A stretch of DNA of 64,000 bases from a phage. Of this stretch, positions 1-64,000 are shown one piece after another. A model generated the notes under the pieces. That model had not been told where the DNA came from, searched no databases, and worked only from the letters and a program-made list of their open reading frames with translations. The position numbers and the translations under genes were made by a program. Where the stretch lies: sequence record PZ445431.1. One strand, 5' to 3'. Each line of letters opens with the position of its first letter. Positions within the stretch are counted from its first letter, which is position 1.

Positions 1-419
1 TGAGCGTGAATGATTTCATCACGAGGGATACCAGCACGTTCCAGAAGGTCATCAACGTTAGTAGTGAAGTTCTTCACGCTATCCGCACCATAACGCTGGA
101 ACCATTCTGCAATTCGCAGATGGGCAATGTTAGGCTCAACAGTCTGTAATTCCTGACGACGCATGTTGTAGAACTCATGAGTCTTGAGATACAGATCGTT
201 ACCATCTTTATCAATGCCAGGGAAACGAGCACTGAAGTAGTTAGGATCATCTTCACCACAGAAGCGACGGAAGCCAGCTTCAAAGTTAGGCAAGCTACAT
301 ACTTCCTCTAGATCGTACTCATCCCACAAGGATTTCCCACTAGCAGTATCAGTACGGAAAGCACGAACACCACTATCTACACTCAAACCTGCACCACTAA
401 CAACGATTAGTCTACGCAT
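1..419 (-). CDS. Sir2-like NAD-dependent deacetylase/ADP-ribosyltransferase family protein, partial (C-terminus beyond window start)
   Basis: Minus-strand frame from ATG at 419-417 translates MRRLIVVSGAGLSVDSGVRAFRTD..., i.e. the sirtuin N-terminal GAG[IL]S..SG..FR motif; stop of upstream gene overlaps the ATG (TAATG); not in ORF track because truncated. Confidence 0.55.
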   Translation of the reverse strand, partial: MRRLIVVSGAGLSVDSGVRAFRTDTASGKSLWDEYDLEEVCSLPNFEAGFRRFCGEDDPNYFSARFPGIDKDGNDLYLKTHEFYNMRRQELQTVEPNIAHLRIAEWFQRYGADSVKNFTTNVDDLLERAGIPRDEIIHA

Positions 420-613
420 TATACGATTCCTTGCTTGAATCCTTCGATGATATTTTGGAGCAGAATTGCTTCTTCTGGGCGAACCTTCTCTTGCTTAATA
501 AGCATATCCAAACCAGCAATACAGGTAGCTACTCCAGCATTATACCCAGCATTCCACTGCTCCATGAGCATATTTTCTAAATTACTTTTTAGATTCTGAT
601 TCAAGAAGTCCAT
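419..613 (-). CDS. hypothetical small protein (about 65 aa; ORF track lists longer 419..697 form)
   Basis: GGAGGA RBS immediately upstream of internal ATG at 613; region upstream of 613 better explained by the overlapping 582..785 ORF. Confidence 0.4.
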   Translation of the reverse strand: MDFLNQNLKSNLENMLMEQWNAGYNAGVATCIAGLDMLIKQEKVRPEEAILLQNIIEGFKQGIV

Positions 614-785
614 AAAGTTTTTCCTCCAATTCCATAATACGATTTTCGTAAGAAGCACGCAGCTTCTCGATGGACAAAGCACGAACTGTAACTTCATCTG
701 AATTGATCGCTAGCTGAGCTAGATCTTCTGTTTCCATACGTCCGTTGTAAATTAAGCGATATTTAAGATGTTTTACGTTTTTCAT
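582..785 (-). CDS. hypothetical protein (67 aa)
   Basis: ORF in minus-strand gene string; exact 3' end versus the 419..613 gene unresolved. Confidence 0.4.
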   Translation of the reverse strand: MKNVKHLKYRLIYNGRMETEDLAQLAINSDEVTVRALSIEKLRASYENRIMELEEKLYGLLESESKK

Positions 786-794
786 TCTTGTTCC

Positions 795-1076
795 TTAGTT
801 CTGTACTGTAAATTCATTCTTATCACAGTGAGCATAATAATACCCATACATACGATAAATTTTCACAGCCTTAGTAGACCCCTTCGATTCTTCATAATCA
901 ATCCAGAGCCACTTGTCTTTACCTACATAATGTACCCGAAACTTCTTAACTTTCTTATCATTCCATGTTGCAACAACACGACGATAATCAAATCCGCCCA
1001 ACCAATCTAGAGCCTTACGTTCTTCACTAGGCTCTCCAAGATGGGAAACATCTACTTTTGGAAGCAATTCGCTCAT
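795..1076 (-). CDS. hypothetical protein (93 aa)
   Basis: ORF with GAGGAGA RBS upstream of the ATG. Confidence 0.5.
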   Translation of the reverse strand: MSELLPKVDVSHLGEPSEERKALDWLGGFDYRRVVATWNDKKVKKFRVHYVGKDKWLWIDYEESKGSTKAVKIYRMYGYYYAHCDKNEFTVQN

Positions 1077-1174
1077 AGCTTTCTCCTCTCAAATTTATAA
1101 ATCAATTATACATAAGTTTTAGTTCGAAAGCAAATAAAATAAAAGCCAGGTCGACTAGCAACCTGGCTGATTCA

Positions 1175-3049
1175 TTATTTAGCGCGAATGTCTTGATGTT
1201 TCACTCGACCCATAACCTCATGTTGTTTACCTGGGTTAAACGGACGAGCACCTGGATTTCCAAGATATCCACAAACTCGACGAGTTACCTCAAGAGTCTC
1301 AGGATCATGGTTGCCACAAATAGGGCATTTGAAACCATCCTCAGAAGCTATAGTTTCACCCAAGAACCCACATTCCCCACAAGAGTCTACTGGAGTATTA
1401 ATACCGAAGTAATGAACTTTACTTGCAGCATAGTTAATAACCCATTCCAGTGCATCAGGGAATCGTTTCATATCCGGTAATTCCACATAGGAAATGCACC
1501 CACCAGAAGCAATAGGAGTAAAGTTAGACTCATAATCAAACTTCACATTTGGAGCAACCTTACGTTCTACATCAAGGTGATGGGAATTAGTGTAATATCC
1601 TTTAGCCAGAATATCTTCATGCTCTGGGAAATACTCACGGTCTAGGCGACAGAAGCGATCACATAGAGATTCAGATGGTGTAGCATACAGACTATACCCT
1701 AATTGAGTCTCTTCCTTCTTCTGATCAGCACGATCACGCATGTATTGTAGCACACGTTGAACGAACTTGATACAAGACTCAGACATTGTATCTACATCTT
1801 TACCAAACATGAGTTGCAACATTTCGTGGCAGCCAATATATCCTAGGGATACAGAAGCACGCTTGTAGAAATGATCAAACACATATTCATCTGGCCCCAG
1901 ACGTAATCCAAAGGCTCCTGACGTATAGAGGATGGGCGCAGCTTTAGCTTGAATGTATTTTAAGCGATCAACCCTCCACTCCAATGCTTTTAACGCGGTA
2001 TCCACACGCAGCTCAAGCAGATCGAAGAATAGATCAATATTTCCTTCCGCTTCGATAGCGATTCGAGGAAGGTTTACGGAAACAACGCCTAAGTTGTTAC
2101 GACCAGAAGTTTCACCATCTTCCGCAGCAGCCAGGAATGAACGACAGCCCATAGAGACTTTGTAGTCCCCCGTAACTTCTACAACCTTATCATAACTGAT
2201 GTAGTCAGGATACATACGTTCAGCAGTACATTTCATAGCTAACTTCTTGATATCATAGTTAACATCACCAGGTTTCATGTTTACGCCCTCACGCAAAACA
2301 AATACCAGTTTAGGGAAGATAGCTGTACGTTTATTGATACCCAAACCATCCATACGTACTTCTAGTATTGCTTTCTGTACAAGACGTGCTTCCCAAGAAG
2401 TTCCTAGACCAAAACCAAAGGTAATAAACGGACTTTGACCATTAGAGTTGAACATCGTATTGATTTCATACTCCAGGCCCTGACAGGCATCGTAAACTTC
2501 TTTCTCAGTCATTTCCGTAGCCATTACAGATGCTTTAGCTTCATCCTTAGTCCAACGCTTTGCAAACGCATGATTCTTATCATAAGACTTACGAACATAA
2601 GGAGCCAATACTTCATCTAATCGGTCTACAGAAGTACCCCCATATTGATGTGAACTAACCTGAGTGATAATCTGAGCTGTGATAGCAGCCGCAGTAGTAA
2701 TAGAGTTTGGTGTACTGATTTCAGCATTACCAACCTTCATACCATTCTTCAACATATCTTCCAAAGCAACCAGGCAACAGTTAGTCATACCTAACGCAGC
2801 GTAATCAGCATCATGGAAGTGAATATCACCAATCATGTGAGCATTTCGAATCTGGATTGGCATTTCTTCCAGAATCAGATATTTACTCAATTCCCCTGCA
2901 AGCATATCCCTTTGTGTAGGGAAACGTTCTGAGGGCTTATTGGCATTATTAAACAGCAGCTCTTCATCTGCTGAACCTTCGATAATTTCTTTGCAGTTTC
3001 GAATCAAGGACTGCATTCCTTTATACTTTAGTTCTTCATTGCGATTCAT
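1175..3049 (-). CDS. nrdD: anaerobic ribonucleoside-triphosphate reductase (class III RNR, glycyl-radical enzyme)
   Basis: 624 aa; C-terminal glycyl radical motif RVCGYLG preceded by Cys-rich zinc ribbon (CGECG...CPICG); length and layout typical of NrdD. Confidence 0.9.
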   Translation of the reverse strand: MNRNEELKYKGMQSLIRNCKEIIEGSADEELLFNNANKPSERFPTQRDMLAGELSKYLILEEMPIQIRNAHMIGDIHFHDADYAALGMTNCCLVALEDMLKNGMKVGNAEISTPNSITTAAAITAQIITQVSSHQYGGTSVDRLDEVLAPYVRKSYDKNHAFAKRWTKDEAKASVMATEMTEKEVYDACQGLEYEINTMFNSNGQSPFITFGFGLGTSWEARLVQKAILEVRMDGLGINKRTAIFPKLVFVLREGVNMKPGDVNYDIKKLAMKCTAERMYPDYISYDKVVEVTGDYKVSMGCRSFLAAAEDGETSGRNNLGVVSVNLPRIAIEAEGNIDLFFDLLELRVDTALKALEWRVDRLKYIQAKAAPILYTSGAFGLRLGPDEYVFDHFYKRASVSLGYIGCHEMLQLMFGKDVDTMSESCIKFVQRVLQYMRDRADQKKEETQLGYSLYATPSESLCDRFCRLDREYFPEHEDILAKGYYTNSHHLDVERKVAPNVKFDYESNFTPIASGGCISYVELPDMKRFPDALEWVINYAASKVHYFGINTPVDSCGECGFLGETIASEDGFKCPICGNHDPETLEVTRRVCGYLGNPGARPFNPGKQHEVMGRVKHQDIRAK

Positions 3050-3158
3050 TATACCCTCCTTCTCTAACTAAGACTACTATTATAACTCATTCGAAGGCGG
3101 ATGTCAACAATATTTTACTATAAAGTTCTGTAACATGATCTGAGTCAAAAAATTTTAT

Positions 3159-3187
3159 TTGCCAACCTCTACTAAAAATAGTATAAT
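3159..3187 (+). promoter_or_regulatory. sigma70-type promoter (TTGCCA-N17-TATAAT)
   Basis: -35 at 3159-3164, -10 at 3182-3187. Confidence 0.55.
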
Positions 3188-3299
3188 CACGCATCCGTGT
3201 ACGCGATATAAAATGATTATCTAGTACCATACATCTCCCAATAAAAGCAAGCAAATTTTTTATTTAAATGCAATATCATAGGCTTATTTAAAATTGTAG

Positions 3300-3328
3300 T
3301 TGCTTTCTCCCGTATATATTGGTATAAT
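3300..3328 (+). promoter_or_regulatory. T5-type early promoter (TTGCTT-N17-TATAAT) upstream of phoH
   Basis: -35 at 3300-3305, -10 at 3323-3328. Confidence 0.65.
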
Positions 3329-3401
3329 ATATTTGTAAGTTGATAAACAAGATCTTTTTGTTGATCCTCTGTTAGCGAAGTACACTATAGGAGTGTTATT
3401 T

Positions 3402-4154
3402 ATGGGAAAAGCACGTCAAAAAAGAGAGAACCGCAATGGTTCAAGAAAGCGTGGCAACAAGTATGAGAGTAACGTAATTCAAGCAGATTTCTCTGGTGAT
3501 TACGCCAATCCAGTTGCTAAATCCCTAGTTGGTAAAAACCGTGAGCAAAAATCATATATCAATATGATCAAGAACAACACAGTGACTGTGGGTATTGGTG
3601 AACCAGGTACTGGTAAAACCTTTATTCCGTCCGTTCTTGCAGCTCAGGAACTCGTAGACATTCACTCAGATATTGAGCAAGTGATCCTCGTGCGTCCGAA
3701 CGAACCTCTAGGTAAATCTCTTGGTATGCTCCCAGGTGATCTGGCAGAAAAGCTAGAGCCTTGGTTGGAACCAATAACCGATGGTATGAAATGGGCAATC
3801 GGTGATCACGCCTACAAAGGATATGTCGAACGTCAGAAAATTAAATTCCTGGCTATCGAACATGCCCGTGGCCGAACTTTCAACAACTCCTATGTAATTG
3901 TCGATGAAGCTCAGAATATCTCCGTTGAAGCAATGATCTGTCTCCTGACTCGTGTAGGACAAGATTGTCGTTTAATTATCTGTGGGGATATAGCTCAGAA
4001 AGACATCAAGGGTGATTCAGGTCTAGCACTTCTTATGGAAGTCTATGAGAAGTACGAAAACTCTCCTTTCTCTATGATCGAACTGATCGACAACGTTCGC
4101 TCACCAGAGTCTAAAGCATTCTACGATATCTTTAAGGATATGGGGAAGGTGTAA
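3402..4154 (+). CDS. phoH: PhoH-like ATPase
   Basis: Walker A GEPGTGKTF and VIVDEAQN motif; start moved to ATG 3402 (RBS TAGGAG 9 nt upstream) rather than track start 3393. Confidence 0.85.
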   Translation: MGKARQKRENRNGSRKRGNKYESNVIQADFSGDYANPVAKSLVGKNREQKSYINMIKNNTVTVGIGEPGTGKTFIPSVLAAQELVDIHSDIEQVILVRPNEPLGKSLGMLPGDLAEKLEPWLEPITDGMKWAIGDHAYKGYVERQKIKFLAIEHARGRTFNNSYVIVDEAQNISVEAMICLLTRVGQDCRLIICGDIAQKDIKGDSGLALLMEVYEKYENSPFSMIELIDNVRSPESKAFYDIFKDMGKV

Positions 4155-4155
4155 T

Positions 4156-4398
4156 ATGGGAAACGTCGTACATCTGCACCGCAAAACTAAGATCCACCGT
4201 ACTTCACTGAGCGCTGCTAATATGATTACACGTAAGGAAGGGGAAGAAAGTCCTAAGACTACCCTAGCGTGGAAAATTGTAGCCTCTAATCCAAATCGGC
4301 CTTTCAACTATAATGAACTGAGTACTTCTATAGACATTCTTATGGCTAAGGAAATACAACAGAAACTAACTGATATGACCGATAAACTTAAATGGTAA
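4156..4398 (+). CDS. hypothetical protein (80 aa)
   Basis: ORF tightly coupled to phoH stop; followed by hairpin terminator. Confidence 0.5.
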   Translation: MGNVVHLHRKTKIHRTSLSAANMITRKEGEESPKTTLAWKIVASNPNRPFNYNELSTSIDILMAKEIQQKLTDMTDKLKW

Positions 4399-4405
4399 GA
4401 CAGAC

Positions 4406-4439
4406 GAGCCTGGGTATGAAAATATCCGGGCTCTTTTTA
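4406..4439 (+). terminator. rho-independent terminator candidate
   Basis: GAGCCTGG ... CCGGGCTC stem followed by TTTTTA. Confidence 0.6.
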
Positions 4440-4454
4440 TCTGTAAAATTGTAC

Positions 4455-4483
4455 TTGCAAAATGACCCAAAACAAAGTAGAAT
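4455..4483 (+). promoter_or_regulatory. promoter upstream of nrdA (TTGCAA-N17-TAGAAT)
   Basis: -35 at 4455-4460, -10 at 4478-4483. Confidence 0.55.
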
Positions 4484-4521
4484 ATTTCCTAAATCCTGAT
4501 AACTACAAAAAGGAAAGCCAA

Positions 4522-6855
4522 ATGAGCCATCGTATCGAAAAAGTAATTAAACGTGACGGTACTGTTCAGGACTTTGCTCCTGAAAAACTCAATGATTGGG
4601 CTGCATGGGCATGTAAAGATACTGACGTAAGTTGGTCTGCCGTAGTTATGGCTGCCCTGAAAAATCTACCCAAAGGTGTTGTAGACTCCGATACACTCCA
4701 AGATGTGTTAATTAAAGCCGCTGAAGGTCTTATCAAAGACAACCCAGCATATGATACTGTAGCAAAGGAATTACGTCTTGCGCAGATGCGTAAACGCCTA
4801 TATGATTCTTTTGAACCTCCTTCTCTGCGTTTCTTCCACGATCATATGGTTCGTGTCGGCGCTTGGGAAGACATGAGTGCATGGATTAGCGATGATCAGT
4901 TTGAAGCTCTGAACCAAGTTATTGATCATGATCGTGATCGTTTATTCACCAGTGGTGGACTGAAACAGTTCTTCGACAAGTATTCCCGTCGTAATATTGC
5001 AACTGGTGAAATTTATGAAACCCCGCAGTTTGCCTACATGGGTATGGCAATGGCGATGTTATCTCAACCTAACTGGACAATTCTCGATGCAATCGACCTC
5101 TACAACGCAATGTCACTCCATAAAATCAACGTGCCGACTCCACCTCTCGTGGGTCTTAGGAGCAGCGACCGCGGTTTTGCTTCTTGTTGTCTTGTTGATA
5201 GTACTGATACCCTCGATTCAATCGACACAGCCGAGCACATCGTCTTCAAAATGGTCGCAGCCAGAGCGGGAATCGGGTATCATCTTGAAAGCCGATCAAT
5301 TGCTGATCCGGTGCGAAATGGGGCATTCCCGCATTCCGGAAAACTGCCATATTATCGACACATTGACCGATCAGTAAAAGCTAACACTCAGCAAACCCGT
5401 GGTGGTTCTGCTACTGTGTCTTACCCATACTTCGATCCTGAAATCATTCAGTTGATGCAGGTTAAGCAGCAACGTGCTACAGACGAGAATAAAATCGATA
5501 AGATGGATTACTCTCTGAGCTTTAACAACCTTCTGTTAAAACGTTACCTGAAAAATGAAGATATTACGCTAATGTCCTACTTCTACGCACCAGAAGTTCA
5601 TGAAGCGTTTTATGGCGAAGATGAGGCTAAGTTTGAAGAAATCTACGTGGCAGCGGAGAAACGTGTGGCATCTCTTACAAAGATCGACCACGAAGGAAAA
5701 ACAATTCCAGCAGCTCCTAGAATCTCTGCAAAAGAAATCCTAGATACTTGGTTACGTATCCGTATGGAAACAGGGCGTATGTATGCTCATCACATTGGTG
5801 AATCTAACCGTCATGGTAACTTCCTTGACCCGATTCGTATGACCAACCTTTGTGTTGAAATTACTCAGCCAACCCGTCCATTCCATCACATTACGGAGCT
5901 GTATAAGACCCAAGATCAGTTAGACGATATGCGTCCAGAGGACATTGGTGAAGTATCTCTGTGTAACTTAGGTGGTGTTGTACTAGGTCGCATGGAATCT
6001 CTGGCTGAATGGGAGAAAACTTGCTACATCCTTCTGAAATTCGTTGATACAATCATCGAGATTCAGGATTATCCATTCCCAACCATGGAATACACGGCTA
6101 AGAAACGTCGTAACGTTGGTATTGGTCTGATGAACGCAGCAGGTGCAATGGCAGCAGAAGGTTTGGCTTACGAAGGTGTTGAAGCACGTAACTGGATTCA
6201 CCGTGAAGCTGAAAAGCTGTCCTACTTCCTGCACAAAGCCTCTGTACGTCTGGCCAAAGAACAGGGTGCATGTGACTGGTTTAATCGTACTAAGCCTTCA
6301 CAAGGAACTCTGGTAATCGACACGTATAAGAAAACTGTTGATGAACTGGTAACTGTAGGTCTAGAAATGGATTGGGAATCTCTACGTGCAGATATCCTGA
6401 AATATGGTATGCGTAACTCCGTTCTGACTGCTCAGATGCCGGGTGAAAGTTCCTCTGTACTGCTAGGTGTTACTAACTCTATTGAACCGCCTCGTAAGAT
6501 TGTATCTATCAAGGGTAGTGCAGTGAATAAAGTAATTGCAATTGCTCCAGGTGCAACTGATTGGGATACATTAATGAGCTATAAACTGGCTTATGATGTA
6601 GATCGTATCGAGTGGATCAAATGGGTAGCAACCATGCAGAAATTCTTCAGTCAGTCTATAAGTACGAATATGTACTATGACTACACCAAGTTTGAGAATG
6701 AAATTATTCCTGGCCCAGTAGTAGTTCGTGACTTCATGACTGCTGTTAAGTACGGTTGGAAAACTTTCTACTATGCAAACTTTAACACCGAGAATGGTGG
6801 TGGTGCAGGGGAAGAAACTGCTGCTGGATGCGCATCAGGTGGTTGTAACCTGTAA
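4522..6855 (+). CDS. nrdA: ribonucleoside-diphosphate reductase large subunit (class Ia)
   Basis: ATP-cone N-terminus (VIKRDGTVQDF), about 778 aa from ATG 4522 with AAGGAAAG RBS; track start 4462 lies inside the promoter. Confidence 0.9.
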   Translation: MSHRIEKVIKRDGTVQDFAPEKLNDWAAWACKDTDVSWSAVVMAALKNLPKGVVDSDTLQDVLIKAAEGLIKDNPAYDTVAKELRLAQMRKRLYDSFEPPSLRFFHDHMVRVGAWEDMSAWISDDQFEALNQVIDHDRDRLFTSGGLKQFFDKYSRRNIATGEIYETPQFAYMGMAMAMLSQPNWTILDAIDLYNAMSLHKINVPTPPLVGLRSSDRGFASCCLVDSTDTLDSIDTAEHIVFKMVAARAGIGYHLESRSIADPVRNGAFPHSGKLPYYRHIDRSVKANTQQTRGGSATVSYPYFDPEIIQLMQVKQQRATDENKIDKMDYSLSFNNLLLKRYLKNEDITLMSYFYAPEVHEAFYGEDEAKFEEIYVAAEKRVASLTKIDHEGKTIPAAPRISAKEILDTWLRIRMETGRMYAHHIGESNRHGNFLDPIRMTNLCVEITQPTRPFHHITELYKTQDQLDDMRPEDIGEVSLCNLGGVVLGRMESLAEWEKTCYILLKFVDTIIEIQDYPFPTMEYTAKKRRNVGIGLMNAAGAMAAEGLAYEGVEARNWIHREAEKLSYFLHKASVRLAKEQGACDWFNRTKPSQGTLVIDTYKKTVDELVTVGLEMDWESLRADILKYGMRNSVLTAQMPGESSSVLLGVTNSIEPPRKIVSIKGSAVNKVIAIAPGATDWDTLMSYKLAYDVDRIEWIKWVATMQKFFSQSISTNMYYDYTKFENEIIPGPVVVRDFMTAVKYGWKTFYYANFNTENGGGAGEETAAGCASGGCNL

Positions 6856-6864
6856 TAAAAACAA

Positions 6865-6890
6865 GGAGATCTTCGGGTCTCCTTTTTCTT
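6865..6890 (+). terminator. rho-independent terminator candidate
   Basis: GGAGAT-CTTCGG-GTCTCC hairpin followed by TTTTTCTTT. Confidence 0.6.
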
Positions 6891-6901
6891 TGAAATTTTA
6901 C

Positions 6902-6930
6902 TTGCTAATCGCTACCAGATTTGCTATAAT
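6902..6930 (+). promoter_or_regulatory. promoter (TTGCTA-N17-TATAAT) upstream of HNH/nrdB
   Basis: -35 at 6902-6907, -10 at 6925-6930. Confidence 0.65.
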
Positions 6931-6956
6931 ATCTCCATTAGTTAAGGAGATTAGTT

Positions 6957-7472
6957 TTGATAACACAAGATGAATTAAAAAGGATTCTGGAGTATAATCC
7001 AGATGAAGGAACATTTACTTGGTTAAATAACCAAGAAGTACACAATAAAGTAAGAGGACTACCTGCTGGTTGTTTAAAACCCCACTCAGTAGATCCTAAC
7101 CGAAAAGACTTAGTAATACAAATCAATGGTAAGAAATATCCTGCACAAAATATTGCTTTCCTGTACATGACAGGAAACTTACCTAAAGTTATGGTTGATC
7201 ATATAGATGGAGATTCACTAAACTATAAGTGGACTAATCTAAGAGAAGCAGACTGGCAGTTAAATAGTCAAAATAGAAAAACCAGTAAAAACAATATATT
7301 GGGTACTAAGAATATTCGGAAGAAAGGGTCTGGATTTCAAGTTAGAAAATCCATTAACGGAAAAGAATACGTGAAAACTCTTCCAACTCTCGAAGAGGCG
7401 ATAGAGTATCGAGATTCTTTAATCCTCTCTATAACCAAAGACCCAACACTACTTAGAAACACAGATAAATAG
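6957..7472 (+). CDS. HNH homing endonuclease with AP2-type DNA-binding domain (free-standing, between nrdA and nrdB)
   Basis: N-terminal ELK..LEYNPDEG.F.W motif, DHIDGD...N...NLR HNH core, AP2-like SGFQVRK..NGKEY; TTG start after AAGGAG; paralogous to 28254, 39420, 41576. Confidence 0.8.
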   Translation: MITQDELKRILEYNPDEGTFTWLNNQEVHNKVRGLPAGCLKPHSVDPNRKDLVIQINGKKYPAQNIAFLYMTGNLPKVMVDHIDGDSLNYKWTNLREADWQLNSQNRKTSKNNILGTKNIRKKGSGFQVRKSINGKEYVKTLPTLEEAIEYRDSLILSITKDPTLLRNTDK

Positions 7473-7480
7473 GAGAACTA

Positions 7481-8626
7481 ATGACAACTTTACTTAACTT
7501 AAACTGGGATCATACCAATAAAGATCTATTTCTCGGTGATTCTCTTGGTATTGCAGATTATGTACGAGTAGCTCATCCAGAGCTAGAAAGGCTGGCGTTA
7601 TTAGCTCGCTCTCAATTCTGGACTGAAACTGAAATCAGTCTGGAAGCTGATAAGAAACAATGGCCAAACCTTCCGCGTGATATTCAGGAAATTACTCTCC
7701 TGAACTTAGCATGGCAGACCCAAACAGATTCTTTCATTAGCCGTGCTCCTGAAGCAGCTATTATGCCGCTTGTAAGCCGTCCTGAATTGGAGGGTATGCT
7801 CAAGCAGTGGAGCTACTTCGAAGATCTGCATAGCCGTGCATATAGTAACATTATTCGTAACGTTCTGACTGATCCAGCAGAATTTATTGATTCTGTAACT
7901 AAAAACCAAGAAGCATTTGCACGTATCGCAGATTCTGTTGAACTGTTTGATGAATTGTATCTGTTAGGTCAGTATTTCCTTGCAGTACGTGATCATCGTG
8001 GTGATAATACTTATCCAGAAACTGAGTTCCCTGAAGTTAAACGTGAAACTCAGGCTAAGCTGTTAGATGCTTACTTTGCAATCTACGGTCTGGAAGCAAT
8101 GCAGTTCTACGCATCCTTTGCATGTACCTTTGCTCTAGCAGAGAACGATATTCTGCAAGGTATTGCCAAGAACCTGCAACTAATCGCTAAAGATGAAGCT
8201 CTACATACTCAAATGTCTAAAGCTATCATCCAGATTATGTTCCAGCAGTTTGATAAAGATCTGGTAGACGAAGCATTAGCTAAAGCACCAGCACAACTCC
8301 TAAAAACTCTGAAAACTGAGATTGAATGGGGCCACTTTATCTTTAAAGGCCGCAGTCTGATTGGTTTGAACGCAGAATTGCTTGAAGAATACCTTTACTT
8401 TGTAGGACGTAACGCATTTATGCACATTGGTGTAGAATGGCCAAGCCACTTACCTGTAATTACTAAGAACCCTATTCCGTGGATTATGAACTGGCTGGAT
8501 ACTACTTCCTTACAGCCTGCCCCACAAGAAATCCAGATTGGTGCAGCATATCGTGTGGGTCAGGTAACTGAAACTTCTGCTGATACCCTGAAAGATCTGG
8601 GTAACGAATTTGAGGGCATGTTCTAA
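7481..8626 (+). CDS. nrdB: ribonucleoside-diphosphate reductase small subunit (class Ia)
   Basis: 381 aa, di-iron RNR small-subunit layout, directly downstream of nrdA. Confidence 0.85.
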   Translation: MTTLLNLNWDHTNKDLFLGDSLGIADYVRVAHPELERLALLARSQFWTETEISLEADKKQWPNLPRDIQEITLLNLAWQTQTDSFISRAPEAAIMPLVSRPELEGMLKQWSYFEDLHSRAYSNIIRNVLTDPAEFIDSVTKNQEAFARIADSVELFDELYLLGQYFLAVRDHRGDNTYPETEFPEVKRETQAKLLDAYFAIYGLEAMQFYASFACTFALAENDILQGIAKNLQLIAKDEALHTQMSKAIIQIMFQQFDKDLVDEALAKAPAQLLKTLKTEIEWGHFIFKGRSLIGLNAELLEEYLYFVGRNAFMHIGVEWPSHLPVITKNPIPWIMNWLDTTSLQPAPQEIQIGAAYRVGQVTETSADTLKDLGNEFEGMF

Positions 8627-9156
8627 TGATAGCAGCAATCTATGCAACTGGGCCGAATGGGGAGTTCGGCCTCAATGGTAAGCTCCCCTGGGGTTCTTTC
8701 AAAGAAGAACTAGATATCTTCTATACTACTTTGGATTCTCTAGCACCTGATAATATTATTGTAGGTGCAGGAACTTGGTTAGCCTTCCCTGAGACTCTGC
8801 AAAAAAGAATACTAGGAGATTCTGACCTATTTATTTATGCAAATAGATCACTACCTAACTCTGTAGGATCAGCTACACGCATAAGCAACATTGGATACCG
8901 TCTGCCTGATTTTCTCAAGGAAGAGGTAACTGTAGTATTAGGGGGAGCAACTCTGCTTCTTGAAATGTATGTCAAAAATCATCTAGATATGGCGTATATC
9001 TCTACTATTACTTCAGCCACACCATTATCTGCTGATGTACATCTGCATCATCATATTACTTTAACTAATTCAATGGCAACTAGAATGGACTATGTGGCAG
9101 GACAGAATGCAGATAAAACGCTTTCATTCTTACAAGAATTGGTGATATTTAAATGA
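8626..9156 (+). CDS. frd: dihydrofolate reductase
   Basis: N-terminus [22 protein letters not shown] matches the DHFR signature; sits between nrdB and thymidylate synthase. Confidence 0.75.
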
Positions 9157-10007
9157 AGCAATATATTGAAACTGGAAAACGTATTCTTGAAGAGGGTGTA
9201 TGGGTAACGAATCCTAGAACAGGGGTTCGTTGCCTAACCATTATTGATGCAGACTTTACCTTTAACGTAGGAGCAGGAGAACTGCCGCTAGTAACTACTC
9301 GTAAAGCATTTGCTAAACAAGCAATAATGGAAATGATCGGATATCTCCGTGGGTACGACTCAGCAGCACAATTCCGCGCTATTGGTGTTAATACATGGAA
9401 TGCTAATGCAAATGAAAATATTGCCTGGCTAGGTAATCCATTCCGTAAAGGCGAGGATGATATGGGACGAGTCTATGGTGTTCAAGGACGTCATTGGACT
9501 AATTCTGATGGTATGGTATTTGATCAGTTAGCCAAAGTCTATCATAATTTGAAAAGAGGGATTGACGATCGTGGAGAAATTTTAACTTTTTGGAACCCTG
9601 GGGAATTTCGTAAAGGATGCCTACGTCCGTGTATGCATACCCATCAATTCTCTATTTTAGGTGATACACTATACCTAAACTCTTTCCAGAGGTCTAATGA
9701 TTTCTTGCTGGGCCAAGTATTTAATATGGTGCAATGCTATGCACTTCTAGCTATTATGGCACAGATTACAGGTCTTAAGCCAGGTATTGCTCGTCAAAAG
9801 ATTATTAATCTTCATATCTATGAAGATCAGTATAATGTTCTGATGGAGCACAAGCAATTCGATCGTGAACCTTTTGCACCTCCTACTTTAGAAATCAATC
9901 CAAATATTAGAACTTTGGATGATGTATTAACGTGGGTAAGTAAGGATGATTTTACTGTTCGTGGCTATGAACACCATCCTGCTATTGCATATCCATTTAC
10001 GGTGTAA
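9153..10007 (+). CDS. thyA: thymidylate synthase
   Basis: MKQY start, [14 protein letters not shown] (active-site Cys region), [24 protein letters not shown]; collinear with E. coli ThyA. Confidence 0.9.
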
Positions 10008-10055
10008 CATATATTAATTATACTATTATTTGTCATATTCTTTCTAAAACATTTT

Positions 10056-10364
10056 ATGGCCGATTATCCACTCCAAACACCATATATGCTAAAAAAGACG
10101 CATAAAATAGGGTGGAAACTTCCATTATTAACCCATTCGCTAGTACATGCTGGATTAACATTTGCAATTCTAATCCTATTCACATCACCAGGAATGTCTA
10201 TAGCTTTAGCTATTATGGAATTAATTCTACACTTTATTATAGATTATTGGAAAGCACAACGCTGTAAATACGCTATAAGCGATGCTAAGTTTTGGATAGC
10301 TTTAGGATTTGATCAGTTACTGCATTATCTGACATACGCCCTAATAATCTTGATTATAATCTAA
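10056..10364 (+). CDS. hypothetical membrane protein
   Basis: Highly hydrophobic 102 aa ORF; start may be the internal ATG near 10086. Confidence 0.5.
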   Translation: MADYPLQTPYMLKKTHKIGWKLPLLTHSLVHAGLTFAILILFTSPGMSIALAIMELILHFIIDYWKAQRCKYAISDAKFWIALGFDQLLHYLTYALIILIII

Positions 10365-10368
10365 TTCA

Positions 10369-10394
10369 AATAGCCCTTCGGGGCTATTATATTT
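10369..10394 (+). terminator. rho-independent terminator
   Basis: TAGCCC-TTCG-GGGCTA hairpin followed by T-rich tract. Confidence 0.7.
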
Positions 10395-10403
10395 AAATTT
10401 CAT

Positions 10404-10432
10404 TTGCTTACTGAGTGAAATTCAAATATAAT
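10404..10432 (+). promoter_or_regulatory. T5-type early promoter
   Basis: TTGCTT 10404-10409, TATAAT 10427-10432. Confidence 0.65.
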
Positions 10433-10462
10433 ATACTTCTAATTTGACAGAAGGATTTAATA

Positions 10463-11041
10463 ATGACAGCCATAGTAGCATTTAAATATAAAGATAAAGT
10501 ATACTTAGCCGGTGATCGTATGGGTTCTAATGGCTATACGAAACTGCTGGTTAAAAATCCGAAAGTATTCAAAATCTCTGATGATTTGTGCTTCGGATAC
10601 ACTAGTTCCTTCTACATGGGACAATTACTAGAGCATAGCTTTACTGTACCACCACGTTTAGCAGATATTTCTGATGATAAATATTTATATACGGAAATAG
10701 TACCTAAATTACGTGATATGTTTAACCAGAAAGATTTTGGCGAAAAGAAAAATGAAAAATATGCTGAACCTAATCTGGGACAATTTATTATGCTCTACAA
10801 AGGAAGAATCTTTATTTTCCAATCTAATGCTTCTATTCTAGAAGTTGAATATGCCGGTGTAGGCTGTGGAGGAGAAGATGTACTTTCCAGTATTCGTACA
10901 GGTTTAGCTATTGCGGATTGTCGAGCCACAGATTTAGATGTAGATGATATATTTGAAATCATTGATCTGGCTTTTACGCATTGTGCAGATTATATGTGTG
11001 GTGTATCTTCTCAACATGATATTTTAGTAATTGGAGAATAA
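10463..11041 (+). CDS. putative Ntn-hydrolase, HslV/proteasome-beta-like peptidase
   Basis: N-terminal MTAIVAFKYKDKVYLAGD (Thr2 after Met, as in HslV TTIVSVRR..V.IAGDGQ) and later YAGVGCGGEDV resembling the HslV GSGG motif; similarity judged by eye. Confidence 0.4.
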   Translation: MTAIVAFKYKDKVYLAGDRMGSNGYTKLLVKNPKVFKISDDLCFGYTSSFYMGQLLEHSFTVPPRLADISDDKYLYTEIVPKLRDMFNQKDFGEKKNEKYAEPNLGQFIMLYKGRIFIFQSNASILEVEYAGVGCGGEDVLSSIRTGLAIADCRATDLDVDDIFEIIDLAFTHCADYMCGVSSQHDILVIGE

Positions 11042-11043
11042 AT

Positions 11044-11313
11044 ATGTCTATTCTTTTATCTGCTTTAGAAGCAAAACAAAATACTATTGCTAGCATTAAA
11101 AAGGAAGTAATTGACCTAGAATCACTTATTGCCGTAGAGATTGACAAAGCTATTAAAGATAAAGAATTTAATTGTCACATCCAGGGATTAACTGAATACT
11201 CAGAAAACGCTAGAAATAGCGTCATGCAAAAACTTAGCAAACTAGGTTATGTTGTAGAAGCTAAGTATGAACAGCGTGAAGGTTTTTGGCTTGAAATTGA
11301 TTGGAGCAAATAA
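11044..11313 (+). CDS. hypothetical protein (89 aa)
   Basis: ORF coupled to upstream gene. Confidence 0.5.
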   Translation: MSILLSALEAKQNTIASIKKEVIDLESLIAVEIDKAIKDKEFNCHIQGLTEYSENARNSVMQKLSKLGYVVEAKYEQREGFWLEIDWSK

Positions 11314-11789
11314 TGTCGGTTTTCCACATATATACAGATGGTGCATGTAAAGGCAATCCTGGTTTAGGTGCGTGGGGATTCGTTGTCTATAATGATAATG
11401 ATGATCGTATTGGCTCTAAATCTGGCTTCAGCCCTAAAACTACTAATAACGAAATGGAACTTACTGCAATTGTAGAAGTTCTTCGTTGGTCTACTAAGAA
11501 AGATAATCGTCCAGTAATTATCTACACTGATTCTGCTTACTGCAAAAATGGTATGGAAAGCTGGATGTGGTCTTGGCAGAAGAAAGGCTGGAAGAAGGGA
11601 GATGGTGAAACCCCTCTTAATCTAGAACTCTGGCAAGAAGCATTTAAACTAACCCAACAGTACATTAACTTCCATGATACCAATCCAACCTTTGTTAAGG
11701 TTAAAGGTCACTCAGGTATTCGTGGTAATGAAGAAGTTGATGCTCTATGCAATACTGTAATTACTGAGCAAGAACTTGCTGAGATGTAA
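11301..11789 (+). CDS. rnh: ribonuclease H
   Basis: RNase HI motif HIYTDGACKGNPGLGAWG and downstream catalytic acidic residues; true start probably ATG near 11313. Confidence 0.85.
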   Translation: MEQIMSVFHIYTDGACKGNPGLGAWGFVVYNDNDDRIGSKSGFSPKTTNNEMELTAIVEVLRWSTKKDNRPVIIYTDSAYCKNGMESWMWSWQKKGWKKGDGETPLNLELWQEAFKLTQQYINFHDTNPTFVKVKGHSGIRGNEEVDALCNTVITEQELAEM

Positions 11790-11809
11790 TAAATAAATTA
11801 AAAATTCAC

Positions 11810-11838
11810 TTGCTTAAAGCCCTCGAATTTAGTATAAT
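11810..11838 (+). promoter_or_regulatory. T5-type early promoter
   Basis: AAAATTCACTTGCTTAAAGCC...TAGTATAAT; -35 at 11810, -10 at 11833. Confidence 0.7.
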
Positions 11839-11865
11839 ATTCGTATTGAAAGTGAGGAGGGCTTT

Positions 11866-12144
11866 ATGCGAATTTACAACTCAAATTCATTAGGATTTAA
11901 ACCTTTGAGAAAACGCGCACAATCTCCGCGTCAGATCAGAAAGGCAAATATTGGTGAGCCAGAAACTAGGCTTCCACCACCTCCGGAGCAACGTCTAGTT
12001 TACCTAGATGAAGAGTTAGCCGAAAGGGAACGCAAAGCTCAAGAAGAAATTGAGCGTAAGAAACTGTGTACTGCTCCTGCGTATAACAAGGGTGGTTATC
12101 AATACGTTTCCAGTGAGGAACAAGCTAAGATGATCGGCAGATAA
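11866..12144 (+). CDS. hypothetical protein (92 aa)
   Basis: ORF directly after a consensus early promoter with GAGGAGG RBS. Confidence 0.55.
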   Translation: MRIYNSNSLGFKPLRKRAQSPRQIRKANIGEPETRLPPPPEQRLVYLDEELAERERKAQEEIERKKLCTAPAYNKGGYQYVSSEEQAKMIGR

Positions 12145-12160
12145 TTTTTAAAAAATTCAT

Positions 12161-12189
12161 TTGCTAAACGCTTCAAAATTTAGTATAAT
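12161..12189 (+). promoter_or_regulatory. T5-type early promoter
   Basis: TTGCTA 12161-12166, TATAAT 12184-12189. Confidence 0.7.
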
Positions 12190-12227
12190 ATATCTCATAA
12201 ATTGATCAACAAAAAGGAAAACAAATA

Positions 12228-12743
12228 ATGGCTAAGCAGAAAAACGCAAAAACTCAGGCAGCTCCGGCAGTTAAAACTTTCGCTCAGACCGAAGCCAATC
12301 GTAAGGCTCGTCTGGAACGTCATCTGCGTAAGCATCCTAGCGATGCTCAGGCTCAGACTGCTCTGAAGTCTCCGGTTCCGATTCGTCAGAAGCCGAAGGC
12401 TAAGAACTCCACTCGCGCAACTGCTAAGCAGGTTGTGTTCATCAAGGGTGAAGGTCATAAGTCTGTACCGGTAACTCTGAGCTTTAACGGAGGTGCTGAG
12501 ATGTTCGCCCGCAACGGTATGGCTCTGAAAGATTACGAAAAAGCAGTCAATCAGAAGCGTAAGCCAATGGCTGACGTAATGCGTGAATCCCGTGGACAGT
12601 TTGGCTCCGTTAAACCGAATATCTTCGGGGTAGAGTATAGCCGTGACAACGTTCGCGCTCTGTGCTATGGTATCGGTATTAAGTTTACTGGTGCTTCTGA
12701 TCGTAAATCCACTAAACCTGCTCGTAAGCGTAAAGCGAAGTAA
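12228..12743 (+). CDS. hypothetical basic protein (171 aa), probable highly expressed early protein
   Basis: Lys/Arg-rich; codon choice dominated by CTG/CGT/AAA; consensus promoter upstream and GNRA-loop hairpin terminator downstream. Confidence 0.6.
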   Translation: MAKQKNAKTQAAPAVKTFAQTEANRKARLERHLRKHPSDAQAQTALKSPVPIRQKPKAKNSTRATAKQVVFIKGEGHKSVPVTLSFNGGAEMFARNGMALKDYEKAVNQKRKPMADVMRESRGQFGSVKPNIFGVEYSRDNVRALCYGIGIKFTGASDRKSTKPARKRKAK

Positions 12744-12749
12744 TGATTG

Positions 12750-12767
12750 ATGGGGCGAAAGCCCCAT
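12750..12767 (+). terminator. hairpin terminator with GAAA tetraloop
   Basis: ATGGGGC-GAAA-GCCCCAT perfect 7 bp stem. Confidence 0.6.
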
Positions 12768-12804
12768 ATACTAACTCTTTCTCTGACTAATTAAGGATAT
12801 TTTT

Positions 12805-13020
12805 ATGTTCTCTAAGAAACCACGTTCCGTTACTGAAATCGTTGCTTCCTTTACCACTATTACTGATGAACTTCAAGCTCGTATTGAAGCTGACCAGAAA
12901 ACTGCTGCTGATATTCAGAAACAGCAGGAAGAACTCGCTCTGAAACTGGCTGAAACCAATAAGAGTGAAAAATCTGCTCAAACTATTAAGGAAAATATCC
13001 TTAAACTGCTGGGCAAGTAA
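12805..13020 (+). CDS. hypothetical protein (71 aa)
   Basis: ORF with AAGGA RBS between two GAAA-tetraloop hairpins. Confidence 0.55.
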   Translation: MFSKKPRSVTEIVASFTTITDELQARIEADQKTAADIQKQQEELALKLAETNKSEKSAQTIKENILKLLGK

Positions 13021-13027
13021 TTTAAAT

Positions 13028-13052
13028 CAGGGGGCGAAAGCCCCTCTTATTT
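13028..13052 (+). terminator. hairpin terminator with GAAA tetraloop
   Basis: GGGGGC-GAAA-GCCCC followed by TCTTATTT. Confidence 0.6.
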
Positions 13053-13061
13053 GGAGAAACT

Positions 13062-13274
13062 ATGCGTAACTTCGTTGCAAAGAATGATTTTAACCGTGCT
13101 AGCACTCACAAGTCTGCTAGAGACTACACTCGTCTTTCTAAACATGAGCTTCTAGAAGAAATCATGGAAGAAAACTGGGATGTTAGTGAAAATGGAACAG
13201 ACCTGTTTGAAGAAGGGGAACTTCCTCTGAAAGACCCCAAACAGTGGGAGTCTATTAAAGAGACAGCTCTTTAA
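13062..13274 (+). CDS. hypothetical protein (70 aa)
   Basis: ORF with GGAGAAA RBS. Confidence 0.5.
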   Translation: MRNFVAKNDFNRASTHKSARDYTRLSKHELLEEIMEENWDVSENGTDLFEEGELPLKDPKQWESIKETAL

Positions 13275-13304
13275 TAGTTTTCTACAACAATAAAGGACAT
13301 AATT

Positions 13305-14006
13305 ATGAAATTCAAGCCCTTTGGTATGCTGGACATTGAATCTCTAGGTACTCCAGGAAATTGCGGTACTACTCATATTGCAATGCCTTCTTTCGCTTTT
13401 GTAGCGATGCACGGAATTGATAAAGATCCTGATCTGGTATTCGTTACTCTAGACGTTCAAGATCAGCTTAATGCGGGTGCTAAGGTAACTGCCTCTACTA
13501 TTGCATTCTGGATGGATCAAGCTAAAAACAGTCCATCTGCGCTCCATATTATGGAGGCTCTAAATGGTCGTAATCCTAAACTGATTGCCTTCCGTGATGG
13601 TAAGCATCACTGCACTAATGACGTAGGCTCTAATTATGCTGCCTTCTCTATGGCTCAGAACATTATGGAATTGTCTCTAGGAGATAATGCTCTGTATTAC
13701 GGCAATGGCCCAGAGTTTGATATGACTATCTACTCTGCAAATACGTTCCATGCCGGAACCCATGAAGAAGTAGTTCCGTGGAAATTCTGGAACTTAGGTA
13801 ATGTTCGATCTTTCCGTAATCAATGGATGCAAGCTGGTTATAGTTATAAAGATCTAGAAGCCGAAGGTGCTAGCTGGGCAAAAGCTAAAATGGAAAAGAT
13901 GGATACCATTCGTTATGGAATCTATCCAGTTAAACATGATCCAGCATTCGATGCTTTAGTTGAAAGTTATTGTGTAGCCATCATGATCGAAAAAATCAAA
14001 ATTTGA
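13305..14006 (+). CDS. putative DEDDh-type 3'-5' exonuclease-like protein
   Basis: Exo I-like MLDIESLG near N-terminus and C-terminal H-x4-D (KHDPAFD); weak, motif-only. Confidence 0.35.
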   Translation: MKFKPFGMLDIESLGTPGNCGTTHIAMPSFAFVAMHGIDKDPDLVFVTLDVQDQLNAGAKVTASTIAFWMDQAKNSPSALHIMEALNGRNPKLIAFRDGKHHCTNDVGSNYAAFSMAQNIMELSLGDNALYYGNGPEFDMTIYSANTFHAGTHEEVVPWKFWNLGNVRSFRNQWMQAGYSYKDLEAEGASWAKAKMEKMDTIRYGIYPVKHDPAFDALVESYCVAIMIEKIKI

Positions 14007-14007
14007 T

Positions 14008-14036
14008 TTGCTTTCAGCTCCAAAATTCTGTATAAT
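14008..14036 (+). promoter_or_regulatory. T5-type early promoter
   Basis: TTGCTT 14008-14013, TATAAT 14031-14036, then leader CATAAATTTGAGAGAACAA. Confidence 0.7.
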
Positions 14037-14076
14037 ATATTCATAAATTTGAGAGAACAACAAAAGGAAAATAATT

Positions 14077-14259
14077 ATGCCAGTATCTAAAAACGTCCGT
14101 AAAAATGGTAAAGTAGCAAAACGTAACCTGGGTCTGCGTCGTATGGCTGAGCGTCAGTCCGGCATCCAGAAAATCTTTAATGTACTGAATCGCACCAACC
14201 CGAATATTGATAACAGTTCTGATACTGTTCTGCGCACTCTGCTCGCAATCGGTCTGTAA
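14077..14259 (+). CDS. hypothetical small basic protein (60 aa)
   Basis: ORF downstream of consensus promoter with AAAGGAAA RBS. Confidence 0.5.
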   Translation: MPVSKNVRKNGKVAKRNLGLRRMAERQSGIQKIFNVLNRTNPNIDNSSDTVLRTLLAIGL

Positions 14260-14313
14260 TAGACCGTTTTTAAAACAAGTTCAAATCTCAAACTTCATAT
14301 AAGGAAGCAAATA

Positions 14314-14952
14314 ATGACTACTCGTATCTCTAAAACTCGTGCTCTGGCAACTATCAAGTCTCTGGAAGCTAAAATCCGTAAAGCTACTGAACAACAGCTT
14401 TTGATTGCTGTTGGTGAAGGTAAAGACAAGAATCAAGTTGTCGTTGGTGCTGCAATCGAAGTAGATGCTCTGTCTACTCGTATTAAAACTGATTTCCAGT
14501 CTCTGCTGGATATGATGACCCAGCGTGATCATCTGAAAGCAGCGCTGATCAAGAGCAATGCTGAAACTGTTGTAGAGATCGGTTCCCGCTCTATGACTGT
14601 TGCGGAAGCAATCGAAGCTAAGCGTTCTATGGAACTCAAAGCTCAGTTGCTGGCTAACATGCGTAAGCAGTTCCATGCTGCTACTGTTAAGTTTAACACT
14701 CAAAAGGCTCAGTTTGATGCCAAGTATGAGCGTTTGCAGGATACCATGGCTACCCGTGACAAGAAGACTTCCGAGGATGAAGTTAAGATGCAGCTTAACC
14801 TGCTGGAACTCAAGAACACTCCGTTCCTGATCGATCCGCTGGAGCTGGAAAAGCTGATCAAGCAACACGACGAAGAGTACCAGGACTTTGCAACCAACGT
14901 TGACTTTGTTCTGTCTGAGTCCAACGCCTCTACTTTTATCGAAGTAGAGTAA
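14314..14952 (+). CDS. hypothetical protein (212 aa), coiled-coil-rich, probable highly expressed
   Basis: AAGGAAG RBS, host-like high-expression codon usage; antisense ORF 14281..14868 judged spurious. Confidence 0.6.
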   Translation: MTTRISKTRALATIKSLEAKIRKATEQQLLIAVGEGKDKNQVVVGAAIEVDALSTRIKTDFQSLLDMMTQRDHLKAALIKSNAETVVEIGSRSMTVAEAIEAKRSMELKAQLLANMRKQFHAATVKFNTQKAQFDAKYERLQDTMATRDKKTSEDEVKMQLNLLELKNTPFLIDPLELEKLIKQHDEEYQDFATNVDFVLSESNASTFIEVE

Positions 14953-15336
14953 TAATTTAAAAGACTAGTAAATCGGTAGACGAAAGCCCAAGCATCTTAC
15001 CTCGCAGCAGCGGTTGAAATACGAGGTTAAATAAGACCGCTGACCATACTATAAAGTATAATCTATTGGAGATTATGTTTATTACATCAGACATTTAATC
15101 TGACACGTAAAAACAAAAGGTCGTTGGTAGTACCAACACAACTTCAAAGATCAACGCTCAAGTATGAAAGCTGAAAAGTTAAAAGCACTCAAACTTCTAA
15201 CCTTCTAAAGCTAAAAGATGCAAAGTATTCGTTGATGATTCAAACCCTAGATCAAAGGTACATGGCTCATAAGATATGGCCTGTGGCGCCTCTAGGCTGT
15301 TTATCGGTTTACTAGTCTCTCAATTTAAAAATGTAT

Positions 15337-15365
15337 TTGCTAATTAGTTTAGTTTTCTATATAAT
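15337..15365 (+). promoter_or_regulatory. T5-type early promoter
   Basis: TTGCTA 15337-15342, TATAAT 15360-15365. Confidence 0.65.
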
Positions 15366-15395
15366 ATATTTTTAAATTGATGAGACGAGGCTATT

Positions 15396-15713
15396 ATGAT
15401 TTTTCATATTCTGATTGATGATGTGCGTAACCTTCATGGAATGGACATTATCATTCGAACCCCCGAAGCCGCTGTTGAGTTTCTGAATAAAACCGATACC
15501 ACAGGTCATTTCGTTTATATGGATAACGATCTGGCTGTAGATGGTATGGAAGGTTATCAAATTCTTCGTTTACTCCTAGAATTTGGTCAGAGACCCAAGA
15601 AAGTGGTACTAGTAACCTCGAACCCAGTAGCTAAAGAGACCATGCGTAATGATCTCTTAGACGAAGGGTATCAAGAAAGCCCTAATCGTATTGAGTACGA
15701 TTGGCCGGAGTAA
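15396..15713 (+). CDS. putative stand-alone CheY-like receiver (REC) domain protein
   Basis: ILIDD near N-terminus, YMDNDLAVDGMEGYQIL (acidic pocket/phospho-acceptor region resembling CheY DWNMPNMDG), LVTSN and a following Lys; shorter than canonical REC. Confidence 0.35.
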   Translation: MIFHILIDDVRNLHGMDIIIRTPEAAVEFLNKTDTTGHFVYMDNDLAVDGMEGYQILRLLLEFGQRPKKVVLVTSNPVAKETMRNDLLDEGYQESPNRIEYDWPE

Positions 15714-16168
15714 ATAAAATGAAGGCAGCTTTGCTTTTAATAGCTGCCCTAACCTATAGCTTCAATAGTCATGCGACCTACGACTCAAAGCAGATTGATT
15801 GCATTGCAAAAAATATCTACTTCGAAGCACGAGGTGAGGGCACTAAAGGAATGATCGCAGTTGCACAGGTTACTAAAAACCGTGTTAACTCTGGTACTTT
15901 TCCTAATTCTTACTGTAAAGTAGTATATCAGTCTAACCAGTTCTCTTGGGTGGCCAAGAGACCAAAAGTTGATAAAACCGATGAGGCTTGGCAAGTTGCT
16001 AAGAATTTAGCTAGAGTGATATACTACGTTGATTTACCACAAGATCCAACACATGGAGCGTTATACTTCCATAGTGGTAAAGATAAACCGTACTGGACAA
16101 AGAAGTTTAAGAAAACAACGAAGATTCAAGGCCATACGTTCTACAAGCCTGTGGTTAAGAAAACTTAA
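15701..16168 (+). CDS. secreted SleB-like cell-wall hydrolase (Hydrolase_2 family)
   Basis: Signal peptide MKAALLLIAALTYSFNSHA and the NIYFEARGEG...AVAQVTKNR signature; start probably ATG near 15719. Confidence 0.7.
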   Translation: MAGVNKMKAALLLIAALTYSFNSHATYDSKQIDCIAKNIYFEARGEGTKGMIAVAQVTKNRVNSGTFPNSYCKVVYQSNQFSWVAKRPKVDKTDEAWQVAKNLARVIYYVDLPQDPTHGALYFHSGKDKPYWTKKFKKTTKIQGHTFYKPVVKKT

Positions 16169-16176
16169 AAATTCGA

Positions 16177-16205
16177 TTGCTTAAAGCCTTAAATTTCTGT
16201 ATAAT
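16177..16205 (+). promoter_or_regulatory. T5-type early promoter
   Basis: TTGCTT 16177-16182, TATAAT 16200-16205. Confidence 0.7.
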
Positions 16206-16236
16206 ACTTTCATAAATTAATGAGAGGAAGCGAAAT

Positions 16237-16407
16237 ATGAAATCAGTTGTAATTATTGGTGTTAATACTCGTGGTATCCGTACTACGAAAACAGTTAAAA
16301 CTACTAACGTTGCTGAAATTACTACAAACCCTAAGAAGTTTGATTTCGCTAAAGTCTCGGCAGTTATGACAGAACAATCTTTTAACCAAGCACTGGGAAT
16401 TAAATAA
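16237..16407 (+). CDS. hypothetical small protein (56 aa)
   Basis: Not in ORF track (<60 aa); sits exactly behind the conserved promoter/leader ...AATTAATGAGAGGAAGCGAAATATG and is coupled (TAATG) to the next gene. Confidence 0.5.
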   Translation: MKSVVIIGVNTRGIRTTKTVKTTNVAEITTNPKKFDFAKVSAVMTEQSFNQALGIK

Positions 16408-16850
16408 TGGAAGAGAATATTCTAGATGTTTTGCGTAGGGCTTTGCAGGAATCTAAGGTTGATGGTTCTGATAAAGAAGTAGCTAAAAGCTACCAGACCA
16501 TAATCGGAGATCTTCAGCGTGTTGATAAAGACTTCATTACTTCTGAACAGTTTGTATCTTATATAAAAGCTCAACTGAAAAGCATTAATCAGACGAAAGC
16601 TAAACTTCACGGTCAAGACCTTGATAATTATAGCTTGCAGTCTGCTCAGTATGAGTATATACTGAACAAATGGCTACAACAGTATCTGCCGCCTCAGTTA
16701 TCTGATTCTGAGATTCGCAAATACTTTGCAGAATTAGTTAAGTTGAACCCTGGGATTACAAAAGGTATGCTGATGAAAGCGATTAAGGAAGAGTTTCCTG
16801 GTCGTTACGACGGTGGCATTGCTGCTCAGGTTGCTGGCGAATTTAATTAA
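16407..16850 (+). CDS. GatB/YqeY-domain protein
   Basis: C-terminal GMLMKAIKEEFPGRYDGGIAAQVA resembles YqeY; 147 aa. Confidence 0.6.
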   Translation: MEENILDVLRRALQESKVDGSDKEVAKSYQTIIGDLQRVDKDFITSEQFVSYIKAQLKSINQTKAKLHGQDLDNYSLQSAQYEYILNKWLQQYLPPQLSDSEIRKYFAELVKLNPGITKGMLMKAIKEEFPGRYDGGIAAQVAGEFN

Positions 16851-16858
16851 AAATTGAT

Positions 16859-16887
16859 TTGCTAAACGCCTCAAAATTCTGTATAAT
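16859..16887 (+). promoter_or_regulatory. T5-type early promoter driving an ORF-free segment
   Basis: TTGCTA 16859-16864, TATAAT 16882-16887. Confidence 0.7.
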
Positions 16888-17770
16888 AGATTCATAAATT
16901 AGAGAACAGCGAGCCGATTACGCTGAGTGAGTTTAGTGATTCCTACTAGGATAGCTATTCCACTGAATAGAGTCGGTGAGTTTAGAATGATCACCTGTTA
17001 GAGTTCCGAGTCCAGTCCGGTATATCCGGCCAAGTGACTAGAGTAACGAATATAGGTTCGAGACTTCTTGTAAAACTCGGGAGCTGTCCCGAAATCTCGT
17101 AAACTCTTCTCTAGTTTATGTTAGTGGGGTGTCGAACTGACTTATGTGATAACACTGCCGTCCTAGTATAAACGGTAATATCAAACCGTAACTGGTGGAA
17201 GATGCAGGTTCGAATCCTGCGGTCGGAAAGAATCAGATAACTCGGGCTTATACCGGATAAGCATTCGCTGCTGGAGTACATACTATGACGGTTCAGGAGG
17301 TACGCCACCTGATCAGTATTAGGTTAGAATCGAAACAGCTAAACCACGAGGAAACCTGACGGCCTCAACCAAACTCGGAACTCGGGATCACTGCCTAGTG
17401 TGTGCCCCGTTTAACCTGAGACTAGGCATCCAGCTTCGCATCGAAAATCGGAGGTGCGATTCTAACAGACCGCGTGAATATGAGAGTGGGAAACGCTGAC
17501 ATGAGAGATGTCACTAATGGTGCCCAATAGTACAGGTAATTCGCGATAATTCCTGTTGAGCGGCAGCAGTAGGCTGGGAGTCATGACCTAAGCCTAACCG
17601 AGTTCTTCACATACGGAGAACATAACCACAAAGTCACCCTGACTTAAACTGGAAGATATTGTCTGACGGAAGGGCTGCAGAGCTTAATCTGAGGGGGCTG
17701 ACCCTACCTACCATCGGGTATCTTTAAGAGCTTTTTCGAGAGTTCTTAAAAATACCTAACAAAAGGAATC
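16888..17770 (+). ncRNA. candidate structured non-coding RNA region (no ORF >=60 aa on the sense strand)
   Basis: About 0.88 kb directly downstream of consensus promoter 16859-16887; contains tRNA-like T-arm GCAGGTTCGAATCCTGC (17204-17220) without a pairing acceptor stem and several short hairpins. Confidence 0.35.
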
Positions 17771-17773
17771 AAT

Positions 17774-18283
17774 ATGAATCTAGGAACAACTTGTATCTTT
17801 GATCATCAAGAAATGTGTTGCCCTCGTATTCTGCATATAGCACATTTCTCTGAACGATTGACACTTGATCAAGCTCGCGAGAAAATGAGTGAGATTACAG
17901 GATATAATTTTCGAGAAGGTGAATACTTTAGCGTAGCTTTGGATTACATCGACAATACTCGTCTTTATCACCTAGTTCAGCTTGGTGAAGAAACTGATGA
18001 AGTAAAAATGGCGAAAGATACATTACGTCGTTATCGCCCGCAGATTCTAGAGAGTACACTTCGCGGAGAGCCTAGTGATTACTTCTATATGCGCTGTTAT
18101 GACGCAGATGCACAAGAATACATGGCACATCAACGTTTCTACCACGATATTAAAGAGTTCGTTAATATCAAGTATGACAAGCTATTGATTGACTCTAAAG
18201 CACAACGTGCAGCTAAAAATGCTGAGAAATCTGCTAAAGAAGCTGTTGAAAGTCAAACTAAATTGAATAAAGTCATTAAATGA
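17774..18283 (+). CDS. hypothetical protein (169 aa)
   Basis: ORF with AAAAGGAA RBS. Confidence 0.55.
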   Translation: MNLGTTCIFDHQEMCCPRILHIAHFSERLTLDQAREKMSEITGYNFREGEYFSVALDYIDNTRLYHLVQLGEETDEVKMAKDTLRRYRPQILESTLRGEPSDYFYMRCYDADAQEYMAHQRFYHDIKEFVNIKYDKLLIDSKAQRAAKNAEKSAKEAVESQTKLNKVIK

Positions 18284-18291
18284 TTAACTTT

Positions 18292-18363
18292 CGGGGTGTA
18301 GTCTAAGGGATAGGCAGGAGTCTTCTAAATTCCTTTATGCAGGTTCGAATCCTGTCACCTCGG
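18292..18363 (+). tRNA. tRNA-Arg (anticodon UCU, read by eye)
   Basis: Acceptor CGGGGTG/CACCTCG (one G-U), anticodon arm GGAGT-CTTCTAA-ATTCC, T-arm GCAGG-TTCGAAT-CCTGT, encoded CCA. Confidence 0.55.
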
Positions 18364-18392
18364 CCAATTTTATTAACTGCTAGGAAAATAAA

Positions 18393-18593
18393 GTGAAAAC
18401 ACGATATATAGTAAAAGTAGTAGGTGAACATTCACAAGTAAATACCACCGATGTTACAGCGCTAGCATTTGAAGTAGTCTCCGGTATAGTCATATTTCAT
18501 AACGGAGATATCAAAGCTCCTGAATTTGCTGTGGATGCTAGCCTGTTTATTTCTGCAACTAAAGTAACTGTAGTAGCTAACTCTTCTAAATAA
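18393..18593 (+). CDS. hypothetical protein (66 aa)
   Basis: ORF track only. Confidence 0.4.
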   Translation: MKTRYIVKVVGEHSQVNTTDVTALAFEVVSGIVIFHNGDIKAPEFAVDASLFISATKVTVVANSSK

Positions 18594-18604
18594 TAAGGAA
18601 ATAT

Positions 18605-19549
18605 ATGTTTACTAAAAACACTAAAGAACTGACTTCCGATCAAAAAGTAATTCGTACTATTAAACGTTGGGGCGTTGGTGCTGTAGTTGGTCTTGGCGCT
18701 CTTATTCTGGCTCTCAATTCCTATACAGTTGTTCAGGACGGTACGGTTAAAACTCAGACTTTCCTGGGTAAAGTTAGTCCTAATCCTGTATTGCCGGGGT
18801 TCCATATTGTCAACCCATTCGCCTCTTTTGATACTTTTAGTACGAAAGATATTTCTATGAAACTGGATAAACTTCAGGTTCCTAGCCAGGATAAGTTTAA
18901 GTCCACTGTTGACATTACCGTTATGTTGCAGTTTGATGGTGCTAAAGCTCCTATGAACCGTGTTAACGCAGGTACTCAGGATCAAGCTCTGAACAAGTAC
19001 GTTGAAGAGAAGATGCTATCTACGATTCGTGAGTTTGGTAAGTCTGTACCAAAAGCACAAGATCTGTTCGACGCTAAGATTCAGGCTCAACTGCAAACTG
19101 CTATTCAGCAAGAAGTAGAAGAGTACGCGCGTCCTTATGGTTACACGGTTAAGCAAGTATTCCTTCAGGATATTACTCTGCCACCTGTAATCATGGAACA
19201 GGTACAAAACACAAAAGTTCGTGAAGAACAAGTTAACGCCGCTAAAGCTGAATTGGCTCGTGTTGAACAAGAAGCACAGCAGAAAGTTAAGCAAGCTGAA
19301 GCTGATCGTTCTGCTCGTGAAAACATGGCAGTAGCTAACGAACGTGACGCAGATGCTAAACTGTACGCAGCTAAGAAAGAAGCTGAAGCTAACGCCGCGC
19401 TGCAACGTACCATTACTCCTGAAATGATTCGTTGGAAGCAGCTGGAAGTTGAAATGCTTCGTGCTGAAAAATACCAAGGTGGTGTACCGCAGACTGTTGT
19501 TGGTACTGGCTACGATGGTCAAATGATCATGGATATGCGTAACAAGTAA
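18605..19549 (+). CDS. SPFH/band-7 (prohibitin/HflKC-like) membrane protein
   Basis: N-terminal TM helix, then VVQDGTVK...LPGFHIVNPF SPFH core and long Ala/Glu/Gln-rich coiled-coil tail. Confidence 0.7.
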   Translation: MFTKNTKELTSDQKVIRTIKRWGVGAVVGLGALILALNSYTVVQDGTVKTQTFLGKVSPNPVLPGFHIVNPFASFDTFSTKDISMKLDKLQVPSQDKFKSTVDITVMLQFDGAKAPMNRVNAGTQDQALNKYVEEKMLSTIREFGKSVPKAQDLFDAKIQAQLQTAIQQEVEEYARPYGYTVKQVFLQDITLPPVIMEQVQNTKVREEQVNAAKAELARVEQEAQQKVKQAEADRSARENMAVANERDADAKLYAAKKEAEANAALQRTITPEMIRWKQLEVEMLRAEKYQGGVPQTVVGTGYDGQMIMDMRNK

Positions 19550-19572
19550 TAGTTACACGTAATCTTCGAACC

Positions 19573-19612
19573 AAGCCCGCGTTTCCTCTGAGAGCGCGGG
19601 CTTTTCTGTATT
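19573..19612 (+). terminator. rho-independent terminator
   Basis: AAGCCCGCG ... CGCGGGCTT stem followed by TTCTGTATTT. Confidence 0.7.
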
Positions 19613-19752
19613 TAAGGCAAAAGAAAAGCCCATAAGTTATTCAACTAAGGTCTTTAGTATTTAATTCTTTAGAATCATATACTATTATTTCAGCAACAAC
19701 GTGCTGCCCTTAAGTGCCCTGCGATTTTCCTCTAAAAAGTTAAAAAATTCGA

Positions 19753-19781
19753 TTGCTTGAATGCTAAATTCTCTGTATAAT
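19753..19781 (+). promoter_or_regulatory. T5-type early promoter upstream of nadR-like gene
   Basis: TTGCTT 19753-19758, TATAAT 19776-19781. Confidence 0.7.
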
Positions 19782-19811
19782 ATATTTATAAATTTGAGAG
19801 AGGAATCAAAT

Positions 19812-20867
19812 ATGATTAAGACTGGTCTAGTAATTGGTAAGTTCGCACCATTAACACGTGGTCATATTAACCTAATAAACACAGCAGCAACTATGTGTGA
19901 ACGAGTTATAGTTGTAGTTAGTCATGATAATCGCTGGCTGGATAAACAAAACACACGTGATCAGGAAGTCTTACAGTTAAAGAACCGACTTCGTTGGTTA
20001 GAACAAACTTACGCGGATATTGAGCACATTTCGGTAGAGTACATTATTGAAGATGATATTCCTGAATATCCGAATGGTTGGCCGGAATATGCTAGAATAC
20101 TTAATGAAAATTATGGACATTTGCCTGAGATCACCATTTTCTCTAGCGAACTAGACTATGATGCAGAATATAAGAAATATCTGCCGAAGTTTGGTCATTA
20201 TATTGTAGATTCTGATCGGACTCGTGTTCCAATCTCAGCTACAATGATTCGTAATGATCTTATGAAGTATTGGGAGTTTCTTCCTAGCGTAGTTCGTAAA
20301 GATTACGTGCGTAAGGTTGTAATCATTGGGACTGAAAGCTCGGGAAAGACTACTTTAACAAAATACCTTGCGAAGCTATACAACACTTCGTGGGTAGAAG
20401 AATATGGTCGAACGTATTGTGAAGTTGATCTAGTTGGTAACGAAAATCTGCTTACCAGCGAAGATTATAGTAAAATTGCGTTCAGACACAAAGAGCTAGA
20501 GTTTGAAGCAGAACGTACTGCAAATAAGATCATGTTTGTGGATACAAATGCTTTTATTACTGAGTTCTACCACAGACTTTATGAACATAGTAAGAATCCT
20601 GTGGTTACAGCAATTGCAAAAGAAGAACATTATGATTTAGTAATTGTTCTAGCGCCTACTGTCAAGTGGGTAGATGATGGTTTACGTATTAACTCCGATC
20701 GTTCAATTACTTCTGAACTGTTCGAGCAGATGAAGAAAGAATTTCCAAATCAGTTCCCTGAAGGGCGTACTGTTTACATCGACTCTCCGGACTACAAAGT
20801 TCGTATGGACGAAGCAGTAAACGCAGTAGACTGGCTGATTCATCACTTTAACGTTGGAGAGTTTTAA
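19812..20867 (+). CDS. nadR: NadR-like bifunctional NMN adenylyltransferase / ribosylnicotinamide kinase (no HTH domain)
   Basis: GKFAPLTRGHINLI nucleotidyltransferase motif and VVIIGTESSGKTTLTKYLAKLYNTSWVEEYGR P-loop closely matching NadR; start ATG 19812 after conserved leader GAGAGAGGAATCAAAT. Confidence 0.8.
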   Translation: MIKTGLVIGKFAPLTRGHINLINTAATMCERVIVVVSHDNRWLDKQNTRDQEVLQLKNRLRWLEQTYADIEHISVEYIIEDDIPEYPNGWPEYARILNENYGHLPEITIFSSELDYDAEYKKYLPKFGHYIVDSDRTRVPISATMIRNDLMKYWEFLPSVVRKDYVRKVVIIGTESSGKTTLTKYLAKLYNTSWVEEYGRTYCEVDLVGNENLLTSEDYSKIAFRHKELEFEAERTANKIMFVDTNAFITEFYHRLYEHSKNPVVTAIAKEEHYDLVIVLAPTVKWVDDGLRINSDRSITSELFEQMKKEFPNQFPEGRTVYIDSPDYKVRMDEAVNAVDWLIHHFNVGEF

Positions 20868-20868
20868 T

Positions 20869-21546
20869 ATGACTAACTATCTCGTAAATGACTTTAAAAA
20901 CTGGAAACCTCTGGAATATCTGTGGCTGTTCATAGCGGTTGTCTTCATTAGTTTAGCAAACTATAATGGTACAGCTCTAGATTGGGCTACTGCAATAACC
21001 AATGTGGTTTGTGTTATTCTGGTTGCAAAAGGACGTGTTTCCAACTATATTTGGGGCTTAGTGGGTGTTCTTACATATGGTATTACAGCTTTAAACGCAG
21101 ATCTTTATGGTAACGCTGCACTAAACCTGCTATACTACGTTCCTATGCAGTTTTATGGAATGTACTTATGGCATAAAAATAAGCCAAGTAATCTGCCGGA
21201 TGTTCCAACTAAGGTTCTGACTAAAGCCCAAGCTCTGCTGACTCTAGGGATTCTAGCAGTAGCCACGTTAGGGTATGGTAGTTTCTTAGCTACTACGGCT
21301 GATCCATTTCCAATGTTGGATGCATTTACTGCGGTAGGTAGTGTGATCGCTATGTGGCTTATGGTTAAGCAGTATGCCGAGCAGTGGCTGATCTGGATTG
21401 CTATTAACATTGGTACTGTGTACATTTGGCTTGTAACTGCTCAATCTACAGGTGCATCTTATGCAATCCTAGCAATGTGGCTAGTATTCTTAGGTAACTC
21501 TATTATGGGAGCCTATAAAGGATACTTTGTACGCGTTAACAAATAA
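20869..21546 (+). CDS. pnuC: PnuC-family nicotinamide riboside transporter
   Basis: Multi-TM 226 aa protein with Trp-rich PnuC-like helices, immediately downstream of the nadR-like gene. Confidence 0.7.
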   Translation: MTNYLVNDFKNWKPLEYLWLFIAVVFISLANYNGTALDWATAITNVVCVILVAKGRVSNYIWGLVGVLTYGITALNADLYGNAALNLLYYVPMQFYGMYLWHKNKPSNLPDVPTKVLTKAQALLTLGILAVATLGYGSFLATTADPFPMLDAFTAVGSVIAMWLMVKQYAEQWLIWIAINIGTVYIWLVTAQSTGASYAILAMWLVFLGNSIMGAYKGYFVRVNK

Positions 21547-21553
21547 AGTAGTT

Positions 21554-21580
21554 ATAGCCCTCGCTTAGAGGGCTATTATA
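21554..21580 (+). terminator. rho-independent terminator
   Basis: TAGCCCTC-GCTTA-GAGGGCTA hairpin followed by TTATAC. Confidence 0.6.
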
Positions 21581-21593
21581 CAGAAATTTTCAC

Positions 21594-21622
21594 TTGCTTA
21601 ATATAGAAAATTTCTGTATAAT
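21594..21622 (+). promoter_or_regulatory. T5-type early promoter
   Basis: TTGCTT 21594-21599, TATAAT 21617-21622. Confidence 0.7.
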
Positions 21623-21652
21623 ATATTTATAAATTTGAGAGAGGAATCAAAT

Positions 21653-21949
21653 ATGAAACGCATTGTACTTGCATTGACTCTAGTATCTACTTCTGTATTT
21701 GCTGCTCCACAACAGGAACTTTGTCAAGTTCAAGTTTGTAATAAGCTAGAACGATTTACTCTAGACATTTGGTCACATATTAAAGATAATATGGGTGAAC
21801 AGTGTTTTGATATTGTTCTGCCAAAAGAACAAGCTGTTCCTGGTGCTGTTCTCAGTTCAGAATCACGTTGGTGGCAGGGTTCTTCTATCAATCCAACTAA
21901 GAAGTCAGTGACACGTATCAAACAAGTATATCAGTGCAATGTTCAGTAA
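21653..21949 (+). CDS. secreted small Cys-containing protein
   Basis: Signal peptide MKRIVLALTLVSTSVFA; four Cys; conserved promoter/leader upstream. Confidence 0.6.
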   Translation: MKRIVLALTLVSTSVFAAPQQELCQVQVCNKLERFTLDIWSHIKDNMGEQCFDIVLPKEQAVPGAVLSSESRWWQGSSINPTKKSVTRIKQVYQCNVQ

Positions 21950-21957
21950 AATTTCAC

Positions 21958-21986
21958 TTGCTTAATGCCGAAATTTTCTGTATAAT
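21958..21986 (+). promoter_or_regulatory. T5-type early promoter driving tRNA-Ser/tRNA-CAU
   Basis: TTGCTT 21958-21963, TATAAT 21981-21986; tRNA starts 15 nt downstream. Confidence 0.7.
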
Positions 21987-22000
21987 ATATTCATAATTTC

Positions 22001-22091
22001 GGAAGATTAACCCTAAAGGTAAGGGAGCTGTTTGCTAAACAGCTAGTAGCTGTGGAAACACGGTGTGCCAGTTCGAGTCTGGCATCTTCCT
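22001..22091 (+). tRNA. tRNA-Ser (anticodon GCU), type II
   Basis: Perfect acceptor GGAAGAT/ATCTTCC, anticodon arm GCTGT-TTGCTAA-ACAGC, long variable arm, T-arm GCCAG-TTCGAGT-CTGGC, encoded CCA. Confidence 0.75.
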
Positions 22092-22099
22092 CCAAATTT

Positions 22100-22174
22100 G
22101 GTTCTCAAGCTCATTTGGTATGAGCCGTCGCCTCATAAGCGAAAGGTAGGTAGGTTCGAATCCTCCGGGAGCCA
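22100..22174 (+). tRNA. tRNA with CAU anticodon (Met/fMet or Ile-lysidine)
   Basis: Acceptor GGTTCTC/GGGAGCC (two G-U), anticodon loop CTCATAA, T-loop TTCGAAT, encoded CCA. Confidence 0.6.
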
Positions 22175-22194
22175 CCAATTAACTAGGAGACGAT

Positions 22195-22380
22195 ATGTCT
22201 AAGTTTCAGGAATTGAAGCAGGAACTAGAAGAGTGTGCCTGCCCAAAATGCTTCGGAGCAGGTGAATGGAACGATGCTGAACCTGGTGATACATGGTATA
22301 ATACATACGTTTGTACACATTGTAATGGTTCTGGTATTAATCCTGAATGCGGTATTTCTCTAGGTATTGAGCGAGGCTAA
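22195..22380 (+). CDS. hypothetical Cys-rich (zinc-ribbon-like) small protein
   Basis: CxxC ... CxxC pairs in 61 aa; AGGAG RBS. Confidence 0.5.
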   Translation: MSKFQELKQELEECACPKCFGAGEWNDAEPGDTWYNTYVCTHCNGSGINPECGISLGIERG

Positions 22381-22381
22381 G

Positions 22382-22714
22382 ATGGATATTTACACTACAC
22401 CAGCAGTAAACCTGATTGGCTCTTGCCTTGTGCATTTCCGCTTCTTCCAAACGGATGATAGCAAAGAGGAGTATACCTATCCTCTGATGGATTTTCAGAT
22501 TGAGGACTTCTTCCGTGAAGTGCGTAATATCTCTGAGAACTTCTATTATGGCATGGATAAGGAAGACTTTGACATTGAGTTCCCTATAATCTCTCGTTAT
22601 TTCCTAGAGCAGTCCGACGCTCGGTTTGAGAAGATTGAACACATGGAAGTAGCCTGGGCTATCCAGTTCGAAATTACTGGCTTTGCTCGATACATTCAAG
22701 GTTACGAACTATGA
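22382..22714 (+). CDS. hypothetical protein (about 110 aa)
   Basis: ORF; start moved to internal ATG 22382 to avoid overlap. Confidence 0.5.
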   Translation: MDIYTTPAVNLIGSCLVHFRFFQTDDSKEEYTYPLMDFQIEDFFREVRNISENFYYGMDKEDFDIEFPIISRYFLEQSDARFEKIEHMEVAWAIQFEITGFARYIQGYEL

Positions 22715-22809
22715 AATTAAAAGATTATTATATTGGTTGGTTTGTAGGACTAATAGTAGGATTTTCACTGGGCTACAACTTGTATCAACTGATAAACTGA
22801 TTACATGGG
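22714..22809 (+). CDS. possible small hydrophobic peptide (31 aa)
   Basis: ATGA-coupled to upstream stop; single predicted TM; overlaps the 5' end of the following tRNA by 3 nt. Confidence 0.25.
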
Positions 22810-22880
22810 GGTGTAATCGAATTGGCATAGGTACTGGACTTAAAATTCAGGTTTTGTGGGTTCGAATCCCACCACCCCTA
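22807..22880 (+). tRNA. tRNA, anticodon UAA by eye (Leu-type anticodon on a short-variable-arm body)
   Basis: Acceptor GGGGGTG/CACCCCT, anticodon arm CTGGA-CTTAAAA-TTCAG, T-arm GTGGG-TTCGAAT-CCCAC, A73, encoded CCA. Confidence 0.55.
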
Positions 22881-22898
22881 CCAAATTAAGGAAATAAA

Positions 22899-23021
22899 AT
22901 GAAAGCTATTAAGAAAGCACTGCGTAAATTTATGTATTGTCGTTTTCATAGCATCAAGGCTTCAACTAATGGTACTACTTACGATCGCTATGATCCTAAG
23001 TTTGGCTTACATTCTAAATAA
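22899..23021 (+). CDS. possible small basic protein (40 aa)
   Basis: AAGGAA RBS then ATG; not in track (<60 aa). Confidence 0.3.
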   Translation: MKAIKKALRKFMYCRFHSIKASTNGTTYDRYDPKFGLHSK

Positions 23022-23035
23022 CTGGAGAAAACAAA

Positions 23036-23241
23036 TGGCTAATCCTGAAATTACGGCACAACGCTTTATGCTGAAAGGAATTATTGCTGAAGCAGGCATG
23101 ACAGAAGAAGTTGCAGATTTTCAAAAGCAATTCCTCAATATTCTCACTCAAGCCAAAGAGCTAGGAGAGAAAGAACATGGCGCGGCTATTATGGCAATCA
23201 CATTGGTTGGGCTTGATCTGGCTGAAGAATCAGGAGTTTAA
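23036..23241 (+). CDS. hypothetical protein (68 aa)
   Basis: ATG 23036 after GGAGAA RBS; track form 22969..23241 begins inside the preceding small ORF. Confidence 0.45.
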
Positions 23242-23271
23242 CTCCTCCAAGCAGAAATTTTAAAAATGTAC

Positions 23272-23301
23272 TTGCTTTTTACTTAAGATTTCTGCTATAA
23301 T
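23272..23301 (+). promoter_or_regulatory. T5-type early promoter (N18 spacing)
   Basis: TTGCTT 23272-23277, TATAAT 23296-23301. Confidence 0.6.
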
Positions 23302-23330
23302 AGTTATATAAGTTGATGAGAGGAATCAGA

Positions 23331-23597
23331 ATGTTAAAACGTTTTGCAGCAACTGGTATTGAAAGCTCAGTATGTAAATCCTGGGGTGGTTGGGAAGGTG
23401 AGATCGAGTGGCTTTATTTCTACAATGTAGAACTTCTTCCAGAGATCAAAGCTCAATGTATTGAGGCTGGTATGGCTCCTGATGCTACGGCTGATGTTGA
23501 AATCAGCATGAATAAGCTAGAGGGTCGAGTAGTCACTGTTACTGATGAAGGTGAAGAGGTATTCGAACTTCCATTCACTTTGAAAGTCACTCCTTAA
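23331..23597 (+). CDS. hypothetical protein (88 aa)
   Basis: ATG directly after conserved leader TTGATGAGAGGAATCAGA. Confidence 0.55.
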   Translation: MLKRFAATGIESSVCKSWGGWEGEIEWLYFYNVELLPEIKAQCIEAGMAPDATADVEISMNKLEGRVVTVTDEGEEVFELPFTLKVTP

Positions 23598-23642
23598 TTT
23601 GATTAACTGATACAGCACTGAGCAAGTTCTTTAAAATTTGAC

Positions 23643-23671
23643 TTGCTCAGTCCTTCAAAACTTGATATAAT
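23643..23671 (+). promoter_or_regulatory. T5-type early promoter driving tRNA-Tyr/Glu cluster
   Basis: TTGCTC 23643-23648, TATAAT 23666-23671. Confidence 0.65.
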
Positions 23672-23735
23672 AGTTATCTAATTTGGAAAACATATTTAAA
23701 AGTGTTTAAACTAGTATTTGAATATTTCTAAATAT

Positions 23736-23823
23736 GTTGGATTAGTATCGTAGAGGTAGCGAAGCAGACTGTAAATCTGCCGACTCGGAAGGGTCTCGGG
23801 TGGTTCGACTCCATCATCCAACA
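23736..23823 (+). tRNA. tRNA-Tyr (anticodon GUA), type II
   Basis: Perfect acceptor GTTGGAT/ATCCAAC, anticodon arm GCAGA-CTGTAAA-TCTGC, long variable arm, encoded CCA. Confidence 0.75.
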
Positions 23824-23833
23824 CCAAATTTAA

Positions 23834-23907
23834 GTCCTGTTAGACAAACTGGTAAAGTCACTACCCTTTCAAGGTAGGATTTGCGGGTTCGATCCCCGCA
23901 CAGGACG
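23834..23907 (+). tRNA. tRNA-Glu (anticodon UUC)
   Basis: Perfect acceptor GTCCTGT/ACAGGAC, anticodon arm CTACC-CTTTCAA-GGTAG, T-arm GCGGG-TTCGATC-CCCGC, encoded CCA. Confidence 0.75.
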
Positions 23908-23917
23908 CCAATTTCTG

Positions 23918-23995
23918 CATTCCTAGAGTGTTACTGGACAGCATGTCGGTCTCCAAAACCGTACGGTCTAGGTTCGAGTCCTAGTAGGTTTGCCA
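23918..23995 (+). tRNA. tRNA-like gene, possibly Trp (CCA anticodon arm CGGT-CTCCAAA-ACCG); acceptor stem not resolved
   Basis: Anticodon arm and T-arm CTAGG-TTCGAGT-CCTAG resemble tRNA-Trp but I could not pair a 5' acceptor strand by eye. Confidence 0.35.
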
Positions 23996-24001
23996 ATATT
24001 T

Positions 24002-24073
24002 GCACCTTTAGCTGAGATGGATTAGCGCTTGCCTGAAGAGCTTGAGAGGTTCGTTCGATACGAACAGGGTGCA
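24002..24073 (+). tRNA. tRNA, anticodon not resolved by eye (possibly CCU)
   Basis: Acceptor GCACCTT/AGGGTGC, T-arm GTTCG-TTCGATA-CGAAC, encoded CCA; anticodon stem has a mismatch. Confidence 0.5.
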
Positions 24074-24087
24074 CCAATTTGAAGGAG

Positions 24088-24366
24088 ATGCTGATGCATC
24101 CTGAAAACTTCTTTATTTACTGTGCGGATAAGTCACTGAAACGCAGAATTAACAAAGTCTATCATTATCGTGCTAGTCAACAGCCTTATGTTTATGCTTT
24201 TGATGGAGATTACATCCCACTAGAACAGTTGGCCTGTGATTACATGGTTTTGAAGAACTTTGACGAGACAAAGATCTCAAGCGTTCATAATCGACAGAAC
24301 CCGTTAACGTGGAAATATAAGAAGAAAAAGAAAGGCATCAAATTCTTAAAAAATGTAGTTGCTTAA
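24088..24366 (+). CDS. hypothetical protein (about 92 aa)
   Basis: GAAGGAG RBS then ATG; 3' end overlaps the next promoter. Confidence 0.5.
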   Translation: MLMHPENFFIYCADKSLKRRINKVYHYRASQQPYVYAFDGDYIPLEQLACDYMVLKNFDETKISSVHNRQNPLTWKYKKKKKGIKFLKNVVA

Positions 24367-24387
24367 CCGCTTAAAGTTCTGTATAAT
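24359..24387 (+). promoter_or_regulatory. T5-type early promoter embedded in the 3' end of a CDS
   Basis: TTGCTT 24359-24364, TATAAT 24382-24387. Confidence 0.65.
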
Positions 24388-24416
24388 TATTACATAAATT
24401 GAACTGGAGAAGCAAC

Positions 24417-24641
24417 ATGACAGAACAAGAATTGAAAGAACGTAAGCTGGTAATGCTTCGCTTACTAAACATTTTCTCTGGTATGGATGGTGGTATTGAC
24501 TTCATTCAACTACGCACTTTTGTAGAAGAAGCAGAAGGCGAGGCTATCACTAGGATTCTTAAACATATGGGTTTGTTACTAGATGCTGCTAATGTGGCTA
24601 CTCAATATAAACTCGAAGATTTACCGGAGCGTGTTAAATGA
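24417..24641 (+). CDS. hypothetical protein (74 aa)
   Basis: ATG after conserved leader; track start 24399 lies inside the leader. Confidence 0.55.
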   Translation: MTEQELKERKLVMLRLLNIFSGMDGGIDFIQLRTFVEEAEGEAITRILKHMGLLLDAANVATQYKLEDLPERVK

Positions 24642-24829
24642 AAATGTTAGTTAAATTTAAGTGTTGTGGTTCTGAACATATTTTCACTCGTTATAGAGAG
24701 TTTAAGATGTGTGAGTGCGGTAAATCAGGCTACGATGCTGGAGATGGCTATTATGCTAGATCTATAGGACATTCTAAAGATCTAGAGTTTACTAATCTCG
24801 AAAAGCAAGATAAATCGACCGTTGGCTGA
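24638..24829 (+). CDS. hypothetical Cys-rich small protein (63 aa)
   Basis: CC...CxC cluster; overlapping ATGA coupling. Confidence 0.5.
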   Translation: MKMLVKFKCCGSEHIFTRYREFKMCECGKSGYDAGDGYYARSIGHSKDLEFTNLEKQDKSTVG

Positions 24830-24888
24830 ATGGCTTAGGCGGAGGCCTGCAAAACCTCCTTATGTGAGTTCGAATCTCATGCGGTCGT
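24816..24888 (+). tRNA. tRNA-Cys (anticodon GCA)
   Basis: Acceptor CGACCGT/GCGGTCG, anticodon arm GAGGC-CTGCAAA-ACCTC with a C-A closing mismatch, T-arm GTGAG-TTCGAAT-CTCAT, encoded CCA. Confidence 0.55.
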
Positions 24889-24898
24889 CCAAATTTTA

Positions 24899-24978
24899 GG
24901 GTCGTTAGCCAAGCGGTTTGGCGGTGGACTGTTAATCCATGTCGAAAGACAACGTAGGTTCGAATCCTACACGGCCCG
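24899..24978 (+). tRNA. tRNA-Asn (anticodon GUU) with unusually long variable region
   Basis: Acceptor GGGTCGT/ACGGCCC, anticodon arm GTGGA-CTGTTAA-TCCAT (close to E. coli tRNA-Asn), extra hairpin GTCGAAAGAC before the T-arm, encoded CCA. Confidence 0.55.
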
Positions 24979-25084
24979 CCATATTCTGTGTAGAGTTAAG
25001 TAAACCGGTAGCCAACCAGCTATCATTGCTGATATCGAATTCAGTCACAGATACCATTTTTCATTAACAACTGAGGAAATAGAT

Positions 25085-25270
25085 ATGACAACTCGTGCAA
25101 TTGCTCGACTAGAAGCTGATCGTGATAATCTGATTAATAATATTAAGGTTCGTGGTAATATTATTAAGGCTCTGAAAGCTGAACTTCTTGAAGAACTTCA
25201 AGGTCAAGTAGAGCGTCGTGAAGCTCTAAAAGAGGTTGAGGAAGCTATCGAAAAACTCAAAACTGAGTAA
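25085..25270 (+). CDS. hypothetical coiled-coil protein (61 aa)
   Basis: GAGGAAA RBS. Confidence 0.5.
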   Translation: MTTRAIARLEADRDNLINNIKVRGNIIKALKAELLEELQGQVERREALKEVEEAIEKLKTE

Positions 25271-25273
25271 ATT

Positions 25274-25855
25274 ATGCACGGAATATCCTTACCCATTCCA
25301 GGGTTTGAGGAGTACTTAGTAAGTTTGGATGGGTTAGTATTTAGTATCAAATCAAACAAAATACTAACCCAAATAACCAGTAATTACGGATACTTATCTA
25401 TACGTCTCCATAAAAATGGTCAACAGAGAAATACCGGTGTACATAGGATTTTAGCATGTGCATTTAAGAAATTACCAAGTCTAGACTCTGAACTAGAAGT
25501 TGACCATATTAACACAGACATTACTTATTGGGGTCTTAATAACTTACAAGTGCTCACAAAAGAGCAGCATCTAGAAAAGACTTTAAAAGATAAAGGATTT
25601 AGTAAACTAAACCATGATAATTGTTGTAAGGATTGTGGTAAAGCTATTTCTTTAAAAGCTGAAAAATGTCAGGAGTGCTCTTCACATAAACCAAAAGATA
25701 TCTCTATAACTAAAGAAATAATCGAGGTTACAGTAAGAGAGCTAGGCTGGTCAGGTGCAGGGAGAAAGTTAAGTTATTCAGATAATGGGTTGCGTAAAAG
25801 ATACACTTCTTTAGGAGGCAATCCTAAAGAACTTAAAAAGTTAAAGGTACTATAG
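25274..25855 (+). CDS. HNH homing endonuclease (NUMOD-type N-terminus)
   Basis: IPGFEEYLVSLDGLVFS N-terminal motif and VDHINTD...NNLQVL HNH core; stop codon lies inside the acceptor stem of the next tRNA. Confidence 0.75.
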   Translation: MHGISLPIPGFEEYLVSLDGLVFSIKSNKILTQITSNYGYLSIRLHKNGQQRNTGVHRILACAFKKLPSLDSELEVDHINTDITYWGLNNLQVLTKEQHLEKTLKDKGFSKLNHDNCCKDCGKAISLKAEKCQECSSHKPKDISITKEIIEVTVRELGWSGAGRKLSYSDNGLRKRYTSLGGNPKELKKLKVL

Positions 25856-25917
25856 TCTAACGGTTAGGATACTCCCCTGTCACGGGAGAGGTAGGGTTTC
25901 GATTACCCTTAGTACCG
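25846..25917 (+). tRNA. tRNA-Asp (anticodon GUC)
   Basis: Perfect acceptor GGTACTA/TAGTACC, anticodon arm CTCCC-CTGTCAC-GGGAG, T-arm AGGGT-TTCGATT-ACCCT, encoded CCA; 5' end overlaps the HNH gene stop. Confidence 0.75.
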
Positions 25918-25926
25918 CCAAATTAT

Positions 25927-26000
25927 ACATCCATAGCTCAATTGGTTAGAGCTACCGCCTCTTAAGCGGTAGGTTCTAGGTTCAAGTCCTTCATTGGAGA
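25927..26000 (+). tRNA. tRNA-Lys-like (anticodon CUU); acceptor/T stems imperfect
   Basis: Canonical D-arm GCTCAATTGGTTAGAGC and anticodon arm ACCGC-CTCTTAA-GCGGT; acceptor pairing poor by eye. Confidence 0.4.
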
Positions 26001-26010
26001 CCAAACAATT

Positions 26011-26084
26011 GCGGGTTAGATCTTTGGTAGAGATCGCTAGTCTCATAAGCTAGAAAGAGGTAGGTTCGATTCCTGCACCCGCTT
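26011..26084 (+). tRNA. tRNA with CAU anticodon (second copy)
   Basis: Acceptor GCGGGTT/CACCCGC region, anticodon arm CTAGT-CTCATAA-GCTAG, T-arm GTAGG-TTCGATT-CCTGC, encoded CCA. Confidence 0.6.
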
Positions 26085-26108
26085 CCAATTTAATAGAAGG
26101 ATTTCGAA

Positions 26109-26273
26109 ATGAAATTATTTCGTTTAAAAGTAAGTGATTTACGTTCTAGCAAAGATCGTAAGAAGTATCCACTAGCCCATTACGGTAAAGATGAAAACGA
26201 AGTGATGGCGGAATTTGGTATTAATCACCCTTACTTAAAAGTTTATTCTATTAAGGAAGTCTATGCTAATTAA
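26109..26273 (+). CDS. hypothetical small protein (54 aa)
   Basis: AAGGA RBS then ATG; not in track (<60 aa). Confidence 0.4.
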   Translation: MKLFRLKVSDLRSSKDRKKYPLAHYGKDENEVMAEFGINHPYLKVYSIKEVYAN

Positions 26274-26736
26274 TAAAGTTTTAGCTGCCTTAAACCTTCC
26301 TGATAACTTCATTATAGATGATAAGCTCATAAGAGCTTATATGAGCAAATATAACGAAATTTCAGGTAAAGAAGGTAAGTTAAAAACTTCAGAGTTTAGA
26401 TTCTGTTATCGAATGGCAGCCTTAAATCTCTTAAAATATAAAAGGGAGCATAAAATACCTATAACGGAAGGTTTTGTATATGTAATTGGTAATCCAGCAT
26501 GGCCAGGCATGTATAAAATAGGTATGACTATAGATGTGAATGAGAGGTTAACAAGTTATCAAACTTATTCACCTAATAGAGACTACAAGCTATACCATTT
26601 CAGATTTTCGTCGGATAAAAGACGTACAGAGAAAGAATTACATAATCTTCTTAAAGATTATAGAGTATCTGGAGAATGGTTTGAAGTACCTGTACTAGAT
26701 GCTTTTAAATTATTAGTAGAAAAATTGGATTGCTAG
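26263..26736 (+). CDS. T5orf172-domain (GIY-YIG-like) protein, putative homing endonuclease
   Basis: GFVYVIGNPAWPGMYKIGMTIDVNERL matches the T5orf172/GIY-YIG-like core; 3' end overlaps the next tRNA acceptor stem. Confidence 0.6.
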   Translation: MLINKVLAALNLPDNFIIDDKLIRAYMSKYNEISGKEGKLKTSEFRFCYRMAALNLLKYKREHKIPITEGFVYVIGNPAWPGMYKIGMTIDVNERLTSYQTYSPNRDYKLYHFRFSSDKRRTEKELHNLLKDYRVSGEWFEVPVLDAFKLLVEKLDC

Positions 26737-26801
26737 CTCAACTGGATAAGAGTAGCGGACCTTTAATCCGTCAGTTCTGGGTTCGAATCCCAGGCAATCC
26801 A
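26727..26801 (+). tRNA. tRNA, anticodon UUU by eye (Lys) with C at position 33
   Basis: Perfect acceptor GGATTGC/GCAATCC, T-arm CTGGG-TTCGAAT-CCCAG, encoded CCA. Confidence 0.55.
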
Positions 26802-26808
26802 CCAAATT

Positions 26809-26879
26809 GCTCGGTTAGTTTAATGGGAGAACCCCGTCTTTACACGGCGGTTGCGATAGTTCGATTCTATCACCGAGTA
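26809..26879 (+). tRNA. tRNA-like gene with apparent 6-nt anticodon loop (anticodon unresolved)
   Basis: Acceptor GCTCGGT/ACCGAGT, perfect T-arm GATAG-TTCGATT-CTATC, encoded CCA; only CCGT/ACGG pairs around loop CTTTAC. Confidence 0.45.
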
Positions 26880-26906
26880 CCACTCAACTAAAATAAGGAA
26901 TTGCAA

Positions 26907-27143
26907 ATGCAATTATCATCTAAAGTTCAAGGTTTCTTCGCACATGCAACAGCAGAATTTGCTATTAGCAAGGGTTGGGATTTTGAGCAAGAACTTTCTG
27001 AGTTCTATAAAGATATAGATATGAATACGCCATACATGGGACTCTCCACTGGTCAAGAGATCACAGAAGGCGATGTGTTCAAGGCAAGTCAAGGTGAGGT
27101 AACACCTAGTTTTGCCGCTTTTTTGGAGTGGCTTCACAATTAA
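26907..27143 (+). CDS. hypothetical protein (78 aa)
   Basis: AAGGAA RBS; second in-frame ATG chosen for spacing. Confidence 0.5.
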   Translation: MQLSSKVQGFFAHATAEFAISKGWDFEQELSEFYKDIDMNTPYMGLSTGQEITEGDVFKASQGEVTPSFAAFLEWLHN

Positions 27144-27252
27144 AGAAGAAGCTCCAGATGATGATGTATTTATGCAAAGCATGCACTCTGGGAGTTCTGA
27201 TATGTTATTTGTTAAAGATGTACGACATATCCAAGAAGTGGTAAAAACGCAG

Positions 27253-27281
27253 TTGCTTAATGCTTAATTTCTTGTTATAAT
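27253..27281 (+). promoter_or_regulatory. T5-type early promoter driving ORF-free/tRNA-like segment
   Basis: TTGCTT 27253-27258, TATAAT 27276-27281. Confidence 0.7.
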
Positions 27282-27284
27282 ATT

Positions 27285-27615
27285 TATATAAATTGATGCG
27301 AAAATAGCTGCCTAGATACCAGGTGTATGACGTCTACACTAGCAGAGCTACCGAAAAAGAGATCCTCAGGATAAACGTCGTAGCAAAATTAGTCTGGTAT
27401 CCATTAATTTAGTTCACTAAGGTATTAGCTCGACCTAGGACTGGCTGCCAAAAAGCACGATCCCTACGATTTGGGAGAAGTTCTAGATTAGTCCACTAGA
27501 TTCAGCGGCAACTGAATAGTGTATCGGGTTTGTGAAGAGCAGCTATTCTCTACTGGCTAATGTCTGAGGTTAGTACGCACACCGAGCTAATAGCCTTAGT
27601 AAACTTAAAGAATTT
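27285..27615 (+). ncRNA. candidate non-coding RNA (ORF-free segment downstream of consensus promoter)
   Basis: About 330 nt with no ORF >=60 aa after promoter 27253-27281; long-range complement GATACCAG (27308) / CTGGTATC (27394) and hairpin ATTCAG-CGGCAA-CTGAAT. Confidence 0.35.
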
Positions 27616-27688
27616 GGGCGAATAGTGTCAGCGGGAGCACACCAGACTTGCAAGTCTGGTAGGGAGGGTTCGAGTCTCTCTTTGTCCA
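27616..27688 (+). tRNA. tRNA-like gene with non-canonical anticodon loop (6 or 8 nt around TTGCAA)
   Basis: Acceptor GGGCGAA/TTTGTCC (two G-U), D-stem GTGT/ACAC, stem CCAGAC/GTCTGG, T-arm GAGGG-TTCGAGT-CTCTC, encoded CCA. Confidence 0.45.
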
Positions 27689-27706
27689 CCAAATTAAAAA
27701 GAATGC

Positions 27707-27780
27707 GCGCGATTGACGGAATAGGTATACGTGTCAGCCTTAGAAGTTGAATTTTGAGGGTTCGAATCCCTTGTCGCGCA
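27707..27780 (+). tRNA. tRNA, anticodon UAG by eye (Leu-type anticodon on a short-variable-arm body)
   Basis: Perfect acceptor GCGCGAT/GTCGCGC, anticodon arm TCAGC-CTTAGAA-GTTGA, T-arm GAGGG-TTCGAAT-CCCTT, A73, encoded CCA. Confidence 0.55.
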
Positions 27781-27908
27781 CCAAATTTGATGGTCAGAGT
27801 AAATTAAACCTACTATCTCGGTTGAGCTGTTTTAATGGATTCGAATCCCAGCGAGGCGTAACTGCCTGGCGTGATAGAGGCATCATTCCACTAACATTGG
27901 AAAAACTA

Positions 27909-28139
27909 ATGAAACGAAAATTAAAAAAGTCTTATATAATTAAGATAAATAAGCTACGAAGTAGGGCAAAAGGATGGCCACTTCGAATATTAATTGCGGA
28001 TAACCATATTAGATACCATGCGGAACAACATCATTACAAACAGTGGGAGTCATACTGTCGCTCAAAAGCAGGTCGTTTAGATGGATCTTATGAGCTTCTA
28101 TTTGGTAAGAAGCCTACTAGATTAGCTTTAGGTAAGTAA
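27909..28139 (+). CDS. hypothetical basic protein (76 aa)
   Basis: Internal ATG of track ORF 27747..28139; the upstream part of that ORF overlaps tRNA-like sequence. Confidence 0.35.
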   Translation: MKRKLKKSYIIKINKLRSRAKGWPLRILIADNHIRYHAEQHHYKQWESYCRSKAGRLDGSYELLFGKKPTRLALGK

Positions 28140-28144
28140 TACTT

Positions 28145-28235
28145 GGAAAAGCAAATAGACTGGCGACTAAACCCGATTGGAAATCGGTTGAGTAATAGCA
28201 ATATTGCCTTATGGGTTCAACTCCCATCTTTTCCG
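28145..28235 (+). tRNA. tRNA-Ser (anticodon GGA), type II
   Basis: Perfect acceptor GGAAAAG/CTTTTCC, anticodon arm CCCGA-TTGGAAA-TCGGT, long variable arm, T-arm ATGGG-TTCAACT-CCCAT, encoded CCA. Confidence 0.7.
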
Positions 28236-28253
28236 CCAAATATTGGAGTATAG

Positions 28254-28769
28254 ATGCTAACACAACAAGAATTAAAATCCGTGTTGTTATATAAACCAGA
28301 TACTGGAGAGTTTTTCTGGAAATATAGATCTGATTTAGATAGTCAATGGAATAGTAAATATGCTGGAACTAGGGCAGGATTTATTAATGAACTAGGCTAT
28401 TGGAAGATAACTCTAGGAAATACTAGCTGGTTAGCACATCGTCTAGCATTCTTATACATGACTGGGGAAATACCAGATCTAATTGACCACAAGGATCAAG
28501 ATAAGTCCAATACTAAATGGGATAACTTACGAATAGCCACTGTATCACAGAATCAGGCTAATGCTAAATTAAGGGTAGATAATACCTCTGGGTACAAAAA
28601 TGTAACTTGGCATAAGCAAAGAAATAAGTGGAAAGTAGAAGTACGTAAAGATGGCAAACTCCATTATGGTGGACTTTTTACAGAACTAGATAAAGCTGTA
28701 AATAAAGCTAATAATCTTAGACGTGAGTTATTCGGGGAATTTGCAGTATATGAAGAGTTTATGGGGTAG
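28254..28769 (+). CDS. HNH homing endonuclease with AP2-type DNA-binding domain
   Basis: Same architecture as 6957..7472 (ELK..LYKPDTG.F.W, IDHKDQDKSNTKWDNLR, AP2-like SGYKNVTWHK); stop lies inside the next tRNA acceptor stem. Confidence 0.8.
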   Translation: MLTQQELKSVLLYKPDTGEFFWKYRSDLDSQWNSKYAGTRAGFINELGYWKITLGNTSWLAHRLAFLYMTGEIPDLIDHKDQDKSNTKWDNLRIATVSQNQANAKLRVDNTSGYKNVTWHKQRNKWKVEVRKDGKLHYGGLFTELDKAVNKANNLRRELFGEFAVYEEFMG

Positions 28770-28856
28770 GTCAATCCAACGGCTGGCGCTGGACTCCGAC
28801 TTGAAATCGGTTGATCGTAGTGATACGGTGTAAGGGTTCGATCCCCTTACCTACCT
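28765..28856 (+). tRNA. tRNA-Ser (anticodon UGA), type II
   Basis: Perfect acceptor GGTAGGT/ACCTACC, anticodon loop CTTGAAA, long variable arm, T-arm AAGGG-TTCGATC-CCCTT, encoded CCA. Confidence 0.7.
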
Positions 28857-28879
28857 CCAATTAACTATAAGGAATCCTT

Positions 28880-29053
28880 ATGAGCAAAACAGCTACTGTA
28901 ACAATGAAGGATGGTACAAAATTTAAAGCATGTCTTCATGAAACAGATAATGGATGGAAGGCTTATTTGCCACACCTAGATTCCACTGGGTATGGAATGA
29001 CCCAACGTGAAGCTATTGTTGATGCTTTAAATGAGGCTTCCGCTGGTTTATAA
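28880..29053 (+). CDS. hypothetical small protein (57 aa)
   Basis: TAAGGAA RBS then ATG; not in track (<60 aa). Confidence 0.4.
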   Translation: MSKTATVTMKDGTKFKACLHETDNGWKAYLPHLDSTGYGMTQREAIVDALNEASAGL

Positions 29054-29060
29054 AAATTCT

Positions 29061-29191
29061 TGGAATATGCCGGAATTGGTAGACGGGACTGCCGAATAGG
29101 TTTACTAGGAACATCCACTCCTAGAAATATACCTTAAAAGCGGTTGAGTTAAATGGTATAACTCATGAAGGTTCAAGTCCTTCTATTCCTT
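29061..29191 (+). tRNA. tRNA-like element of abnormal length (about 131 nt, or 85 nt from alternative 5' end); possible insertion-containing or degenerate tRNA
   Basis: Leu-like D-arm TGCCGGAATTGGTAGACGGG near 5' end, perfect T-arm GAAGG-TTCAAGT-CCTTC at 3' end, acceptor candidates pair 6/7, no encoded CCA. Confidence 0.3.
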
Positions 29192-29312
29192 GATACATCA
29201 ATGGCTCAAAGTGTAACGGTGCTATTTGATGCTCTTGGCAAGACTTCCCCGACATGCGTTCGGGAGTAAGCTGCTAAGACTAGAGTAGAAGAGTTTCAAC
29301 AAGACAACGATA

Positions 29313-29384
29313 GCTCTTAAAGCATTGCTGGCGATGCAGTTGCCTTGTAAGCATCTGAACCGGGTTCGATTCCTAGTGGGAGCA
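29313..29384 (+). tRNA. tRNA-Thr (anticodon UGU)
   Basis: Acceptor GCTCTTA/TGGGAGC (two G-U), D-arm GCAT...ATGC, anticodon arm GTTGC-CTTGTAA-GCATC, T-loop TTCGATT, encoded CCA. Confidence 0.55.
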
Positions 29385-29403
29385 CCAAAATTAAAAAATT
29401 CAT

Positions 29404-29432
29404 TTGCCTTCTCTCTTATTTCTTGTTATTAT
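29404..29432 (+). promoter_or_regulatory. early promoter variant (TTGCCT-N17-TATTAT)
   Basis: -35 at 29404-29409, -10 at 29427-29432. Confidence 0.55.
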
Positions 29433-29462
29433 ATTTATATAAATTAATGAGAGGGAAACCAA

Positions 29463-29756
29463 ATGAAACGTTATCTTTCTGTTATGTTCCAAACTGGTGG
29501 TCAACGCTATACTTATGAATTTCCATCTTCTTGGAAGATCAAAGAAGGTGATCAAGTAGTAGTGTTAACACCGCGTGATGGTTTCAAGGTAGTAACGGTT
29601 AAGCAAGTATTTCCAAAAGATCACGAACCATCTAAGGCTATTCAGTACAAGATGATTCATGGTCTGGTACGAAAAGTACCTAGAACAGAAGTCGAAGTAG
29701 ATAAAACTGGGGAAGCTAAATACCAGTATACCTCTTACTTAGACGAGTTGTTATAA
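29463..29756 (+). CDS. hypothetical protein (97 aa)
   Basis: ATG directly after conserved leader AATTAATGAGAGGGAAACCAA. Confidence 0.55.
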   Translation: MKRYLSVMFQTGGQRYTYEFPSSWKIKEGDQVVVLTPRDGFKVVTVKQVFPKDHEPSKAIQYKMIHGLVRKVPRTEVEVDKTGEAKYQYTSYLDELL

Positions 29757-29962
29757 TGGGAATTACTTTCACAGAAAAGATTATGGGCAATGGTGTTATG
29801 ATCATTACCGCATGGGATGGTAATCAGTGGTGTAGTGTTTCAGGTATTAAGCCTGAAGAACAAACACTAGAAAATATCTCAAAGATTAAGCGAAGAATGG
29901 CAGAACGTGCACGACTTCCAGGTGCGCCTAGAAATGGTAAACGTTCTGCAATTAAATGTTAA
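29756..29962 (+). CDS. hypothetical protein (68 aa)
   Basis: ATAATG-coupled ORF. Confidence 0.5.
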   Translation: MGITFTEKIMGNGVMIITAWDGNQWCSVSGIKPEEQTLENISKIKRRMAERARLPGAPRNGKRSAIKC

Positions 29963-29963
29963 T

Positions 29964-30037
29964 GCTTCGGTAGCTTAGCGATCTAAAGCACTCGGCTGAT
30001 AACCGAGAGATCGGGGGTTTAAATCCCTCCCGGAGTA
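29964..30037 (+). tRNA. tRNA-Ile (anticodon GAU)
   Basis: Acceptor GCTTCGG/CCGGAGT (two G-U), anticodon arm CTCGG-CTGATAA-CCGAG, T-arm GGGGG-TTTAAAT-CCCTC, encoded CCA. Confidence 0.65.
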
Positions 30038-30058
30038 CCAAATTTAGGAAGTAAGACT

Positions 30059-30133
30059 ATGCGTCCAGGAAAGTTTAAAAAAAAAAAAAAGCTAATTGGT
30101 CTAAAGAGTATAAAGAATATTTACTTAGTCTAG
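30059..30133 (+). CDS. possible mini-ORF (24 aa) containing an A14 homopolymer
   Basis: ATG after TAGGAAG; translation MRPGKFKKKKKLIGLKSIKNIYLV; coding status doubtful. Confidence 0.2.
   Translation: MRPGKFKKKKKLIGLKSIKNIYLV
30077..30090. repeat. A14 homopolymeric tract
   Basis: 14 consecutive A between tRNA-Ile and the third CAU tRNA. Confidence 0.95.
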
Positions 30134-30144
30134 TAAAACATAAT

Positions 30145-30217
30145 AGTTAGTTGGCAGAGTGGTTATGCACCTCCTTCATACGGAGCGACTACAGTGGTTC
30201 AAATCCACTACTAACTA
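30145..30217 (+). tRNA. tRNA with CAU anticodon (third copy)
   Basis: Perfect acceptor AGTTAGT/ACTAACT, anticodon loop TTCATAC, T-arm AGTGG-TTCAAAT-CCACT, encoded CCA. Confidence 0.6.
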
Positions 30218-30258
30218 CCATAAAAAAGAGCTAGAGATAGCTAAATATAGGAGCAAGT

Positions 30259-30453
30259 GTGTTAACTGTTAAAATAATGTCTGCAAATGGTGGTGAAGAA
30301 ATTCATGATGGTAATAGCGTAGGATTTAATCCTAAAAATAAGAGTATTCATGTCTCGGGATTAGATCAAGCCATATTCCTAAAAGAGGATGAAGTCGCCT
30401 ACGTTATGAATCAGAACGGTAAAACAGTTTCTGTTTACTACGGTAAGCTGTAA
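30259..30453 (+). CDS. hypothetical protein (64 aa)
   Basis: GTG/ATG start after TAGGAGC. Confidence 0.45.
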   Translation: MLTVKIMSANGGEEIHDGNSVGFNPKNKSIHVSGLDQAIFLKEDEVAYVMNQNGKTVSVYYGKL

Positions 30454-30820
30454 AGAACAGAGGATCAGGTCATTGTACCAGATCCTGCTGAGAAGAGAGT
30501 CCACATTCTATAAATGGCCGGGCGTGACAGCAGGAAGTAGACTGCAACTCCATGCTATCCAGGAGTATAAATGTAGAAGCTAAGACTTTAGATAGCCATT
30601 GTCTTAGCGTGAGCAATCACGTAGTTGCAACAGACCTGGAAGATCGCAACGTTAAAATCAAAGCTCCTGTGCTTATTAAACTGAATGGGACTATCAATCC
30701 ACAAGCCGGACTACGAGCGATTATCGGGTATTCACTTAATAAGCAAGCCTGCCTTCCAGTTTTTATCTTGCTTCTGGGTTAACAAAAAGCTGAGCCAAAT
30801 TCTAACATCAGGGAGATCTA

Positions 30821-31189
30821 ATGAAAGCATATCAAAGTCTTAAGTCTGGCGTAATTAACATTGTTCATAACAATCAGATCATTCAACTATATTCTAAAGA
30901 TGGTGAACTTAAACAGAAAGTTCTAGTCGAAGATCTAGAAGGTATCACACCTCACTTTGACCCTGAGGCCTTTCGCATTGTAGATGTGGAAGTGGTTCCT
31001 CAAGTCGAGGGTGGTCAGCACCTAAATGTCAATGTGTTAAGCCGTGATCAGCTTTTGGATGCACAGAAACATCCTGAAAAATATCCTCAGTTGACCATCC
31101 GTGTCTCTGGCTATGCTGTTCGATTTAACGCATTGACGCGTGAACAACAGAACGACGTTATTAGTCGTACATTTACTCAGGCGATATAA
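30821..31189 (+). CDS. grcA: GrcA/YfiD-like autonomous glycyl-radical cofactor (pyruvate formate-lyase C-terminal domain homologue)
   Basis: C-terminal [60 protein letters not shown] is near-identical to the glycyl-radical domain of E. coli GrcA/PflB (RVSGYAV motif); host-like codon usage. Confidence 0.85.
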
Positions 31190-31270
31190 TGGGGTTTGGA
31201 TACGATTTCTCCCAGCTACGCAAGGTAGTCGAGCAAACTCCATTTATCTCCCAAGTTTTAGGAGAAATGT

Positions 31271-31570
31271 GTGGATCGAGCATTAAGACGCCATCACCGG
31301 CAACGTGTGAAAAACAATCGCAAAAAGTATTGGACAGTCTTCCCACATGAAGAAAGTCCTAAGCGGTTAGGCATTATCACTACCACTCCTTGCATCTGTT
31401 CTTGTTGGATGTGTGGGAATCCTCGCAAATACTATAAGAATAGTAAAGCAGGCATGAAAATCTCGGAGATTAAAAAGATGGATGCAATGATTATGGGCAT
31501 CACCTTTACAGGTGGTATCTCTGATGAATTCGACGGTTTTGTAACTCAGGATATTGTCGAAATTATCTAA
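31271..31570 (+). CDS. hypothetical Cys-rich protein (99 aa)
   Basis: GTG start 8 nt after TAGGAG; CxCxC...C cluster. Confidence 0.45.
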   Translation: MDRALRRHHRQRVKNNRKKYWTVFPHEESPKRLGIITTTPCICSCWMCGNPRKYYKNSKAGMKISEIKKMDAMIMGITFTGGISDEFDGFVTQDIVEII

Positions 31571-31579
31571 TTAATAATA

Positions 31580-31617
31580 AACCCCAGCTATTGAATAGGT
31601 AGTCTGGGGTTTTCTTG
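31580..31617 (+). terminator. rho-independent terminator
   Basis: ACCCCAG ... CTGGGGT stem followed by TTTCTTG. Confidence 0.65.
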
Positions 31618-31634
31618 TATGTAGGATTTTCGAA

Positions 31635-31820
31635 ATGAAAATTTTTAAAGTGAACTATAGCGGCCTGTGGTTAGGTGGTACAGCTATTGTCGTTGCAGAA
31701 ACTGCAGAAGAAGCAATCGAACTGACTAGAAACCATAGAAGTTCTATAGAATTCGAGGATGTGACAGTAGAAGAACTCCCGAGCAGTGGGGTAGTATACA
31801 ACAACAACGGAGATTACTGA
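31635..31820 (+). CDS. hypothetical protein (61 aa)
   Basis: ORF with weak RBS. Confidence 0.4.
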   Translation: MKIFKVNYSGLWLGGTAIVVAETAEEAIELTRNHRSSIEFEDVTVEELPSSGVVYNNNGDY

Positions 31821-31878
31821 TGTTATATTTTGAAGTTCGCCCACATTAAGTTAATTTAAAAGACTTAATGGAGGTAAT

Positions 31879-32274
31879 ATGAGCCGTACATATCGTAAAC
31901 AATCTGGTGATCGTCACTGGCGTGATGCACATCGTTCTACTTATAATTTTCATAGCACTAATATCCGTATTCCGTATACCTACACGGATAGGGATGGTAA
32001 GCAGTGGAAGTATTATCAAGTTCGATCCAATGAAGCATGGGCTAAAACTTGGGATGAAATTGAGAAGGAGATTCAGGAAAATATCATCCGTAACGAGAAG
32101 AAAGATGGGCACTGGTGGGATTCTGTTAGTAGGAATGTTAAGTGGCATTCTAACAAAATGGTTCGTCAGGGAAACCGTCGCGAACTTCATCGTGTGATGA
32201 AAGATCCAGAAAATTACGACTATAATCGCGATCATGATCTGCGTAAGCGTGGGTTATGGTGGTGCTACGACTAA
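31879..32274 (+). CDS. hypothetical basic Trp/His-rich protein (131 aa)
   Basis: GGAGG RBS; antisense ORF 31846..32235 judged spurious. Confidence 0.5.
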   Translation: MSRTYRKQSGDRHWRDAHRSTYNFHSTNIRIPYTYTDRDGKQWKYYQVRSNEAWAKTWDEIEKEIQENIIRNEKKDGHWWDSVSRNVKWHSNKMVRQGNRRELHRVMKDPENYDYNRDHDLRKRGLWWCYD

Positions 32275-32291
32275 TTTCGTAAATAATTCAT

Positions 32292-32320
32292 TTGCTAAAA
32301 CCCTCTCCTTTTGATATAAT
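32292..32320 (+). promoter_or_regulatory. T5-type early promoter
   Basis: TTGCTA 32292-32297, TATAAT 32315-32320. Confidence 0.7.
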
Positions 32321-32350
32321 ATTTATATAAATTGATGAGAGGGCTTTGAA

Positions 32351-32623
32351 ATGAAAGAAGCAGAAATTAATGAAATGGCTAGAATATTCATCGTTTCCTA
32401 TATGCAAGGCAGTTGCAATAGTTTATTCGAGTCTGCTATAGTATTTCAGGAAATGTTAGCCGAGAAAGGCGTACATATGGAAGATACTGAAATTGAAGAT
32501 CTTCTAATGGAAACTTGTAGTAGTGCTGAAGTCTTCCAGTGTGGTAACTGTAATTGGTGGTGTCCAGAGCATGATCGTTCTGAAGAAGGTTCCTACTGTT
32601 CCGATTGTGAAGGAGAAGAATAA
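32351..32623 (+). CDS. hypothetical acidic protein with C-terminal CxxC...CxxC zinc ribbon
   Basis: ATG after conserved leader; QCGNCNWWC...YCSDCEGEE. Confidence 0.55.
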   Translation: MKEAEINEMARIFIVSYMQGSCNSLFESAIVFQEMLAEKGVHMEDTEIEDLLMETCSSAEVFQCGNCNWWCPEHDRSEEGSYCSDCEGEE

Positions 32624-32922
32624 TGAATAAGTTTATTATTGCTCTAGTAATTTCAGCAGTTAGTTTCGGTTCTCTGGCATCTACCAAAGTTTCTATGAAA
32701 AATGGTAATGTTAAAGTTCAGCAGAATGGCATTACCACCGAATATGGTAAAGTACGTGATGTAAAAGAACGTAATGGCAAAGTAGAAATATATACTAATA
32801 AAAACTTCTCTACTCCGGCTGTTACTGTTAGTAAACGTGGTGAAATCACTACTCAACGTACTAATAGTTCTGATTCTTTTACTTGCCGTTATGACTGCGG
32901 CTTTGAAGGTGAAGATGAGTAA
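32623..32922 (+). CDS. secreted protein (signal peptide)
   Basis: MNKFIIALVISAVSFGSLAS signal peptide; ATAATG coupling. Confidence 0.55.
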   Translation: MNKFIIALVISAVSFGSLASTKVSMKNGNVKVQQNGITTEYGKVRDVKERNGKVEIYTNKNFSTPAVTVSKRGEITTQRTNSSDSFTCRYDCGFEGEDE

Positions 32923-33334
32923 TTTAGACCCTAGAATTAAACATGCAGTCGAAGAAATCCAAGATCAGATAGATGAGGACTTCACTGTTTGGTCAAGATT
33001 TGGCAATGGTGAAGGCTGTCAGCTTTATAGCATGAAAATGGGCATCTCGATTGAACTTAGTATCAATCCAGAGGGCAACGTAGAAGCCCAACCCATGTTC
33101 AGTGTTCCAGGCTTCTCTGGATTTGTTATGGGCATGAAACTATGTCTACCAAATAAACATCTTTACCGTGTTATCTGTCAGCTAGAAACAATTAAACATT
33201 TCTTGCCAGAAGATAACATTAATGACTACTATCATGAAGTTGTAGCAGCTTACATGATGAAAGAACGCAAACGTCGGAGAGAAGAACGTGAAAGAGCTAA
33301 ATCTCAACAGTCTAGTACAGATTCCAGCAACTGA
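32915..33334 (+). CDS. hypothetical protein (about 139 aa)
   Basis: Internal ATG 32915 overlapping upstream stop (ATGAGTAA); track start 32837 would overlap 85 nt. Confidence 0.5.
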   Translation: MSNLDPRIKHAVEEIQDQIDEDFTVWSRFGNGEGCQLYSMKMGISIELSINPEGNVEAQPMFSVPGFSGFVMGMKLCLPNKHLYRVICQLETIKHFLPEDNINDYYHEVVAAYMMKERKRRREERERAKSQQSSTDSSN

Positions 33335-33581
33335 TGCTGTACTAGAATATCTTAGAAAGGATCATGTTAAATTCTGGACTGATTATAGCTACGAGCATAA
33401 CTCAGATTTAGCTACTGATTTTGCAAATAAACGAATAGCTGAGTATACAGATCCTAGAGTTAAGAATGGTGTGATTACTTTACCACTTTGGGATGTGATG
33501 GAAAAGTTTGGTAAAGATTTGTGCCCAGGTTGTGTACCATTGTTTGTTACTATTCTAATTGATGAAAAGGATCTTAAATGA
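33288..33581 (+). CDS. hypothetical protein (97 aa)
   Basis: ORF overlapping upstream gene by 47 nt. Confidence 0.45.
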   Translation: MKELNLNSLVQIPATDAVLEYLRKDHVKFWTDYSYEHNSDLATDFANKRIAEYTDPRVKNGVITLPLWDVMEKFGKDLCPGCVPLFVTILIDEKDLK

Positions 33582-33862
33582 TTATCTCTCCATTTGCTTT
33601 GTGGTTTGTTATTGGTGCAGTTGTCGCGATTTACAGCCTGATTGATGATCTGTATATCTCTAAAAATAAAGATGTTATTCTTTATGTTATAAACAAATAT
33701 CGTCCACCAGAATTAGCAGAATTTGACAATGAAAAGATGTTCAAATTCATTATGTCAGGTATGCTTATCATGGACACCTTGTTCGGGCCAGTAGCTACTT
33801 ACTTCTTCTTCCGTAAAACTCGTAAGATGAAAAAGTTTCGCGCTGAAATGCAGAGCAAGTAA
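33578..33862 (+). CDS. hypothetical membrane protein (94 aa)
   Basis: Two hydrophobic helices; ATGA coupling. Confidence 0.5.
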   Translation: MIISPFALWFVIGAVVAIYSLIDDLYISKNKDVILYVINKYRPPELAEFDNEKMFKFIMSGMLIMDTLFGPVATYFFFRKTRKMKKFRAEMQSK

Positions 33863-33979
33863 AGAACTCGCGTAGGACCGAGTTGCGTCACCTGCAACTG
33901 TTACGGATAAGGGAGTCGTGCCCCTTTAGTGCGGTAAGTGGTGAGTTGGTCGCTGACCTCAACTTTAACTGGAGATATC

Positions 33980-34327
33980 ATGAGCTTTATTTTATTCAGT
34001 GTAGCAGCATGGTTTATTATTGGTTTAGGCTATGCTATTGCAGTTATTCGTCATCTGGATGAATATTCTGCTGAATGGTTTATTAAGTACCTACGTTTAG
34101 ACGATCGAGAACACGAGTTCGACAGTGCTGAGGAAAGACAGGCTGTCCAGTCAATGACTCCCAAAGAATGCTTGCTTTACATGCGTGTAATTGGTTTCTT
34201 TGGACTGTTGGTAGTGGGGCCGCTAGGTCTTACTATTGCTCCCTACAAAGAAGTTGTTGACGACATTAAACTATGGAGAACCGCTGGATCGCTACGTCGT
34301 GCTAGAGAATTAAGTAAACAAGAGTGA
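33980..34327 (+). CDS. hypothetical membrane protein (about 115 aa)
   Basis: Start at ATG 33980 after CTGGAGA; two predicted TM segments. Confidence 0.5.
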   Translation: MSFILFSVAAWFIIGLGYAIAVIRHLDEYSAEWFIKYLRLDDREHEFDSAEERQAVQSMTPKECLLYMRVIGFFGLLVVGPLGLTIAPYKEVVDDIKLWRTAGSLRRARELSKQE

Positions 34328-34361
34328 TGATAATCACCTCCTAGCAAGAATAATAATGACA

Positions 34362-34396
34362 AAGCCCAGCCTGCAATTTTGCGACTGGGCTATTTT
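34362..34396 (+). terminator. rho-independent terminator
   Basis: AGCCCAG ... CTGGGCT stem followed by ATTTTTG. Confidence 0.65.
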
Positions 34397-34412
34397 TGTA
34401 ATAAAATTTCAG

Positions 34413-34441
34413 TTGCTCAGATGCCACAAGTATTGTATAAT
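34413..34441 (+). promoter_or_regulatory. T5-type early promoter
   Basis: TTGCTC 34413-34418, TATAAT 34436-34441. Confidence 0.65.
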
Positions 34442-34472
34442 ATGTTTATAGATTGAGGCAAAAGGATAATTT

Positions 34473-35171
34473 ATGAGAATCATTTCAAAGTTCAATGATG
34501 TATACGATTTGCAGAATAGTTTATTTGATCCAGATCGTGTCTGGGAGCGTAAAACTGAAGAGCTGCGAGTAAAAGTAACTGACGATGTAGAAAAGAATAT
34601 CGTTCATAATCGTCAGGTGTTTCGTGAGGGTTCCTTATCCTTCCGTGGTGACTTCGAATACTCAGTAAATCCACTGTTTATTGCAGGCGAAGTTTACTGG
34701 TTACATGAACTGTCCTGCTGGCATCCAGCATTCAGTTTCAAAACGTTCAACATCGATGCTGTGTTCGATAAAATGGAAGAAATGGGATTACATGCCCGTT
34801 CTTACTTACTAGATAAGAATCGTGGTGATGTTCGTGAAACCATGCGAGATATGTTGGTTGAAGCAAAACCTAAAGCAGAACGTATCTTATCTGAACTGCG
34901 CGTACCAATTGCATATGTGAAAGGTATTAAGAAGAACGATAACGATGATGTTCGTAACTTCGTAATTCAGACAAACATTCGTTTCCATCAGTCAGGTATT
35001 CCGTGGCAGGAAATTGAAAGTAACTTATACCGTTTACACCAAGTTCTCGAACAGTATATCTTCGGTGTACTAGGAACTGGTGAGCCTGATATGATTACCG
35101 TATCAGATAAAGACAGGTTAGCAGCACATGGATTTGATACAAAAACTTCTTTCAGGAATATGGCAAGGTAA
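34473..35171 (+). CDS. hypothetical protein (232 aa)
   Basis: ATG after AAAAGGATAA and consensus promoter; no motif recognised. Confidence 0.6.
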   Translation: MRIISKFNDVYDLQNSLFDPDRVWERKTEELRVKVTDDVEKNIVHNRQVFREGSLSFRGDFEYSVNPLFIAGEVYWLHELSCWHPAFSFKTFNIDAVFDKMEEMGLHARSYLLDKNRGDVRETMRDMLVEAKPKAERILSELRVPIAYVKGIKKNDNDDVRNFVIQTNIRFHQSGIPWQEIESNLYRLHQVLEQYIFGVLGTGEPDMITVSDKDRLAAHGFDTKTSFRNMAR

Positions 35172-35577
35172 GTGGTATATCCTGGGAGCTGGTCTTGCGA
35201 TAGGTATCGGATTCGGTGCTTATCACTTAGTTAATAAGGTTGAGACTCTAGCAGGTGATCTTGCAGTTGCGACTAAAAAGATCTCCACTCTAGAGACTTC
35301 TCTTAATAAAGTGAAAACTGAGAGTGAACTTCGTGAGACTCGAATGAACCAGTATTTCACAATGAATAATATTTCGCAAGCAGATCTAGACAAAAAGATT
35401 AAGCAGTTAGATAAAGCTCTTAGTCGTCAAGATGTTATCGCTGCAAAGCCTGGATTGGTAACATTAATTGCTAAAAAGCAGAATAAAGAGTTCGAGGAAA
35501 GATTAGCGTGTTTAACTGGAAACTTGGAGTACTGCTCGCAGCCGCAATCACAATCACAGGCTGTGCAGAAGAAATAA
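35128..35577 (+). CDS. membrane-anchored coiled-coil protein, i-spanin-like
   Basis: N-terminal TM helix (WYILGAGLAIGIGFGAYHLV) then coiled coil; 3' end overlapped by a lipoprotein gene in another frame. Confidence 0.4.
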   Translation: MDLIQKLLSGIWQGKWYILGAGLAIGIGFGAYHLVNKVETLAGDLAVATKKISTLETSLNKVKTESELRETRMNQYFTMNNISQADLDKKIKQLDKALSRQDVIAAKPGLVTLIAKKQNKEFEERLACLTGNLEYCSQPQSQSQAVQKK

Positions 35578-35861
35578 AACCGGAGCCATCCCATGAGTTA
35601 AAGCAAGCTCATATAGATTGGCCTAAAGGACTTCAGCCGTGTAGCTTTGATTTCAAATTCGAAAAGAAATTAGCTACAAATGGTGAAGATGGCGTAGTAG
35701 TTGTTGTACCTTACAAAGATTGGAATGCAAAAGCAAAATGCGAGGAAGCAGTTTACTCTTACATTTCACGACTGACCGGTATGGTTTGCTTCTATCGTCA
35801 AGATTTACAAGAAAAACGTTGCTTAGTTTATTATCCACCCATTACAAATAGGAAAGATTAA
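35508..35861 (+). CDS. lipoprotein, o-spanin-like (embedded/overlapping arrangement)
   Basis: Signal peptide with lipobox LAAAITITGC; overlaps 3' end of preceding membrane protein. Confidence 0.4.
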   Translation: MFNWKLGVLLAAAITITGCAEEIKPEPSHELKQAHIDWPKGLQPCSFDFKFEKKLATNGEDGVVVVVPYKDWNAKAKCEEAVYSYISRLTGMVCFYRQDLQEKRCLVYYPPITNRKD

Positions 35862-36613
35862 TGTCAGTATTAGTCGGTTTACACGGTGAGGCTGGTGCGG
35901 GAAAAGATACCGTTGCAGAATTAATGATTGACTGGTGTAATGACACGTTCCCAACGTGTTTATCCCGTCGTTACAGTTTTGCTAAACCCGTTTACGAACT
36001 TGCATCCGTAATCCTCGGGGTAACTCCAGAGTTTCTGGGAGAGCGCAGGGGGAAAGAGATTGACCAATGGTTTACAGTCACACAATCTCAATTGGAGCGA
36101 GCTAGAGACATATGGTTTAAGTATGGTATCGATAAGTTTGAGGACTTCTCGTACGTTTGGCCTATTTTTGAAGGAAAATACCTTGATCCTCAGCAGTTAA
36201 TTGGGCAAGCTGATGATGCGCTGTATAGCGTGTTTATCTCCCCAAGAAAAATGCTACAGCTTGTAGGTACTGAGTTAGGAAGGCAGCTGGTGCATGAACG
36301 CATTTGGCTCATAATTCTGGAGCAATCCATCGATAAAGACGACCCAGACGTCGCAATCGTTACCGATGTGCGTTTTCCCAATGAGGGAGAGCTAATCATG
36401 GAAACCAATACTCTAGATATGGATTCCATACTTATTAAGGTTGAATCTGGTATTACTAATAAGTATCGCATCGAGACAGATCATCCGTCTGAAAGCGGTA
36501 TTCCTGAAAAATACATTTCTCATAAATTTGAGAATACCTTCAACGGACTTGATGCACTTCGTACCGATGTGTACCACTTCTGTGACTTAGAGCTAGAACC
36601 ACTAGTTGGATAA
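35861..36613 (+). CDS. dnk: deoxynucleoside monophosphate kinase
   Basis: P-loop GLHGEAGAGKDT at N-terminus, 250 aa, matching T5 dNMP kinase size and layout. Confidence 0.7.
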   Translation: MSVLVGLHGEAGAGKDTVAELMIDWCNDTFPTCLSRRYSFAKPVYELASVILGVTPEFLGERRGKEIDQWFTVTQSQLERARDIWFKYGIDKFEDFSYVWPIFEGKYLDPQQLIGQADDALYSVFISPRKMLQLVGTELGRQLVHERIWLIILEQSIDKDDPDVAIVTDVRFPNEGELIMETNTLDMDSILIKVESGITNKYRIETDHPSESGIPEKYISHKFENTFNGLDALRTDVYHFCDLELEPLVG

Positions 36614-36625
36614 TTAAGGATCACT

Positions 36626-37225
36626 ATGACTAACAAGAAAGAAGAAAAGACTAACCTGTTTCACACTGTTCGCCAATCTAATGAGTATACCTTTTTCTTT
36701 GACGAAGAGTTAGGCTCACCGGATGAGTATCGTGATCTATCAATGATACTGATGCAGGCTGGTGAAGATGATGAAATTAATCTGATGATTAATGGGCCTG
36801 GTGGTTACGTTGATACTGCTGCACAGCTATCTAACCTAATAGCTAACTGTCGTGGAACGGTTATTGGGCACCTGCTCGGTCCTAGTGCTTCTGCTTACTG
36901 CACAATCTTCCTATCTTGCCACGGTTGGGTTGTACATCCACATGCTACGCTTATGGGACATACGTTCTCTGGCGGATTCTGCGAGAAAGGTCAAGAAATC
37001 AAGAAAGCCTATGAATCCTACAACCAGTTTGTAGAAGATATGATGCTAGATATTTACTTTCCGTTCTTCTCTGTCGACGAAATCGAGGACATGGTAAAAG
37101 AGAATAAGAATATCTATCTCAACAGCAAAGAAATCAATAAGCGTATTGAAATTTTGGCGAATTATCGTAAAGAGCAGTGTAGTAAAGCTCAAGCCCCACA
37201 TCCAGAAGAACATGGAGAAGTGTAA
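36626..37225 (+). CDS. ClpP-like serine peptidase (S14 family-like)
   Basis: INLMINGPGGYVDTA (ClpP INSPGGVITAG), GPSASAYCTIFL (GQAASMG) and LMGHTFSGG (MIHQPLGG) blocks collinear with ClpP. Confidence 0.55.
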   Translation: MTNKKEEKTNLFHTVRQSNEYTFFFDEELGSPDEYRDLSMILMQAGEDDEINLMINGPGGYVDTAAQLSNLIANCRGTVIGHLLGPSASAYCTIFLSCHGWVVHPHATLMGHTFSGGFCEKGQEIKKAYESYNQFVEDMMLDIYFPFFSVDEIEDMVKENKNIYLNSKEINKRIEILANYRKEQCSKAQAPHPEEHGEV

Positions 37226-37233
37226 GTAGTTTT

Positions 37234-37267
37234 AAGCCAGAGTTTAACGACTCTGGCTTTTCTTTTG
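37234..37267 (+). terminator. rho-independent terminator
   Basis: AAGCCAGAG ... CTCTGGCTT stem followed by TTCTTTTG. Confidence 0.7.
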
Positions 37268-37327
37268 CCTAAAATTCTTCTTGACAACGACAAAAAATTG
37301 TGCTCCAGAAGTGATCTTAAAAAACAC

Positions 37328-37357
37328 ATTGTAATTTTACTCTAGAATTAGTATAAT
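37328..37357 (+). promoter_or_regulatory. candidate promoter upstream of holin (TTGTAA-N18-TATAAT)
   Basis: -10 TATAAT at 37352-37357. Confidence 0.4.
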
Positions 37358-37381
37358 GGTAGTGGTTAGAGGAGGTTACAA

Positions 37382-38038
37382 GTGGAAAAGTTTATACAAC
37401 TATTAACGATACTGCTACAAGAAGCGAAAGATCCAGCTTCACTACTAAAACGTCTGCTAACTATCTTAGTTGCTGTCATTATTTTCTTGTTTGTAAGTAA
37501 CACTAGCGAGGTGATGTCATTTTTAAAGACTTTCTCCACGTCTTCGGTTTTACAGGATGTTCAAACCCAAAGGATAGATAACTTTCCTAATGTAGCACGA
37601 GAAAAGAGTATGGTTCTTTTCTCCCAGACTGGTGCGGATGCCGTTTTTGTAGTAAAGTATAAACCAGATGCTATAAATGATTATTCAAACATTATTGCAT
37701 GGGAAAGCAATGCGCAATTGGATAGGGCTGACTTGGCCGATAAAGCAGTAAATAAGACGTCTGAACTTTATAGACGTCACCTGGAAGGCTTTAACTACGC
37801 TGCGGATTTAAGTGTAAAAGTAAATAAATATACGGGGTCAAATATACCAGCGTTTAAGAACATTACTTTTAATTACGTCTACACTTGTCCATATTTCAAC
37901 CTAAATAATATCTATGCTGGATACATAGGTATTGCATGGAAGGATAAACCCGTAGATACAGCTGATTCGGAACAATTTAATGAGTACTTAGCAAAGCTCT
38001 GTTCCCCACAACGGAGATCATTAGGTAGATCTATATGA
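37382..38038 (+). CDS. holin (T5-type, large)
   Basis: GTG start after AGAGGAGG; N-terminal TM helix; immediately upstream of and overlapping the endolysin gene. Confidence 0.6.
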   Translation: MEKFIQLLTILLQEAKDPASLLKRLLTILVAVIIFLFVSNTSEVMSFLKTFSTSSVLQDVQTQRIDNFPNVAREKSMVLFSQTGADAVFVVKYKPDAINDYSNIIAWESNAQLDRADLADKAVNKTSELYRRHLEGFNYAADLSVKVNKYTGSNIPAFKNITFNYVYTCPYFNLNNIYAGYIGIAWKDKPVDTADSEQFNEYLAKLCSPQRRSLGRSI

Positions 38039-38448
38039 GTTTTAAATTTGGTAAAAATAGCGAAAAACAATTAGCAACTGTTAAGCCCGAGCTACAGAAG
38101 GTAGCTCGTAGGGCTTTAGAATTATCTCCATATGATTTCATAATCGTACAGGGTATTCGTACAGTAGCACAAAGTGCCCAAAACATTGCTAATGGTACTT
38201 CATTTTTGAAAGACCCTAGCAAGAGTAAGCATGTAACTGGAGACGCTATCGATTTTGCACCATATATTAATGGAAAGATTGATTGGAAAGATCTGGAAGC
38301 ATTTTGGGCTGTTAAGAAGGCTTTTGAACAAGCCGGTAAGGAACTTGGTGTCAAACTTCGTTTTGGTGCCGACTGGAATAGTTCTGGTGATTATCATGAT
38401 GAGATCGATCGTGGTACTTACGACGGTGGTCACGTAGAATTAGTCTGA
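38035..38448 (+). CDS. lys: endolysin, L-alanyl-D-glutamate peptidase (M15 family)
   Basis: 137 aa with SKHVTGDAIDF and DGGHVEL zinc-binding motifs; size and motifs match T5 endolysin. Confidence 0.85.
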   Translation: MSFKFGKNSEKQLATVKPELQKVARRALELSPYDFIIVQGIRTVAQSAQNIANGTSFLKDPSKSKHVTGDAIDFAPYINGKIDWKDLEAFWAVKKAFEQAGKELGVKLRFGADWNSSGDYHDEIDRGTYDGGHVELV

Positions 38449-38458
38449 TAATAAATCA

Positions 38459-38482
38459 AGGCGGGGTAATTCCCGCCTTTTA
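38459..38482 (+). terminator. rho-independent terminator
   Basis: GGCGGG-GTAATT-CCCGCC followed by TTTT. Confidence 0.7.
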
Positions 38483-38523
38483 AAGCAAAGGGGGCTTTAA
38501 AAACTTAATGATAGGAGAAAGCC

Positions 38524-38940
38524 ATGTTTGCAGAACTATTCACCATGATATTACTAGGAATATGGAAAATAAGCCTAGTAATTTTCATCTTAATGATAAT
38601 TCTCACTGTTGTCGCACTAGTTACCCAAAATGATACATTAAAGAAAGTCGTTCATGGGCTAGAGTATATAATTATGGGCACATTCGGCGTTTGCAAATGC
38701 AACTGTCAGAGGAATACGAAATATTGTTGGCTTTGGATGGAGTTAGAGAACTGCATCACAGTAGCCCTGGCTGTCTCATTCGGTATGATTCTTATGGCCC
38801 TAACTCTAGCATTGATACCACTAATGTTAGCTGGGGGAGTCACGGCTTATTTCACCCTTTTCTCCCCTATACTTATGTATTCAATATATCCAATAACTAT
38901 GTACTTAGTTAGGAAGAGATTCCCACATCAAGCACACTAA
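38524..38940 (+). CDS. hypothetical polytopic membrane protein (138 aa)
   Basis: Several hydrophobic helices and a CKCNC cluster. Confidence 0.5.
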   Translation: MFAELFTMILLGIWKISLVIFILMIILTVVALVTQNDTLKKVVHGLEYIIMGTFGVCKCNCQRNTKYCWLWMELENCITVALAVSFGMILMALTLALIPLMLAGGVTAYFTLFSPILMYSIYPITMYLVRKRFPHQAH

Positions 38941-38953
38941 TATAAAAAAGTAG

Positions 38954-38982
38954 TTGACTTTCCGCTGAAATTTTTATATAAT
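38954..38982 (+). promoter_or_regulatory. early promoter (TTGACT-N17-TATAAT)
   Basis: -35 at 38954-38959, -10 at 38977-38982. Confidence 0.7.
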
Positions 38983-39015
38983 ATTTGTATAAATTGAATC
39001 AGAGGAGTTTCACAA

Positions 39016-39423
39016 ATGTCAGATCGTTACTATACTCAGATGGCTAACCATTACAATATGGCTCCGTATGAATTGAACATCGCATTACGTGACCTCGATT
39101 CACCAGAGCGTGCAAAACTTGAGAAAAAGGCGGGAATTCGTATGTCTAGCAAGGGCAAGAAACTTACTCGTATTGACTTAAATACCATGTTAATGGAAGA
39201 GCTTGGCGTGAATATTGAAGGTCAGAAGTTGCCTCTCAATGTTCTTGAAACGATGCTGGATAAAGTCAAAAAGAAAACCTATAAGAAAGTACAAGTACCG
39301 GAAGGCAGGCTAAAAGCCCCTTATCAGGCTGCTGTATCTGAGTGCTTAGGTGCTACCTTAGATCTTAGCACTGCAACTGTTAAAGTGATGCGTGCGTTTT
39401 TAGAGGCAGTTAATAAATTGTGA
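39016..39423 (+). CDS. hypothetical protein (135 aa)
   Basis: ATG after conserved leader. Confidence 0.55.
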   Translation: MSDRYYTQMANHYNMAPYELNIALRDLDSPERAKLEKKAGIRMSSKGKKLTRIDLNTMLMEELGVNIEGQKLPLNVLETMLDKVKKKTYKKVQVPEGRLKAPYQAAVSECLGATLDLSTATVKVMRAFLEAVNKL

Positions 39424-39947
39424 TTACCCAAGAAAGATTGAAGGAGCTTCTAGAGTACAATCCAGATACAGGGATATTTATATGGAAGAGCCGAAAGATA
39501 GATAGAAGTGGTTTTAACAAGCAATTCGCAGGAAAAGTTGCTGGCAATCCTCAAAATAACGGTTATATCAATATTACTGTTGATTCCGAAGTTCATGGGG
39601 CACATAGATTAGCTTTTCTTTACATGGAAGGCTATATGCCTGCAAGGGTAGACCACGAAAACATGGTTAGGTCTGATAACAAATGGCTTAACCTACGAGA
39701 AGCTACAGTCTCTCAAAATGGTGCTAATGCGTTAAAGTATTCTAACAATAGTTCTGGATATAAGAACGTATACTGGACAAAGAAAACGTGTAAATGGCAA
39801 GTACAGGTTATGAAAGATGGTAAATCCTACTCGGGAGGATACTTCACAAACCTCAAAGATGCTGTAGAAACTGCCAATGAGTTAAGATTTGAATTATTTG
39901 GGGAATTTGCCCTATATGAACCATTTAAAGGAGATAAACATGAGTAA
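39420..39947 (+). CDS. HNH homing endonuclease with AP2-type DNA-binding domain
   Basis: GTG start; ERLKELLEYNPDTGIFIW, VDHENMVRSDNKWLNLR, AP2-like SGYKNVYWTKK; paralogue of 6957, 28254, 41576. Confidence 0.8.
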   Translation: MITQERLKELLEYNPDTGIFIWKSRKIDRSGFNKQFAGKVAGNPQNNGYINITVDSEVHGAHRLAFLYMEGYMPARVDHENMVRSDNKWLNLREATVSQNGANALKYSNNSSGYKNVYWTKKTCKWQVQVMKDGKSYSGGYFTNLKDAVETANELRFELFGEFALYEPFKGDKHE

Positions 39948-40230
39948 ATTAGTATATCTATTAAAGGGATCTACCTGCAATCCGTGCAAAATGTTCGAGC
40001 CTGTATTCGATAAAGTAGTACAGGACTACAGTCTAGAAGTTCATAAAGAGACTGATAACACAGAACTTATGCAGAAATTTGGCGTTCGTCAGGTTCCTGT
40101 AGTAGTTCTAGCAGATCGTCTCCCTAATGGTCGTGTGGAAGCCAACCACATTCTGATTGGTCGTCAGCTTCGTAAAGAAACTATGCACGATGCAATCAAA
40201 AACTTCCTGGAAGATAATCCAGAAGATTAA
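39940..40230 (+). CDS. thioredoxin/glutaredoxin-like protein
   Basis: CNPC redox motif near N-terminus and thioredoxin-fold-like length (96 aa); start ATG 39940 after AAAGGAGA. Confidence 0.5.
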   Translation: MSKLVYLLKGSTCNPCKMFEPVFDKVVQDYSLEVHKETDNTELMQKFGVRQVPVVVLADRLPNGRVEANHILIGRQLRKETMHDAIKNFLEDNPED

Positions 40231-40238
40231 TAAATCCA

Positions 40239-40268
40239 ACCCAGATCTTAGCTGATCTGGGTTTTTTA
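40239..40268 (+). terminator. rho-independent terminator
   Basis: ACCCAGATC-TTAGCT-GATCTGGGT followed by TTTTTATT. Confidence 0.75.
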
Positions 40269-40272
40269 TTAC

Positions 40273-40301
40273 TTGCTTTCTGCTAAAAATTTTGATATAA
40301 T
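40273..40301 (+). promoter_or_regulatory. T5-type early promoter
   Basis: TTGCTT 40273-40278, TATAAT 40296-40301. Confidence 0.7.
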
Positions 40302-40332
40302 ATATTTATAAATTGATGAGAGGAGTATCACA

Positions 40333-40713
40333 TTGAATTACGCATATCTTATAATACATAACAACGTGGTCTGTGGTACTCGTGCTGTAGAAATGGGAAT
40401 CACAGAAGAAAAATATAAGTCACTACCTGAAAAAGAGCAAGAATATTACGTTGAGCAAGCTGCTTGGGAATATGCTGAAGTTTATCCCGAAGAACGTGAA
40501 GGTCGTGTTACTATTGTTGTTGCTCTGGGGCTGGTGGGCTGTGATACCGAAGTTGATACAGATCTAGAAACACTTGAAGAATGGGAAGAGCTGGATATTG
40601 CAGAGCAAAATGCTATTATCCGTGAATCTTTCTGGGAAGCAGTAGACTGTCACGTTGTCTTTGAGCCAAACGATACAGAAGCTGAAAAACATACTAATTG
40701 GATGACTCGATAA
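40333..40713 (+). CDS. hypothetical acidic protein (126 aa)
   Basis: TTG start after conserved leader GAGAGGAGTATCACA; alternative ATG at about 40393. Confidence 0.45.
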   Translation: MNYAYLIIHNNVVCGTRAVEMGITEEKYKSLPEKEQEYYVEQAAWEYAEVYPEEREGRVTIVVALGLVGCDTEVDTDLETLEEWEELDIAEQNAIIRESFWEAVDCHVVFEPNDTEAEKHTNWMTR

Positions 40714-41576
40714 TGAAAAAAGAATTTAACCTGCATGAAATGTTAGTAGTACCAGACGATGTTAACCTGTTCTTCGTAGGAGATATTCACGGCTGTAATG
40801 ATATGCTGGAAGATGCTCTTAAACTAGCAGGATATAAAGAAAAGCGTGACTATGTTGTCTGTGTTGGCGACTTAATTGACCGTGGCCCGCAGAACTTACA
40901 GGTTCTAGCCAAATTCTTATATAACCCACGTTTCCGTAGCGTTCGTGGCAACCATGATCAGTTTATGATTGCCGGGGATTATGCCAACTGGATGTATAAT
41001 GGTGGAATGTGGGCAATGAATGATCTGGATACCGATACAATTAAAGGTATCGCAGAAGATATGGCAGTTAAAATGCCAGTATTCATGACTGTACTCCATC
41101 GTGGCAAGAAATACGGTATTGTTCATGGTGGAATACCATTCCAGTATAAAGATGCGGGATTCGATGTACATACACCTAATTGGGACGATATTATTGATCA
41201 TATCGCTGCAAGTGAAAATGATCCTAATGATCATCCTAGTTATTACATTGAGCCATATCTATGGGATCGTGATGTAATTCAGGAAATTGGGTTCATCCTA
41301 GCACGTGGAGGAGCTACTCATGAGTACTTCAATCGTTATGCTAGCTTTAAGAATCAGTTAGTAGTTGAAGTACCTCCAGTTAAAGGTGTGGACTATGTAT
41401 TCCATGGGCACACAGGTGTACCATACCCAATCCTGTACCAGAACCGCGTATACCTAGATACTGGCGGTGTGTTCAACGGGAAGTTGACGGTTGCGCAAGT
41501 TAATGATGAAGCCGGTAAGATTATGACATTTACCACAGATAAAAATGATAGCTGTGGTGTACAGAGGATTCTGTAA
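40713..41576 (+). CDS. serine/threonine protein phosphatase (calcineurin-like metallophosphoesterase, lambda-PPase type)
   Basis: GDIHGC, GDLIDRG, GNHD motifs. Confidence 0.8.
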   Translation: MKKEFNLHEMLVVPDDVNLFFVGDIHGCNDMLEDALKLAGYKEKRDYVVCVGDLIDRGPQNLQVLAKFLYNPRFRSVRGNHDQFMIAGDYANWMYNGGMWAMNDLDTDTIKGIAEDMAVKMPVFMTVLHRGKKYGIVHGGIPFQYKDAGFDVHTPNWDDIIDHIAASENDPNDHPSYYIEPYLWDRDVIQEIGFILARGGATHEYFNRYASFKNQLVVEVPPVKGVDYVFHGHTGVPYPILYQNRVYLDTGGVFNGKLTVAQVNDEAGKIMTFTTDKNDSCGVQRIL

Positions 41577-42088
41577 TGGCCGGTATTTCTCAGGAATACC
41601 TGAAGAGTAGACTAACCTATAATCCTGAAACATGGGAGTTTCGGTGGAAGCCTAACCCAAATGCTAGTAAAACATGGAATACTAGGTTTGCTGGTAAAGA
41701 AGCAGGTACTCTAAATAAAACTACCGGATATATCAATTTAACAATTGATGGGGTTAAGCATGGTGCACATAGAATGGCTTTCTTATACATGGAGGGCTAT
41801 TTACCTACTAAAGTGGATCACAAAGATACAATAAGAACAAATAATGCTTGGAGTAACCTTAGGGCTGCTGATAATGCTCAGAATACTTGGAATGCTGGTA
41901 TGAAAAGCTCCAATACTTCAGGATTTAAAGGTGTTTACTTAGATAAGCGTATAAATAAATATGTAGGTAGAGTTCGCTTTAGAGACAAAAGGTTCTCTAC
42001 TAAATATTATGAAAATGCTGAGGATGCAGCTAAAGAGTTGGAAATCCTTAGAGAACAGTTACATAAAGAATTTGCGAGGAATGAATAA
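41576..42088 (+). CDS. HNH homing endonuclease with AP2-type DNA-binding domain
   Basis: Same family as 6957, 28254, 39420; KVDHKDTIRTNNAWSNLR HNH core and AP2-like SGFKGVYLDK. Confidence 0.8.
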   Translation: MAGISQEYLKSRLTYNPETWEFRWKPNPNASKTWNTRFAGKEAGTLNKTTGYINLTIDGVKHGAHRMAFLYMEGYLPTKVDHKDTIRTNNAWSNLRAADNAQNTWNAGMKSSNTSGFKGVYLDKRINKYVGRVRFRDKRFSTKYYENAEDAAKELEILREQLHKEFARNE

Positions 42089-42686
42089 TGCGTGTTAAAT
42101 TCTGGTCGGATTTGCACTTAGACCACCCTGGAACTCTTCGCTTCCGTCCGTGGTTTAAGAATATGAAAGAACATGATGAATATATCCTAGATACTTTGTC
42201 CAAGCACATTGGCAAGCGTACTAAGCTCGTCTTGCTAGGGGATATTGCCGTGGGGCGTGAAGGGTTGGCTAAATTAAAGTCGGTTATCCACAATGTGCCT
42301 AACCAGTTAATCATGGGCAACCACGATGCTGAACGTCAGGGTCTGCATATTAAAGATCTTGTAGACGTTTATGATGATATTCAGGCTCTAGGTAAGCAAA
42401 CAGGTGGTGGCAAGAAGTTTTGGCTGTCACACTGTCACACTGTCCATTGCACGAAGCAGAACTTCGTGGTAAGCTAAACATTCACGGACATGTGCACACC
42501 AATTCTGTGCGCGACCCACGTTATATCAACATCTCTTTTGAGATGAGTAAGACTCCTATTCCTCTAGAAGATATTGTATCTGGCAAGTTCACAAGCTATG
42601 ATAGAGTAGTTAACTGCACTACTGGTGAAGTACTCCAAATCGATGAAGATGTGGCAGCAGTATTGAGGGGAGATATCAATGTTTGA
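42088..42686 (+). pseudogene. calcineurin-like metallophosphoesterase interrupted by a frameshift (8 bp tandem duplication)
   Basis: ORFs 42088..42477 (DLHLDH, GDIAVG, GNHD) and 42420..42686 (HGHVH) are two halves of one phosphoesterase; frames switch at CTGTCACA CTGTCACA (42424-42439); removing one copy restores ...FWLSHCPLHEAELRG... Confidence 0.65.
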
Positions 42687-42780
42687 TTTTGATGGTATGG
42701 CTCGTGAGATATTTATAGCAATAGGGGTAGTAGTTCTTATCTCTTTCTTTACGGGCCTAGGCTTAGGCCTTTTATTTTAA
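42679..42780 (+). CDS. possible small hydrophobic peptide (33 aa)
   Basis: ATG overlapping upstream stop (ATGTTTGA); single TM. Confidence 0.3.
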   Translation: MFDFDGMAREIFIAIGVVVLISFFTGLGLGLLF

Positions 42781-42788
42781 AACTTCAT

Positions 42789-42817
42789 TTGCTAAAATGC
42801 TTAGTTTTCTGTATAAT
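42789..42817 (+). promoter_or_regulatory. T5-type early promoter
   Basis: TTGCTA 42789-42794, TATAAT 42812-42817. Confidence 0.7.
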
Positions 42818-42847
42818 TACTTTATAAATTGATGAGAAGGAATCAAA

Positions 42848-43279
42848 ATGCAAAAGATTGATAAAGCACTTTTAATCGCAACAGCAGATAAGTTTGAGCA
42901 AGTTAAAGCTACTTTTAAGGCAGTCTTTCAGTCCTATGTTCAAGACAAATCGAACCCGATTTCTGAGCGTTTGATGATGTGGGAATGTTTTGCTTGCAAT
43001 GCTCTGCTAATTTCCGATTATAAGGGAGAAGTATCTGAGGAATTGCATGAGATCTTTATTAATGAGGATACTCCACGCTATCAGTTAGTGAACTTCCAAG
43101 ATCTAGCTGAGCAAGTTATTCCTGATGATCTTTGGGACAAGTATTACGGTGATCCTGAAGAAGATGGTATGGAACCTGAGAAGTGCATTGAACTGATCTG
43201 TAAAGATCATCCTGAAATTGCTGAGAAATTTGAGTTGGTATTTGCTTCGGAGTTCTCAGGTTTCGTTAACGATTGGTAA
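42848..43279 (+). CDS. hypothetical acidic protein (143 aa)
   Basis: ATG after conserved leader. Confidence 0.55.
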   Translation: MQKIDKALLIATADKFEQVKATFKAVFQSYVQDKSNPISERLMMWECFACNALLISDYKGEVSEELHEIFINEDTPRYQLVNFQDLAEQVIPDDLWDKYYGDPEEDGMEPEKCIELICKDHPEIAEKFELVFASEFSGFVNDW

Positions 43280-43292
43280 ATAAATAATTTAC

Positions 43293-43321
43293 TTGCTAAA
43301 TGTCCAGAAATCTTATATAAT
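43293..43321 (+). promoter_or_regulatory. T5-type early promoter
   Basis: TTGCTA 43293-43298, TATAAT 43316-43321. Confidence 0.7.
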
Positions 43322-43353
43322 ATATTTATAAATTAATGAGAGAGGAAGTTCAA

Positions 43354-43605
43354 ATGGAAAACATGACTAAAACTGAAATGGCAAACGTATTGGCTATCCT
43401 GCTGGACATGCAAGGGTTTGAAGGTCAGCTCATGAAGATGTCTATTCCGGCAATGAAAAAGATGTACGATTCTCTGAACAAGAATGCTATGGCATTCAAC
43501 CTCGCAAAACAGGAAGCACGTTTTGCGAAAGAGCATCAAGCAACTGCCGAACGTCGTGCAGCATCTTTTGAGCGTGAAGTTAAGCAACTAAAAGGTAAGA
43601 AATAA
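43354..43605 (+). CDS. hypothetical protein (83 aa)
   Basis: ATG after conserved leader; track start 43336 lies in the leader. Confidence 0.55.
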   Translation: MENMTKTEMANVLAILLDMQGFEGQLMKMSIPAMKKMYDSLNKNAMAFNLAKQEARFAKEHQATAERRAASFEREVKQLKGKK

Positions 43606-43979
43606 TGACTAACGGAAAATTCTTACTTGTACTAGGGCTGAATGCCCTAGTTTCCCTGGCTATCACGCTTGGTGTTACCGATTTCACGCTCAACCAGCGT
43701 GAGAAGATGGAGGACTTACCTTTATCCTTCTCAGCGGTTGAATATACTAACCAAGAAGCAGATGTTATACGTTACCAAGCTAACCTAGACGAGGGTCTTT
43801 CGAAGTATTCTGGTGTGGAAGTTTTTGATGCGTATAAACTGAATGATATCGCTGAAGCTAAGCTTCAGATTGAAGAAGGTAAACTCTTCTGTAAAGCAAG
43901 TAACTCATCCCTAGTAAAAATTAAGTTTTATGAAACTATAAGCCCCTACATTAAATGTAGTAATGGAGTAACGGATTAA
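43605..43979 (+). CDS. hypothetical exported/membrane-anchored protein (124 aa)
   Basis: N-terminal hydrophobic signal-like segment; ATAATG coupling. Confidence 0.5.
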   Translation: MTNGKFLLVLGLNALVSLAITLGVTDFTLNQREKMEDLPLSFSAVEYTNQEADVIRYQANLDEGLSKYSGVEVFDAYKLNDIAEAKLQIEEGKLFCKASNSSLVKIKFYETISPYIKCSNGVTD

Positions 43980-44260
43980 TGATTACAGAAATTTTAATTG
44001 GATTGCTGGTTCTCACGACTTTAGCAGCAATTGGCGGAATCATTGGCATTATTAATGCTAATAAAAATATGGATAGGATGCGCCTCACTAATGATGGGCT
44101 AGTTAAACGTCTCGTTGAACAGGAAGAAGATATCGAATTAGCACAAAGACGCTCAGATCTTCTTAAAGAAAAGCTAACGAATATTGAAACTCTTGTTGGT
44201 AACACTAAACTTCCTATTAAAGTCCTGCGCGCTCAGGTAATCACGGAGATTAAGAAATGA
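43979..44260 (+). CDS. hypothetical membrane protein (93 aa)
   Basis: N-terminal TM helix, coupled start. Confidence 0.5.
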   Translation: MITEILIGLLVLTTLAAIGGIIGIINANKNMDRMRLTNDGLVKRLVEQEEDIELAQRRSDLLKEKLTNIETLVGNTKLPIKVLRAQVITEIKK

Positions 44261-44502
44261 TGTTAATTATCTTAGCTTTTTATCTGGTTATTGTTGGTGT
44301 TCTGGTTACTAAGTATCATACCTGGATCCCGAAGAACGTTGCTAAAGTAGCACTGTTTGTTCTGCCAGTTCCTATCATCATCGTTGCAATGCTGTTCACG
44401 ATGTTGGCTGGTAAAGTGACAAAAACCGACGTTAAACGCATTGTAGATGAACTACAGCAATCTTCTGACCTGATCGAGGATATTCTGAAAGATGAAGCTT
44501 AA
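44257..44502 (+). CDS. hypothetical membrane protein (81 aa)
   Basis: Two hydrophobic helices, ATGA coupling. Confidence 0.5.
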   Translation: MMLIILAFYLVIVGVLVTKYHTWIPKNVAKVALFVLPVPIIIVAMLFTMLAGKVTKTDVKRIVDELQQSSDLIEDILKDEA

Positions 44503-44824
44503 TTTTAGTGAATTAACCCTGCTGGACGAGTTTCTAGGTTTTGTTACTGAACGTGGGTTTATTAATGTAGATCCTCAGACACTAGAAGTTCTGCAATCTA
44601 TCCAGAATAAAACTAGAACAGATCTAGAAGACTTATGGCGACCGCTTTCTGAGCTAACTCCTCTTAACATGAAAGTGATTGTTAAAAATATTGAAACTGG
44701 TGAAGAACGCGAAATGGTTCGTAAAGAACTGGCTAATAGTTATTCTCCAGAGTCCTTAGTAATGCATCATGACGATGAACCAGAAACACTTTGGACAGCC
44801 CATTACGTTTGGCGTCTGCCTTGA
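44492..44824 (+). CDS. hypothetical protein (110 aa)
   Basis: Coupled ORF. Confidence 0.5.
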   Translation: MKLNFSELTLLDEFLGFVTERGFINVDPQTLEVLQSIQNKTRTDLEDLWRPLSELTPLNMKVIVKNIETGEEREMVRKELANSYSPESLVMHHDDEPETLWTAHYVWRLP

Positions 44825-44924
44825 TTGATTTAACAACTGTTACGGCAATCCTAGTCTTCGGTTTAGTGGTTGCCGTTTTCATAATAGTTGAGCAGGCCAA
44901 AGTAATACGGAGACTTAAAAATAG

Positions 44925-45125
44925 ATGATTAATTTTTATAACCCTAAATTGCAGAAAGCAACGTGGGATTACTTTATAATTCTACCAGCTTTTATGTTAA
45001 GTTGTGCAATCATTAACATTATGTATCAAGAAGCTGGTTGGACAGTCCAAGATTTCCACATTTCACAAGTTCTTCCTTTCATGTATGAAGGCGTTATCGC
45101 AGCAATAAATGGAGTTTGTAAATGA
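44925..45125 (+). CDS. hypothetical membrane protein (66 aa)
   Basis: Hydrophobic ORF. Confidence 0.45.
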   Translation: MINFYNPKLQKATWDYFIILPAFMLSCAIINIMYQEAGWTVQDFHISQVLPFMYEGVIAAINGVCK

Positions 45126-45589
45126 CAGCACTGCAAAGATTACAGAATTACTGGTTTGATGGCCAATTTAATGATTTATTCATCCAGTTGTTTGTCGAAA
45201 CGAACGGACGTTTTAATTACCGCTTCTTTAATACTTTCCATGAAACGAAGTTCTCGCATACAGAGATTAACGCAGCGATTCAAGATCTCACTGGTTCTAA
45301 GGTAATTCCTTATCGTGATGTAGATTTTGCACCTGACTGTTTTGGTTTTGAACTGTTTAAGAAAGCATATAAGTTCGGTAAGTTCGAAGATGCACGACAT
45401 TGGGTTCATGACTTCTGGTATAATACCGATATCGTCCCTAGCCGTGTACTGATCCTCAACTGGATTGCTAAACAACATCCGCCGAAGGCACAATCGGCAT
45501 TCCTTCCAACTGATACAGGAAATCTTTACCATGACACAAAAGAAAAATCCAGTGCTAGAGCAGATGAAGCAGTTGGAGAAGCAGATTGA
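45122..45589 (+). CDS. hypothetical protein (155 aa)
   Basis: Coupled ORF. Confidence 0.5.
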   Translation: MTALQRLQNYWFDGQFNDLFIQLFVETNGRFNYRFFNTFHETKFSHTEINAAIQDLTGSKVIPYRDVDFAPDCFGFELFKKAYKFGKFEDARHWVHDFWYNTDIVPSRVLILNWIAKQHPPKAQSAFLPTDTGNLYHDTKEKSSARADEAVGEAD

Positions 45590-45914
45590 GGAAGGAAGCG
45601 TTGATGGACAGTCAATTGTCAATCATGCTTTTGATCTTACAGTAGGATGTGCTAATCCGCTGGTGGCAGGTGAAACAGCAGATATTCTTGGGCTTTTAAT
45701 GGCAGTTGGCCAGTTAATCGAGATTACCCAAGAAGAGCTAGACAATGATGAAGAAGTAATTGTTCATGATGTTCTTGGTGCTCTAGATCTGATTGTTAAT
45801 GCTTATGCCTATAAACGCCGCCACTCAATTGATGAATATCGAGTTTCTCGTGAGATTACCGAATCTATTCTGGAAACTGCTGATATGGCCTTAAACGGCA
45901 AGCAACTTCACTAA
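45531..45914 (+). CDS. hypothetical acidic protein (about 127 aa)
   Basis: Internal ATG 45531 of track ORF 45465..45914. Confidence 0.45.
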   Translation: MTQKKNPVLEQMKQLEKQIEEGSVDGQSIVNHAFDLTVGCANPLVAGETADILGLLMAVGQLIEITQEELDNDEEVIVHDVLGALDLIVNAYAYKRRHSIDEYRVSREITESILETADMALNGKQLH

Positions 45915-45968
45915 TCCTAGAGGCCAGGACTTAATTGTTCTGGCCTTTCGTGTATCAAGGAATATAAT

Positions 45969-46166
45969 ATGAAATCACTAGATAATTACTTAAAAGCTAA
46001 ATACAGTCCTATAGAAGATCAATCCGCTGTAACTTGTGAAATAAGTCAAAATAATACATTACGATTAGCTCAAAAAGGTGGAGGAGCATCCGCCAGCATT
46101 ATTTGGCTATCCGAAGAACAAGCAAAAGACTTGTACCATAAGCTAGACAAGTTATTTAATAAGTAA
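45969..46166 (+). CDS. hypothetical protein (65 aa)
   Basis: ORF with AAGGAA RBS. Confidence 0.45.
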   Translation: MKSLDNYLKAKYSPIEDQSAVTCEISQNNTLRLAQKGGGASASIIWLSEEQAKDLYHKLDKLFNK

Positions 46167-46167
46167 T

Positions 46168-46686
46168 ATGAGAGATAAAATAAACGAATTACTTTATGAG
46201 GAAGCATTACAATTCCCCATAAATAGATTCACTAAATCAGATGGATCTATTAATAGAACTAAGCTCAAACAACTTCATCCAGATTTCCAGCAAGATGCAC
46301 TTAATCTAATCTTTATTAGAAGAGCTGTAGAAGCACATGGTAAGTTCTTTGGGTATGAAAGAGTTAAGTATAGAACTATGCAACAGCAAGTTGAGATCTA
46401 TTGTCCAGATCATGATGGTTACTTCTTGCAAACTGCACGGTCTCACTTAGAAGGACATGGTTGCCGATTATGTGCACATAAAGTTGTGACACGCTTAACA
46501 GAATATGGAGTGTACACCGTACCAGCACCTTTCCACAAATTTATAGTTGACGGTGAGCACATAATTTGGTATAATAAAGATCAAAAGTTAAAACAGGAGT
46601 TAAAGAAAGATGGAGTACGTAGTCTGGTCAAACCCCTTAGCTCTACTCTCCCACAAACTGTTCAAGACGACGTGGGGAAAGAATGA
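46168..46686 (+). CDS. putative endonuclease-like protein with His/Cys zinc-binding module (paralogue of 48708..49436)
   Basis: Shares HPDFQQDALNLIFI...YGYERV...QTARSHLEGHGC..CA block with 48708..49436. Confidence 0.5.
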   Translation: MRDKINELLYEEALQFPINRFTKSDGSINRTKLKQLHPDFQQDALNLIFIRRAVEAHGKFFGYERVKYRTMQQQVEIYCPDHDGYFLQTARSHLEGHGCRLCAHKVVTRLTEYGVYTVPAPFHKFIVDGEHIIWYNKDQKLKQELKKDGVRSLVKPLSSTLPQTVQDDVGKE

Positions 46687-46894
46687 GATAATTGTTAACG
46701 AGAGTCCTCTTAATCATCAACATCCTTTAGTCCCAGCTCTCTACAAGATTATTATAAATGGTACAGAATACCTAGTAGATGATTTCGGTAAAGAGTTTGT
46801 ACAAGAAGCCATAGACAACAATAACATTTCTATGGGCGAATTAATTAATAGAGCATCTAATTTTGATAAGAGTTGGATGCTAATCTGGGGTTGA
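46610..46894 (+). CDS. hypothetical protein (94 aa); start uncertain
   Basis: Track ORF overlapping previous gene by 77 nt. Confidence 0.3.
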   Translation: MEYVVWSNPLALLSHKLFKTTWGKNEIIVNESPLNHQHPLVPALYKIIINGTEYLVDDFGKEFVQEAIDNNNISMGELINRASNFDKSWMLIWG

Positions 46895-46895
46895 T

Positions 46896-47060
46896 ATGGA
46901 AACATTACTTCTTGTACTACTAGGCGGTTCACTCTTAACCATTCTAGGCTTGATAATTATATGTAGTCGCCTCAATGTTAAGAATCTAGAATTAGATAGT
47001 GAGAATCAGATTCTTAACCGAGAAATTAAACAACATAATACACAGCTCGTAAGCTGTTAG
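46896..47060 (+). CDS. possible small membrane-anchored protein (54 aa)
   Basis: ATG then hydrophobic N-terminus; not in track. Confidence 0.3.
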   Translation: METLLLVLLGGSLLTILGLIIICSRLNVKNLELDSENQILNREIKQHNTQLVSC

Positions 47061-47079
47061 ATAAACTGGAGAATAGATA

Positions 47080-47685
47080 ATGTTTACACAACAAACCATT
47101 AAAGTAGTTGCAGATCATGAACTCGACACATGGGATTACAGCTTTAAAGATCTGACTGCTACAGTACAGTTTAAATCTATGCAACTGTCGTTTTTGCACA
47201 TTGATCTTCAGGCTTGCAAAGAGTTTCAGGCTAAGCTCATGAATGCTCGTAAGATCTTTGGCACAGCTCGCATCCCGGCTGATAATCTGATTAATGCACT
47301 GATCGATGCAGGATACAAACTCGTGAAGACTGAAGTGAACCGCCCGAGTACTACAACTATTCCTCGTAATGACCCTTGGCATATTACTGCACTAACTAAT
47401 TCTGATAAAAGATTAATGTCGGATATGCACAATGTTCCGTGTGGTGGCGTGGTAAGCAATACGCAATCATATAAATTTGGGGAAACATCTAGCGTAGACG
47501 AGTGGAATAAAGCTGGCGTTGCAATGATGGGCTTTGCAAAAGATCGCGGAGCACAAGAAGACTCCGGAGTTTCTAGGAACTCATATACTATCCGTTTGAG
47601 CAATCCTAGAAAAGAGGGAGAGCTTGAAGAAATGTTAACGAAAGTATTCGAAGCTATTGATGCAGATAAAGCTAGAGGTCGTTAA
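47080..47685 (+). CDS. hypothetical protein (201 aa)
   Basis: ORF track; antisense ORFs judged spurious. Confidence 0.55.
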   Translation: MFTQQTIKVVADHELDTWDYSFKDLTATVQFKSMQLSFLHIDLQACKEFQAKLMNARKIFGTARIPADNLINALIDAGYKLVKTEVNRPSTTTIPRNDPWHITALTNSDKRLMSDMHNVPCGGVVSNTQSYKFGETSSVDEWNKAGVAMMGFAKDRGAQEDSGVSRNSYTIRLSNPRKEGELEEMLTKVFEAIDADKARGR

Positions 47686-47993
47686 TGGATATAATTACTC
47701 AGTTTACTGTAGGCCGCTGTAAGGTGGCCACACTCAATAAACATACAGTCGGAGTTAGTACATTATCTGAAAACGAATATGAACAAAAAGAAGATATGCA
47801 GTATATTCTCTTCATTGGTTCAGATGATATGAAGTTACTTAAAGACCTAGTATTTAAGTTACCTCCAAATATAAAAATAACACCTAGAAATATATCTCAC
47901 TTATCTAAGCAGCTAGGGTTTACGTGGATTAAGTTAGATCCTTCAGTGAAATCAGTAACAAAAACTAAACCAAAACCGGATGATTATATATGA
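47685..47993 (+). CDS. hypothetical protein (102 aa)
   Basis: Coupled ORF. Confidence 0.5.
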   Translation: MDIITQFTVGRCKVATLNKHTVGVSTLSENEYEQKEDMQYILFIGSDDMKLLKDLVFKLPPNIKITPRNISHLSKQLGFTWIKLDPSVKSVTKTKPKPDDYI

Positions 47994-48715
47994 GTATAAA
48001 AAAGAATTTAGCAGAGATTATTAAGTTAGCTAGAGCTTGTAATGGAAAGAATGTTTCCGAACTTAATGAGTTAGAAGCTCATGCAGTAGCATTTTGTGCA
48101 GAGTTTTATCCAGCATATATTAATGCTAGTGGGCAACCTAAATATAATAAAGATGCAGAAGAAGTCACATTAGCCCCTTCATACATTAGCTTACGTCGTC
48201 TAATTCAAACTATTGATCCGACTATTAAAGGATTCTCAGCGGATTCATTCCATGTGTTTGCAGATGTAGAACTTCCACATTTTAAGGAAGCAAATGCAAA
48301 GTCAGCATTAGAATGTTATCCAAATATTTTAATGGTTCCACAAAAGCAATGTAAATACGATCATCTTCCTAGACTTATTAAAAAGGTAGAACCTCCTTAT
48401 TCTTCCTTATCTGAATTAAAGCTAGGGATTGTATCTACTCTTACGCAAGTTCATCTAAGTTTAGTTGATGACAATGTTACTTCTAATCCTATTCTAGATG
48501 CCGCACATTATGAAATTCTACGTGACCCTGAGCAAGCTAGAAAAGTTGCAAAGTCAGTTAAGTTTGATATCTCAACAATTCTTGACATTGAACAAGAAAC
48601 GAGACCTAGAGGAAGTGTGGATTATTCTGCGCTTAATTCTGAAGCATCTTATTTAGCGACATTCCTTTTTATGGCATCGAAAGGAGTTATTCTAAAGGTT
48701 AACAAAGATGGATGA
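47990..48715 (+). CDS. hypothetical protein (241 aa)
   Basis: Coupled ORF. Confidence 0.55.
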   Translation: MSIKKNLAEIIKLARACNGKNVSELNELEAHAVAFCAEFYPAYINASGQPKYNKDAEEVTLAPSYISLRRLIQTIDPTIKGFSADSFHVFADVELPHFKEANAKSALECYPNILMVPQKQCKYDHLPRLIKKVEPPYSSLSELKLGIVSTLTQVHLSLVDDNVTSNPILDAAHYEILRDPEQARKVAKSVKFDISTILDIEQETRPRGSVDYSALNSEASYLATFLFMASKGVILKVNKDG

Positions 48716-49436
48716 TTTACGTAGTGAAATTAATAAAAACCTAAGAGAGGAAGCCAGGAGGTTTCCTCTCAAAAACTTTTTAAAGTCAAACGGTTCTACT
48801 AATATTACAAAGATTAGGCAGCTTCATCCAGACTTCCAACAAGAGGCATTAAATCTTATCTTTATTAAGAAAGCATTGAAAGTCCAAAAGGAAGAGTATG
48901 GGTATGAAAGAGTTAACTATAAAACAGCTACTCAATTAGTAGAGATTTGGTGTTACAAACATCAAGGCTATTTTATGCAAACAGCTAGATCCCATCTAGA
49001 AGGGCACGGTTGTTTACAATGTGCTAGAGAAAGCAATCTCAATACACCTATCGAGAAACCGGAAATAGATGAGGATGTTCAGTTTCCCACCTATCTCTAT
49101 ATCTTCTCTAATAAGGATCAGTCTAGGAAGAAATTAAAGACGAAGATTGGAGTTTCTAGAGAGCCACATCAAAGGTTTAAGAATCTAGAATATGATAAAC
49201 TGCGTGTGCCGGGTTTCGAAGATATGGAAGTATTTGGTATATATCAGTATAAGAAAGGATCTAAAGAACTTGCTTATAAAATGGAACATCAAGCACATAA
49301 ATTTTTCGAGAGCAGATTTGCTAATCATTATAAATTCGATGGAGCAAAAGAGATATTCAACGTTAAGGCTGTGGAGGCAGAAGAATATTTATTAAGTCAA
49401 GGATGCATAAAAATTTACCCAACTCCAAACTCATGA
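48708..49436 (+). CDS. putative GIY-YIG/T5orf172-like endonuclease with His/Cys zinc-binding module (paralogue of 46168..46686)
   Basis: N-terminal block shared with 46168 (HPDFQQEALNLIFI, QTARSHLEGHGCLQCA) plus C-terminal YLYIFSNKDQSRKKLKTKIGVSREPHQRFKNL GIY-YIG-like segment. Confidence 0.5.
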   Translation: MDDLRSEINKNLREEARRFPLKNFLKSNGSTNITKIRQLHPDFQQEALNLIFIKKALKVQKEEYGYERVNYKTATQLVEIWCYKHQGYFMQTARSHLEGHGCLQCARESNLNTPIEKPEIDEDVQFPTYLYIFSNKDQSRKKLKTKIGVSREPHQRFKNLEYDKLRVPGFEDMEVFGIYQYKKGSKELAYKMEHQAHKFFESRFANHYKFDGAKEIFNVKAVEAEEYLLSQGCIKIYPTPNS

Positions 49437-49463
49437 TAAAAATTTAAAAGTAACGAAATCTGC

Positions 49464-49493
49464 TTGACATTCGTGAGAATAATGTGTTATAAT
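49464..49493 (+). promoter_or_regulatory. near-consensus sigma70 promoter (TTGACA-N17/18-TATAAT) with no ORF downstream
   Basis: TTGACA at 49464-49469, TTATAAT at 49487-49493; differs from the TTGCTT early promoter class. Confidence 0.5.
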
Positions 49494-49779
49494 AATCTCA
49501 TAGATTAAAAACATCAACTTGTTTTTACCTCTAGGCCGTAGATTTACATCATTCCTCGTAGGAAAACACTTGATGACGGTTCTGCTTGCAGGTTCTCGTC
49601 AATTGTTCTTCCTCCCCGAGACTCAGGAGGATGTATCAAATCGCGCGCGCCTAGAGGGGCTAACTCTCATGAAATGGGGGTATATTAACTTTTAAATAAC
49701 TAAAAATATTTAAAGGCAATATTTATGTTCAAGATGATACACCTGTTGCCGCTCATCTGCTAGGATGGCACAACACTTT

Positions 49780-49960
49780 CTTCTAGGCTCCTAAGTTTCT
49801 AGGAATAGTTAAGCACTAACTCTAGAGTTTACACTAAACTTTAAATCTGTTTCTCACACATTCTAGGGCAGTTTCTCTCCAACGTTACATATCCTAGGGC
49901 GGTTTCCTATACAGGGCGGTTATAGGGAGGGCGGTTATTTCTAGGAGACATTTTTTGAAA
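49780..49960. repeat. short direct repeats (TTTCTAGG x4-5, GGGCGGTT x3)
   Basis: CTTCTAGG, TTTCTAGG, CTAGGGCGGTT, CAGGGCGGTT, GGGAGGGCGGTT read directly. Confidence 0.8.
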
Positions 49961-49979
49961 ACACATTTCTGGAAATTAC

Positions 49980-50580
49980 TGTCGGATTTGCACATTACAT
50001 TTCTAGAAATTTATGGTCGGATTTGCACATTGATAGGAGTCTCCAAAGTTTTTAGGAACACTGAAAATAGCAGCATTATTTCGGGCCGAAGGCCCATATT
50101 TGCCTGAGTTTTTAGAGCCACAGGAATTTTCACTTGTCAAGCGATTTTGCCCCATTTTGCTAATAAAATTTCGCTTTATCTCCCCTAATCTCAATTCTAG
50201 CCAAAACATCCCGCATTATCCTCAAAAATGCAGCAAACCGGTGCTAAAGCACCATCACCGCTGCTCCTTCCGTAGTTCCTCCCAAAATCTCATCGGATTC
50301 GCACTTCTCCCCAAACTCACACAATCACACACCCTCTCATCGAAGTCACAAAAATCTTGTCGGATTTGCACACCTTAACACTTGTCGGATTTGCACATAC
50401 TCTAGTAAACCCAGCTGGATTGCATCGCAGTTGCGGATTGCTGGAGTTTTTAGGAAAATTCATTGTCGGATTTGCACACTATAAAAATTTTTCGGGTAGG
50501 ATTTGCACATTACCAAAAATTGTCGGATTCGCACATACACGCCAGCACGTAACCCATGGAGCAAATGTCGGATTTGCACA
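49980..50580. repeat. iteron array: about 9 direct copies of TGTCGGATTTGCACA (minor variants)
   Basis: Copies at about 49980, 50016, 50291, 50359, 50383, 50464, 50496, 50521, 50566, all same orientation, irregular spacing. Confidence 0.9.
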
Positions 50581-50599
50581 AAAGCGCAGGGCAATTTGC

Positions 50600-50755
50600 C
50601 CTGCCTGCCGAAATGCGAATGATAATGAGAATGATTCGCATTTGAGAAGTTGAATGCGAATGAGAACAGTTATCATTTGACTACCGGAATACGAATGAGA
50701 ATGATTTGCATTTAGGAAGGGAAACGCTAATAATAATGAGAATGACTCGCATTTA
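50600..50755. repeat. second iteron family AATGAGAATGA(T/C)T(C/T)GCATTT (3 full copies plus partial), each embedding short AATGCGAAT/ATTCGCATT inverted motifs
   Basis: Copies at about 50621, 50693, 50733 plus GCGAATGAGAACAG at 50664. Confidence 0.85.
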
Positions 50756-50786
50756 CAAAGCGAAGTGAGAAACACTGTTATTTAAG

Positions 50787-50856
50787 TTATCCACAGGTTT
50801 ATTAACAGCACGATCTGACTTGACAAAATCCTAGTGATTTTGAGGCGTTATCCACA
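50787..50856 (+). promoter_or_regulatory. two perfect DnaA boxes (TTATCCACA) in direct orientation
   Basis: TTATCCACA at 50787-50795 and 50848-50856. Confidence 0.8.
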
Positions 50857-50894
50857 GACTTATCAACAGGTTATTCTACTGTATATTTATACAG
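50848..50894. repeat. left arm of about 47 bp inverted repeat (partner 54593-54639)
   Basis: TTATCCACAGACTTATCAACAGGTTATTCTACTGTATATTTATACAG versus reverse complement of 54593-54639, about 90% identical. Confidence 0.8.
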
Positions 50895-50926
50895 TATTCC
50901 TGCGTAGTGAATAACTCTAATATAGC

Positions 50927-50957
50927 TCTAAAACGCTCTCAAACGCGTTCTAACGCG
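50927..50957. repeat. direct repeat copy 1 (TCTAAAACGCTCTCAAACGCGTTCTAACGCG); partner at 55019-55050
   Basis: Same orientation, about 27/31 matches to 55019-55050. Confidence 0.8.
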
Positions 50958-51041
50958 TTTATTTTTGGGGGAGGTATTTTAATAAGGGGAAATTTGAGGA
51001 AGGCCAGAAAAGACGGGGCCGATAGTTGCGCCCCGTTATTA

Positions 51042-51236
51042 TTAGTCTGGTAGTCGATGTGTGATCTTTTCGCTTTCGCCGTAGGAGTCTACCAAATGTT
51101 GATAGTAACCATCGTTATCATAAATCACTTTATCATAATCGCCACGCTCCACCGCTTGCCGATTTTCCAGCGTATCAGGCACAAAGAAAGTATCAACGGT
51201 AACAGTAGTTTTAGTTACAACAATTTTATCACTCAT
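51042..51236 (-). CDS. hypothetical protein (64 aa), pre-early-region leftward operon
   Basis: ORF in leftward gene string. Confidence 0.45.
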   Translation of the reverse strand: MSDKIVVTKTTVTVDTFFVPDTLENRQAVERGDYDKVIYDNDGYYQHLVDSYGESEKITHRLPD

Positions 51237-51366
51237 AACGCCATTGCTCCTAGAATGAGAATGATTATCAATATCATTGTGAAGCCATTACCAAATCGTA
51301 AACGCTGGGAATGTTTCCCAGCGGTATTATTAGATTTATGGCTTTGTGTTTTTCGCCACCAGCTAT

Positions 51367-51579
51367 TCACGGTTTTAAATTCTCTATAGTTAATTTTGCG
51401 CGAATAGTGATTCCATATAATTCGCCTCCCTTGTTTCTTACATCAGGTAGCCAGTCCCACAATTCATGGTATCCGCTTAAAATTCCTAGCGATGCAAGAT
51501 TAGCAATAAAACCGGCTATAGTAACCGCTTCCAGTGAAATAGTTACACGATTATTAATAACTAAAGTAAACTTTTTCAT
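51367..51579 (-). CDS. hypothetical protein (70 aa)
   Basis: ATGA-coupled to upstream gene. Confidence 0.5.
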   Translation of the reverse strand: MKKFTLVINNRVTISLEAVTIAGFIANLASLGILSGYHELWDWLPDVRNKGGELYGITIRAKLTIENLKP

Positions 51580-51920
51580 TGCGCCACCTTTCGAAACGCT
51601 GTTTCGATACTTTCAGCGGTTGATTGAATATACGCGCCTTTCATAATTAGACGCTCCGTACATACTTTGCGGAAAATGAAAATGAATTCATTTTCATTTT
51701 CCGCTATTAACGCTTCCCCCATAACCTGAACGTCACAAGACCCAAAAGTTAAAAATTGAAACGCTAGTTCACGGGCGACAACGGCAGAAATTTTATAATG
51801 TGCTTTGCCCTCATAGATATTAACCACGCCTTTATAAACAGGGGAAAGCTGATTTAAATAGTTTGCTAATAATGCCGGACGGCAATTAGTTACAAAGCGA
51901 TTGCCCTCATAAATAACCAT
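51576..51920 (-). CDS. hypothetical protein (114 aa)
   Basis: ORF in leftward gene string. Confidence 0.55.
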   Translation of the reverse strand: MVIYEGNRFVTNCRPALLANYLNQLSPVYKGVVNIYEGKAHYKISAVVARELAFQFLTFGSCDVQVMGEALIAENENEFIFIFRKVCTERLIMKGAYIQSTAESIETAFRKVAQ

Positions 51921-52026
51921 TAAATGATCCTCGCATCACGGATAACCATAATCACTAGCGTGATCAACATTGCAGCACTAGACACGCCACAAACAAAAGT
52001 TAGCATTTTAACAATTGCCCCTTCCA

Positions 52027-52239
52027 TTATAACACCCCACGAAAAGCAGCGTAAAAAGTAGCAAAGTGTTTAACCGTTTCGGCTATCAAATTGCCGCGCT
52101 TGTCAAATTTCTTTTCTGTAACACGGAAAGCGTTTTTGTTGCGTGCTACATATTCTATTTTACAATCTGGACGCTCGAAGGTGTTAACATCCACCAGCTT
52201 AAAACCTTTAGAACGGGCAAGGGAAACATTTTTTAACAT
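52027..52239 (-). CDS. hypothetical basic protein (70 aa)
   Basis: ORF in leftward gene string. Confidence 0.5.
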   Translation of the reverse strand: MLKNVSLARSKGFKLVDVNTFERPDCKIEYVARNKNAFRVTEKKFDKRGNLIAETVKHFATFYAAFRGVL

Positions 52240-52245
52240 TTTTAT

Positions 52246-52395
52246 TCCCCTTTACCAGTCATACAGCCCAACAAGTAAGAAAACCCCGCGATACCTGCTC
52301 CAATAATAACCACGTGAACGCCGAAAGCTATTACAAACAGCGATAAAATAGCGCCCAAGATACTAGCCAGAATAGATCGAAAAATAACCATTTTA
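52246..52395 (-). CDS. possible small membrane protein (49 aa)
   Basis: Minus-strand ATG at 52395 followed by two hydrophobic segments; not in track. Confidence 0.35.
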
Positions 52396-52437
52396 TTAGC
52401 TCCTAGAAATTAGGGGATAATATATCCCCTTTAATAA

Positions 52438-52665
52438 TTACATTAAAACAATTTTTACCGCTTGCTTTTTGGTGCAGTGGTTAGTTTTCAATTCATCCAA
52501 CAAAAAGCCCGCCGTTTGCTGGTCAATCTTGTCATTGTCATAAAGTTCCTGAATGGTAACATAAGTTTTACCTATGCCGAACTCAGAAACCATAACGCTG
52601 ACAATAGCGGGAACGGATACCCATTCCATACCGTTAAAAATTGCAGAAGATGATGAATGTACCAT
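52438..52665 (-). CDS. hypothetical protein (75 aa)
   Basis: ORF in leftward gene string. Confidence 0.5.
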   Translation of the reverse strand: MVHSSSSAIFNGMEWVSVPAIVSVMVSEFGIGKTYVTIQELYDNDKIDQQTAGFLLDELKTNHCTKKQAVKIVLM

Positions 52666-52772
52666 TTTAACGCCTCCTAGAAATCAGGGAAAATTTTCAA
52701 TCCACCGTTTCGGTGTAAAGGCATTATAACAAAAAAGGCCACCATAATAGGCGACCTTTACAAAACTTTACA

Positions 52773-53294
52773 TTAGACTATTTCTAATGCTTCCACACCG
52801 AAACAGCGTTTTAGTTCTTTCTGTAAAACTGCATATTCATCCCAACGGGAATTATCAGGAATATAAACAAGCTGTTTTAATCGATTTGCATATAATAACG
52901 CCTTGTTACCAATTATTTCCGCGCCACCGTGTTTAATAATTAGTTTCATAACGGTATTAATAGGATCGCCGCCATTTACATAAGTACCGGACTTACTCAA
53001 TTGATAATGATAAATACTCGCATATACATTATCATTTTCAATCCATTCCCCTGTTTCTTCATCTTCTTCCCCATCGCTACCGAAACGAGAAGCATTATCA
53101 TATGCGTGTTCGTTTGCGAAAGCGTCCAGATCACAGCCAGCGGGAACAAAATGTTCCTCCGTCCAGCCCTCCCCGCAATAGCCAGTATGACAATCAACTA
53201 AAACGATCATATCGTGCTTAGCTTCATTCACACTTTCTAGTGAAAATCCATACTTGCAAACACTATCACGCTCAATAATTAATTTACTAAACAT
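52773..53294 (-). CDS. hypothetical acidic protein (173 aa)
   Basis: Cys/His cluster (CHTGYCGEGW...GC) followed by strongly acidic tract GSDGEEDEETGEWIEND. Confidence 0.6.
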   Translation of the reverse strand: MFSKLIIERDSVCKYGFSLESVNEAKHDMIVLVDCHTGYCGEGWTEEHFVPAGCDLDAFANEHAYDNASRFGSDGEEDEETGEWIENDNVYASIYHYQLSKSGTYVNGGDPINTVMKLIIKHGGAEIIGNKALLYANRLKQLVYIPDNSRWDEYAVLQKELKRCFGVEALEIV

Positions 53295-53347
53295 AATTAG
53301 TCTCCTAACTAAAAGGGAAAGCGGGGATTATTCCCCACTAGTAATTA

Positions 53348-54343
53348 TTATTCACTTTCGGTGTTAGTGGTAAAGGTAGAAATGTCAATACCTTTTACCA
53401 TTTCGTCGATCATTTCAGCAATATTGAAACTCTGTACCATTTCCAACATTGCCGCTTCCATTGCCGCGCCTGCTACCGCTTTCGCTTTCTGATTAGTCGG
53501 GGCGTACTGGTCAACTGCTACGCTTAACAGGTTAGCGATCACTATACGACCAATCGGCGTATCGATATAACCTTTAATCATAAACGGCGCTTTTTTCGCC
53601 GCTACTTTCGTGATTTGAGTTAATGCAATTTTACCCGCTTCCAGTTTTGCAGCATTTACAACAGCGGATTTATTAGCAGCAACGATAGAAGATACTTTAG
53701 TCATGATATTTCCTTTATTTTCAGTAGTTTGCGCATTTGCGCTTGAAGTTTGAGAGTTTACAGCCTGTTTTGCTACGTTGTCAACTGGTTTTAGTGTAAA
53801 TCCAGCGTTTGCAACGTTTGATTCATTCCCATACTCTAAATAATCGTTAGGGATCAACATGTTACCGCTAGCGCGTTCAAAACACAATACGCCAGTTGTT
53901 TCGATTGCGTCACTATCCGCACGTTTAATGGCGCTTGTCAATTCGCCCCAAATGCTAGACAGTAAATCTTCTACATCTCTGGAATTAATACCATTTACGC
54001 GAGTAGCGAAAACCATTTCTTTTTCTTGTACATTGTAACCACGGGCAATATAGCTTTTTTCGTCGTGACCTACAATGATAAAATCAATATCGCTTCCCCG
54101 CTGATTTCGTATGATGTGATAGTCACGGTTGTAAAGCACTAGAACGCGGCTAGGGTCTAGTAATAGCGTGAAATCATCGACTGAATAATGAGTATCATTA
54201 TTATCTAAAATATCATCGTGAATCTTTTCAACCATTGCCACCGTATGTTGTAGGCTTGCTGGACTTGATCCGTCTAGCAGGTTGCGCAAAATACCCTTAA
54301 TAATAGTGGCGTTTGCTGGTACTGCAATTCTTACAGTAGACAT
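53348..54343 (-). CDS. hypothetical protein (331 aa), first gene of leftward pre-early operon
   Basis: Longest ORF of the block; GGAGAC RBS; Ala/Lys-rich C-terminal half. Confidence 0.6.
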   Translation of the reverse strand: MSTVRIAVPANATIIKGILRNLLDGSSPASLQHTVAMVEKIHDDILDNNDTHYSVDDFTLLLDPSRVLVLYNRDYHIIRNQRGSDIDFIIVGHDEKSYIARGYNVQEKEMVFATRVNGINSRDVEDLLSSIWGELTSAIKRADSDAIETTGVLCFERASGNMLIPNDYLEYGNESNVANAGFTLKPVDNVAKQAVNSQTSSANAQTTENKGNIMTKVSSIVAANKSAVVNAAKLEAGKIALTQITKVAAKKAPFMIKGYIDTPIGRIVIANLLSVAVDQYAPTNQKAKAVAGAAMEAAMLEMVQSFNIAEMIDEMVKGIDISTFTTNTESE

Positions 54344-54592
54344 TTCTTTGTCTCCCTCGTTAATCGGTGAGTGAATGATATAGATAATTGTTCGCTATGG
54401 GCAAGAAAAAAGAAAAGGTTTTTTATTCCTTGCCTAACGCTTGTTTTTATGATACCCGCGTGTTTTCTATTTCTAGCTCTCTGTAAGCGTACACAAGGCT
54501 TTATTATAATAAGGGTAGCAGTGAGAAAACGCCGTGTAGCGTGTTCTAGACCTCTTAAATTTGATTGCGGTTGTTACTGCTACCATTCTACC

Positions 54593-54639
54593 CTGTATAT
54601 TTATACAGTAGGATAACCTGTATATAAGTCTGTGGATAA
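54593..54639. repeat. right arm of about 47 bp inverted repeat (partner 50848-50894), containing a DnaA box
   Basis: CTGTATATTTATACAGTAGGATAACCTGTATATAAGTCTGTGGATAA. Confidence 0.8.
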
Positions 54640-54688
54640 GTCGCCAAATCGTCGCCTATTACGTCAAGTTATTTTGTGCTGTGGATAA
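54631..54688 (-). promoter_or_regulatory. two perfect DnaA boxes (TGTGGATAA on + strand = TTATCCACA on - strand)
   Basis: TGTGGATAA at 54631-54639 and 54680-54688; partial boxes at about 54611 and 54965. Confidence 0.8.
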
Positions 54689-55018
54689 CTTTGGGGATAA
54701 GTTAAATGATAGTGGTTCTCACTTAGCCCGATAGTTTCTCATAGTTATTATTTCTCTTTAATTTATAAGTATATTATATAATATGAAATAGTTAGTTGGC
54801 TAATAGGTTTTTAGAGTATTAATAGTCTGCTAATAATAACGCATGTTACAATCCACCAGCGTGATTATCATCCTAGCGACTATTAGCGTGCTAATGACCT
54901 GATACACGTCCAGACTTATTTGTCAATGAAAAATAATAGCAGAAAATACTTTTTTGAAAAATCAAGTGGATAACTCATTAAATTTCATTTTTGCTTTTTG
55001 TATAAGTTATTAACAGGG

Positions 55019-55050
55019 TCTAAAACGCTCTGTAACGCATTCTAAGCGCC
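55019..55050. repeat. direct repeat copy 2 (TCTAAAACGCTCTGTAACGCATTCTAAGCGCC)
   Basis: Matches 50927-50957 in the same orientation. Confidence 0.8.
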
Positions 55051-55351
55051 TCAAAGGAAAAGATAGGCAATCATAAGGAGTACACCGAGAAAACCTCACC
55101 ACTAGCGAAATAAGTTTTGTCAAGTACCCCAAAGCAGATATAAATGAAAAAATTACTTGCTAAAATGGTTGTTTTGATGTTATTCGCGCGCCCGTTTCAT
55201 TTAATTTTAGGCAGTCGCTGGACGTGGTGCGGTGGCGTTTGTCCTTACGTTTCTTTACAAAAATAAGGTTGCGCCCTTCTCGGTATTCTCCTATTATTTA
55301 TCACGTAGGGCGGCAATGACGAACTACACGGCGGAGAAGTTTACCACCGCG

Positions 55352-55388
55352 CTCTTTAAAAACTAGGGAACATCTTAAAGCCTATCGG
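55352..55388. repeat. left arm of 37 bp near-perfect inverted repeat
   Basis: CTCTTTAAAAACTAGGGAACATCTTAAAGCCTATCGG; reverse complement matches 55795-55831 at 36/37. Confidence 0.9.
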
Positions 55389-55421
55389 CGGTAAACTTAT
55401 ATAATATAAGGAATCGACGAT

Positions 55422-55580
55422 ATGACAACAATATTTAACGATCATCCAGCTACCCACGACACGATCGAAAAAATCGAACAATGGGTAAAGACTGCAAATG
55501 AATACTATGCTAATCATTCGGAAGCGGTAATAATCTGCAATGATGGGAATGGTTTATATGCTTTGGAGGATCTCAAATGA
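55422..55580 (+). CDS. hypothetical small protein (52 aa) inside the IR-flanked cassette
   Basis: ATG after TATATAATATAAGGAATCGACGAT; ATGA-coupled to the next ORF; not in track. Confidence 0.45.
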   Translation: MTTIFNDHPATHDTIEKIEQWVKTANEYYANHSEAVIICNDGNGLYALEDLK

Positions 55581-55786
55581 AACAAACGCTTTTGATCACT
55601 GGCAAGCCTATCAAGTCACTTGATAGCAGAACAAAAAATTTGTTGATAGTAGCGCAAAAATCGGTAAAATACCGATTCAAGCAGTACAAGAAAGGAAGGC
55701 AGCAAGGTCTGGAAATGGTGTGGCGTAATATAATGATTGATTTATATAACTCCCATCAAATCGAAAAAAGTTTAAAAAACGCTTGA
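55577..55786 (+). CDS. hypothetical basic protein (69 aa) inside the IR-flanked cassette
   Basis: ORF track; Lys/Arg-rich. Confidence 0.5.
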   Translation: MKQTLLITGKPIKSLDSRTKNLLIVAQKSVKYRFKQYKKGRQQGLEMVWRNIMIDLYNSHQIEKSLKNA

Positions 55787-55794
55787 TACGCTAG

Positions 55795-55831
55795 CCGATA
55801 GGTTTTAAGATGTTCCCTAGTTTTTAAAGAG
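55795..55831. repeat. right arm of 37 bp near-perfect inverted repeat
   Basis: CCGATAGGTTTTAAGATGTTCCCTAGTTTTTAAAGAG. Confidence 0.9.
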
Positions 55832-56017
55832 CGATAACTTGATAAAATTTGACGGTCGGCACTTACCATAATGTGCCCCGCCCCCTAACTGGGATATAGC
55901 GGCCCGCGTGGAGTTCTTTAAATTTATTATACTGGCGAGCGGATTATAATCTAATAGCGTTTCAACGTATCGAGGCGCTATTGTGGAATAATCCCCCAAT
56001 AAACCGGAGTATTAAAA

Positions 56018-56269
56018 ATGCAAAACGTTATTACCGCGCCGAAAGTAGGTCAATCTGTTTTCATTCCTTTTGTAACTAAAACGGATGAATTAACCGGAAA
56101 AGCCGAACGTATTAAAGGTGTGGCGCTTGATCCTTTCGATAAAATCGAAGCGGTATACGCGGAAACGGAACGGAGTAACAACGGCAAGCCAATTTATAAC
56201 GTTCGCGTTAAATCCGGCGACGTTGTAAAGATCATTCAGAAAGATGATAAATGGCAAGCTATTAGCTAA
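56018..56269 (+). CDS. hypothetical protein (83 aa)
   Basis: ORF with GGAG RBS. Confidence 0.55.
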   Translation: MQNVITAPKVGQSVFIPFVTKTDELTGKAERIKGVALDPFDKIEAVYAETERSNNGKPIYNVRVKSGDVVKIIQKDDKWQAIS

Positions 56270-56368
56270 TTAGTGCTAACTTTATATTCCCCTGAAATAT
56301 GGGGAATATATGGATTAACATTAGTTAATCATAATCCCTTAATTAATAATTGAATGGAGTATTAAATT

Positions 56369-56785
56369 ATGTCTAACGTTAAAACCGAAAAAGCCGCAAA
56401 ATTCGCATGGAATGAAGAAAACACTGAAAAAGCCGTTTCTATGTATTCTGAAATGGTCGCTAAAAGCGGAATTGAATTTGCTAACACTGACGGCTTAAAA
56501 GAAATCGCCGCCGCCGTTGGCGCGGCTTCTCCCGTGTCTGTTCGCTCAAAATTGACCAGCGCAAAAGCCTACCAGAAAAGCGATAAACCTCGCAAAGTTG
56601 GCGGTGGTAGCTCAATCCGTAAAGCTCACTATGTGCGCGTCATTGCTAAACATGCCATTGATAGCGGCATTGTAAAAGACGCCGACGATCTGGCAAGTCT
56701 GGAAAGCGCAAAATTGGAAACGCTGGACGCCGTAGCGCAATTGTTAGGCGTAGCGGAGGAAGTAAAACAGGCCGCAGGCGAATAA
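56369..56785 (+). CDS. hypothetical protein (138 aa)
   Basis: ORF with GGAG RBS. Confidence 0.55.
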   Translation: MSNVKTEKAAKFAWNEENTEKAVSMYSEMVAKSGIEFANTDGLKEIAAAVGAASPVSVRSKLTSAKAYQKSDKPRKVGGGSSIRKAHYVRVIAKHAIDSGIVKDADDLASLESAKLETLDAVAQLLGVAEEVKQAAGE

Positions 56786-56834
56786 ATTTAATCAGTGGGG
56801 AATAATCCCCACTATCCCTTAAAGGAGAATAATT

Positions 56835-57059
56835 TTGATCTTTTATCCTAGCGAAGCGTTTATTTTGGGCTTATTTATAGTTGCCGCCGCTTTTATTCTG
56901 AATTATACGCGGTCAATTCTGGCAATAATCGGAATTAATAACGTTTACGCCGCAAATAATTTCCGCAAAAACGCGAATATTCAAAAATATATGTCAATCA
57001 TCTTTCTTACAATTGGCATTGTATTTGGCTTTTGTTCTAGTTTAACGCCGATTAATTAA
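56835..57059 (+). CDS. hypothetical membrane protein (74 aa)
   Basis: Two hydrophobic helices; AAGGAGAA RBS. Confidence 0.5.
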   Translation: MIFYPSEAFILGLFIVAAAFILNYTRSILAIIGINNVYAANNFRKNANIQKYMSIIFLTIGIVFGFCSSLTPIN

Positions 57060-57171
57060 ATGTTGCAAATTATAACGCCTTTAAAAGTCCTCACTTCAGG
57101 CAAGGCGTTATATTTGGCAATATTGCCAGCTTTAAAATGTTTTAAATCCCTTTAATGGAGTTACTTAACTT

Positions 57172-58836
57172 ATGAATATTTCCGCAGAAAAACAGTCTCA
57201 GATCAATAAACTTGCCGCCGACTTTAATTTCTACGGTAAGCGTTTACGCGCTACCAAACTTGAAGTTTGCGACGATATTTCAAAAGCTGTATATGATACG
57301 CCGAAACATTCAACGGCAATTTGTGACTGGTTGGAAGCAAATAAGCCAGCGAAACCGAAGGCAGCGAAAGCTGTAAAAGCCATTAAAAACGATGATCGCC
57401 CCGAAGCGGCGGGGATCGTTTCTAGCACGGTTGAGCAATGGGAAGTTAAATCCGGTCGCCGTTTTATTCTAACGTCGATTCAAAATAATACTTTCCCGCA
57501 CAAAAACTTTTTGAAAGCGCTTGAGCAATACGCTAGTTATTATGGCGCTGAATTGCTTGTTAGCAAATTCATTTACAACAAAAACGGATTTCAGAATGGG
57601 GAAGGCGGCGAAAAAATCAAATATGATCCCGCATTTGATAAATATATTTGTGAGAAAAACGTATTTTTAAATAATCGCCGCTTTGCTTTCATGGCTGAAA
57701 TTAACGTATTACCAACGGCAGATTATCCGCTTTCAGGATTCGCAGAAACTGCCACCGCTTTAAATATTGAAGGTCTGGCAATTGGTCACGCAAAAATTAC
57801 CGCTGAAAGTGTGCCAGCGTTAAAAGGTGAAGTAGTGCGCCGTATGTACTCCACCGGAACGGCTACGCTTAAAAACTACATTCAGCAGAAAGCAGGTCAA
57901 AAAGCTGAGGCGCTGCATAATTACGGCGCTTTGCTGGTAGAATTTGACGACGACGGCGAATTTTTTGTTCGCCAGCTTGAGACAATGGATGAAAGCGGGA
58001 TGTTTTATGATTTGAATATTTGCGCTATACCAACCGGATGTTTCAAAACATCTGATCATGTTTTAGGTTTGCAATATGGCGATATTCACGCCGAAAAATT
58101 AGATGATGATTGCGCTGTTGCATCATGGGTGGGCGAAAATAGCTTGCTTGATATTCTTAAACCAAAATATCAGTTTATCCATGATGTGCATGATTTTACA
58201 TCGCGTAACCATCATAATCGCGCCTCTGGTGTATTCCTAGCTAAACAGTACGCCGCCGGACGTGATAAAGTTATTGATGATCTTATCGATACTGGACGTG
58301 TATTAGAATCAATGGAGCGCGATTTTTCTCAAACAATCATCGTGGAATCCAATCATGATTTGGCGTTATCCCGTTGGCTTGACGATCGCAACGCTAATAT
58401 TAAAGACGATCCCGCAAACGCCGAACTGTATCACAGCCTAAACGCCGCTATTTATGCAGCTATTGCAAAACAAGATGATACCTTTAACGTATTGGATTAC
58501 GCGCTTAGAAACGTTGCAGGTTGCGAATTTAACGCTATTTTTCTGACTACTGACCAATCTTTCAAGATTGCAGGAATTGAATGCGGCGTACACGGTCACA
58601 ATGGCATTAACGGCAGTCGGGGCAATCCTAAGCAGTTTAAGAAACTTGGACGCCTCAACACTGGCCATACTCACACGGCGAGCATTTACGGTGGCGTGTA
58701 TACCGCTGGCGTTGCTGGTAGTCTCGATATGGGTTACAACGTGGGCGCGTCAAGCTGGACGCAAACGCATTTAATTACCTATGCAAACGGGCAACGTACT
58801 TTGATTGATTTCAAAAACGGTAAATTCTTTGCATAG
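57172..58836 (+). CDS. A1: A1-like pre-early protein (metallophosphoesterase-type)
   Basis: 554 aa with GDIHAE, ESNHD, GVHGHNG, NTGHTHT phosphoesterase-like motifs; size and position next to a dmp-like gene match T5 A1. Confidence 0.6.
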   Translation: MNISAEKQSQINKLAADFNFYGKRLRATKLEVCDDISKAVYDTPKHSTAICDWLEANKPAKPKAAKAVKAIKNDDRPEAAGIVSSTVEQWEVKSGRRFILTSIQNNTFPHKNFLKALEQYASYYGAELLVSKFIYNKNGFQNGEGGEKIKYDPAFDKYICEKNVFLNNRRFAFMAEINVLPTADYPLSGFAETATALNIEGLAIGHAKITAESVPALKGEVVRRMYSTGTATLKNYIQQKAGQKAEALHNYGALLVEFDDDGEFFVRQLETMDESGMFYDLNICAIPTGCFKTSDHVLGLQYGDIHAEKLDDDCAVASWVGENSLLDILKPKYQFIHDVHDFTSRNHHNRASGVFLAKQYAAGRDKVIDDLIDTGRVLESMERDFSQTIIVESNHDLALSRWLDDRNANIKDDPANAELYHSLNAAIYAAIAKQDDTFNVLDYALRNVAGCEFNAIFLTTDQSFKIAGIECGVHGHNGINGSRGNPKQFKKLGRLNTGHTHTASIYGGVYTAGVAGSLDMGYNVGASSWTQTHLITYANGQRTLIDFKNGKFFA

Positions 58837-58888
58837 TTAAATTTAATCGGCGGTTGAAATATACCGCCATTAATAAAAGGTTTATTAA

Positions 58889-59146
58889 ATGAATATTGTA
58901 TTACCTAAAACGCTGGATAAAAAGCAGTATATAACGCCGGATGATATGGAGTGCGGCAAGGTATACCAATTCGATTATATGTTGGCTAGTCCGACAAATA
59001 CAGGTTGTATTATTGCAGTTGATACCCGCGATAATGACGTATTAACGTTTAATGATTATTCTGACTTTATGGAATGGTTAGATGATCAAAGTATCACTAA
59101 TAATGGCGAATTAACGCCCTATCAATTAACGCTCACAATTAAATAG
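58889..59146 (+). CDS. hypothetical acidic protein (85 aa)
   Basis: ORF track. Confidence 0.5.
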   Translation: MNIVLPKTLDKKQYITPDDMECGKVYQFDYMLASPTNTGCIIAVDTRDNDVLTFNDYSDFMEWLDDQSITNNGELTPYQLTLTIK

Positions 59147-59184
59147 TTTAATCCCGTAAATATAAATAATCAGGAGTTATAAAC

Positions 59185-59577
59185 ATGAAACAACAAAATA
59201 TTCCTTTTGACGCTGCAAAATCTTCCATCGTTCTAGTTTATTCTAATGGTGAACGTTATCACGTCGAGGCGGGGCAAGTTAATTTTGATTTGCTGAATTA
59301 TAACGACGCTTTGCAGGTTACTACCTTTGCTTATGATACCGGCAAAGTGGCAAGCCATACGAAAGCAAAAGGCGTTTACGCTGATACTTTGACAGTGCAA
59401 ACAATTATTATTGATGCGCTTAAATCCGGTCTAGCGTTTGCAGTTGTTAAGCCGTGTCCGGTCTGCAATCCAGAAGCTAGCGCGATGGTTTACATTTGCG
59501 CGGGAATCCGTTCTAGTGTATCCGGTGAAGATCTTAGCTTTATTGGTGACGCGCTAGCGTACGGCCTCACTAATTAA
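59185..59577 (+). CDS. hypothetical pre-early protein (130 aa), possible A2 counterpart
   Basis: Position downstream of A1 and size; no motif-level support. Confidence 0.3.
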   Translation: MKQQNIPFDAAKSSIVLVYSNGERYHVEAGQVNFDLLNYNDALQVTTFAYDTGKVASHTKAKGVYADTLTVQTIIIDALKSGLAFAVVKPCPVCNPEASAMVYICAGIRSSVSGEDLSFIGDALAYGLTN

Positions 59578-59665
59578 TAGTTAATTGAACATTGCCAGCT
59601 AATCTAATATAATTAGCTGGCAAGATTGAATTAACCCTAAACCCCTTAAATGGAGAATGTAGCAA

Positions 59666-60400
59666 ATGAATCAAGTTAATATGAATATTACCCGCGCTTT
59701 CCCGCATATTTCCCGCGTTATGATTTGGGATTTAGACGGGACAATCATTAATTCAATGCACCGTGTAGCGCCTTGTTTTGATGATAACGGAAATTTAAAT
59801 TTAAATAAGTATTCCCGCGAAGCCTGCAAACATGATTTAATTATGCAGGATTCTTTATTGCCGTTGGTTGAATATATGCGCCAATGTATGAATGATGCAA
59901 ATACTTTAAATATTATTTGTACCGCGCGCCTTATGTCTAAAAGCGATTACTTTTATTTGCGTAAACAAGGCTTGCGAGGGCGCGGAAATAGCAATATCCG
60001 CGTATTCTCCCGCGATACATTACACAAATACTTTGAAGCGGATAAGGTTAGCGAAATATACCACAGCAAAGACGCTGTATACAAAAGCTATTACTTTGAA
60101 CTATTTAAACAGCTATATCCGAACGCTGATTTTACGATGATTGATGATCATAAAGGCGTATTATCGGCGGCGGCAAGTGCTGGATTTAAAACGTTGGATG
60201 CTCAAGCCGTTAACGATATCCTATCAATCGGCGTAACATTGATCGGTGAAACCTTTATTGATGAATCGCTTGATGATGATAACGATTATCAATTCCTAGC
60301 CGAACGTTTAAAAATGTGTTGGGAAGGTATGACCGAGGAAGAACGCGCGGAATATAGTACCACTCCGCAACAATTCATTGATAAATTAAAAGTTGCCTAA
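59666..60400 (+). CDS. dmp: 5'-deoxyribonucleotidase (HAD-superfamily phosphatase), Dmp-like
   Basis: 244 aa with HAD motif I MIWDLDGTIIN; size and position match T5 dmp. Confidence 0.65.
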   Translation: MNQVNMNITRAFPHISRVMIWDLDGTIINSMHRVAPCFDDNGNLNLNKYSREACKHDLIMQDSLLPLVEYMRQCMNDANTLNIICTARLMSKSDYFYLRKQGLRGRGNSNIRVFSRDTLHKYFEADKVSEIYHSKDAVYKSYYFELFKQLYPNADFTMIDDHKGVLSAAASAGFKTLDAQAVNDILSIGVTLIGETFIDESLDDDNDYQFLAERLKMCWEGMTEEERAEYSTTPQQFIDKLKVA

Positions 60401-60415
60401 CAATTAAAAATAAAA

Positions 60416-60450
60416 TAGTCACACTGTGTAATGATAACATGGTGTGACTA
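60416..60450 (+). other. strong hairpin (9 bp stem) immediately after the dmp-like gene
   Basis: TAGTCACAC ... GTGTGACTA with 17 nt loop; no T tract. Confidence 0.5.
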
Positions 60451-60563
60451 TTAGCTTGCTAAGTACCGGGGCGGTAATGAGACTCATTCTCATCTAGGGA
60501 ACCTCTGGGCACACCTTCATGTGTAATCTTATGAGATTTCGAGAATTGGTAATTAGCGCTAAC

Positions 60564-60809
60564 TTAGGAGGAACACCGGTCTACCGGCTTGTATCCTGAT
60601 TCTGACATACGAAATCTCCTCCGCGATGCCCGAGATCCATCCGACCACTCTCGCTCAAACTCCTCCCGTTTCTCCGCAAACTTCCGCTCCCTTTCCGAAA
60701 GCTCCCGCGATACTCCCGCAATATATTCACGATGCTTATTAATCGCCCCGAGTGTTCCGAAGATTCCCGCAAGCACCCCGATAATGAAGATAGCCACAAA
60801 ACTAAACAT
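60564..60809 (-). CDS. hypothetical membrane-anchored protein (81 aa)
   Basis: N-terminal TM helix then Arg/Glu-rich tail. Confidence 0.45.
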   Translation of the reverse strand: MFSFVAIFIIGVLAGIFGTLGAINKHREYIAGVSRELSERERKFAEKREEFEREWSDGSRASRRRFRMSESGYKPVDRCSS

Positions 60810-60912
60810 TACTTGTCTCCCCGCAGCTTACGTTCGATACGAGCTAAGTGGTTATCTAAGATGCACTGTCCGATAATTACCACAACTAGTAAAGCAATAA
60901 TTACTACTTCCA

Positions 60913-61098
60913 TTATAACCACCCCGCCATAGCTGCTAACCAAAAGAGTACAAAGATAAAGAATAACACAGTCCCGAATCCGAAACTATTTATCCAACTT
61001 TCGTACACTTCCCCGCGTCTGTTCTTTCTTCTGTTGTCGTCTGACATCTCTTTGCTTCTCCTGTAGTCTTGGTATTTGGAATACCCTAGCAATTGCAC
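60913..61098 (-). CDS. hypothetical tail-anchored membrane protein (61 aa)
   Basis: C-terminal TM helix; overlapping alternative ORF 60986..61177 not chosen. Confidence 0.35.
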   Translation of the reverse strand: MQLLGYSKYQDYRRSKEMSDDNRRKNRRGEVYESWINSFGFGTVLFFIFVLFWLAAMAGWL

Positions 61099-61376
61099 GA
61101 ACCATTATGACTGTCCCGATAAGATCCATTACTTCATCAAAGCCGGATTCTTCTAGTAAGAAGGATGTTCCCATCACGTCTTCTATTGTATCTTCTATGA
61201 CGTCTTGAATGATTTCATCAATTGCATCATGTATTGCTTTTTATTCCTGGGATTTATTTCAAAGTTAACAGGTTCCTGAAAGGACTTTTCTTCATCTTGC
61301 ATTGTGTTTGCTACCTGTACCTCATCCCAGAAATAAAAATTTTTGTTTACTTCGAGATCTTTTTACTTTATACTAA

Positions 61377-61643
61377 TTACAAGTGACCAGATTGTTCTAG
61401 TTTAAATTTGCAATCACCATATTTGAGATCAAACTGTGACAAATCCCACCACCCAAACTTAGTGCGTAACTGAGTTTTAGGGAATCGGTAGCCCACAGTA
61501 CGTGCTTCTCGAATATCTAAAGCGTAGTGTTCTTCACCAACATGACCATAAGACTTCACATATGCCTTACAAAATGGCTCGGGAGCTGGCACACAACCCG
61601 TCAACACTACTGCTGCAACTACGATGGCTAGTAACTTTTTCAT
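61377..61643 (-). CDS. llp: lipoprotein, lytic-conversion (Llp-like) candidate
   Basis: Signal peptide with lipobox MKKLLAIVVAAVVLTGC; divergently adjacent to the pb5-like gene, as llp/oad in T5. Confidence 0.65.
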   Translation of the reverse strand: MKKLLAIVVAAVVLTGCVPAPEPFCKAYVKSYGHVGEEHYALDIREARTVGYRFPKTQLRTKFGWWDLSQFDLKYGDCKFKLEQSGHL

Positions 61644-61726
61644 AATCGTTCCTCTGTTTAATTTATAAATATATTATAGCAAAATAGAGGGATCTAAGCA
61701 AATACATTTTTAAAGAAGGAGATTGT

Positions 61727-63508
61727 ATGAGTTTTTTCGCAGGAAAATTTAGTGATGGTAAAACTGTATTATCTCTAAACGCTGCTAATGGTGGTGATAT
61801 AAATCAGCACTACTCTCCAAATACTAATAGTATCTTCCACTCAGATATGCCATTTGTCCTAGTTGATGGGACTTATGAAGCAGCCCTAGGTAACGCAGGT
61901 AATGGATACTTTGTTACTCAGATGCCTTGGGATATTATAAATATTAAATCCAATGATCCGGGTAGAGTTATATTAACTGCTATTGAGATAAACGGTACTC
62001 ATCGTGGATTTCTGAATGGTACTCAATCTCAGGTTGGCCAGTTCTTATCATTCTTTGAAGACCCACCACGTGCTGGTGCTGAATTATCTGTAACATCTGC
62101 TTTTGCGATCGGTGATAGTTTAGCTCATGGTACTTATATCTATAATGGTGGTCTTGGTCATGAGGAATCTATTGCTAGGCAAGGTTCTGGAGGCAGTTTA
62201 CTACAGTCCTCTGGTTTCCAGATCTTTAGACCTGGTGGTGTTTCTGCTGGTGAAGCCATTGCCAGAGCCTGGAGTCTTATGGGTTTTCCAACTGGTGTCT
62301 CTACTGTTCCTTTAGATGGTGGTAACGCAGATTATTGGGAACCTAACTGGCAGGCGCCTATTGGTTCTGCTGGTAGAGGCCATGATTGGTTTTATGTTTG
62401 TAGTTCTAATATTCGTGGCTTCGCAGGTAAAAAAGGCGTACTACCAGATAACGTAAACGTTCTTTACCAATCTCCTGCATACCCAGAAAAAATATATGTT
62501 TGTAGAGGTTCTACTTCTAATATGGCTGCTCAGTCTGCTAGAAAGGTATATGTACAGGACTGGTATAACGTTACGCCAACTAAGGTTATTTGGTATGTGC
62601 TAAATCTGCGCTATTCTAATGGTAGTATGGGAGTTTCTGGTAATCCATTTACCGGTTCAGATATCCTAATATCTCCGTCTAATTTTACTATTAAAGGTGT
62701 TAGCCTACCAAATACAGGCTATAAATTTATTAACCAGAATGCTTTCGGAAACTTAGGCTATCGCCCTGATATGGAGTATGTTGGTAATAACGCTGCGTAT
62801 ACCGGAGTTTTTGGTGATAATACTGCACGATGTGAATTTATCGGCTCTAGTAATGGCGGGTTGTGGTCTCCTGTTAACTATGGGGGTGCAGCTTCTCAAA
62901 TTAGCTTATATAAATTTGGTATAGGTAAACAATGGTATGTAGATACTAATACCAACTCCATTGGTAATGAACATGGACCTGTGTGGAGTCCTAGTACTGT
63001 ACCCCTCAGGTTATTCCCAGGCAACGTTGCAAGTACTTATGTAGGGGACGATATAACTCCATCCTACCCTGGTGCTGGTGACTTCTACACACCTTTGGCC
63101 ACAGTTTGGTTGGGATTACCAAATGCTCACTCTACTGTTATATTAACTACTGAAGTTATTATGGGTAATCTTAATACTGCTGGAATGCCTGTGCGTACTT
63201 ACGGCGGTAGCGCTTGGCAGGTACAAGGTAGACGTCAACAAAGTTATACAGCTGGTGATGGTGTATTCCACCAGATTCTTACTCTGCCACCTGGATATCT
63301 AGTACCTTATCACAGTACAACTTCCTATAGTTATATACAGACTTGGGCTAGTAGGCCTGATGAGTTTGCTTTCCGTAGGAACGGATATATTTATACTATT
63401 AAAAACCTTGGTAATGGCAACGTTGAGTTGGGTGTTATCATTCACGCTGCAGAAGCGGCAGCTGTTTTCTTGCCAAGACTACGTGTAACAGTTCAACGCC
63501 TAACCTAA
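61727..63508 (+). CDS. oad: receptor-binding tail protein, pb5-like
   Basis: 593 aa; N-terminus [41 protein letters not shown] follows the T5 pb5 N-terminal pattern as I recall it; divergent from llp-like gene. Confidence 0.65.
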
Positions 63509-63518
63509 AGGAGGATAT

Positions 63519-64000
63519 ATGGCAAATGATGTATTAGTTCCCGATCTCATGTCTCCCGAAGGCATGGATGTTATTGAAGCCTATTTACAGTGCGGTAGTG
63601 ATGTTCCTGCCGCCGCTCGTAGTCTTGGAATGTCCGAGATTGCATTCCGTGATATAATGAATCGTGGGGAAGTTAAAAACTATCTCAACGATATCTTTAT
63701 GGAAAGTGGCTTCCGTAATCGTGACCGCTTATTCGGAGTTCTTGACGAAGTTATCAAGCGTAAGCTGGAAGAACTTGAAGAAACTGGCATGGGTTCTGAC
63801 CAGGATATCATGGATATTCTCTGGAAGGCGCACAAGATGAAGATGGAAGAAATGAAAATGATGGTAGAACTGGAGAAAGTGAAGGCAGCAGCCCGTACTC
63901 CGGCTAACCAGACTAATATTCAGAATAATATTATTGCTGGAAGTGGTGACGAAAACTATATGAATCTTATTACCGCTCTAGCAGGAGGAGGTAAGAGATA
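63519..64000 (+). CDS. putative terminase small subunit-like protein, partial (3' end beyond window)
   Basis: AGGAGGA RBS; N-terminal helix-turn-helix-like segment ([21 protein letters not shown]) and charged coiled-coil region. Confidence 0.4.

What the first reader, a model, noticed from the sequence alone, without database searches (positions are those of the whole stretch)
26809..27688. tRNA-like genes with non-canonical anticodon loops
Two genes with good acceptor and T arms and encoded CCA have anticodon hairpins that cannot be drawn with a 7-nt loop: 26809-26879 (CCGT/ACGG stem, loop CTTTAC) and 27616-27688 (CCAGAC/GTCTGG stem, loop TTGCAA, or an 8-nt loop). Loops of 6 or 8 nt are characteristic of frameshift-suppressor or otherwise specialised tRNAs.
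Basis: seen in the sequence. Interest (0 to 1): 0.5.

Follow-up and report, generated by a model that had tools for sequence, protein, structure and literature searches.

The report
Mutated alanine tRNA in T5-like phage
One of the two flagged genes is an ordinary valine tRNA; the other is the well-known phage T5 alanine tRNA carrying a one-base insertion, seen only in this phage, that turns its anticodon arm into a perfect palindrome and is most likely a recent mutational accident, not a specialised tRNA.

Summary
The window is Escherichia phage TrudiRoth (Bas30), a T5-like phage; the finding lies in its tRNA gene array.

Gene 1 (26809-26882) is a canonical tRNA-Val(UAC). It has a 5-bp anticodon stem CCGUC/GGCGG and the 7-nt loop UUUACAC.

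Gene 2 (27616-27691) really cannot form a 5-bp stem with a 7-nt loop. ARAGORN calls it "tRNA-???" with anticodon tgca. It is the orthologue of T5 tRNA-Ala(UGC) with one extra G (27654) between A38 and U39, plus a C-to-T change in the T stem (27677).

- The insertion occurs only in TrudiRoth among 54 phage records.
- It is the single one of 229 possible 1-nt insertions that makes the arm a perfect 20-nt palindrome.
- Two other phages (phA11, phC11) carry the reciprocal, also palindrome-perfecting, deletion of C32.

This is the signature of quasipalindrome template-switch mutation. The tRNA is probably crippled.

One coincidence remains. The adjacent conserved ORF carries a private +1 T insertion directly after an Ala codon (GCU-U), which a +1-frameshifting Ala tRNA could in principle rescue. 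I rate that reading about 5%. A second, non-rescuable frameshift elsewhere in the window shows that this phage tolerates broken accessory genes.

The parts
26809..26882 (+). Canonical tRNA-Val(UAC), orthologue of T5 tRNAV(UAC) (T5t12). Acceptor GCUCGGU/ACCGAGU (G1.U72), D arm GUUU/GAAC, anticodon stem CCGUC/GGCGG, loop UUUACAC, 4-nt variable loop, T arm GAUAG/CUAUC, A73, encoded CCA.
   Evidence: ARAGORN; Rfam RF00005 at 57.8 bits over the full model. It is identical in 8 of 10 relatives, and the T5 C30 variant supports the canonical stem. Annotated tRNA-Val in GenBank and in T5.
27616..27691 (+). tRNA-Ala(UGC) of the T5 type (orthologue of T5t11) with an expanded anticodon loop. G3.U70 and A73 are intact. 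Anticodon arm is CCAGA-CUUGCAAG-UCUGG. CCA is encoded.
   Evidence: ARAGORN 'tRNA-??? (tgca)'; Rfam 40.2 bits with a loop insert; alignment to T5, TrudiGerster, SelmaRatti, phA11 and AAS21; annotated tRNA-Ala (GCA) in MZ501109.
27654..27654 (+). The inserted G, between A38 and U39, opposite C32. Private to TrudiRoth.
   Evidence: Alignment. All other records with this gene are 75 nt, or 74 nt in phA11/phC11. The six IMG/VR matches all have 7-nt loops.
27641..27660 (.). Perfect 20-nt DNA palindrome ACCAGACTTGCAAGTCTGGT created by the insertion. In wild type it is a quasipalindrome whose only asymmetry is C32.
   Evidence: Enumeration of all 1-nt indels; reverse-complement check; RNAfold of the arm gives -8.8 versus -4.0 kcal/mol for wild type.
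27677..27677 (+). Second private change in the same tRNA: C62 to U, making G52.U62 in the T stem.
   Evidence: Alignment.
26907..27267 (+). Conserved 119-aa phage gene (phrog_7572, function unknown), split here by a +1 frameshift. The N-terminal part 26907-27143 is in frame 0. The C-terminal part continues in frame +1 to the stop at 27265-27267.
   Evidence: Translations of 8 phages; alignment; PHROG match over 1-114 of the frame-corrected protein; tblastn frame split.
27119..27124 (+). T6 run (T5 in all relatives), the site of the +1 insertion. Frame-0 codons are GCC GCU UUU UUG. Reading GCU-U as one codon would restore ...AAFWSGFTIK... exactly.
   Evidence: Only TrudiRoth matches an 81-nt probe over its full length; all others are 1 nt shorter.
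27423..27595 (+). Homologue of T5 'RNA2H' (stable RNA of unknown function), lying between promoter P13b and tRNA-Ala. Places tRNA-Ala in a P13b-RNA2H-tRNA-Ala-tRNA-Leu unit by homology.
   Evidence: T5 annotation; near-invariant alignment block.

Best explanation
Gene 1 is a normal valine tRNA. Gene 2 is the T5-family alanine tRNA gene (anticodon UGC) that recently acquired a single G between A38 and U39.

Origin (inferred). The wild-type anticodon arm, A-CCAGA-C-TTGCAA-TCTGG-T, is a quasipalindrome in which only C32 lacks a partner. During DNA synthesis the nascent strand folded back and copied the other arm (intramolecular template switch), adding the G that pairs with C32. This may have happened during recombinational repair in this homing-endonuclease-rich, mosaic region.

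Consequence (inferred). The tRNA keeps the alanine identity set (G3.U70, A73), which AlaRS reads without looking at the anticodon, so it is probably still charged with alanine. Its anticodon arm, however, can now pair C32-G and U33-A38, burying the U-turn and leaving only UGCA unpaired. Ordinary decoding of GCN codons is therefore probably impaired, and any residual activity could be error-prone (+1 shifting, or reading in the neighbouring register).

Why it persists. Individual tRNA genes are dispensable in these phages, so the allele is tolerated as a private, probably slightly deleterious or neutral, mutation. It is not an evolved specialised tRNA.
For: Shown:
- Identity of the window: 100% match to phage TrudiRoth.
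- Gene 1 is canonical.
- Gene 2 equals T5 tRNA-Ala(UGC) plus one G plus one T-stem transition.
- The insertion is found in TrudiRoth only, among 54 phage records with this gene. All 6 IMG/VR copies have 7-nt loops and there was no metagenome hit.
- About 170 tRNAs in 11 related loci all have normal loops.
- Of 229 distinct single-base insertions in the 75-nt wild-type gene, exactly one creates a long perfect palindrome (20 nt), and it is the observed one. Of 55 distinct deletions, exactly one does (18 nt), and it is the one in phA11/phC11, from a different genus.
- The arm hairpin is stabilised from -4.0 to -8.8 kcal/mol with a UGCA tetraloop.
- The Rfam score drops from 54.9 to 40.2 bits.
- tRNA content varies widely among close relatives: 29 in Shin27, 26 in PMBT22, 21 called here. 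Four unrelated tRNA-Ala(UGC) gene types occupy this locus. So single tRNA genes are expendable.
- The same genome carries other disabling mutations in accessory genes.

From the literature: quasipalindrome mutations make imperfect inverted repeats perfect by template switching, and such sites are hotspots, first seen in phage T4 rIIB (PMC7202029).
Against: - No expression, charging or decoding data exist for this allele.
- The related 'type B' phage tRNA-Ala gene has the same CUUGCAA loop and an equally quasipalindromic arm. It shows neither palindrome-perfecting indel in about 170 near-identical records. The hotspot is therefore not strong, and purifying selection normally removes such alleles.
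- 8-nt loops can be compatible with function: yeast mitochondrial tRNA-Thr1 reads triplets (PMC3113583), and SufJ binds the A site well (PMC4238358).
- The adjacent +1 frameshift at an Ala codon is an unexplained coincidence under this reading.
Confidence: 0.72

Rival explanations
1. Neutral variant. Despite the 8-nt loop, the tRNA still works as an ordinary triplet-reading tRNA-Ala for GCA/GCG/GCU. Modification and the ribosome keep the loop open.
For: The cloverleaf, G3.U70, A73 and CCA are intact and the gene still passes the Rfam threshold. Natural and mutant 8-nt-loop tRNAs can form normal three-base codon-anticodon pairs in the A site (SufJ structures, PMC4238358; yeast mitochondrial tRNA-Thr1, PMC3113583).
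Against: The new C32-G Watson-Crick pair plus U33-A38 more than doubles the arm's stability and removes the U-turn nucleotide from the loop. No other phage keeps this form. The same gene also carries a second private change, which fits relaxed constraint.
Confidence: 0.12
2. Frameshift mutation and suppressor pair. The 8-nt-loop Ala tRNA reads GCU-U (or GCN-N generally) as one alanine codon, SufJ-like. It thereby restores the conserved 119-aa protein, whose gene 470 nt upstream carries a +1 T insertion immediately after GCU.
For: - Both changes are private to TrudiRoth and lie about 530 nt apart.
- The +1 insertion sits directly 3' of Ala codons GCC GCU, so a four-base read GCU-U gives the wild-type sequence AAFWSGF exactly.
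- Only 2 real-gene frameshifts were found in about 110 genes compared.
- SufJ shows that an extra base at the stem-loop junction, away from the anticodon, can give XYZ-N decoding without pairing to the fourth base (PMC4238358).
- AlaRS ignores the anticodon loop, and Ala-derived quadruplet tRNAs can be made (PMC9094753).
Against: - The palindrome-perfecting nature of the insertion, and its reciprocal twin in phA11, explain its origin without selection.
- Reversion of T6 to T5 would be far easier than evolving a suppressor.
- The gene is absent from T5, so it is dispensable.
- The other frameshift (an 8-bp duplication) is not rescuable and is tolerated.
- The Watson-Crick four-base anticodons would be UGCA or UUGC (codons UGCA, GCAA), not GCUU.
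- The inserted G probably closes the loop rather than widening it.
- tRNA-Phe slippage on the U-run could by itself make the frameshift leaky.
Confidence: 0.05
3. Sequencing or assembly artefact. The extra G (and the extra T) are not in the phage DNA.
For: There is a single isolate and a single deposited sequence. Palindromes and homopolymers are classic trouble spots. The window itself differs from the GenBank record by a 979-bp collapse between two repeated tRNA-Lys genes, so assembly problems do occur at this locus.
Against: The genome was sequenced on Illumina NextSeq at 50-100x coverage (PMC8594841). The G is not in a homopolymer, and T6 is short for Illumina errors. The GenBank/RefSeq record and this differently assembled window agree at both sites. 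The 8-bp duplication elsewhere is clearly a real mutation type.
Confidence: 0.06
4. Register-shifted missense tRNA. Counting from the 3' side of the stem, the loop reads U32 U33 G34 C35 A36 A37 G38 with C as a 31.5 bulge. That would be an alanine-charged tRNA with anticodon GCA, reading cysteine codons UGC/UGU (or UGCA as a quadruplet).
For: The sequence allows it: U33 and A37 are correctly placed in this register, and ARAGORN's 4-base call tgca spans both registers. From my own knowledge: Curran and Yarus 1987 showed that 8-nt-loop tRNAs can use alternative stacked registers.
Against: There is no supporting data. It would be harmful, with no obvious benefit. The arguments for a private mutation apply here as above.
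Confidence: 0.03

Closest known systems
Phage T5 tRNA-Ala(UGC), gene T5t11 (NC_005859 31714-31788)
   Same: Same gene: identical acceptor, D, anticodon-stem and variable regions. Same position, after the RNA2H stable RNA and before tRNA-Leu(UAG). G3.U70, A73 and encoded CCA are shared.
   Different: TrudiRoth has +G between A38 and U39, giving an 8-nt loop, and C62U. T5 and about 45 other records have the normal 7-nt loop CUUGCAA.
Salmonella frameshift suppressor tRNA SufJ (tRNA-Thr3 with C31.5)
   Same: One extra nucleotide at the junction of anticodon stem and loop, distal from the anticodon. This gives an 8-nt loop and alters the 32-38 pair (PMC4238358).
   Different: SufJ's extra base is on the 5' side and forms C31.5.A38; here it is on the 3' side and can form a Watson-Crick C32-G pair that shortens the loop. 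SufJ was selected genetically and shown to read ACC-N; no function is shown here.
Quasipalindrome-associated template-switch mutations (T4 rIIB, yeast CYC1, E. coli thyA hotspot)
   Same: A 1-nt change that converts an imperfect inverted repeat into a perfect one, templated by the opposite arm and recurring independently (PMC7202029).
   Different: Here the quasipalindrome is the anticodon arm of a tRNA gene, and the events are seen as natural alleles in two phage lineages, not in a reporter assay.
Salmonella phages phA11/phC11 'tRNA-OTHER'
   Same: Same T5-type tRNA-Ala gene with the reciprocal palindrome-perfecting change: deletion of C32, giving arm CCAGATTGCAATCTGG and a 6-nt loop. ARAGORN calls it 'tRNA-??? 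(gc)'.
   Different: Deletion instead of insertion; different genus (Tequintavirus).
Yeast mitochondrial tRNA-Thr1 with 8-nt anticodon loop
   Same: A natural tRNA with an 8-nt anticodon loop (PMC3113583).
   Different: That one is conserved, reads CUN triplets and is part of a code reassignment. The TrudiRoth allele is private and unconserved.

Membership tests
Canonical elongator tRNA (Rfam RF00005), gene 1 | Cloverleaf with 7-bp acceptor stem, 5-bp anticodon stem, 7-nt loop with U33 and purine 37, and a T loop UUCGAUU | tested here: met
   Rfam 57.8 bits over the full model; ARAGORN Val(tac); manual partition sums to 74 nt.
Canonical elongator tRNA (Rfam RF00005), gene 2 | 7-nt anticodon loop closed by a 5-bp stem | tested here: not met
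   The loop is 8 nt (CUUGCAAG), or 6 nt with a 6-bp stem. The Rfam alignment needs an insertion, and ARAGORN gives a 4-base anticodon.
Canonical elongator tRNA (Rfam RF00005), gene 2 | Remaining cloverleaf (acceptor, D and T arms) and a score above the curated threshold | tested here: met
   40.2 bits against a gathering threshold of 29.
tRNA-Ala (AlaRS substrate) | G3.U70 wobble pair in the acceptor stem, A73 discriminator | tested here: met
   GGGCGAA...UUUGUCC-A-CCA gives G3 opposite U70 and A73. That G3.U70 is the major AlaRS determinant comes from established knowledge, not from a test here.
tRNA-Ala (AlaRS substrate) | Actual aminoacylation with alanine | not testable with these tools
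   Needs an acid-gel northern or an in vitro charging assay.
Frameshift-suppressor tRNA (suf class) | Extra nucleotide in the anticodon loop relative to its parent tRNA | tested here: met
   +G relative to T5 and about 45 other orthologues.
Frameshift-suppressor tRNA (suf class) | Demonstrated restoration of reading frame at a +1 site read by that tRNA | not testable with these tools
   A candidate site exists (GCU-U at 27117-27120), but there are no expression or proteomic data.
Specialised or recoding tRNA maintained by selection | Conservation of the unusual loop across related genomes | tested here: not met
   Private to one genome among 54 records. It is absent from IMG/VR and from the metagenome scan.
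Quasipalindrome-associated template-switch mutation | The change makes an imperfect inverted repeat perfect and is templated by the opposite arm | tested here: met
   It is the unique palindrome-perfecting insertion among 229 possible.
Quasipalindrome-associated template-switch mutation | Independent recurrence at the same site (hotspot behaviour) | tested here: inconclusive
   The reciprocal -C32 allele occurs in phA11/phC11. But there are no such alleles in about 170 copies of the similarly quasipalindromic type B tRNA-Ala.

The most novel reading that the evidence does not exclude
A naturally occurring frameshift-mutation and frameshift-suppressor pair in a lytic phage. The 8-nt-loop alanine tRNA (a mirror image of SufJ, with the extra base at the 3' stem-loop junction) reads GCU-U as alanine. 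It would thereby rescue the +1 T insertion in the neighbouring conserved gene (phrog_7572). Both mutations may have arisen together during one error-prone repair event.
Probability: 0.05. Interest if true: 0.8.

Novelty: new member of a known kind. Interest (0 to 1): 0.3.

Why it matters
As it stands the finding is mostly a clean-up. One flagged tRNA is ordinary, and the other is a mutated copy of a long-known T5 tRNA that GenBank labels simply as tRNA-Ala.

Two points have some wider value.

- The anticodon arm of a tRNA gene can behave as a quasipalindromic mutation site. Here both the +1 and the -1 palindrome-perfecting alleles are seen in nature. This gives a concrete route by which expanded or contracted anticodon loops (the raw material of frameshift suppressors) arise spontaneously. 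It also warns annotators that such 'odd' phage tRNAs may be fresh lesions.
- TrudiRoth (Bas30) is a widely distributed BASEL reference phage. It would offer a ready-made natural test case of whether a 3'-junction insertion makes an alanine tRNA shift frame, with a built-in candidate target next door.

Tried and rejected
- Scanned IMG/VR and JGI metagenome contigs for the tRNA-Ala arm with 6-8-nt loops. Only six 7-nt-loop copies from known isolates turned up, and nothing in metagenomes.
- Looked up the truncated 78-aa ORF product by exact identity in public assemblies, hoping for an independent assembly. Only the GenBank assembly itself was found.
- Tested whether the similarly quasipalindromic type B phage tRNA-Ala shows the same +G or -C alleles. 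None among about 170 close records.
- Considered recombination between the tandem type A and type B tRNA-Ala genes as the source of the extra G. Rejected, because a crossover in the shared CTTGCAA would give a hybrid stem, not a +1.
- Considered that T6 creates a U UUU UUG slippery site. It would give -1, which leads into the non-conserved frame (the one GenBank annotates as bas30_0123), not the conserved +1 frame.
- Checked whether the second frameshift (8-bp duplication) could be rescued by one +1 event. It cannot: it needs -1 or two +1 events.
- tblastn frame-split candidates at 29298-29436, 33876-34059, 47044-47298 and 50037-50676 were dismissed. They are ORFs overlapping tRNAs, unannotated or antisense ORFs, or divergent regions.
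- The simple promoter/terminator scan of 26700-28000 gave nothing above the shuffled expectation.

Full report
**Provenance.** The region 26700-27900 matches Escherichia phage TrudiRoth (Bas30, MZ501109/NC_105117; Demerecviridae, Epseptimavirus) at 100% identity. The finding lies in the tRNA gene array typical of T5-like phages. ARAGORN finds 21 tRNA genes between 18292 and 30220, all on the + strand, and Rfam finds 21 matches to the tRNA model. BASEL phages were sequenced on Illumina NextSeq at 50-100x coverage, and their tRNAs were called with tRNAscan-SE (PMC8594841).

**Gene 1, 26809-26882.**
- ARAGORN calls tRNA-Val, anticodon UAC.
- The Rfam tRNA model aligns it end to end at 57.8 bits with no insertion in the anticodon loop.
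- The partition is: acceptor GCUCGGU, UA, D arm GUUU-AAUGGGA-GAAC, C26, anticodon stem CCGUC, loop UUUACAC, GGCGG, variable UUGC, T arm GAUAG-UUCGAUU-CUAUC, ACCGAGU, A73, CCA. It sums to 74 nt.
But it destroys U33/A37 and the D arm.
- Comparative data speak against it.
- The gene is identical in eight of ten relatives examined and is annotated tRNA-Val(UAC) in T5.
- So this half of the finding is not confirmed.

**Gene 2, 27616-27691.**
- With the conserved 5-bp stem CCAGA/UCUGG the loop is CUUGCAAG, 8 nt.
- ARAGORN reports 'tRNA-???' with a four-base anticodon tgca, and the Rfam alignment needs an insertion in the loop.
- A BLAST of the 76 nt finds 54 phage records. Only the two TrudiRoth records are identical. 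About 45 others, including three T5 records annotated tRNA-Ala(UGC), are 75 nt long at 96-97% identity.
- The alignment shows exactly two differences from T5: an extra G between A38 and U39 (window 27654), and C62 to U in the T stem (27677, giving G52.U62).
- The acceptor stem carries G3.U70 with A73, the alanine identity set, so the gene is the T5t11 orthologue.
- The Rfam score falls from 54.9 bits (T5) to 40.2 bits.
- A gapped-pattern scan allowing 6-8-nt loops found six copies in IMG/VR, all with 7-nt loops, and none in the metagenome collection.
- About 170 tRNAs in 11 related loci all have ordinary loops.
- The unusual loop is therefore a private allele, not a conserved feature.

**Origin of the insertion.**
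- The mutant arm with its flanking bases, ACCAGACTTGCAAGTCTGGT (27641-27660), is a perfect 20-nt palindrome.
- The wild-type arm is a quasipalindrome. UUGCAA (U33-A38) is self-complementary, the stem supplies the outer arms, and only C32 has no partner.
- I enumerated all single-base changes of the 75-nt wild-type gene. Of 229 distinct insertions, exactly one produces a long perfect palindrome, and it is the TrudiRoth allele. Of 55 distinct deletions, exactly one does, and it is deletion of C32.
- That deletion is what Salmonella phages phA11 and phC11 (Tequintavirus) carry. It is annotated 'tRNA-OTHER', and ARAGORN calls it 'tRNA-??? (gc)'.
- Two lineages, each with the one palindrome-perfecting indel, is the signature of quasipalindrome-associated template-switch mutagenesis. 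In that process the nascent strand copies the opposite arm and makes the repeat perfect (PMC7202029).
- As a caveat, the unrelated 'type B' phage tRNA-Ala has the same loop and a similar quasipalindromic arm. It shows neither allele in about 170 close records. The site is therefore not a very strong hotspot, and such alleles are normally purged.

**Likely consequence.**
- RNAfold closes the mutant arm as a 7-bp stem (8 bp in the whole tRNA) with a UGCA tetraloop, at -8.8 kcal/mol against -4.0 for the wild-type arm.
- C32-G and U33-A38 pairing would remove the U-turn nucleotide from the loop.
- AlaRS does not read the anticodon, so charging is probably retained. This is inferred from the G3.U70 rule, not tested.
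- I infer that normal GCN decoding is impaired.
- The host supplies tRNA-Ala. The phage tRNA set is highly variable: 29 genes in Shin27, 26 in PMBT22, 21 called here. Four unrelated tRNA-Ala(UGC) gene types occupy this locus in different phages. Loss of one tRNA is therefore tolerable.

**The coincidence next door.**
- The conserved ORF between tRNA-Val and tRNA-Ala is 119 aa, belongs to phrog_7572 of unknown function, and is present in 232 records. In TrudiRoth it is split.
- All seven relatives examined have GCC GC-TTTTT-GG, whereas TrudiRoth has six T (27119-27124).
- An 81-nt probe shows the extra T is private.
- The conserved C-terminal part continues in the +1 frame to 27267. The GenBank CDS bas30_0123 is in the wrong frame.
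- The insertion lies directly after the Ala codon GCU. Reading GCU-U as one codon would regenerate the wild-type sequence exactly.
- SufJ shows that an extra base at the stem-loop junction can give XYZ-N decoding without pairing to the fourth base (PMC4238358). A natural mutation-suppressor pair is therefore conceivable.

**Weighing the suppressor reading.** I compared all ORFs of at least 45 aa from about 49 kb of Shin27 and of PMBT22 with the window by tblastn. Two real genes are frameshifted in TrudiRoth. One is this ORF. The other is a 197-aa phosphoesterase homologue, broken by an 8-bp tandem duplication (CTGTCACA, 42424-42439) that a single +1 event cannot rescue. Arguments against the suppressor reading:
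- This phage carries uncompensated lesions in accessory genes.
- T6-to-T5 reversion would be much easier than evolving a suppressor.
- The ORF is absent from T5, so it is dispensable.
- The tRNA change has a mutational explanation that needs no selection.
- The fully paired four-base anticodons would read UGCA or GCAA, not GCUU.
- tRNA-Phe slippage on the U-run could by itself make the frameshift leaky.

I put the suppressor reading at about 5%. A cheaper explanation for the clustering is inferred, not shown: one episode of error-prone recombinational repair. The region is mosaic and is flanked by putative homing endonuclease genes (T5orf172/MUG113 at 26263-26736, HNH_3 at 28254-28769). Double-strand-break repair is reported to raise both quasipalindrome and homopolymer frameshift mutations in yeast (abstract of 10.1101/2023.08.09.552703).

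**Artefact?** This is unlikely but not excluded. The platform was Illumina at 50-100x coverage and the G is not in a homopolymer. The window is assembled differently from GenBank: it lacks 979 bp between two tRNA-Lys(CUU) copies and runs past the record's end. Yet it agrees with the record at both sites.

**Verdict.** The interpretation as specialised tRNAs is not supported for gene 1. For gene 2 it is supported only as a structural resemblance. Gene 2 is best described as a fresh, palindrome-perfecting insertion allele of the T5-type tRNA-Ala(UGC), probably hypomorphic. Interest is modest (0.3). The low-probability suppressor-pair reading would be worth a simple reporter experiment because the phage is a widely available reference strain.

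Noticed in passing
window 25928-26003 (junction within 25934-25990): The window lacks 979 bp that the GenBank record has (about record 75982-76960, carrying tRNA-Gly(GCC) and three small ORFs). The two flanking tRNA-Lys(CUU) copies share a 57-nt identical core and are fused here into one chimeric tRNA-Lys. Its 5' acceptor strand (ACATCCA) comes from copy 1 and its 3' strand (TTGGAGA) from copy 2, so the acceptor stem is mismatched. This is either a real deletion variant or an assembly collapse at the repeat.
   Followed up: partly
window 42424-42439 (gene about 42085-42683, + strand): An 8-bp tandem duplication (CTGTCACA CTGTCACA) frameshifts the 197-aa phosphoesterase-like gene, which is intact in Shin27 and PMBT22. 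This is a second disabled accessory gene in this phage.
   Followed up: yes
window 27112-27267 versus 27128-27244: GenBank CDS bas30_0123 (window 27129-27245) is in a non-conserved frame. The conserved C-terminal half of the split phrog_7572 gene is the +1-frame ORF ending at 27267.
   Followed up: yes
window 27707-27783: tRNA-Leu(UAG) here is only 77 nt with a 5-nt variable loop (class I size). The T5 orthologue is 85 nt and the Shin27/PMBT22 one 81 nt, both with a long variable arm. The short form also occurs in S130, SP01 and NBSal005. The corresponding gene is annotated 'tRNA-Pseudo-TAG' in Yersinia phage phiR2-01. Whether LeuRS charges it is unclear.
   Followed up: partly
window 27423-27595, and 27305-27398: A near-invariant homologue of T5 'RNA2H' (stable RNA of unknown function) lies just upstream of tRNA-Ala. 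TrudiRoth and SelmaRatti carry an extra 94-nt block (27305-27398) between the P13b-like promoter and this RNA, which T5 and TrudiGerster lack. Region 27300-27615 folds with z = -2.4.
   Followed up: partly
window 28765-28855: tRNA-Ser(UGA), annotated in GenBank, is missed by ARAGORN and by the Rfam tRNA model at gathering threshold. It appears only as a sub-threshold tRNA-Sec-model hit (38.3 bits). Its 5' end overlaps the stop region of the HNH endonuclease ORF 28254-28769, which is inserted between the two Ser tRNAs relative to T5.
   Followed up: no
window 17157-17228: A borderline tRNA-model hit (29.3 bits, just at threshold) that ARAGORN does not call. The surrounding 17115-17323 shows an indel or frame break relative to PMBT22.
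   Followed up: no
locus between tRNA-Val and tRNA-Leu in L002, L003, L014-L017, L019, L020: Four unrelated tRNA-Ala(UGC) gene types (75, 76, 79 and 74 nt), singly or in pairs, occupy the same locus in different T5-like phages. All have G3.U70. This is a striking cassette-like replacement of isoacceptor genes.
   Followed up: partly
window about 63500-64000: With the offsets found, the window runs about 480 nt past the end of the 114,488-bp linear GenBank record, and TrudiRoth is not the full-length top hit for 56000-64000. The window therefore appears to come from a differently permuted or assembled version of the genome.
   Followed up: partly

What the first reader, a model, noticed from the sequence alone, without database searches (positions are those of the whole stretch)
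27253..27615. Promoter-driven 330 nt ORF-free segment upstream of the tRNA-like genes: second ncRNA candidate
Consensus promoter 27253-27281 is followed by about 330 nt with no ORF, containing a long-range complementary pair (GATACCAG at about 27308 and CTGGTATC at about 27394) and a 6 bp hairpin (ATTCAG-CGGCAA-CTGAAT), before the tRNA-like gene at 27616. It may be a structured leader or an independent small RNA.
Basis: seen in the sequence. Interest (0 to 1): 0.5.

Follow-up and report, generated by a model that had tools for sequence, protein, structure and literature searches.

The report
Phage T5 stable RNA "RNA2H" homologue
This segment is the local copy of a unit already annotated in phage T5 (early promoter P13b driving "RNA2H", a stable RNA of unknown function, just upstream of tRNA-Ala), preceded here by an extra ~110-nt leader domain; the RNA is real and intricately folded, but it is not a new discovery.

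Summary
The window is the T5-like Escherichia phage TrudiRoth. The promoter is 56/56 identical to the annotated T5 promoter P13b. Window 27423-27595 is the orthologue of T5 rna2H, annotated in GenBank for T5 and Salmonella phage 5 as a "stable RNA with unknown functions". It lies directly upstream of tRNA-Ala and tRNA-Leu, as in T5.

Forty-six distinct homologues from T5-like and Klebsiella Sugarlandvirus phages support a compact fold: a long terminal stalk, five further helices and two pseudoknots. In that fold 96.8% of cells are paired and 27 pairs show compensatory change, against 8 or fewer in slid controls.

That domain is absent from T5 and present in only 85 phage records, and has little support of its own.

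If the T5-annotated ends are the real mature ends, they lie 2 bp apart inside a ~24-bp duplex. That geometry suggests excision by RNase III (inferred).

T5 mutants whose deletions span rna2H are viable, so the RNA is accessory. Its function in trans remains unknown. No Rfam family matches.

Verdict: a real structured RNA that is already known. Interest is low to moderate.

The parts
27243..27298 (+). Early sigma-70 promoter, orthologue of T5 P13b. -35 TTGCTT 27253-58; extended -10 TG 27273-74; -10 TATAAT 27276-81. The transcription start is inferred near 27288.
   Evidence: 56/56 identical to the annotated T5 'promoter P13b' feature. Salmonella phage S114 annotates the same site as 'P13b-like' and phage 5 as P13b. 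Activity was not tested here.
27289..27411 (+). 5' leader domain that is absent from T5.
   Evidence: In T5 a 17-nt mini-hairpin occupies this position. The domain is found in 85 phage records, always at this position, at 94-100% identity. It is unannotated even in the expert-annotated phage 5 record. Structural support is thin: one compensatory pair (C-G / U-G / U-A) and one G-U to G-C change. MFE z-score is -1.1. It has no paralogue in the window or in the T5 tRNA region.
27409..27422 (+). 5' strand of the precursor stalk (P0 and its extension). It pairs with 27594-27608.
   Evidence: Inverted repeat I1. T5-like phages have 7 bp, a C.A mismatch, then 4-7 bp. Sugarlandvirus has 14 contiguous pairs, reached through compensatory changes.
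27423..27595 (+). RNA2H orthologue. The ends are mapped from the T5 rna2H annotation.
   Evidence: Alignment to T5 rna2H. Covariance model R1 scores 206 bits with a single copy in the window. Many conserved G-U pairs fit only the + strand.
27438..27449 (+). 5' single strand that forms two pseudoknots. PK1: GGACU 27438-42 pairs with the H3 loop AGUCC 27490-94. PK2: UGCC 27446-49 pairs with the H4 loop GGCA 27507-10.
   Evidence: PK1 is 100% paired and 4 of its 5 pairs show compensatory change, including C-G / U-A / U-G within the Klebsiella phages. RNAalifold found PK1 independently. PK2 is 99-100% paired with one compensatory pair, G-C to A-U.
27594..27608 (+). 3' strand of the precursor stalk. 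The spacer then runs to the tRNA at 27615.
27616..27691 (+). Downstream tRNA-Ala(UGC) orthologue, co-transcribed by inference. It carries one extra G in the anticodon loop.
   Evidence: ARAGORN and Rfam. 97% identical to T5 tRNA-Ala. The insertion is seen only in TrudiRoth among the loci held.

Best explanation
The region is the start of an early tRNA transcription unit of a T5-like phage. Host RNA polymerase starts at the P13b promoter (about 27288). It transcribes a 5' leader domain (27289-27411), then the orthologue of T5 stable RNA RNA2H (27423-27595), then tRNA-Ala and tRNA-Leu.

RNA2H folds into a compact body. A three-hairpin domain (H2, H3, H4) is closed by P2 and P3, and a long hairpin H5 lies beside it. 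A 5' strand pairs with the loops of H3 and H4, forming two pseudoknots. The body sits on a terminal stalk of about 24 bp made by its own ends and flanks.

Inferred step 1: the RNA is cut out of the precursor within that stalk, most likely by host RNase III. If the T5-annotated ends are the real mature ends, they are staggered by 2 bp with 3' overhangs on both products. The downstream tRNAs would then be matured by the normal tRNA pathway.

Inferred step 2, weakly supported: the released RNA persists because its ends are paired. It acts in trans as a non-essential accessory RNA, most plausibly by binding or titrating a host protein during early infection, for host takeover or counter-defence.
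For: Identity and synteny. The window is 100% identical to phage TrudiRoth over 27200-27700. T5 (NC_005859) annotates promoter P13b, then misc_RNA rna2H 'stable RNA with unknown functions', then tRNA-Ala, then tRNA-Leu. Phage 5 (AJ604531) annotates the same order. The promoter is 56/56 identical, and the first 113 nt of RNA2H are 98% identical to T5.

Structure. On 33 MAFFT-aligned distinct sequences, 95.5% of cells are paired and 26 pairs show change on both sides, against 6 or fewer for slid controls. On 46 distinct sequences aligned to the model, the figures are 96.8% and 27 against 8 or fewer. In both, 0 of 500 shuffles reach the observed covariation score.

Strand. Numerous conserved G-U pairs would be A.C mismatches on the minus strand.

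Stalk. Searches show the extended duplex and its compensatory changes in Sugarlandvirus. The mapped ends, U27423 and C27595, lie 2 bp apart in that duplex.

Family habit. All other annotated T5 stable RNAs also pair their 5' and 3' ends and carry short 3' tails.

Accessory status. T5Mos (deletion 30661-38625) and T5-123 (deletion 29191-32442) span rna2H (31808-31979 in NC_005859) and are viable (PMC11464382). This assumes the paper uses the same coordinate system. One IMG/VR phage genome carries a natural internal deletion of RNA2H.
Against: No expression or end-mapping data were available here. I could not establish whether the ends annotated in T5 were measured or predicted. No Rfam family matches, so no function can be borrowed by homology. 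The held literature contains nothing on RNA2H. The number of independent evolutionary events behind the covariation is small: essentially three lineages (T5-type H5, window-type H5 and Sugarlandvirus) plus a few singletons. The GCC 3' tail and the GCCA and ACCA tails of sister RNAs fit RNase P with 3' trimming and CCA repair as well as they fit RNase III. The trans-acting protein-binding role is a guess from context only.
Confidence: 0.6

Rival explanations
1. A purely cis-acting leader. The structured segment exists only to organise transcription, stability or processing of the downstream tRNA-Ala/tRNA-Leu precursor, for example as a 5' protective domain and processing stalk. On this view the excised piece has no function of its own.
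For: It lies about 20 nt upstream of tRNA-Ala and directly behind its own promoter in both T5-like and Sugarlandvirus phages, although the upstream genes differ. It is dispensable.
Against: T5 and phage 5 records call it a stable RNA. Two covarying pseudoknots and invariant single-stranded motifs (CCAAAAA-CAC, AGUGUAU) are far more than a processing stalk needs. Some phages carry about 225-380 bp inserted between RNA2H and the tRNA. No + strand terminator or other expression platform follows it.
Confidence: 0.2
2. A mimic of the tRNA acceptor end. The 5' end is made by RNase P. The 3' end is trimmed to GCC and completed to GCCA by the CCA-adding enzyme. The RNA works by presenting an acceptor-like end to a tRNA-directed enzyme, such as a processing enzyme or a tRNA-targeting defence nuclease.
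For: The mature RNA would have a 10-bp terminal helix followed by G-C-C. Sister T5 RNAs end in GCCA (RNAI) and ACCA (RNA3). The locus is embedded in a tRNA cluster whose tRNAs are known to counter defence systems (PMC11464382; PMC10644984).
Against: In the precursor, the CC pairs with GG in an invariant, extended duplex. That favours a double-strand-specific nuclease. There is no T-arm or cloverleaf: ARAGORN and the Rfam tRNA model find nothing in 27288-27615. There is no G3:U70 or other recognisable identity element (read from the sequence).
Confidence: 0.15
3. The 5' domain (27289-27411) is itself an independent small RNA with its own function, so the region holds two ncRNAs.
For: It is very highly conserved (94-100%) in the 85 records that carry it. 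It has a closing helix and an inner helix with one compensatory change.
Against: It is absent from most relatives, including T5. It is unannotated in the expert phage 5 record. Its fold is no better than that of shuffled sequence (z = -1.1). It has almost no variation with which to test structure.
Confidence: 0.12
4. The region encodes a small protein, or the functional transcript is on the minus strand.
For: Several automated annotations place short 'hypothetical protein' CDSs over it on either strand.
Against: Only 29-aa and 40-aa ORFs with non-ATG starts are present. Homologues differ by 1-nt and 22-26-nt indels and by paired compensatory substitutions. The conserved G-U pairs exclude the minus strand.
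Confidence: 0.02

Closest known systems
Bacteriophage T5 rna2H ('RNA2H', misc_RNA T5s04, NC_005859 31808-31979) and phage 5 rna2H (AJ604531)
   Same: Orthologous sequence. Same promoter (P13b), same downstream tRNA-Ala and tRNA-Leu, same length class (172-173 nt) and same fold.
   Different: The window has the alternative H5 allele, with a UGGCUAAU apical loop. That allele is shared with Epseptimavirus and Sugarlandvirus, not with T5. The window also has a 112-nt leader insertion that T5 lacks but phage 5 has.
Other T5 stable RNAs (RNAI, RNAIII, RNAIV, RNA1, RNA2, RNA3)
   Same: They are embedded in the same tRNA cluster, have unknown function, and pair their 5' and 3' ends with a short 3' tail.
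   Different: No sequence similarity to RNA2H. RNA1, RNA2 and RNA3 are annotated as tRNA-like, whereas RNA2H has no T-arm.
Phage T4 species 1 and species 2 RNAs (rnaC, rnaD). Cited from my own knowledge, not tested here.
   Same: Small stable RNAs of long-unknown function, co-transcribed with phage tRNAs and released by host processing nucleases. Species 1 is a reported RNase III substrate.
   Different: A different phage family, with no sequence relationship shown. I did not compare the structures.
RNase III processing stalks of rRNA operons and of phage T7 early RNAs. Cited from established knowledge.
   Same: Flanking sequences pair into a duplex of 20 bp or more, and the mature ends lie inside it with a 2-nt 3' stagger.
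   Different: The excised product here is a 173-nt pseudoknotted RNA rather than an rRNA or mRNA. Cleavage by RNase III is inferred, not shown.
Bacterial Y RNAs (YrlA) and other RNAs built as a stalk plus a structured module
   Same: A long stem formed by the two ends carries a compact structured module. Such RNAs occur in enterobacteria and some phages.
   Different: No Rfam hit to any Y RNA family at E up to 10. There is no tRNA-like domain and no recognisable Ro-binding motif.

Membership tests
T5-type RNA2H stable RNA | Sequence homology to T5 rna2H | tested here: met
   89.5% identity over 287 nt including the tRNA. The first 113 nt of rna2H are 98% identical. The covariance model scores 206 bits.
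T5-type RNA2H stable RNA | Synteny: P13b promoter upstream, tRNA-Ala(UGC) then tRNA-Leu(UAG) downstream | tested here: met
T5-type RNA2H stable RNA | Shared secondary structure supported by covariation | tested here: met
   96.8% of cells paired. 27 pairs show compensatory change against 8 or fewer in slid controls.
T5-type RNA2H stable RNA | Accumulates as a discrete stable RNA in infected cells | not testable with these tools
   This rests only on the wording of the GenBank annotations of T5 and phage 5.
Sigma-70 early promoter of T5 (P13b) | -35 and -10 hexamers with 17-nt spacing, and identity to the annotated promoter | tested here: met
   TTGCTT-17-TATAAT with a TG extension. 56/56 identical to T5 P13b. 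The generic consensus scan missed it because the -35 matches at 3 of 6 positions.
tRNA or tRNA-like RNA | Cloverleaf with a T-arm, or a match to the tRNA covariance model | tested here: not met
   ARAGORN and Rfam RF00005 find nothing between 27288 and 27615.
Any curated Rfam family (riboswitch, ribozyme, 6S, Y RNA, tmRNA, RNase P, ROOL, GOLLD and others) | Covariance-model match | tested here: not met
   No hit at gathering score. Nothing credible at E up to 10 within 27290-27615.
Riboswitch or attenuator-type cis-regulatory leader | An expression platform (terminator or SD sequestration) downstream of the structured domain | tested here: not met
   No + strand terminator-like site in 26000-29000. 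The downstream gene is a tRNA, not an ORF.
RNase III processing substrate | A duplex of about 20 bp or more with cleavage sites staggered by 2 nt | tested here: inconclusive
   The duplex and the stagger are present if the T5-annotated ends are real. Cleavage itself cannot be tested here.

The most novel reading that the evidence does not exclude
RNA2H is a trans-acting counter-defence or host-takeover RNA. On this reading it is a compact, double-pseudoknotted decoy, released from the early tRNA transcript, that binds and neutralises a host RNA-directed enzyme such as a tRNA-targeting defence nuclease or an RNA-processing factor. The lineage-specific 5' domain and the swappable H2 and H5 arms would tune that activity between hosts. 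This would finally give a function to a T5 'stable RNA' that its GenBank annotation still lists as having unknown functions.
Probability: 0.15. Interest if true: 0.75.

Novelty: already known. Interest (0 to 1): 0.3.

Why it matters
The gene itself is not new. T5 and phage 5 records already annotate it, and it occurs in about 500 sequenced T5-like and Sugarlandvirus phages. This analysis adds three things.

- A covariation-supported secondary structure: stalk, P2, P3, H2-H5 and two pseudoknots.
- A concrete processing hypothesis: RNase III cleavage in a ~24-bp stalk.
- The observation that most modern annotations, including TrudiRoth's, omit the gene or cover it with spurious CDSs.

I found no stated function for the T5 stable RNAs. 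They sit in a tRNA cluster now known to counter PARIS and retron defences. A defined fold makes targeted mutagenesis and partner pull-downs feasible. That is a modest but real step towards a testable question.

Tried and rejected
- **Rfam.** Searches at gathering score and at E up to 10 found only tRNAs.
- **Wider homologue search.** Pattern scans of IMG/VR, metagenome contigs and GTDB genomes for the conserved motifs returned only T5-like and Sugarlandvirus loci. The other pattern matches, including all five bacterial and archaeal ones, failed the covariance model. The family therefore seems confined to enterobacterial Demerecviridae.
- **Paralogues.** The model finds a single copy in the window.
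- **Origin of the 5' domain.** It has no similarity to other T5 stable RNAs, the T5 tRNA region or the rest of the window. It occupies only one place per phage record. An IMG/VR scan added nothing.
- **Single-sequence folding.** It gives a different interior from the comparative model and only weak z-scores, so it was not used as evidence.
- **Literature.** Searches for RNA2H, T5 stable RNAs and T5 non-coding RNAs found nothing specific. The Glukhov 2018 deletion paper is not held.
- **Rejected readings.** Protein coding, a minus-strand RNA, a CRISPR-repeat mimic (the S114-type H2 apex CCCC...GGGG only superficially recalls the type I-E repeat as I remember it; judged by eye, not tested), and a tRNA-Ala acceptor mimic (no G3:U70).
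- **Shared short motifs.** GCUGCC and AUUAGUC occur in both the 5' domain and RNA2H, but I estimate this to be within chance for sequences of this length.

Full report
**What is at the coordinates**

- -35 TTGCTT at 27253-58, a 17-nt spacer with a TG extension, and -10 TATAAT at 27276-81.
- The hairpin ATTCAG-CGGCAA-CTGAAT at 27500-17.
- A tRNA gene at 27616.

No ORF longer than 40 aa overlaps 27282-27615.

Taken alone, the two pairings are not remarkable. In 58% of dinucleotide shuffles there is a perfect inverted repeat of 8 bp or more. MFE z-scores are only about -2.6 on both strands.

**Where the window comes from and what is annotated there**

Window 27200-27700 is 100% identical to Escherichia phage TrudiRoth, an Epseptimavirus in the Demerecviridae. 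More than 500 T5-like phage records match it. TrudiRoth's own annotation leaves the interval empty.

The expert annotation of T5 (NC_005859) does not. It has promoter P13b, then misc_RNA rna2H ('RNA2H, stable RNA with unknown functions', 172 nt), then tRNA-Ala(UGC), then tRNA-Leu(UAG). Salmonella phage 5 (AJ604531) has the same series.

Pairwise alignment with T5 shows four things.
- The promoter is identical over 56 of 56 bases.
- The first 113 nt of rna2H are 98% identical.
- rna2H maps to window 27423-27595.
- The window has 112 extra nucleotides (27299-27410) where T5 has a 17-nt mini-hairpin.

**Two domains, not one**

blastn shows that the region is modular.
- The 5' part occurs in only 85 records, always at this position, at 94-100% identity.
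- The RNA2H part occurs in about 500 records, and its 3' core reaches Klebsiella Sugarlandvirus phages.

The 6-bp hairpin is helix H4 of RNA2H.

**Structure of RNA2H**

I collected homologues from IMG/VR, the phage collection and metagenomes. I proposed a structure by comparing the window, T5, S114 and the Klebsiella phages.

Window coordinates of the model:

| Element | Coordinates |
|---|---|
| P1 | 27423-32 / 27583-92 |
| P3 | 27433-36 / 27526-29 |
| P2 | 27455-58 / 27519-22 |
| H2 (arm of variable length) | 27461-64 / 27473-76 |
| H3 | 27482-86 / 27496-500 |
| H4 | 27501-05 / 27512-16 |
| H5 | 27532-82 |
| PK1 | GGACU 27438-42 with the H3 loop AGUCC 27490-94 |
| PK2 | UGCC 27446-49 with the H4 loop GGCA 27507-10 |

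Pair counts:

| Alignment | Distinct sequences | Cells paired | Pairs with change on both sides | Best slid control |
|---|---|---|---|---|
| MAFFT (A3) | 33 | 95.5% | 26 | 6 |
| Model-based (A5) | 46 | 96.8% | 27 | 8 |

In both alignments, 0 of 500 shuffles reach the observed covariation score.

PK1 is 100% paired, and 4 of its 5 pairs covary. That includes C-G, U-A and U-G at a single position within the Klebsiella phages. RNAalifold recovered PK1 on its own.

H5 exists as two very different alleles, T5-type and window-type. Both keep the same helix columns, and up to three different Watson-Crick pairs occur per position.

In Sugarlandvirus, H3 and H4 are replaced by CGGAG/CUCCG and ACGC/GCGU, shifted by one or two columns. 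These rows are scored as unpaired even though the hairpins are plainly there.

Many conserved G-U pairs fix the + strand as the RNA strand.

One caveat applies. The covariation comes from few lineages, so the number of independent events is small.

**Precursor stalk and processing**

The flanks of RNA2H pair beyond P1. Window 27409-22 pairs with 27594-608. In T5-like phages this is 7 bp, a C.A mismatch, then 4-7 bp. In Sugarlandvirus it is 14 uninterrupted pairs, reached through compensatory changes.

Together with the bulged G27593 and P1, this gives a duplex of about 24 bp. The ends annotated for T5 rna2H map to U27423 and C27595. They are offset by 2 bp with 3' overhangs on both products, which is the geometry left by RNase III.

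This is an inference. I could not establish whether the annotated ends were measured.

The alternative is RNase P, followed by 3' trimming and CCA repair. It is suggested by the GCC tail and by the GCCA and ACCA tails of sister T5 RNAs. It remains open.

**The 5' domain**

This domain is an expansion of the leader hairpin. It has an outer helix (27289-98 / 27402-11) and an inner helix (27315-22 / 27394-401).

Support for structure is limited to one compensatory pair (C-G / U-G / U-A) and one G-U to G-C change among ten sequences. Its fold is no better than that of shuffled sequence. It has no paralogues. The phage 5 annotators left it unannotated.

I treat it as a lineage-specific leader domain. 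There is a modest chance that it is a separate small RNA.

**Function**

No Rfam family matches. The held literature says nothing about RNA2H.

T5 mutants T5Mos and T5-123 carry deletions that span rna2H and still grow (PMC11464382). This assumes the paper's coordinates are those of NC_005859. One natural phage genome has an internal deletion of RNA2H, between two copies of GCTCGA. The RNA is therefore accessory.

The family is confined to enterobacterial T5-like and Sugarlandvirus phages in every collection scanned.

My best reading has several steps, and I rate them separately.
- It is the P13b/RNA2H unit: about 0.95.
- The fold is essentially as modelled: about 0.8.
- It is excised by RNase III: about 0.5.
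- It has a trans-acting protein-binding or decoy role: about 0.3.

The main rival is a purely cis role for the tRNA transcript.

**Verdict**

It is not a new class.

Its function is still unknown, and the structural model given here makes it testable. Interest is therefore low to moderate.

Noticed in passing
window 27616-27691: The tRNA-Ala(UGC) orthologue carries one extra G after the anticodon. This turns the anticodon arm into a perfect 18-nt palindrome, CCAGACTTGCAAGTCTGG. It gives either an 8-nt loop or a 7-bp stem with a UGCA tetraloop, and ARAGORN calls it 'tRNA-???'. Seven other loci with this tRNA allele have the normal 7-nt loop. It may be a disabled or altered tRNA, or a frameshift-suppressor-like variant.
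   Followed up: partly
window 24984-25056, 29059-29202, 29203-29297: Homologues of three further T5 'stable RNAs of unknown function' are present: RNA3 (97% identity), RNA1 (94%) and RNAI (91%). None is annotated in the TrudiRoth record.
   Followed up: partly
window 25934-25990 (junction): Compared with GenBank MZ501109 (TrudiRoth), the window lacks 922 bp lying between two tRNA-Lys(CUU) copies: a tRNA-Gly and three small ORFs. This looks like a collapse or deletion between direct repeats.
   Followed up: partly
window 29387-29451, 32311-32339, 40273-40320, 42774-42843: There are further P13b-like promoter sequences, including the shared initial transcribed motif ATAAATTGATG. They probably belong to the T5 early promoter family.
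   Followed up: no
window about 28765-28859: TrudiRoth's record annotates a tRNA-Ser(TCA) here, just after the homing-endonuclease ORF. Neither ARAGORN nor the Rfam tRNA model reports it in the window. Conversely, Rfam alone reports a weak tRNA at 17157-17228 (29.3 bits).
   Followed up: no
window 27508-27514 with 27525-27533: RNAalifold proposes an alternative helix, GCAACUG with CGGGUUUGY. It can form in all sequences but shows only wobble-type changes. It is mutually exclusive with PK2, the 3' strand of H4, and P3. It could be an alternative conformer.
   Followed up: partly
L040 (IMGVR_UViG_2706796640_000001) 2244-2297; L056 (Klebsiella phage vB_Kpn_3) 1382-1581: L040 carries a natural internal deletion of RNA2H between two copies of GCTCGA, leaving only the stalk. 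vB_Kpn_3 has a chimeric RNA2H, with a Sugarlandvirus 5' half and a T5-like 3' half, which breaks several P1 and P3 pairs.
   Followed up: partly
window 27311-27323, minus strand: A terminator-like hairpin followed by a T-run lies on the minus strand inside the 5' leader domain. The count is within chance expectation for the region.
   Followed up: no

What the first reader, a model, noticed from the sequence alone, without database searches (positions are those of the whole stretch)
29061..29191. Over-length tRNA-like element (about 131 nt) with Leu-like D-arm and perfect T-arm
A tRNA-Leu-like 5' portion (TGCCGGAATTGGTAGACGGG) and a perfect T-arm/acceptor 3' portion are separated by about 45-55 extra nucleotides containing a CTAGG/CCTAG hairpin, and no CCA is encoded. 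This could be a tRNA with an insertion or small intron, a degenerate tRNA, or a tRNA-derived ncRNA.
Basis: seen in the sequence. Interest (0 to 1): 0.45.

Follow-up and report, generated by a model that had tools for sequence, protein, structure and literature searches.

The report
Known T5 tRNA-like stable RNA1
This 131-nt element is the copy, in phage TrudiRoth, of phage T5's already annotated 'RNA1': a tRNA-shaped RNA that kept the leucine-tRNA body but carries a long conserved arm where the anticodon should be, so it cannot read codons, and its job is still unknown.

Summary
Window 29061-29191 has a tRNA-Leu-type acceptor stem, D arm, long variable arm and perfect T arm. A 57-nt three-helix arm replaces the 17-nt anticodon arm, and no CCA is encoded. 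ARAGORN and Rfam call no canonical tRNA there.

The window is the T5-like Escherichia phage TrudiRoth. The element is about 94-95% identical to T5 'rna1' (T5s03), which RefSeq annotates as 'tRNA-like stable RNA with unknown functions'. TrudiRoth's own record leaves it unannotated, and one relative mis-calls it a 134-nt tRNA-Leu(taa).

Across 24 distinct homologs, 97.5% of proposed pairs hold, against 44-52% for slid controls. Thirteen pairs show compensatory changes. The apical loop AACATCCACT is unchanged in all but one homolog. No anticodon is conserved under any notional excision.

The evidence therefore supports a selected, non-decoding, tRNA-Leu-derived RNA rather than an intron-containing or decayed tRNA. 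It is found in 492 phage records, while about 532 carry a close A1 gene. A Vibrio T5-like phage lacks it. T5 RNA2 and T4 rnaC share the same ground plan.

Its function is unknown. My inference is that it is a tRNA mimic excised by tRNA-processing enzymes that presents the conserved loop to a partner.

The parts
29059..29202 (+). Full span equivalent to T5 misc_RNA rna1 (T5s03, 144 nt)
   Evidence: blastn of T5 RNA1 onto the window: 1-144 aligns to 29059-29202 at 94.4% identity. T5 annotation.
29061..29191 (+). tRNA-shaped body, tRNA positions 1-73 (T1.T72 mismatch, T73, no CCA)
   Evidence: Sequence. Model R1 scores 158.4 bits over 29060-29194. CCA is absent here but present in all 22 canonical tRNAs of the window.
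29062..29067 (+). Acceptor stem, 5' strand (GGAATA), pairs with 29184-29189
   Evidence: Six pairs, four with compensatory changes, 98.6% of cells paired.
29070..29086 (+). D arm of tRNA-Leu type (CCG / GAATTGGTAGA / CGG), preceded by U8 and G9 at 29068-29069
   Evidence: Nearly invariant in 26 homologs. In three genomes the best non-self hits of model R1 are tRNA-Leu genes.
29088..29144 (+). 57-nt three-helix arm replacing the anticodon arm. Outer helix 29088-92/29140-44, middle helix 29098-101/29131-34, inner helix 29105-09/29120-24, separated by internal loops.
   Evidence: Eight pairs in this arm have compensatory changes: 3 outer, 2 middle, 3 inner. RNAalifold recovers the same helices independently.
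29110..29119 (+). Apical loop AACATCCACT, unchanged in all but one homolog
   Evidence: Invariant in the homologs, except one A>G in one T5 record. This holds also for homologs found with patterns that did not specify the loop.
29146..29164 (+). Long variable arm (GAGTTA / AATGGTA / TAACTC), class II tRNA type
   Evidence: Six pairs, 100% paired, one pair with compensatory changes (AU, UA, CG). The loop is nearly invariant.
29167..29183 (+). T arm GAAGG-TTCAAGT-CCTTC
   Evidence: Five pairs, 100% paired. T54, T55, C56 and A58 are invariant.
29184..29189 (+). Acceptor stem, 3' strand (TATTCC)
   Evidence: Pairs with 29062-29067.
29190..29202 (+). T72, T73 and the conserved 3' trailer TTGATA..., running up to the 5' end of the RNAI homolog
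   Evidence: CTTGAT is conserved in all non-Klebsiella homologs. RNAI starts at 29203.
29203..29297 (+). Adjacent homolog of T5 stable RNA 'RNAI', truncated at its 3' end (context, not part of RNA1)
   Evidence: T5 RNAI positions 1-95 of 107 align at 90.5%. The 3' strand GAGAGCC plus GCCA seen in T5 is missing.

Best explanation
The element is the TrudiRoth ortholog of phage T5 'RNA1', a stable tRNA-shaped non-coding RNA derived from a leucine tRNA gene.

**Shown by the data**
- It keeps a complete class II tRNA core: acceptor stem, Leu-type D arm, long variable arm, T arm, and the nucleotides that make the L-shape.
- The anticodon arm is replaced by a 57-nt arm of three helices. Selection maintains this arm, and it ends in a 10-nt loop (AACAUCCACU) unchanged in all but one homolog.
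- It has no conserved anticodon and no encoded CCA.

**Inferred**
- It is co-transcribed with the neighbouring early genes and tRNAs.
- RNase P and the 3' tRNA-processing enzymes cut it out, because its acceptor/T-arm/elbow is intact.
- It accumulates as a roughly 130-145-nt RNA that is not used in decoding.

**Most likely mode of action (inference, not shown)**
- It acts as a tRNA mimic.
- The tRNA-Leu-like core docks onto a factor that recognises tRNA shape.
- The conserved distal loop makes a sequence-specific contact with a host or phage protein or RNA.
- One possibility is a decoy or sequestering agent in the tRNA-centred conflict between T5-like phages and their hosts.
For: **Identity**
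- The window is 100% identical to TrudiRoth.
- The element is 94-95% identical over its full length to T5 rna1.
- T5 rna1 is annotated 'tRNA-like stable RNA with unknown functions' in NC_005859.1 and as misc_RNA in AY692264.1.
- Synteny is the same: a T5.063-like ORF upstream and RNAI downstream.

**Structure under selection**
- Of 36 proposed pairs, 97.5% of cells pair, against 44-52% for slid controls.
- Thirteen pairs have compensatory changes, and 0 of 500 shuffles reach the observed value.
- RNAalifold recovers the same helices except the D stem.

**tRNA core kept**
- U8, A14, G18, G19, T54, T55, C56, A58, G53 and C61 are invariant.

**Leu origin**
- tRNA-Leu genes are the best non-self matches of the model in the window (33.5 and 30.1 bits), in T4 (34.7) and in a Vibrio phage (33.5 and 31.5).

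**Non-decoding**
- No anticodon is conserved.
- It is the only tRNA-shaped gene of the cluster without CCA.
- It is sub-threshold for Rfam tRNA.

**Selected element**
- It is found in 492 records, while about 532 carry a close A1 gene.
- It is kept where its flanking genes differ and where RNAI and RNAIII are not detectable.
- There is one copy per genome.
Against: - No expression or end-mapping data were available here. 'Stable RNA' rests on the T5 record's note, not on data I could read.
- No partner was found. The loop has no complement in the window beyond chance: four sites with one mismatch against about 3.8 expected.
- The decoy or mimic role is inference only.
- The Klebsiella-phage versions have a weaker acceptor stem, with a G.G mismatch.
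- Sequence diversity is limited to about five clades, so several compensatory changes may be single events inherited by many sequences.
Confidence: 0.6

Rival explanations
1. An interrupted tRNA-Leu(UAA) gene. About 40 nt (roughly 29093-29132) are removed from the transcript and the halves are joined, giving a normal class II tRNA-Leu with stem ACUGC/GCGGU and loop CUUAAAA.
For: - In the T5/TrudiRoth clade such an excision gives a textbook anticodon stem-loop with U33 and anticodon UAA.
- The annotators of phage JLBYU40 called it a 134-nt tRNA-Leu(taa).
Against: - The anticodon is not conserved. Other clades give AAA/ATA, AAA or AAC/GAC, or no U33.
- The supposed intron carries the near-invariant loop and eight compensated pairs.
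- It is too short for a group I intron, and no intron family matches.
- The bulges do not form a 3-4-3 bulge-helix-bulge (sequence).
- No splicing endonuclease is known in E. coli or T5 (general knowledge).
- The window already has a canonical tRNA-Leu(taa) with CCA and A73 at 22807-22883.
- This element has T73 and no CCA.
Confidence: 0.04
2. A decaying tRNA-Leu pseudogene disrupted by an insertion and carried along passively in the tRNA cluster.
For: - ARAGORN and Rfam do not call it.
- It has no CCA, a 1:72 mismatch and no anticodon.
- The TrudiRoth record leaves it unannotated.
Against: - Thirteen pairs have compensatory changes and 97.5% of cells pair.
- Tertiary-contact bases are invariant, as is the 10-nt loop apart from one substitution.
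- It is retained in 492 records across three Demerecviridae lineages, although tRNA content and neighbours vary.
Confidence: 0.04
3. A pure processing signal. The tRNA-like fold only recruits RNase P and 3' nucleases to cut the polycistronic early transcript, separating the upstream ORF mRNA from RNAI, RNAIII and the tRNAs. The excised RNA itself has no function.
For: - It sits directly between an ORF (28880-29053) and RNAI (29203 onward), with no local promoter or terminator above chance.
- The acceptor and T arms are intact.
- tRNA-like punctuation of transcripts is a known principle (general knowledge).
Against: - A processing signal needs only the acceptor/T-arm minihelix.
- It does not explain selection on the three helices of the long arm, the conserved apical and variable loops, or the Leu-type D loop.
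- Neighbouring tRNAs already supply RNase P sites.
Confidence: 0.12
4. A base-pairing regulator. The conserved loop AACAUCCACU forms a kissing or antisense contact with a host or phage RNA, and the tRNA body only provides stability and processing.
For: - A 10-nt loop conserved in sequence and displayed on a conserved stem is typical of loop-mediated antisense RNAs (general knowledge).
- The loop is unchanged across clades whose stems have changed.
Against: - There is no complementary site in the 64-kb window beyond chance.
- The host genome and the rest of the phage genome were not searched, and a 10-mer has no discriminating power there.
- It does not explain conservation of the Leu-specific D loop and the variable-arm loop.
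Confidence: 0.15

Closest known systems
Phage T5 RNA1 (rna1, T5s03; NC_005859.1 30501-30644; AY692264.1 30504-30647)
   Same: - It is the ortholog, at 94-95% identity over the full length.
- It has the same position between the T5.063-like ORF and RNAI.
- It has the same secondary structure.
   Different: - Differences are a few substitutions, several of them compensatory: variable-arm T-A against A-T, and acceptor U-A against U-G.
- In TrudiRoth the downstream RNAI is truncated, and RNAIII and tRNA-His are missing.
Phage T5 RNA2 (T5s06, 'tRNA-like stable RNA with unknown functions')
   Same: It has the same ground plan: acceptor stem, D arm, an arm of about 52-55 nt in place of the anticodon arm, a small variable hairpin, and a canonical T arm GGTTCGAATCC (fold). 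It lies in the same tRNA region.
   Different: - It has no detectable sequence homology. Model R1 does not hit it in T5.
- Its arm sequence and apical loop differ.
- It is absent from this window apart from an 18-nt T-arm match.
Phage T4 rnaC ('species 1 RNA', 139 nt) and rnaD
   Same: - They are small stable RNAs encoded inside a phage tRNA cluster, and their roles are still unknown (PMC3014915).
- rnaC folds into a terminal stem, a ~60-nt long arm, a second hairpin and a canonical T arm CCGGG-UUCGAAU-CCCGG, with no CCA in its annotated span.
   Different: - It is not detectably homologous (9.4 bits).
- rnaC has no D arm.
- It belongs to a different phage family (Straboviridae).
- rnaD does not show this plan.
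Class II tRNA-Leu (Rfam RF00005 tRNA)
   Same: It shares the acceptor stem, a 3-bp D stem with loop GAAUYGGUAGA, a long variable arm, the T arm and the tertiary-contact nucleotides. tRNA-Leu genes are the best non-self hits of its model.
   Different: - It has no 7-nt anticodon loop and no conserved anticodon.
- It has a 57-nt arm instead of 17 nt.
- It has T73 instead of the A73 seen in both tRNA-Leu genes of the window.
- It has a T1.T72 mismatch and no CCA.
- It scores below the Rfam gathering score.
tmRNA and bacterial Y-RNA-like YrlA (tRNA mimics with a long helix in place of the anticodon arm)
   Same: They show the same general idea: a tRNA-like module joined to a long helical extension (general knowledge).
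   Different: - ARAGORN finds no tmRNA.
- No tmRNA or YrlA family matches at E<=10.
- There is no tag reading frame.
- The 5' and 3' ends here form the acceptor stem, unlike YrlA.

Membership tests
T5 RNA1 (tRNA-like stable RNA of Demerecviridae) | Full-length sequence homology to T5 rna1 | tested here: met
   94.4% identity over 144/144 nt; 95.2% over the 146-nt query.
T5 RNA1 (tRNA-like stable RNA of Demerecviridae) | Same genomic position: after the T5.063-like small ORF and immediately before RNAI, in the early tRNA region | tested here: met
   The ORF at 28880-29053 lies upstream and the RNAI homolog starts at 29203.
T5 RNA1 (tRNA-like stable RNA of Demerecviridae) | Shared secondary structure with the long arm and conserved apical loop | tested here: met
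   158.4 bits against model R1; pair counts.
T5 RNA1 (tRNA-like stable RNA of Demerecviridae) | Accumulates as a stable RNA in infected cells | not testable with these tools
I found no readable paper or expression data.
Canonical tRNA (Rfam RF00005) | Scores at or above the family's gathering score over the whole model | tested here: not met
   There is no hit at gathering score. The best is 23.9 bits against 29, using only 29123-29191 with the D and anticodon arms deleted. ARAGORN makes no call.
Canonical tRNA (Rfam RF00005) | 5-bp anticodon stem closing a 7-nt loop with U33 and an anticodon conserved among orthologs | tested here: not met
   The stem closes a 47-48-nt insert. No excision gives a conserved triplet.
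Canonical tRNA (Rfam RF00005) | Acceptor, D and T arms with the L-shape tertiary nucleotides | tested here: met
   the U8, A14, G18, G19, T54, T55, C56 and A58 columns are invariant, and the stems are 98.6-100% paired.
Canonical tRNA (Rfam RF00005) | 3' CCA (encoded by every tRNA gene of this cluster) | tested here: not met
   22 of 22 tRNAs end in CCA. This element continues TTGATA. Post-transcriptional addition was not testable.
Intron-containing tRNA (bacterial group I intron in the anticodon loop; archaeal bulge-helix-bulge intron) | A group I intron core (about 200 nt or more, matching Rfam Intron_gpI) or a 3-nt/4-bp/3-nt bulge-helix-bulge at the exon-intron junctions | tested here: not met
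   The insert is 40-48 nt. No intron family matches at E<=10. The 4-bp middle helix is flanked by a 5x5-6 internal loop and by a 3-nt/6-nt loop, not by two 3-nt bulges.
Intron-containing tRNA (bacterial group I intron in the anticodon loop; archaeal bulge-helix-bulge intron) | Exons that join to a functional anticodon loop conserved among orthologs | tested here: not met
   TAA appears only in one clade.
tmRNA | A tRNA-Ala-like domain plus a tag-peptide reading frame and pseudoknots | tested here: not met
   ARAGORN reports no tmRNA. There is no Rfam tmRNA hit.
T4 rnaC (species 1 RNA) | Sequence or structure homology to T4 rnaC | tested here: not met
   Model R1 gives 9.4 bits on rnaC. The resemblance is limited to the ground plan.

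The most novel reading that the evidence does not exclude
T5 RNA1, T5 RNA2, T4 rnaC, and elements such as the one on metagenome contig L106 may form a recurrent and so far unrecognised functional class. These would be 'long-arm tRNA mimics' that phages build from tRNA genes and place in their tRNA arrays. Each would act as a decoy or inhibitor of a host factor that recognises tRNA shape, for example a tRNA-cleaving immune nuclease or a synthetase. The conserved distal loop would supply the specificity.
Probability: 0.2. Interest if true: 0.7.

Novelty: already known. Interest (0 to 1): 0.35.

Why it matters
The finding rediscovers from raw sequence an RNA that T5 researchers named long ago but never explained.

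- **Annotation gap.** Current practice handles it inconsistently: absent in TrudiRoth, 'hypothetical protein' in some relatives, and 'tRNA-Leu(taa)' in another.
- **Evidence for function.** The comparative analysis shows strong structural selection, a 10-nt loop conserved in sequence, and loss of every decoding feature. That argues the RNA is functional, and the loop gives a precise handle for mutagenesis.
- **Why it is worth testing.** T5-type tRNA clusters are now known to counter tRNA-targeting host defences such as PARIS and Retron-Eco7/Septu, as the literature retrieved describes. A conserved non-decoding tRNA mimic in that cluster is a reasonable candidate for a role in the same conflict. 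The same may apply to T4's equally unexplained rnaC.

Tried and rejected
**Canonical tRNA with a misplaced 5' end.** Rejected. ARAGORN and Rfam find none, and the only partial alignment is sub-threshold.

**Spliced tRNA-Leu(UAA).** Rejected on comparative grounds and on the lack of any intron signature.

**Protein-coding reading.** Only ORFs of 20-51 aa overlap the element. The upstream 57-aa ORF has no Pfam match. My impression that it resembles HicB was therefore not confirmed.

**Own promoter or terminator.** Consensus matches are at chance level. The single 'terminator' is the T arm itself.

**Paralogs in the window.** None were found. The next-best model hits are ordinary tRNA-Leu genes.

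**Target of the loop within the window.** Only chance-level matches were found.

**Wider distribution.**
- A loose D-arm-plus-loop pattern in viral contigs gave 84 loci, but the model confirmed only the T5-like ones.
- A Vibrio T5-like phage has no homolog.

**Literature.** Seven searches found no open-access paper describing RNA1. The original Ksenzenko-group papers on T5 stable RNAs, which I recall from memory, are not in the library.

**Intramolecular loop-loop pairing.** Pairing between the apical loop and the variable loop gives only CCA/UGG (3 bp), and both loops are invariant. It is therefore untestable and was dropped.

Full report
**1. Observation**

- Positions 29061-29191 map exactly onto tRNA positions 1-73.
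- T1 faces T72 at 29190, and the acceptor stem is GGAATA (29062-67) with TATTCC (29184-89).
- U8 and G9 lie at 29068-69.
- The D arm at 29070-86 is a 3-bp stem CCG/CGG with loop GAATTGGTAGA. From memory, that loop is the one found in E. coli tRNA-Leu.
- G26 is at 29087.
- A long variable arm GAGTTA/AATGGTA/TAACTC occupies 29146-64.
- The T arm GAAGG-TTCAAGT-CCTTC at 29167-83 is perfect.
- Between G26 and the variable arm lie 57 nt (29088-29144) instead of a 17-nt anticodon arm. They include the CTAGG/CCTAG hairpin (29105-09 and 29120-24).
- After T73 the sequence continues GATA. All 22 canonical tRNA genes of the window end in CCA.

ARAGORN finds 21 tRNAs in the window but nothing here. Rfam at gathering score likewise finds nothing here. 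At E<=10 the only match is a partial tRNA alignment of 29123-29191 at 23.9 bits, below the gathering score of 29, with the D and anticodon arms deleted. The single-sequence fold is a cloverleaf with one long arm (-37.3 kcal/mol, z = -2.4).

**2. What genome, and what is annotated there**

The window is 100% identical to Escherichia phage TrudiRoth (MZ501109.1; Demerecviridae, Epseptimavirus). Its record has no feature between tRNA-Ser(TCA) and tRNA-Thr.

The element alone matches 492 phage records, and 425 of them cover at least 80% of it.

- **T5, both records:** the homologous stretch is a named feature. AY692264.1 lists it as misc_RNA rna1, 144 nt, followed by RNAI, RNAIII and tRNA-His.
- **TrudiRoth:** mapping T5 RNA1 onto the window gives 29059-29202 at 94.4% identity.
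- **Other annotators:** they were inconsistent. JLBYU40 calls it a 134-nt tRNA-Leu(taa). Most records leave it blank, and some overlay a hypothetical protein.
- **ORFs:** no meaningful ORF overlaps it.

**3. Comparative structure**

I collected homologs from several sources:

- viral contigs, with a pattern of D arm, long gap and T loop;
- divergent GenBank phages from Klebsiella, Pectobacterium, Obesumbacterium and others;
- metagenomes.

Twenty-six sequences, 24 of them distinct and falling into about five clades, align with 90% mean column identity.

I tested a 36-pair structure on this alignment.

| Measure | Result |
|---|---|
| Cells forming standard pairs | 97.5% |
| Same, with 3' partners slid by 1-3 columns | 44-52% |
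| Pairs with changes on both sides | 13 |
| Shuffles reaching the observed paired %, both-sides-changed counts or covariation score | 0 of 500 (the 'further pair types' measure did not differ: 214 of 500) |

The 13 compensated pairs are distributed as 4 in the acceptor stem, 3 in the outer helix, 2 in the middle helix, 3 in the inner helix and 1 in the variable arm. The D and T stems never lose pairing. RNAalifold, run independently, recovers the same helices except that it mis-pairs the D region.

The nucleotides that build the tRNA L-shape are invariant: U8, A14, G18, G19, G53, T54, T55, C56, A58 and C61.

The apical loop AACATCCACT (29110-19) is identical in every homolog except one T5 record, which has a single A>G. 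This includes homologs retrieved with patterns that did not specify the loop.

**4. Is it an interrupted tRNA?**

For each clade I enumerated every way of deleting one block between the outer-stem strands so as to leave a 7-nt loop.

- The T5/TrudiRoth clade gives CTTAAAA (anticodon TAA), which explains the JLBYU40 annotation.
- The other clades give AAA/ATA, AAA or AAC/GAC, or they lack U33.

An anticodon that is not conserved, flanking an 'insert' that is the most constrained part of the molecule, is the opposite of what an intron predicts. Four further points count against splicing.

- The insert is far too short for a group I intron.
- No intron family matches.
- The internal loops are not a 3-4-3 bulge-helix-bulge.
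- The window already has canonical tRNA-Leu(taa) and tRNA-Leu(tag) genes with A73 and CCA.

I conclude that the element does not decode.

**5. Origin and distribution**

A covariance model built from the alignment finds exactly one full-length copy per T5-like genome, at 136-167 bits. Its best other hits are always tRNA-Leu genes:

- in the window, 33.5 and 30.1 bits;
- in T4, 34.7 bits;
- in Vibrio phage JSF10, 33.5 and 31.5 bits.

The body is therefore derived from tRNA-Leu, and there is no long-arm paralog in the window.

About 532 phage records carry an A1 protein at least 60% identical to the window's, while 492 carry RNA1. RNA1 thus appears close to a core element of the enterobacterial T5-like phages (Markadamsvirinae, Hongcheonvirus, Sugarlandvirus); I did not cross-match the two record sets, and some records are fragments. 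The tRNA region of a Vibrio T5-like phage lacks it.

Neighbours vary. Upstream lies a small ORF, a tRNA-Ser or an 'endolysin'. RNAI and RNAIII are undetectable downstream in several clades. RNA1 persists in all of these settings.

**6. Closest known things**

- **T5 RNA1.** This element is its ortholog, so the object is already known.
- **T5 RNA2.** It is also annotated 'tRNA-like stable RNA with unknown functions' and has the same ground plan: acceptor stem, D arm, an arm of about 52-55 nt, a small hairpin and a T arm. It is not detectably homologous and is absent from the window.
- **T4 rnaC.** This is the 'species 1 RNA' of 139 nt in the T4 tRNA cluster. It folds into a terminal stem, a ~60-nt arm, a 10-bp hairpin and a canonical T arm, but scores only 9.4 bits with my model. 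The roles of T4 RNAC and RNAD are still described as unknown (PMC3014915; PMC9697503).
- **Rejected families.** tmRNA, YrlA and intron families do not match.

**7. How it most likely works**

*Shown:* a tRNA core under purifying selection, a long arm maintained by compensation, apical and variable-arm loops conserved in sequence, no anticodon and no CCA.

*Inferred from established knowledge of tRNA processing:*

- There is no promoter or terminator above chance nearby, and RNAI abuts the 3' trailer. The element is therefore probably transcribed within the early polycistronic tRNA transcript.
- RNase P would release it at its 5' end.
- Its 3' end would be formed by RNase P cleavage at RNAI or by 3' trimming.
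- With T73, a T1.T72 mismatch and no CCA, it is unlikely to be leucylated. Both tRNA-Leu genes of the window have A73. From memory, A73 is a major LeuRS determinant.

*Best guess, about even odds for the general form:* it acts as a tRNA mimic. The Leu-like core docks onto something that recognises tRNA shape, and the distal loop gives specificity.

*A specific anti-defence decoy role is plausible but untested.* T5-type tRNA clusters counter tRNA-cleaving defences (papers retrieved). I give this roughly 0.2.

*Rivals:* a pure processing signal (0.12), a loop-mediated antisense regulator (0.15), a spliced tRNA (0.04) and a pseudogene (0.04).

**8. Verdict**

'Intron' and 'degenerate tRNA' are not supported.
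- The element is already known as T5 RNA1, so novelty is low.
- Its function has remained unknown since it was named. The covariation and the conserved loop documented here make it a well-defined target for experiment.
- Interest is 0.35.

Noticed in passing
window 29203-29297: This is a homolog of the T5 stable RNA 'RNAI', but only positions 1-95 of 107 are present. The 3' strand of its terminal stem and the encoded CCA (T5: ...TGAGAGCCGCCA) are replaced by sequence leading into tRNA-Thr. RNAIII and tRNA-His, which follow in most relatives, are missing. TrudiRoth is the only locus of about 45 examined with this truncation.
   Followed up: partly
window 27423-27535: A partial homolog (113 of 172 nt, 98% identity) of the T5 stable RNA 'RNA2H' lies in the unannotated gap before tRNA-Ala.
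   Followed up: no
window 28765-28859: The record's tRNA-Ser(TCA) is missed by ARAGORN and by Rfam tRNA at gathering score. It matches only the tRNA-Sec model, sub-threshold (38.3 bits against 47), because of its long acceptor and D-stem geometry. Its anticodon loop reads CTTGAAA (TGA).
   Followed up: no
window 22807-22883 and 27707-27783: Both tRNA-Leu genes (taa and tag) are only 77 nt long with a short variable loop, so they look like class I tRNAs. T5's tRNA-Leu(UAG) is annotated at 85 nt. Leu tRNAs without the long variable arm are unusual for bacteria and their phages.
   Followed up: no
window 27616-27691: ARAGORN reports 'tRNA-???' with a 4-base anticodon (tgca). The record calls it tRNA-Ala(GCA codon). 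The anticodon arm ACCAGACTTGCAAGTCTGGT can be drawn with a 6-nt or an 8-nt loop rather than 7 nt.
   Followed up: no
window 26010-26087: The phage initiator tRNA-fMet starts with T1 and ends ...CGC-T-T-CCA. It therefore has a T1.T72 mismatch and T73, the same end configuration as the RNA1 element (T1.T72, T73).
   Followed up: no
window 28880-29053: A 57-aa ORF (MSKTATVTMKDG...), homologous in position to T5.063/T5p061, is not annotated in the TrudiRoth record. It has no Pfam match at E<=0.1.
   Followed up: partly
L106:52-196 (metagenome contig Ga0315277_10672458, 1002 nt): Another over-length (~145-nt) tRNA-shaped element sits at the head of a dense array of 7 tRNA genes on an unrelated contig. 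It has the identical Leu-type D arm and a T arm ATGGG-TTCGAAT-CCTAT, but lacks the AACATCCACT loop. Model R1 gives it 38 bits, the same level as ordinary tRNA-Leu.
   Followed up: partly
L108:3960-4084 (T5 NC_005859.1 32959-33083, minus strand): T5 RNA2 folds with the same plan as RNA1: an 8-bp acceptor stem, a D arm, a ~55-nt arm whose tip is a T-loop-like hairpin CTCG-TTCGATT-CGAG, and a T arm. It has no homolog in this window.
   Followed up: partly
loci L002-L108, RNAIII homologs: T5 RNAIII is 96-100% identical across clades in which RNA1 is only 80-87% identical. It is thus far more conserved than its neighbours, and it is absent from TrudiRoth.
   Followed up: no
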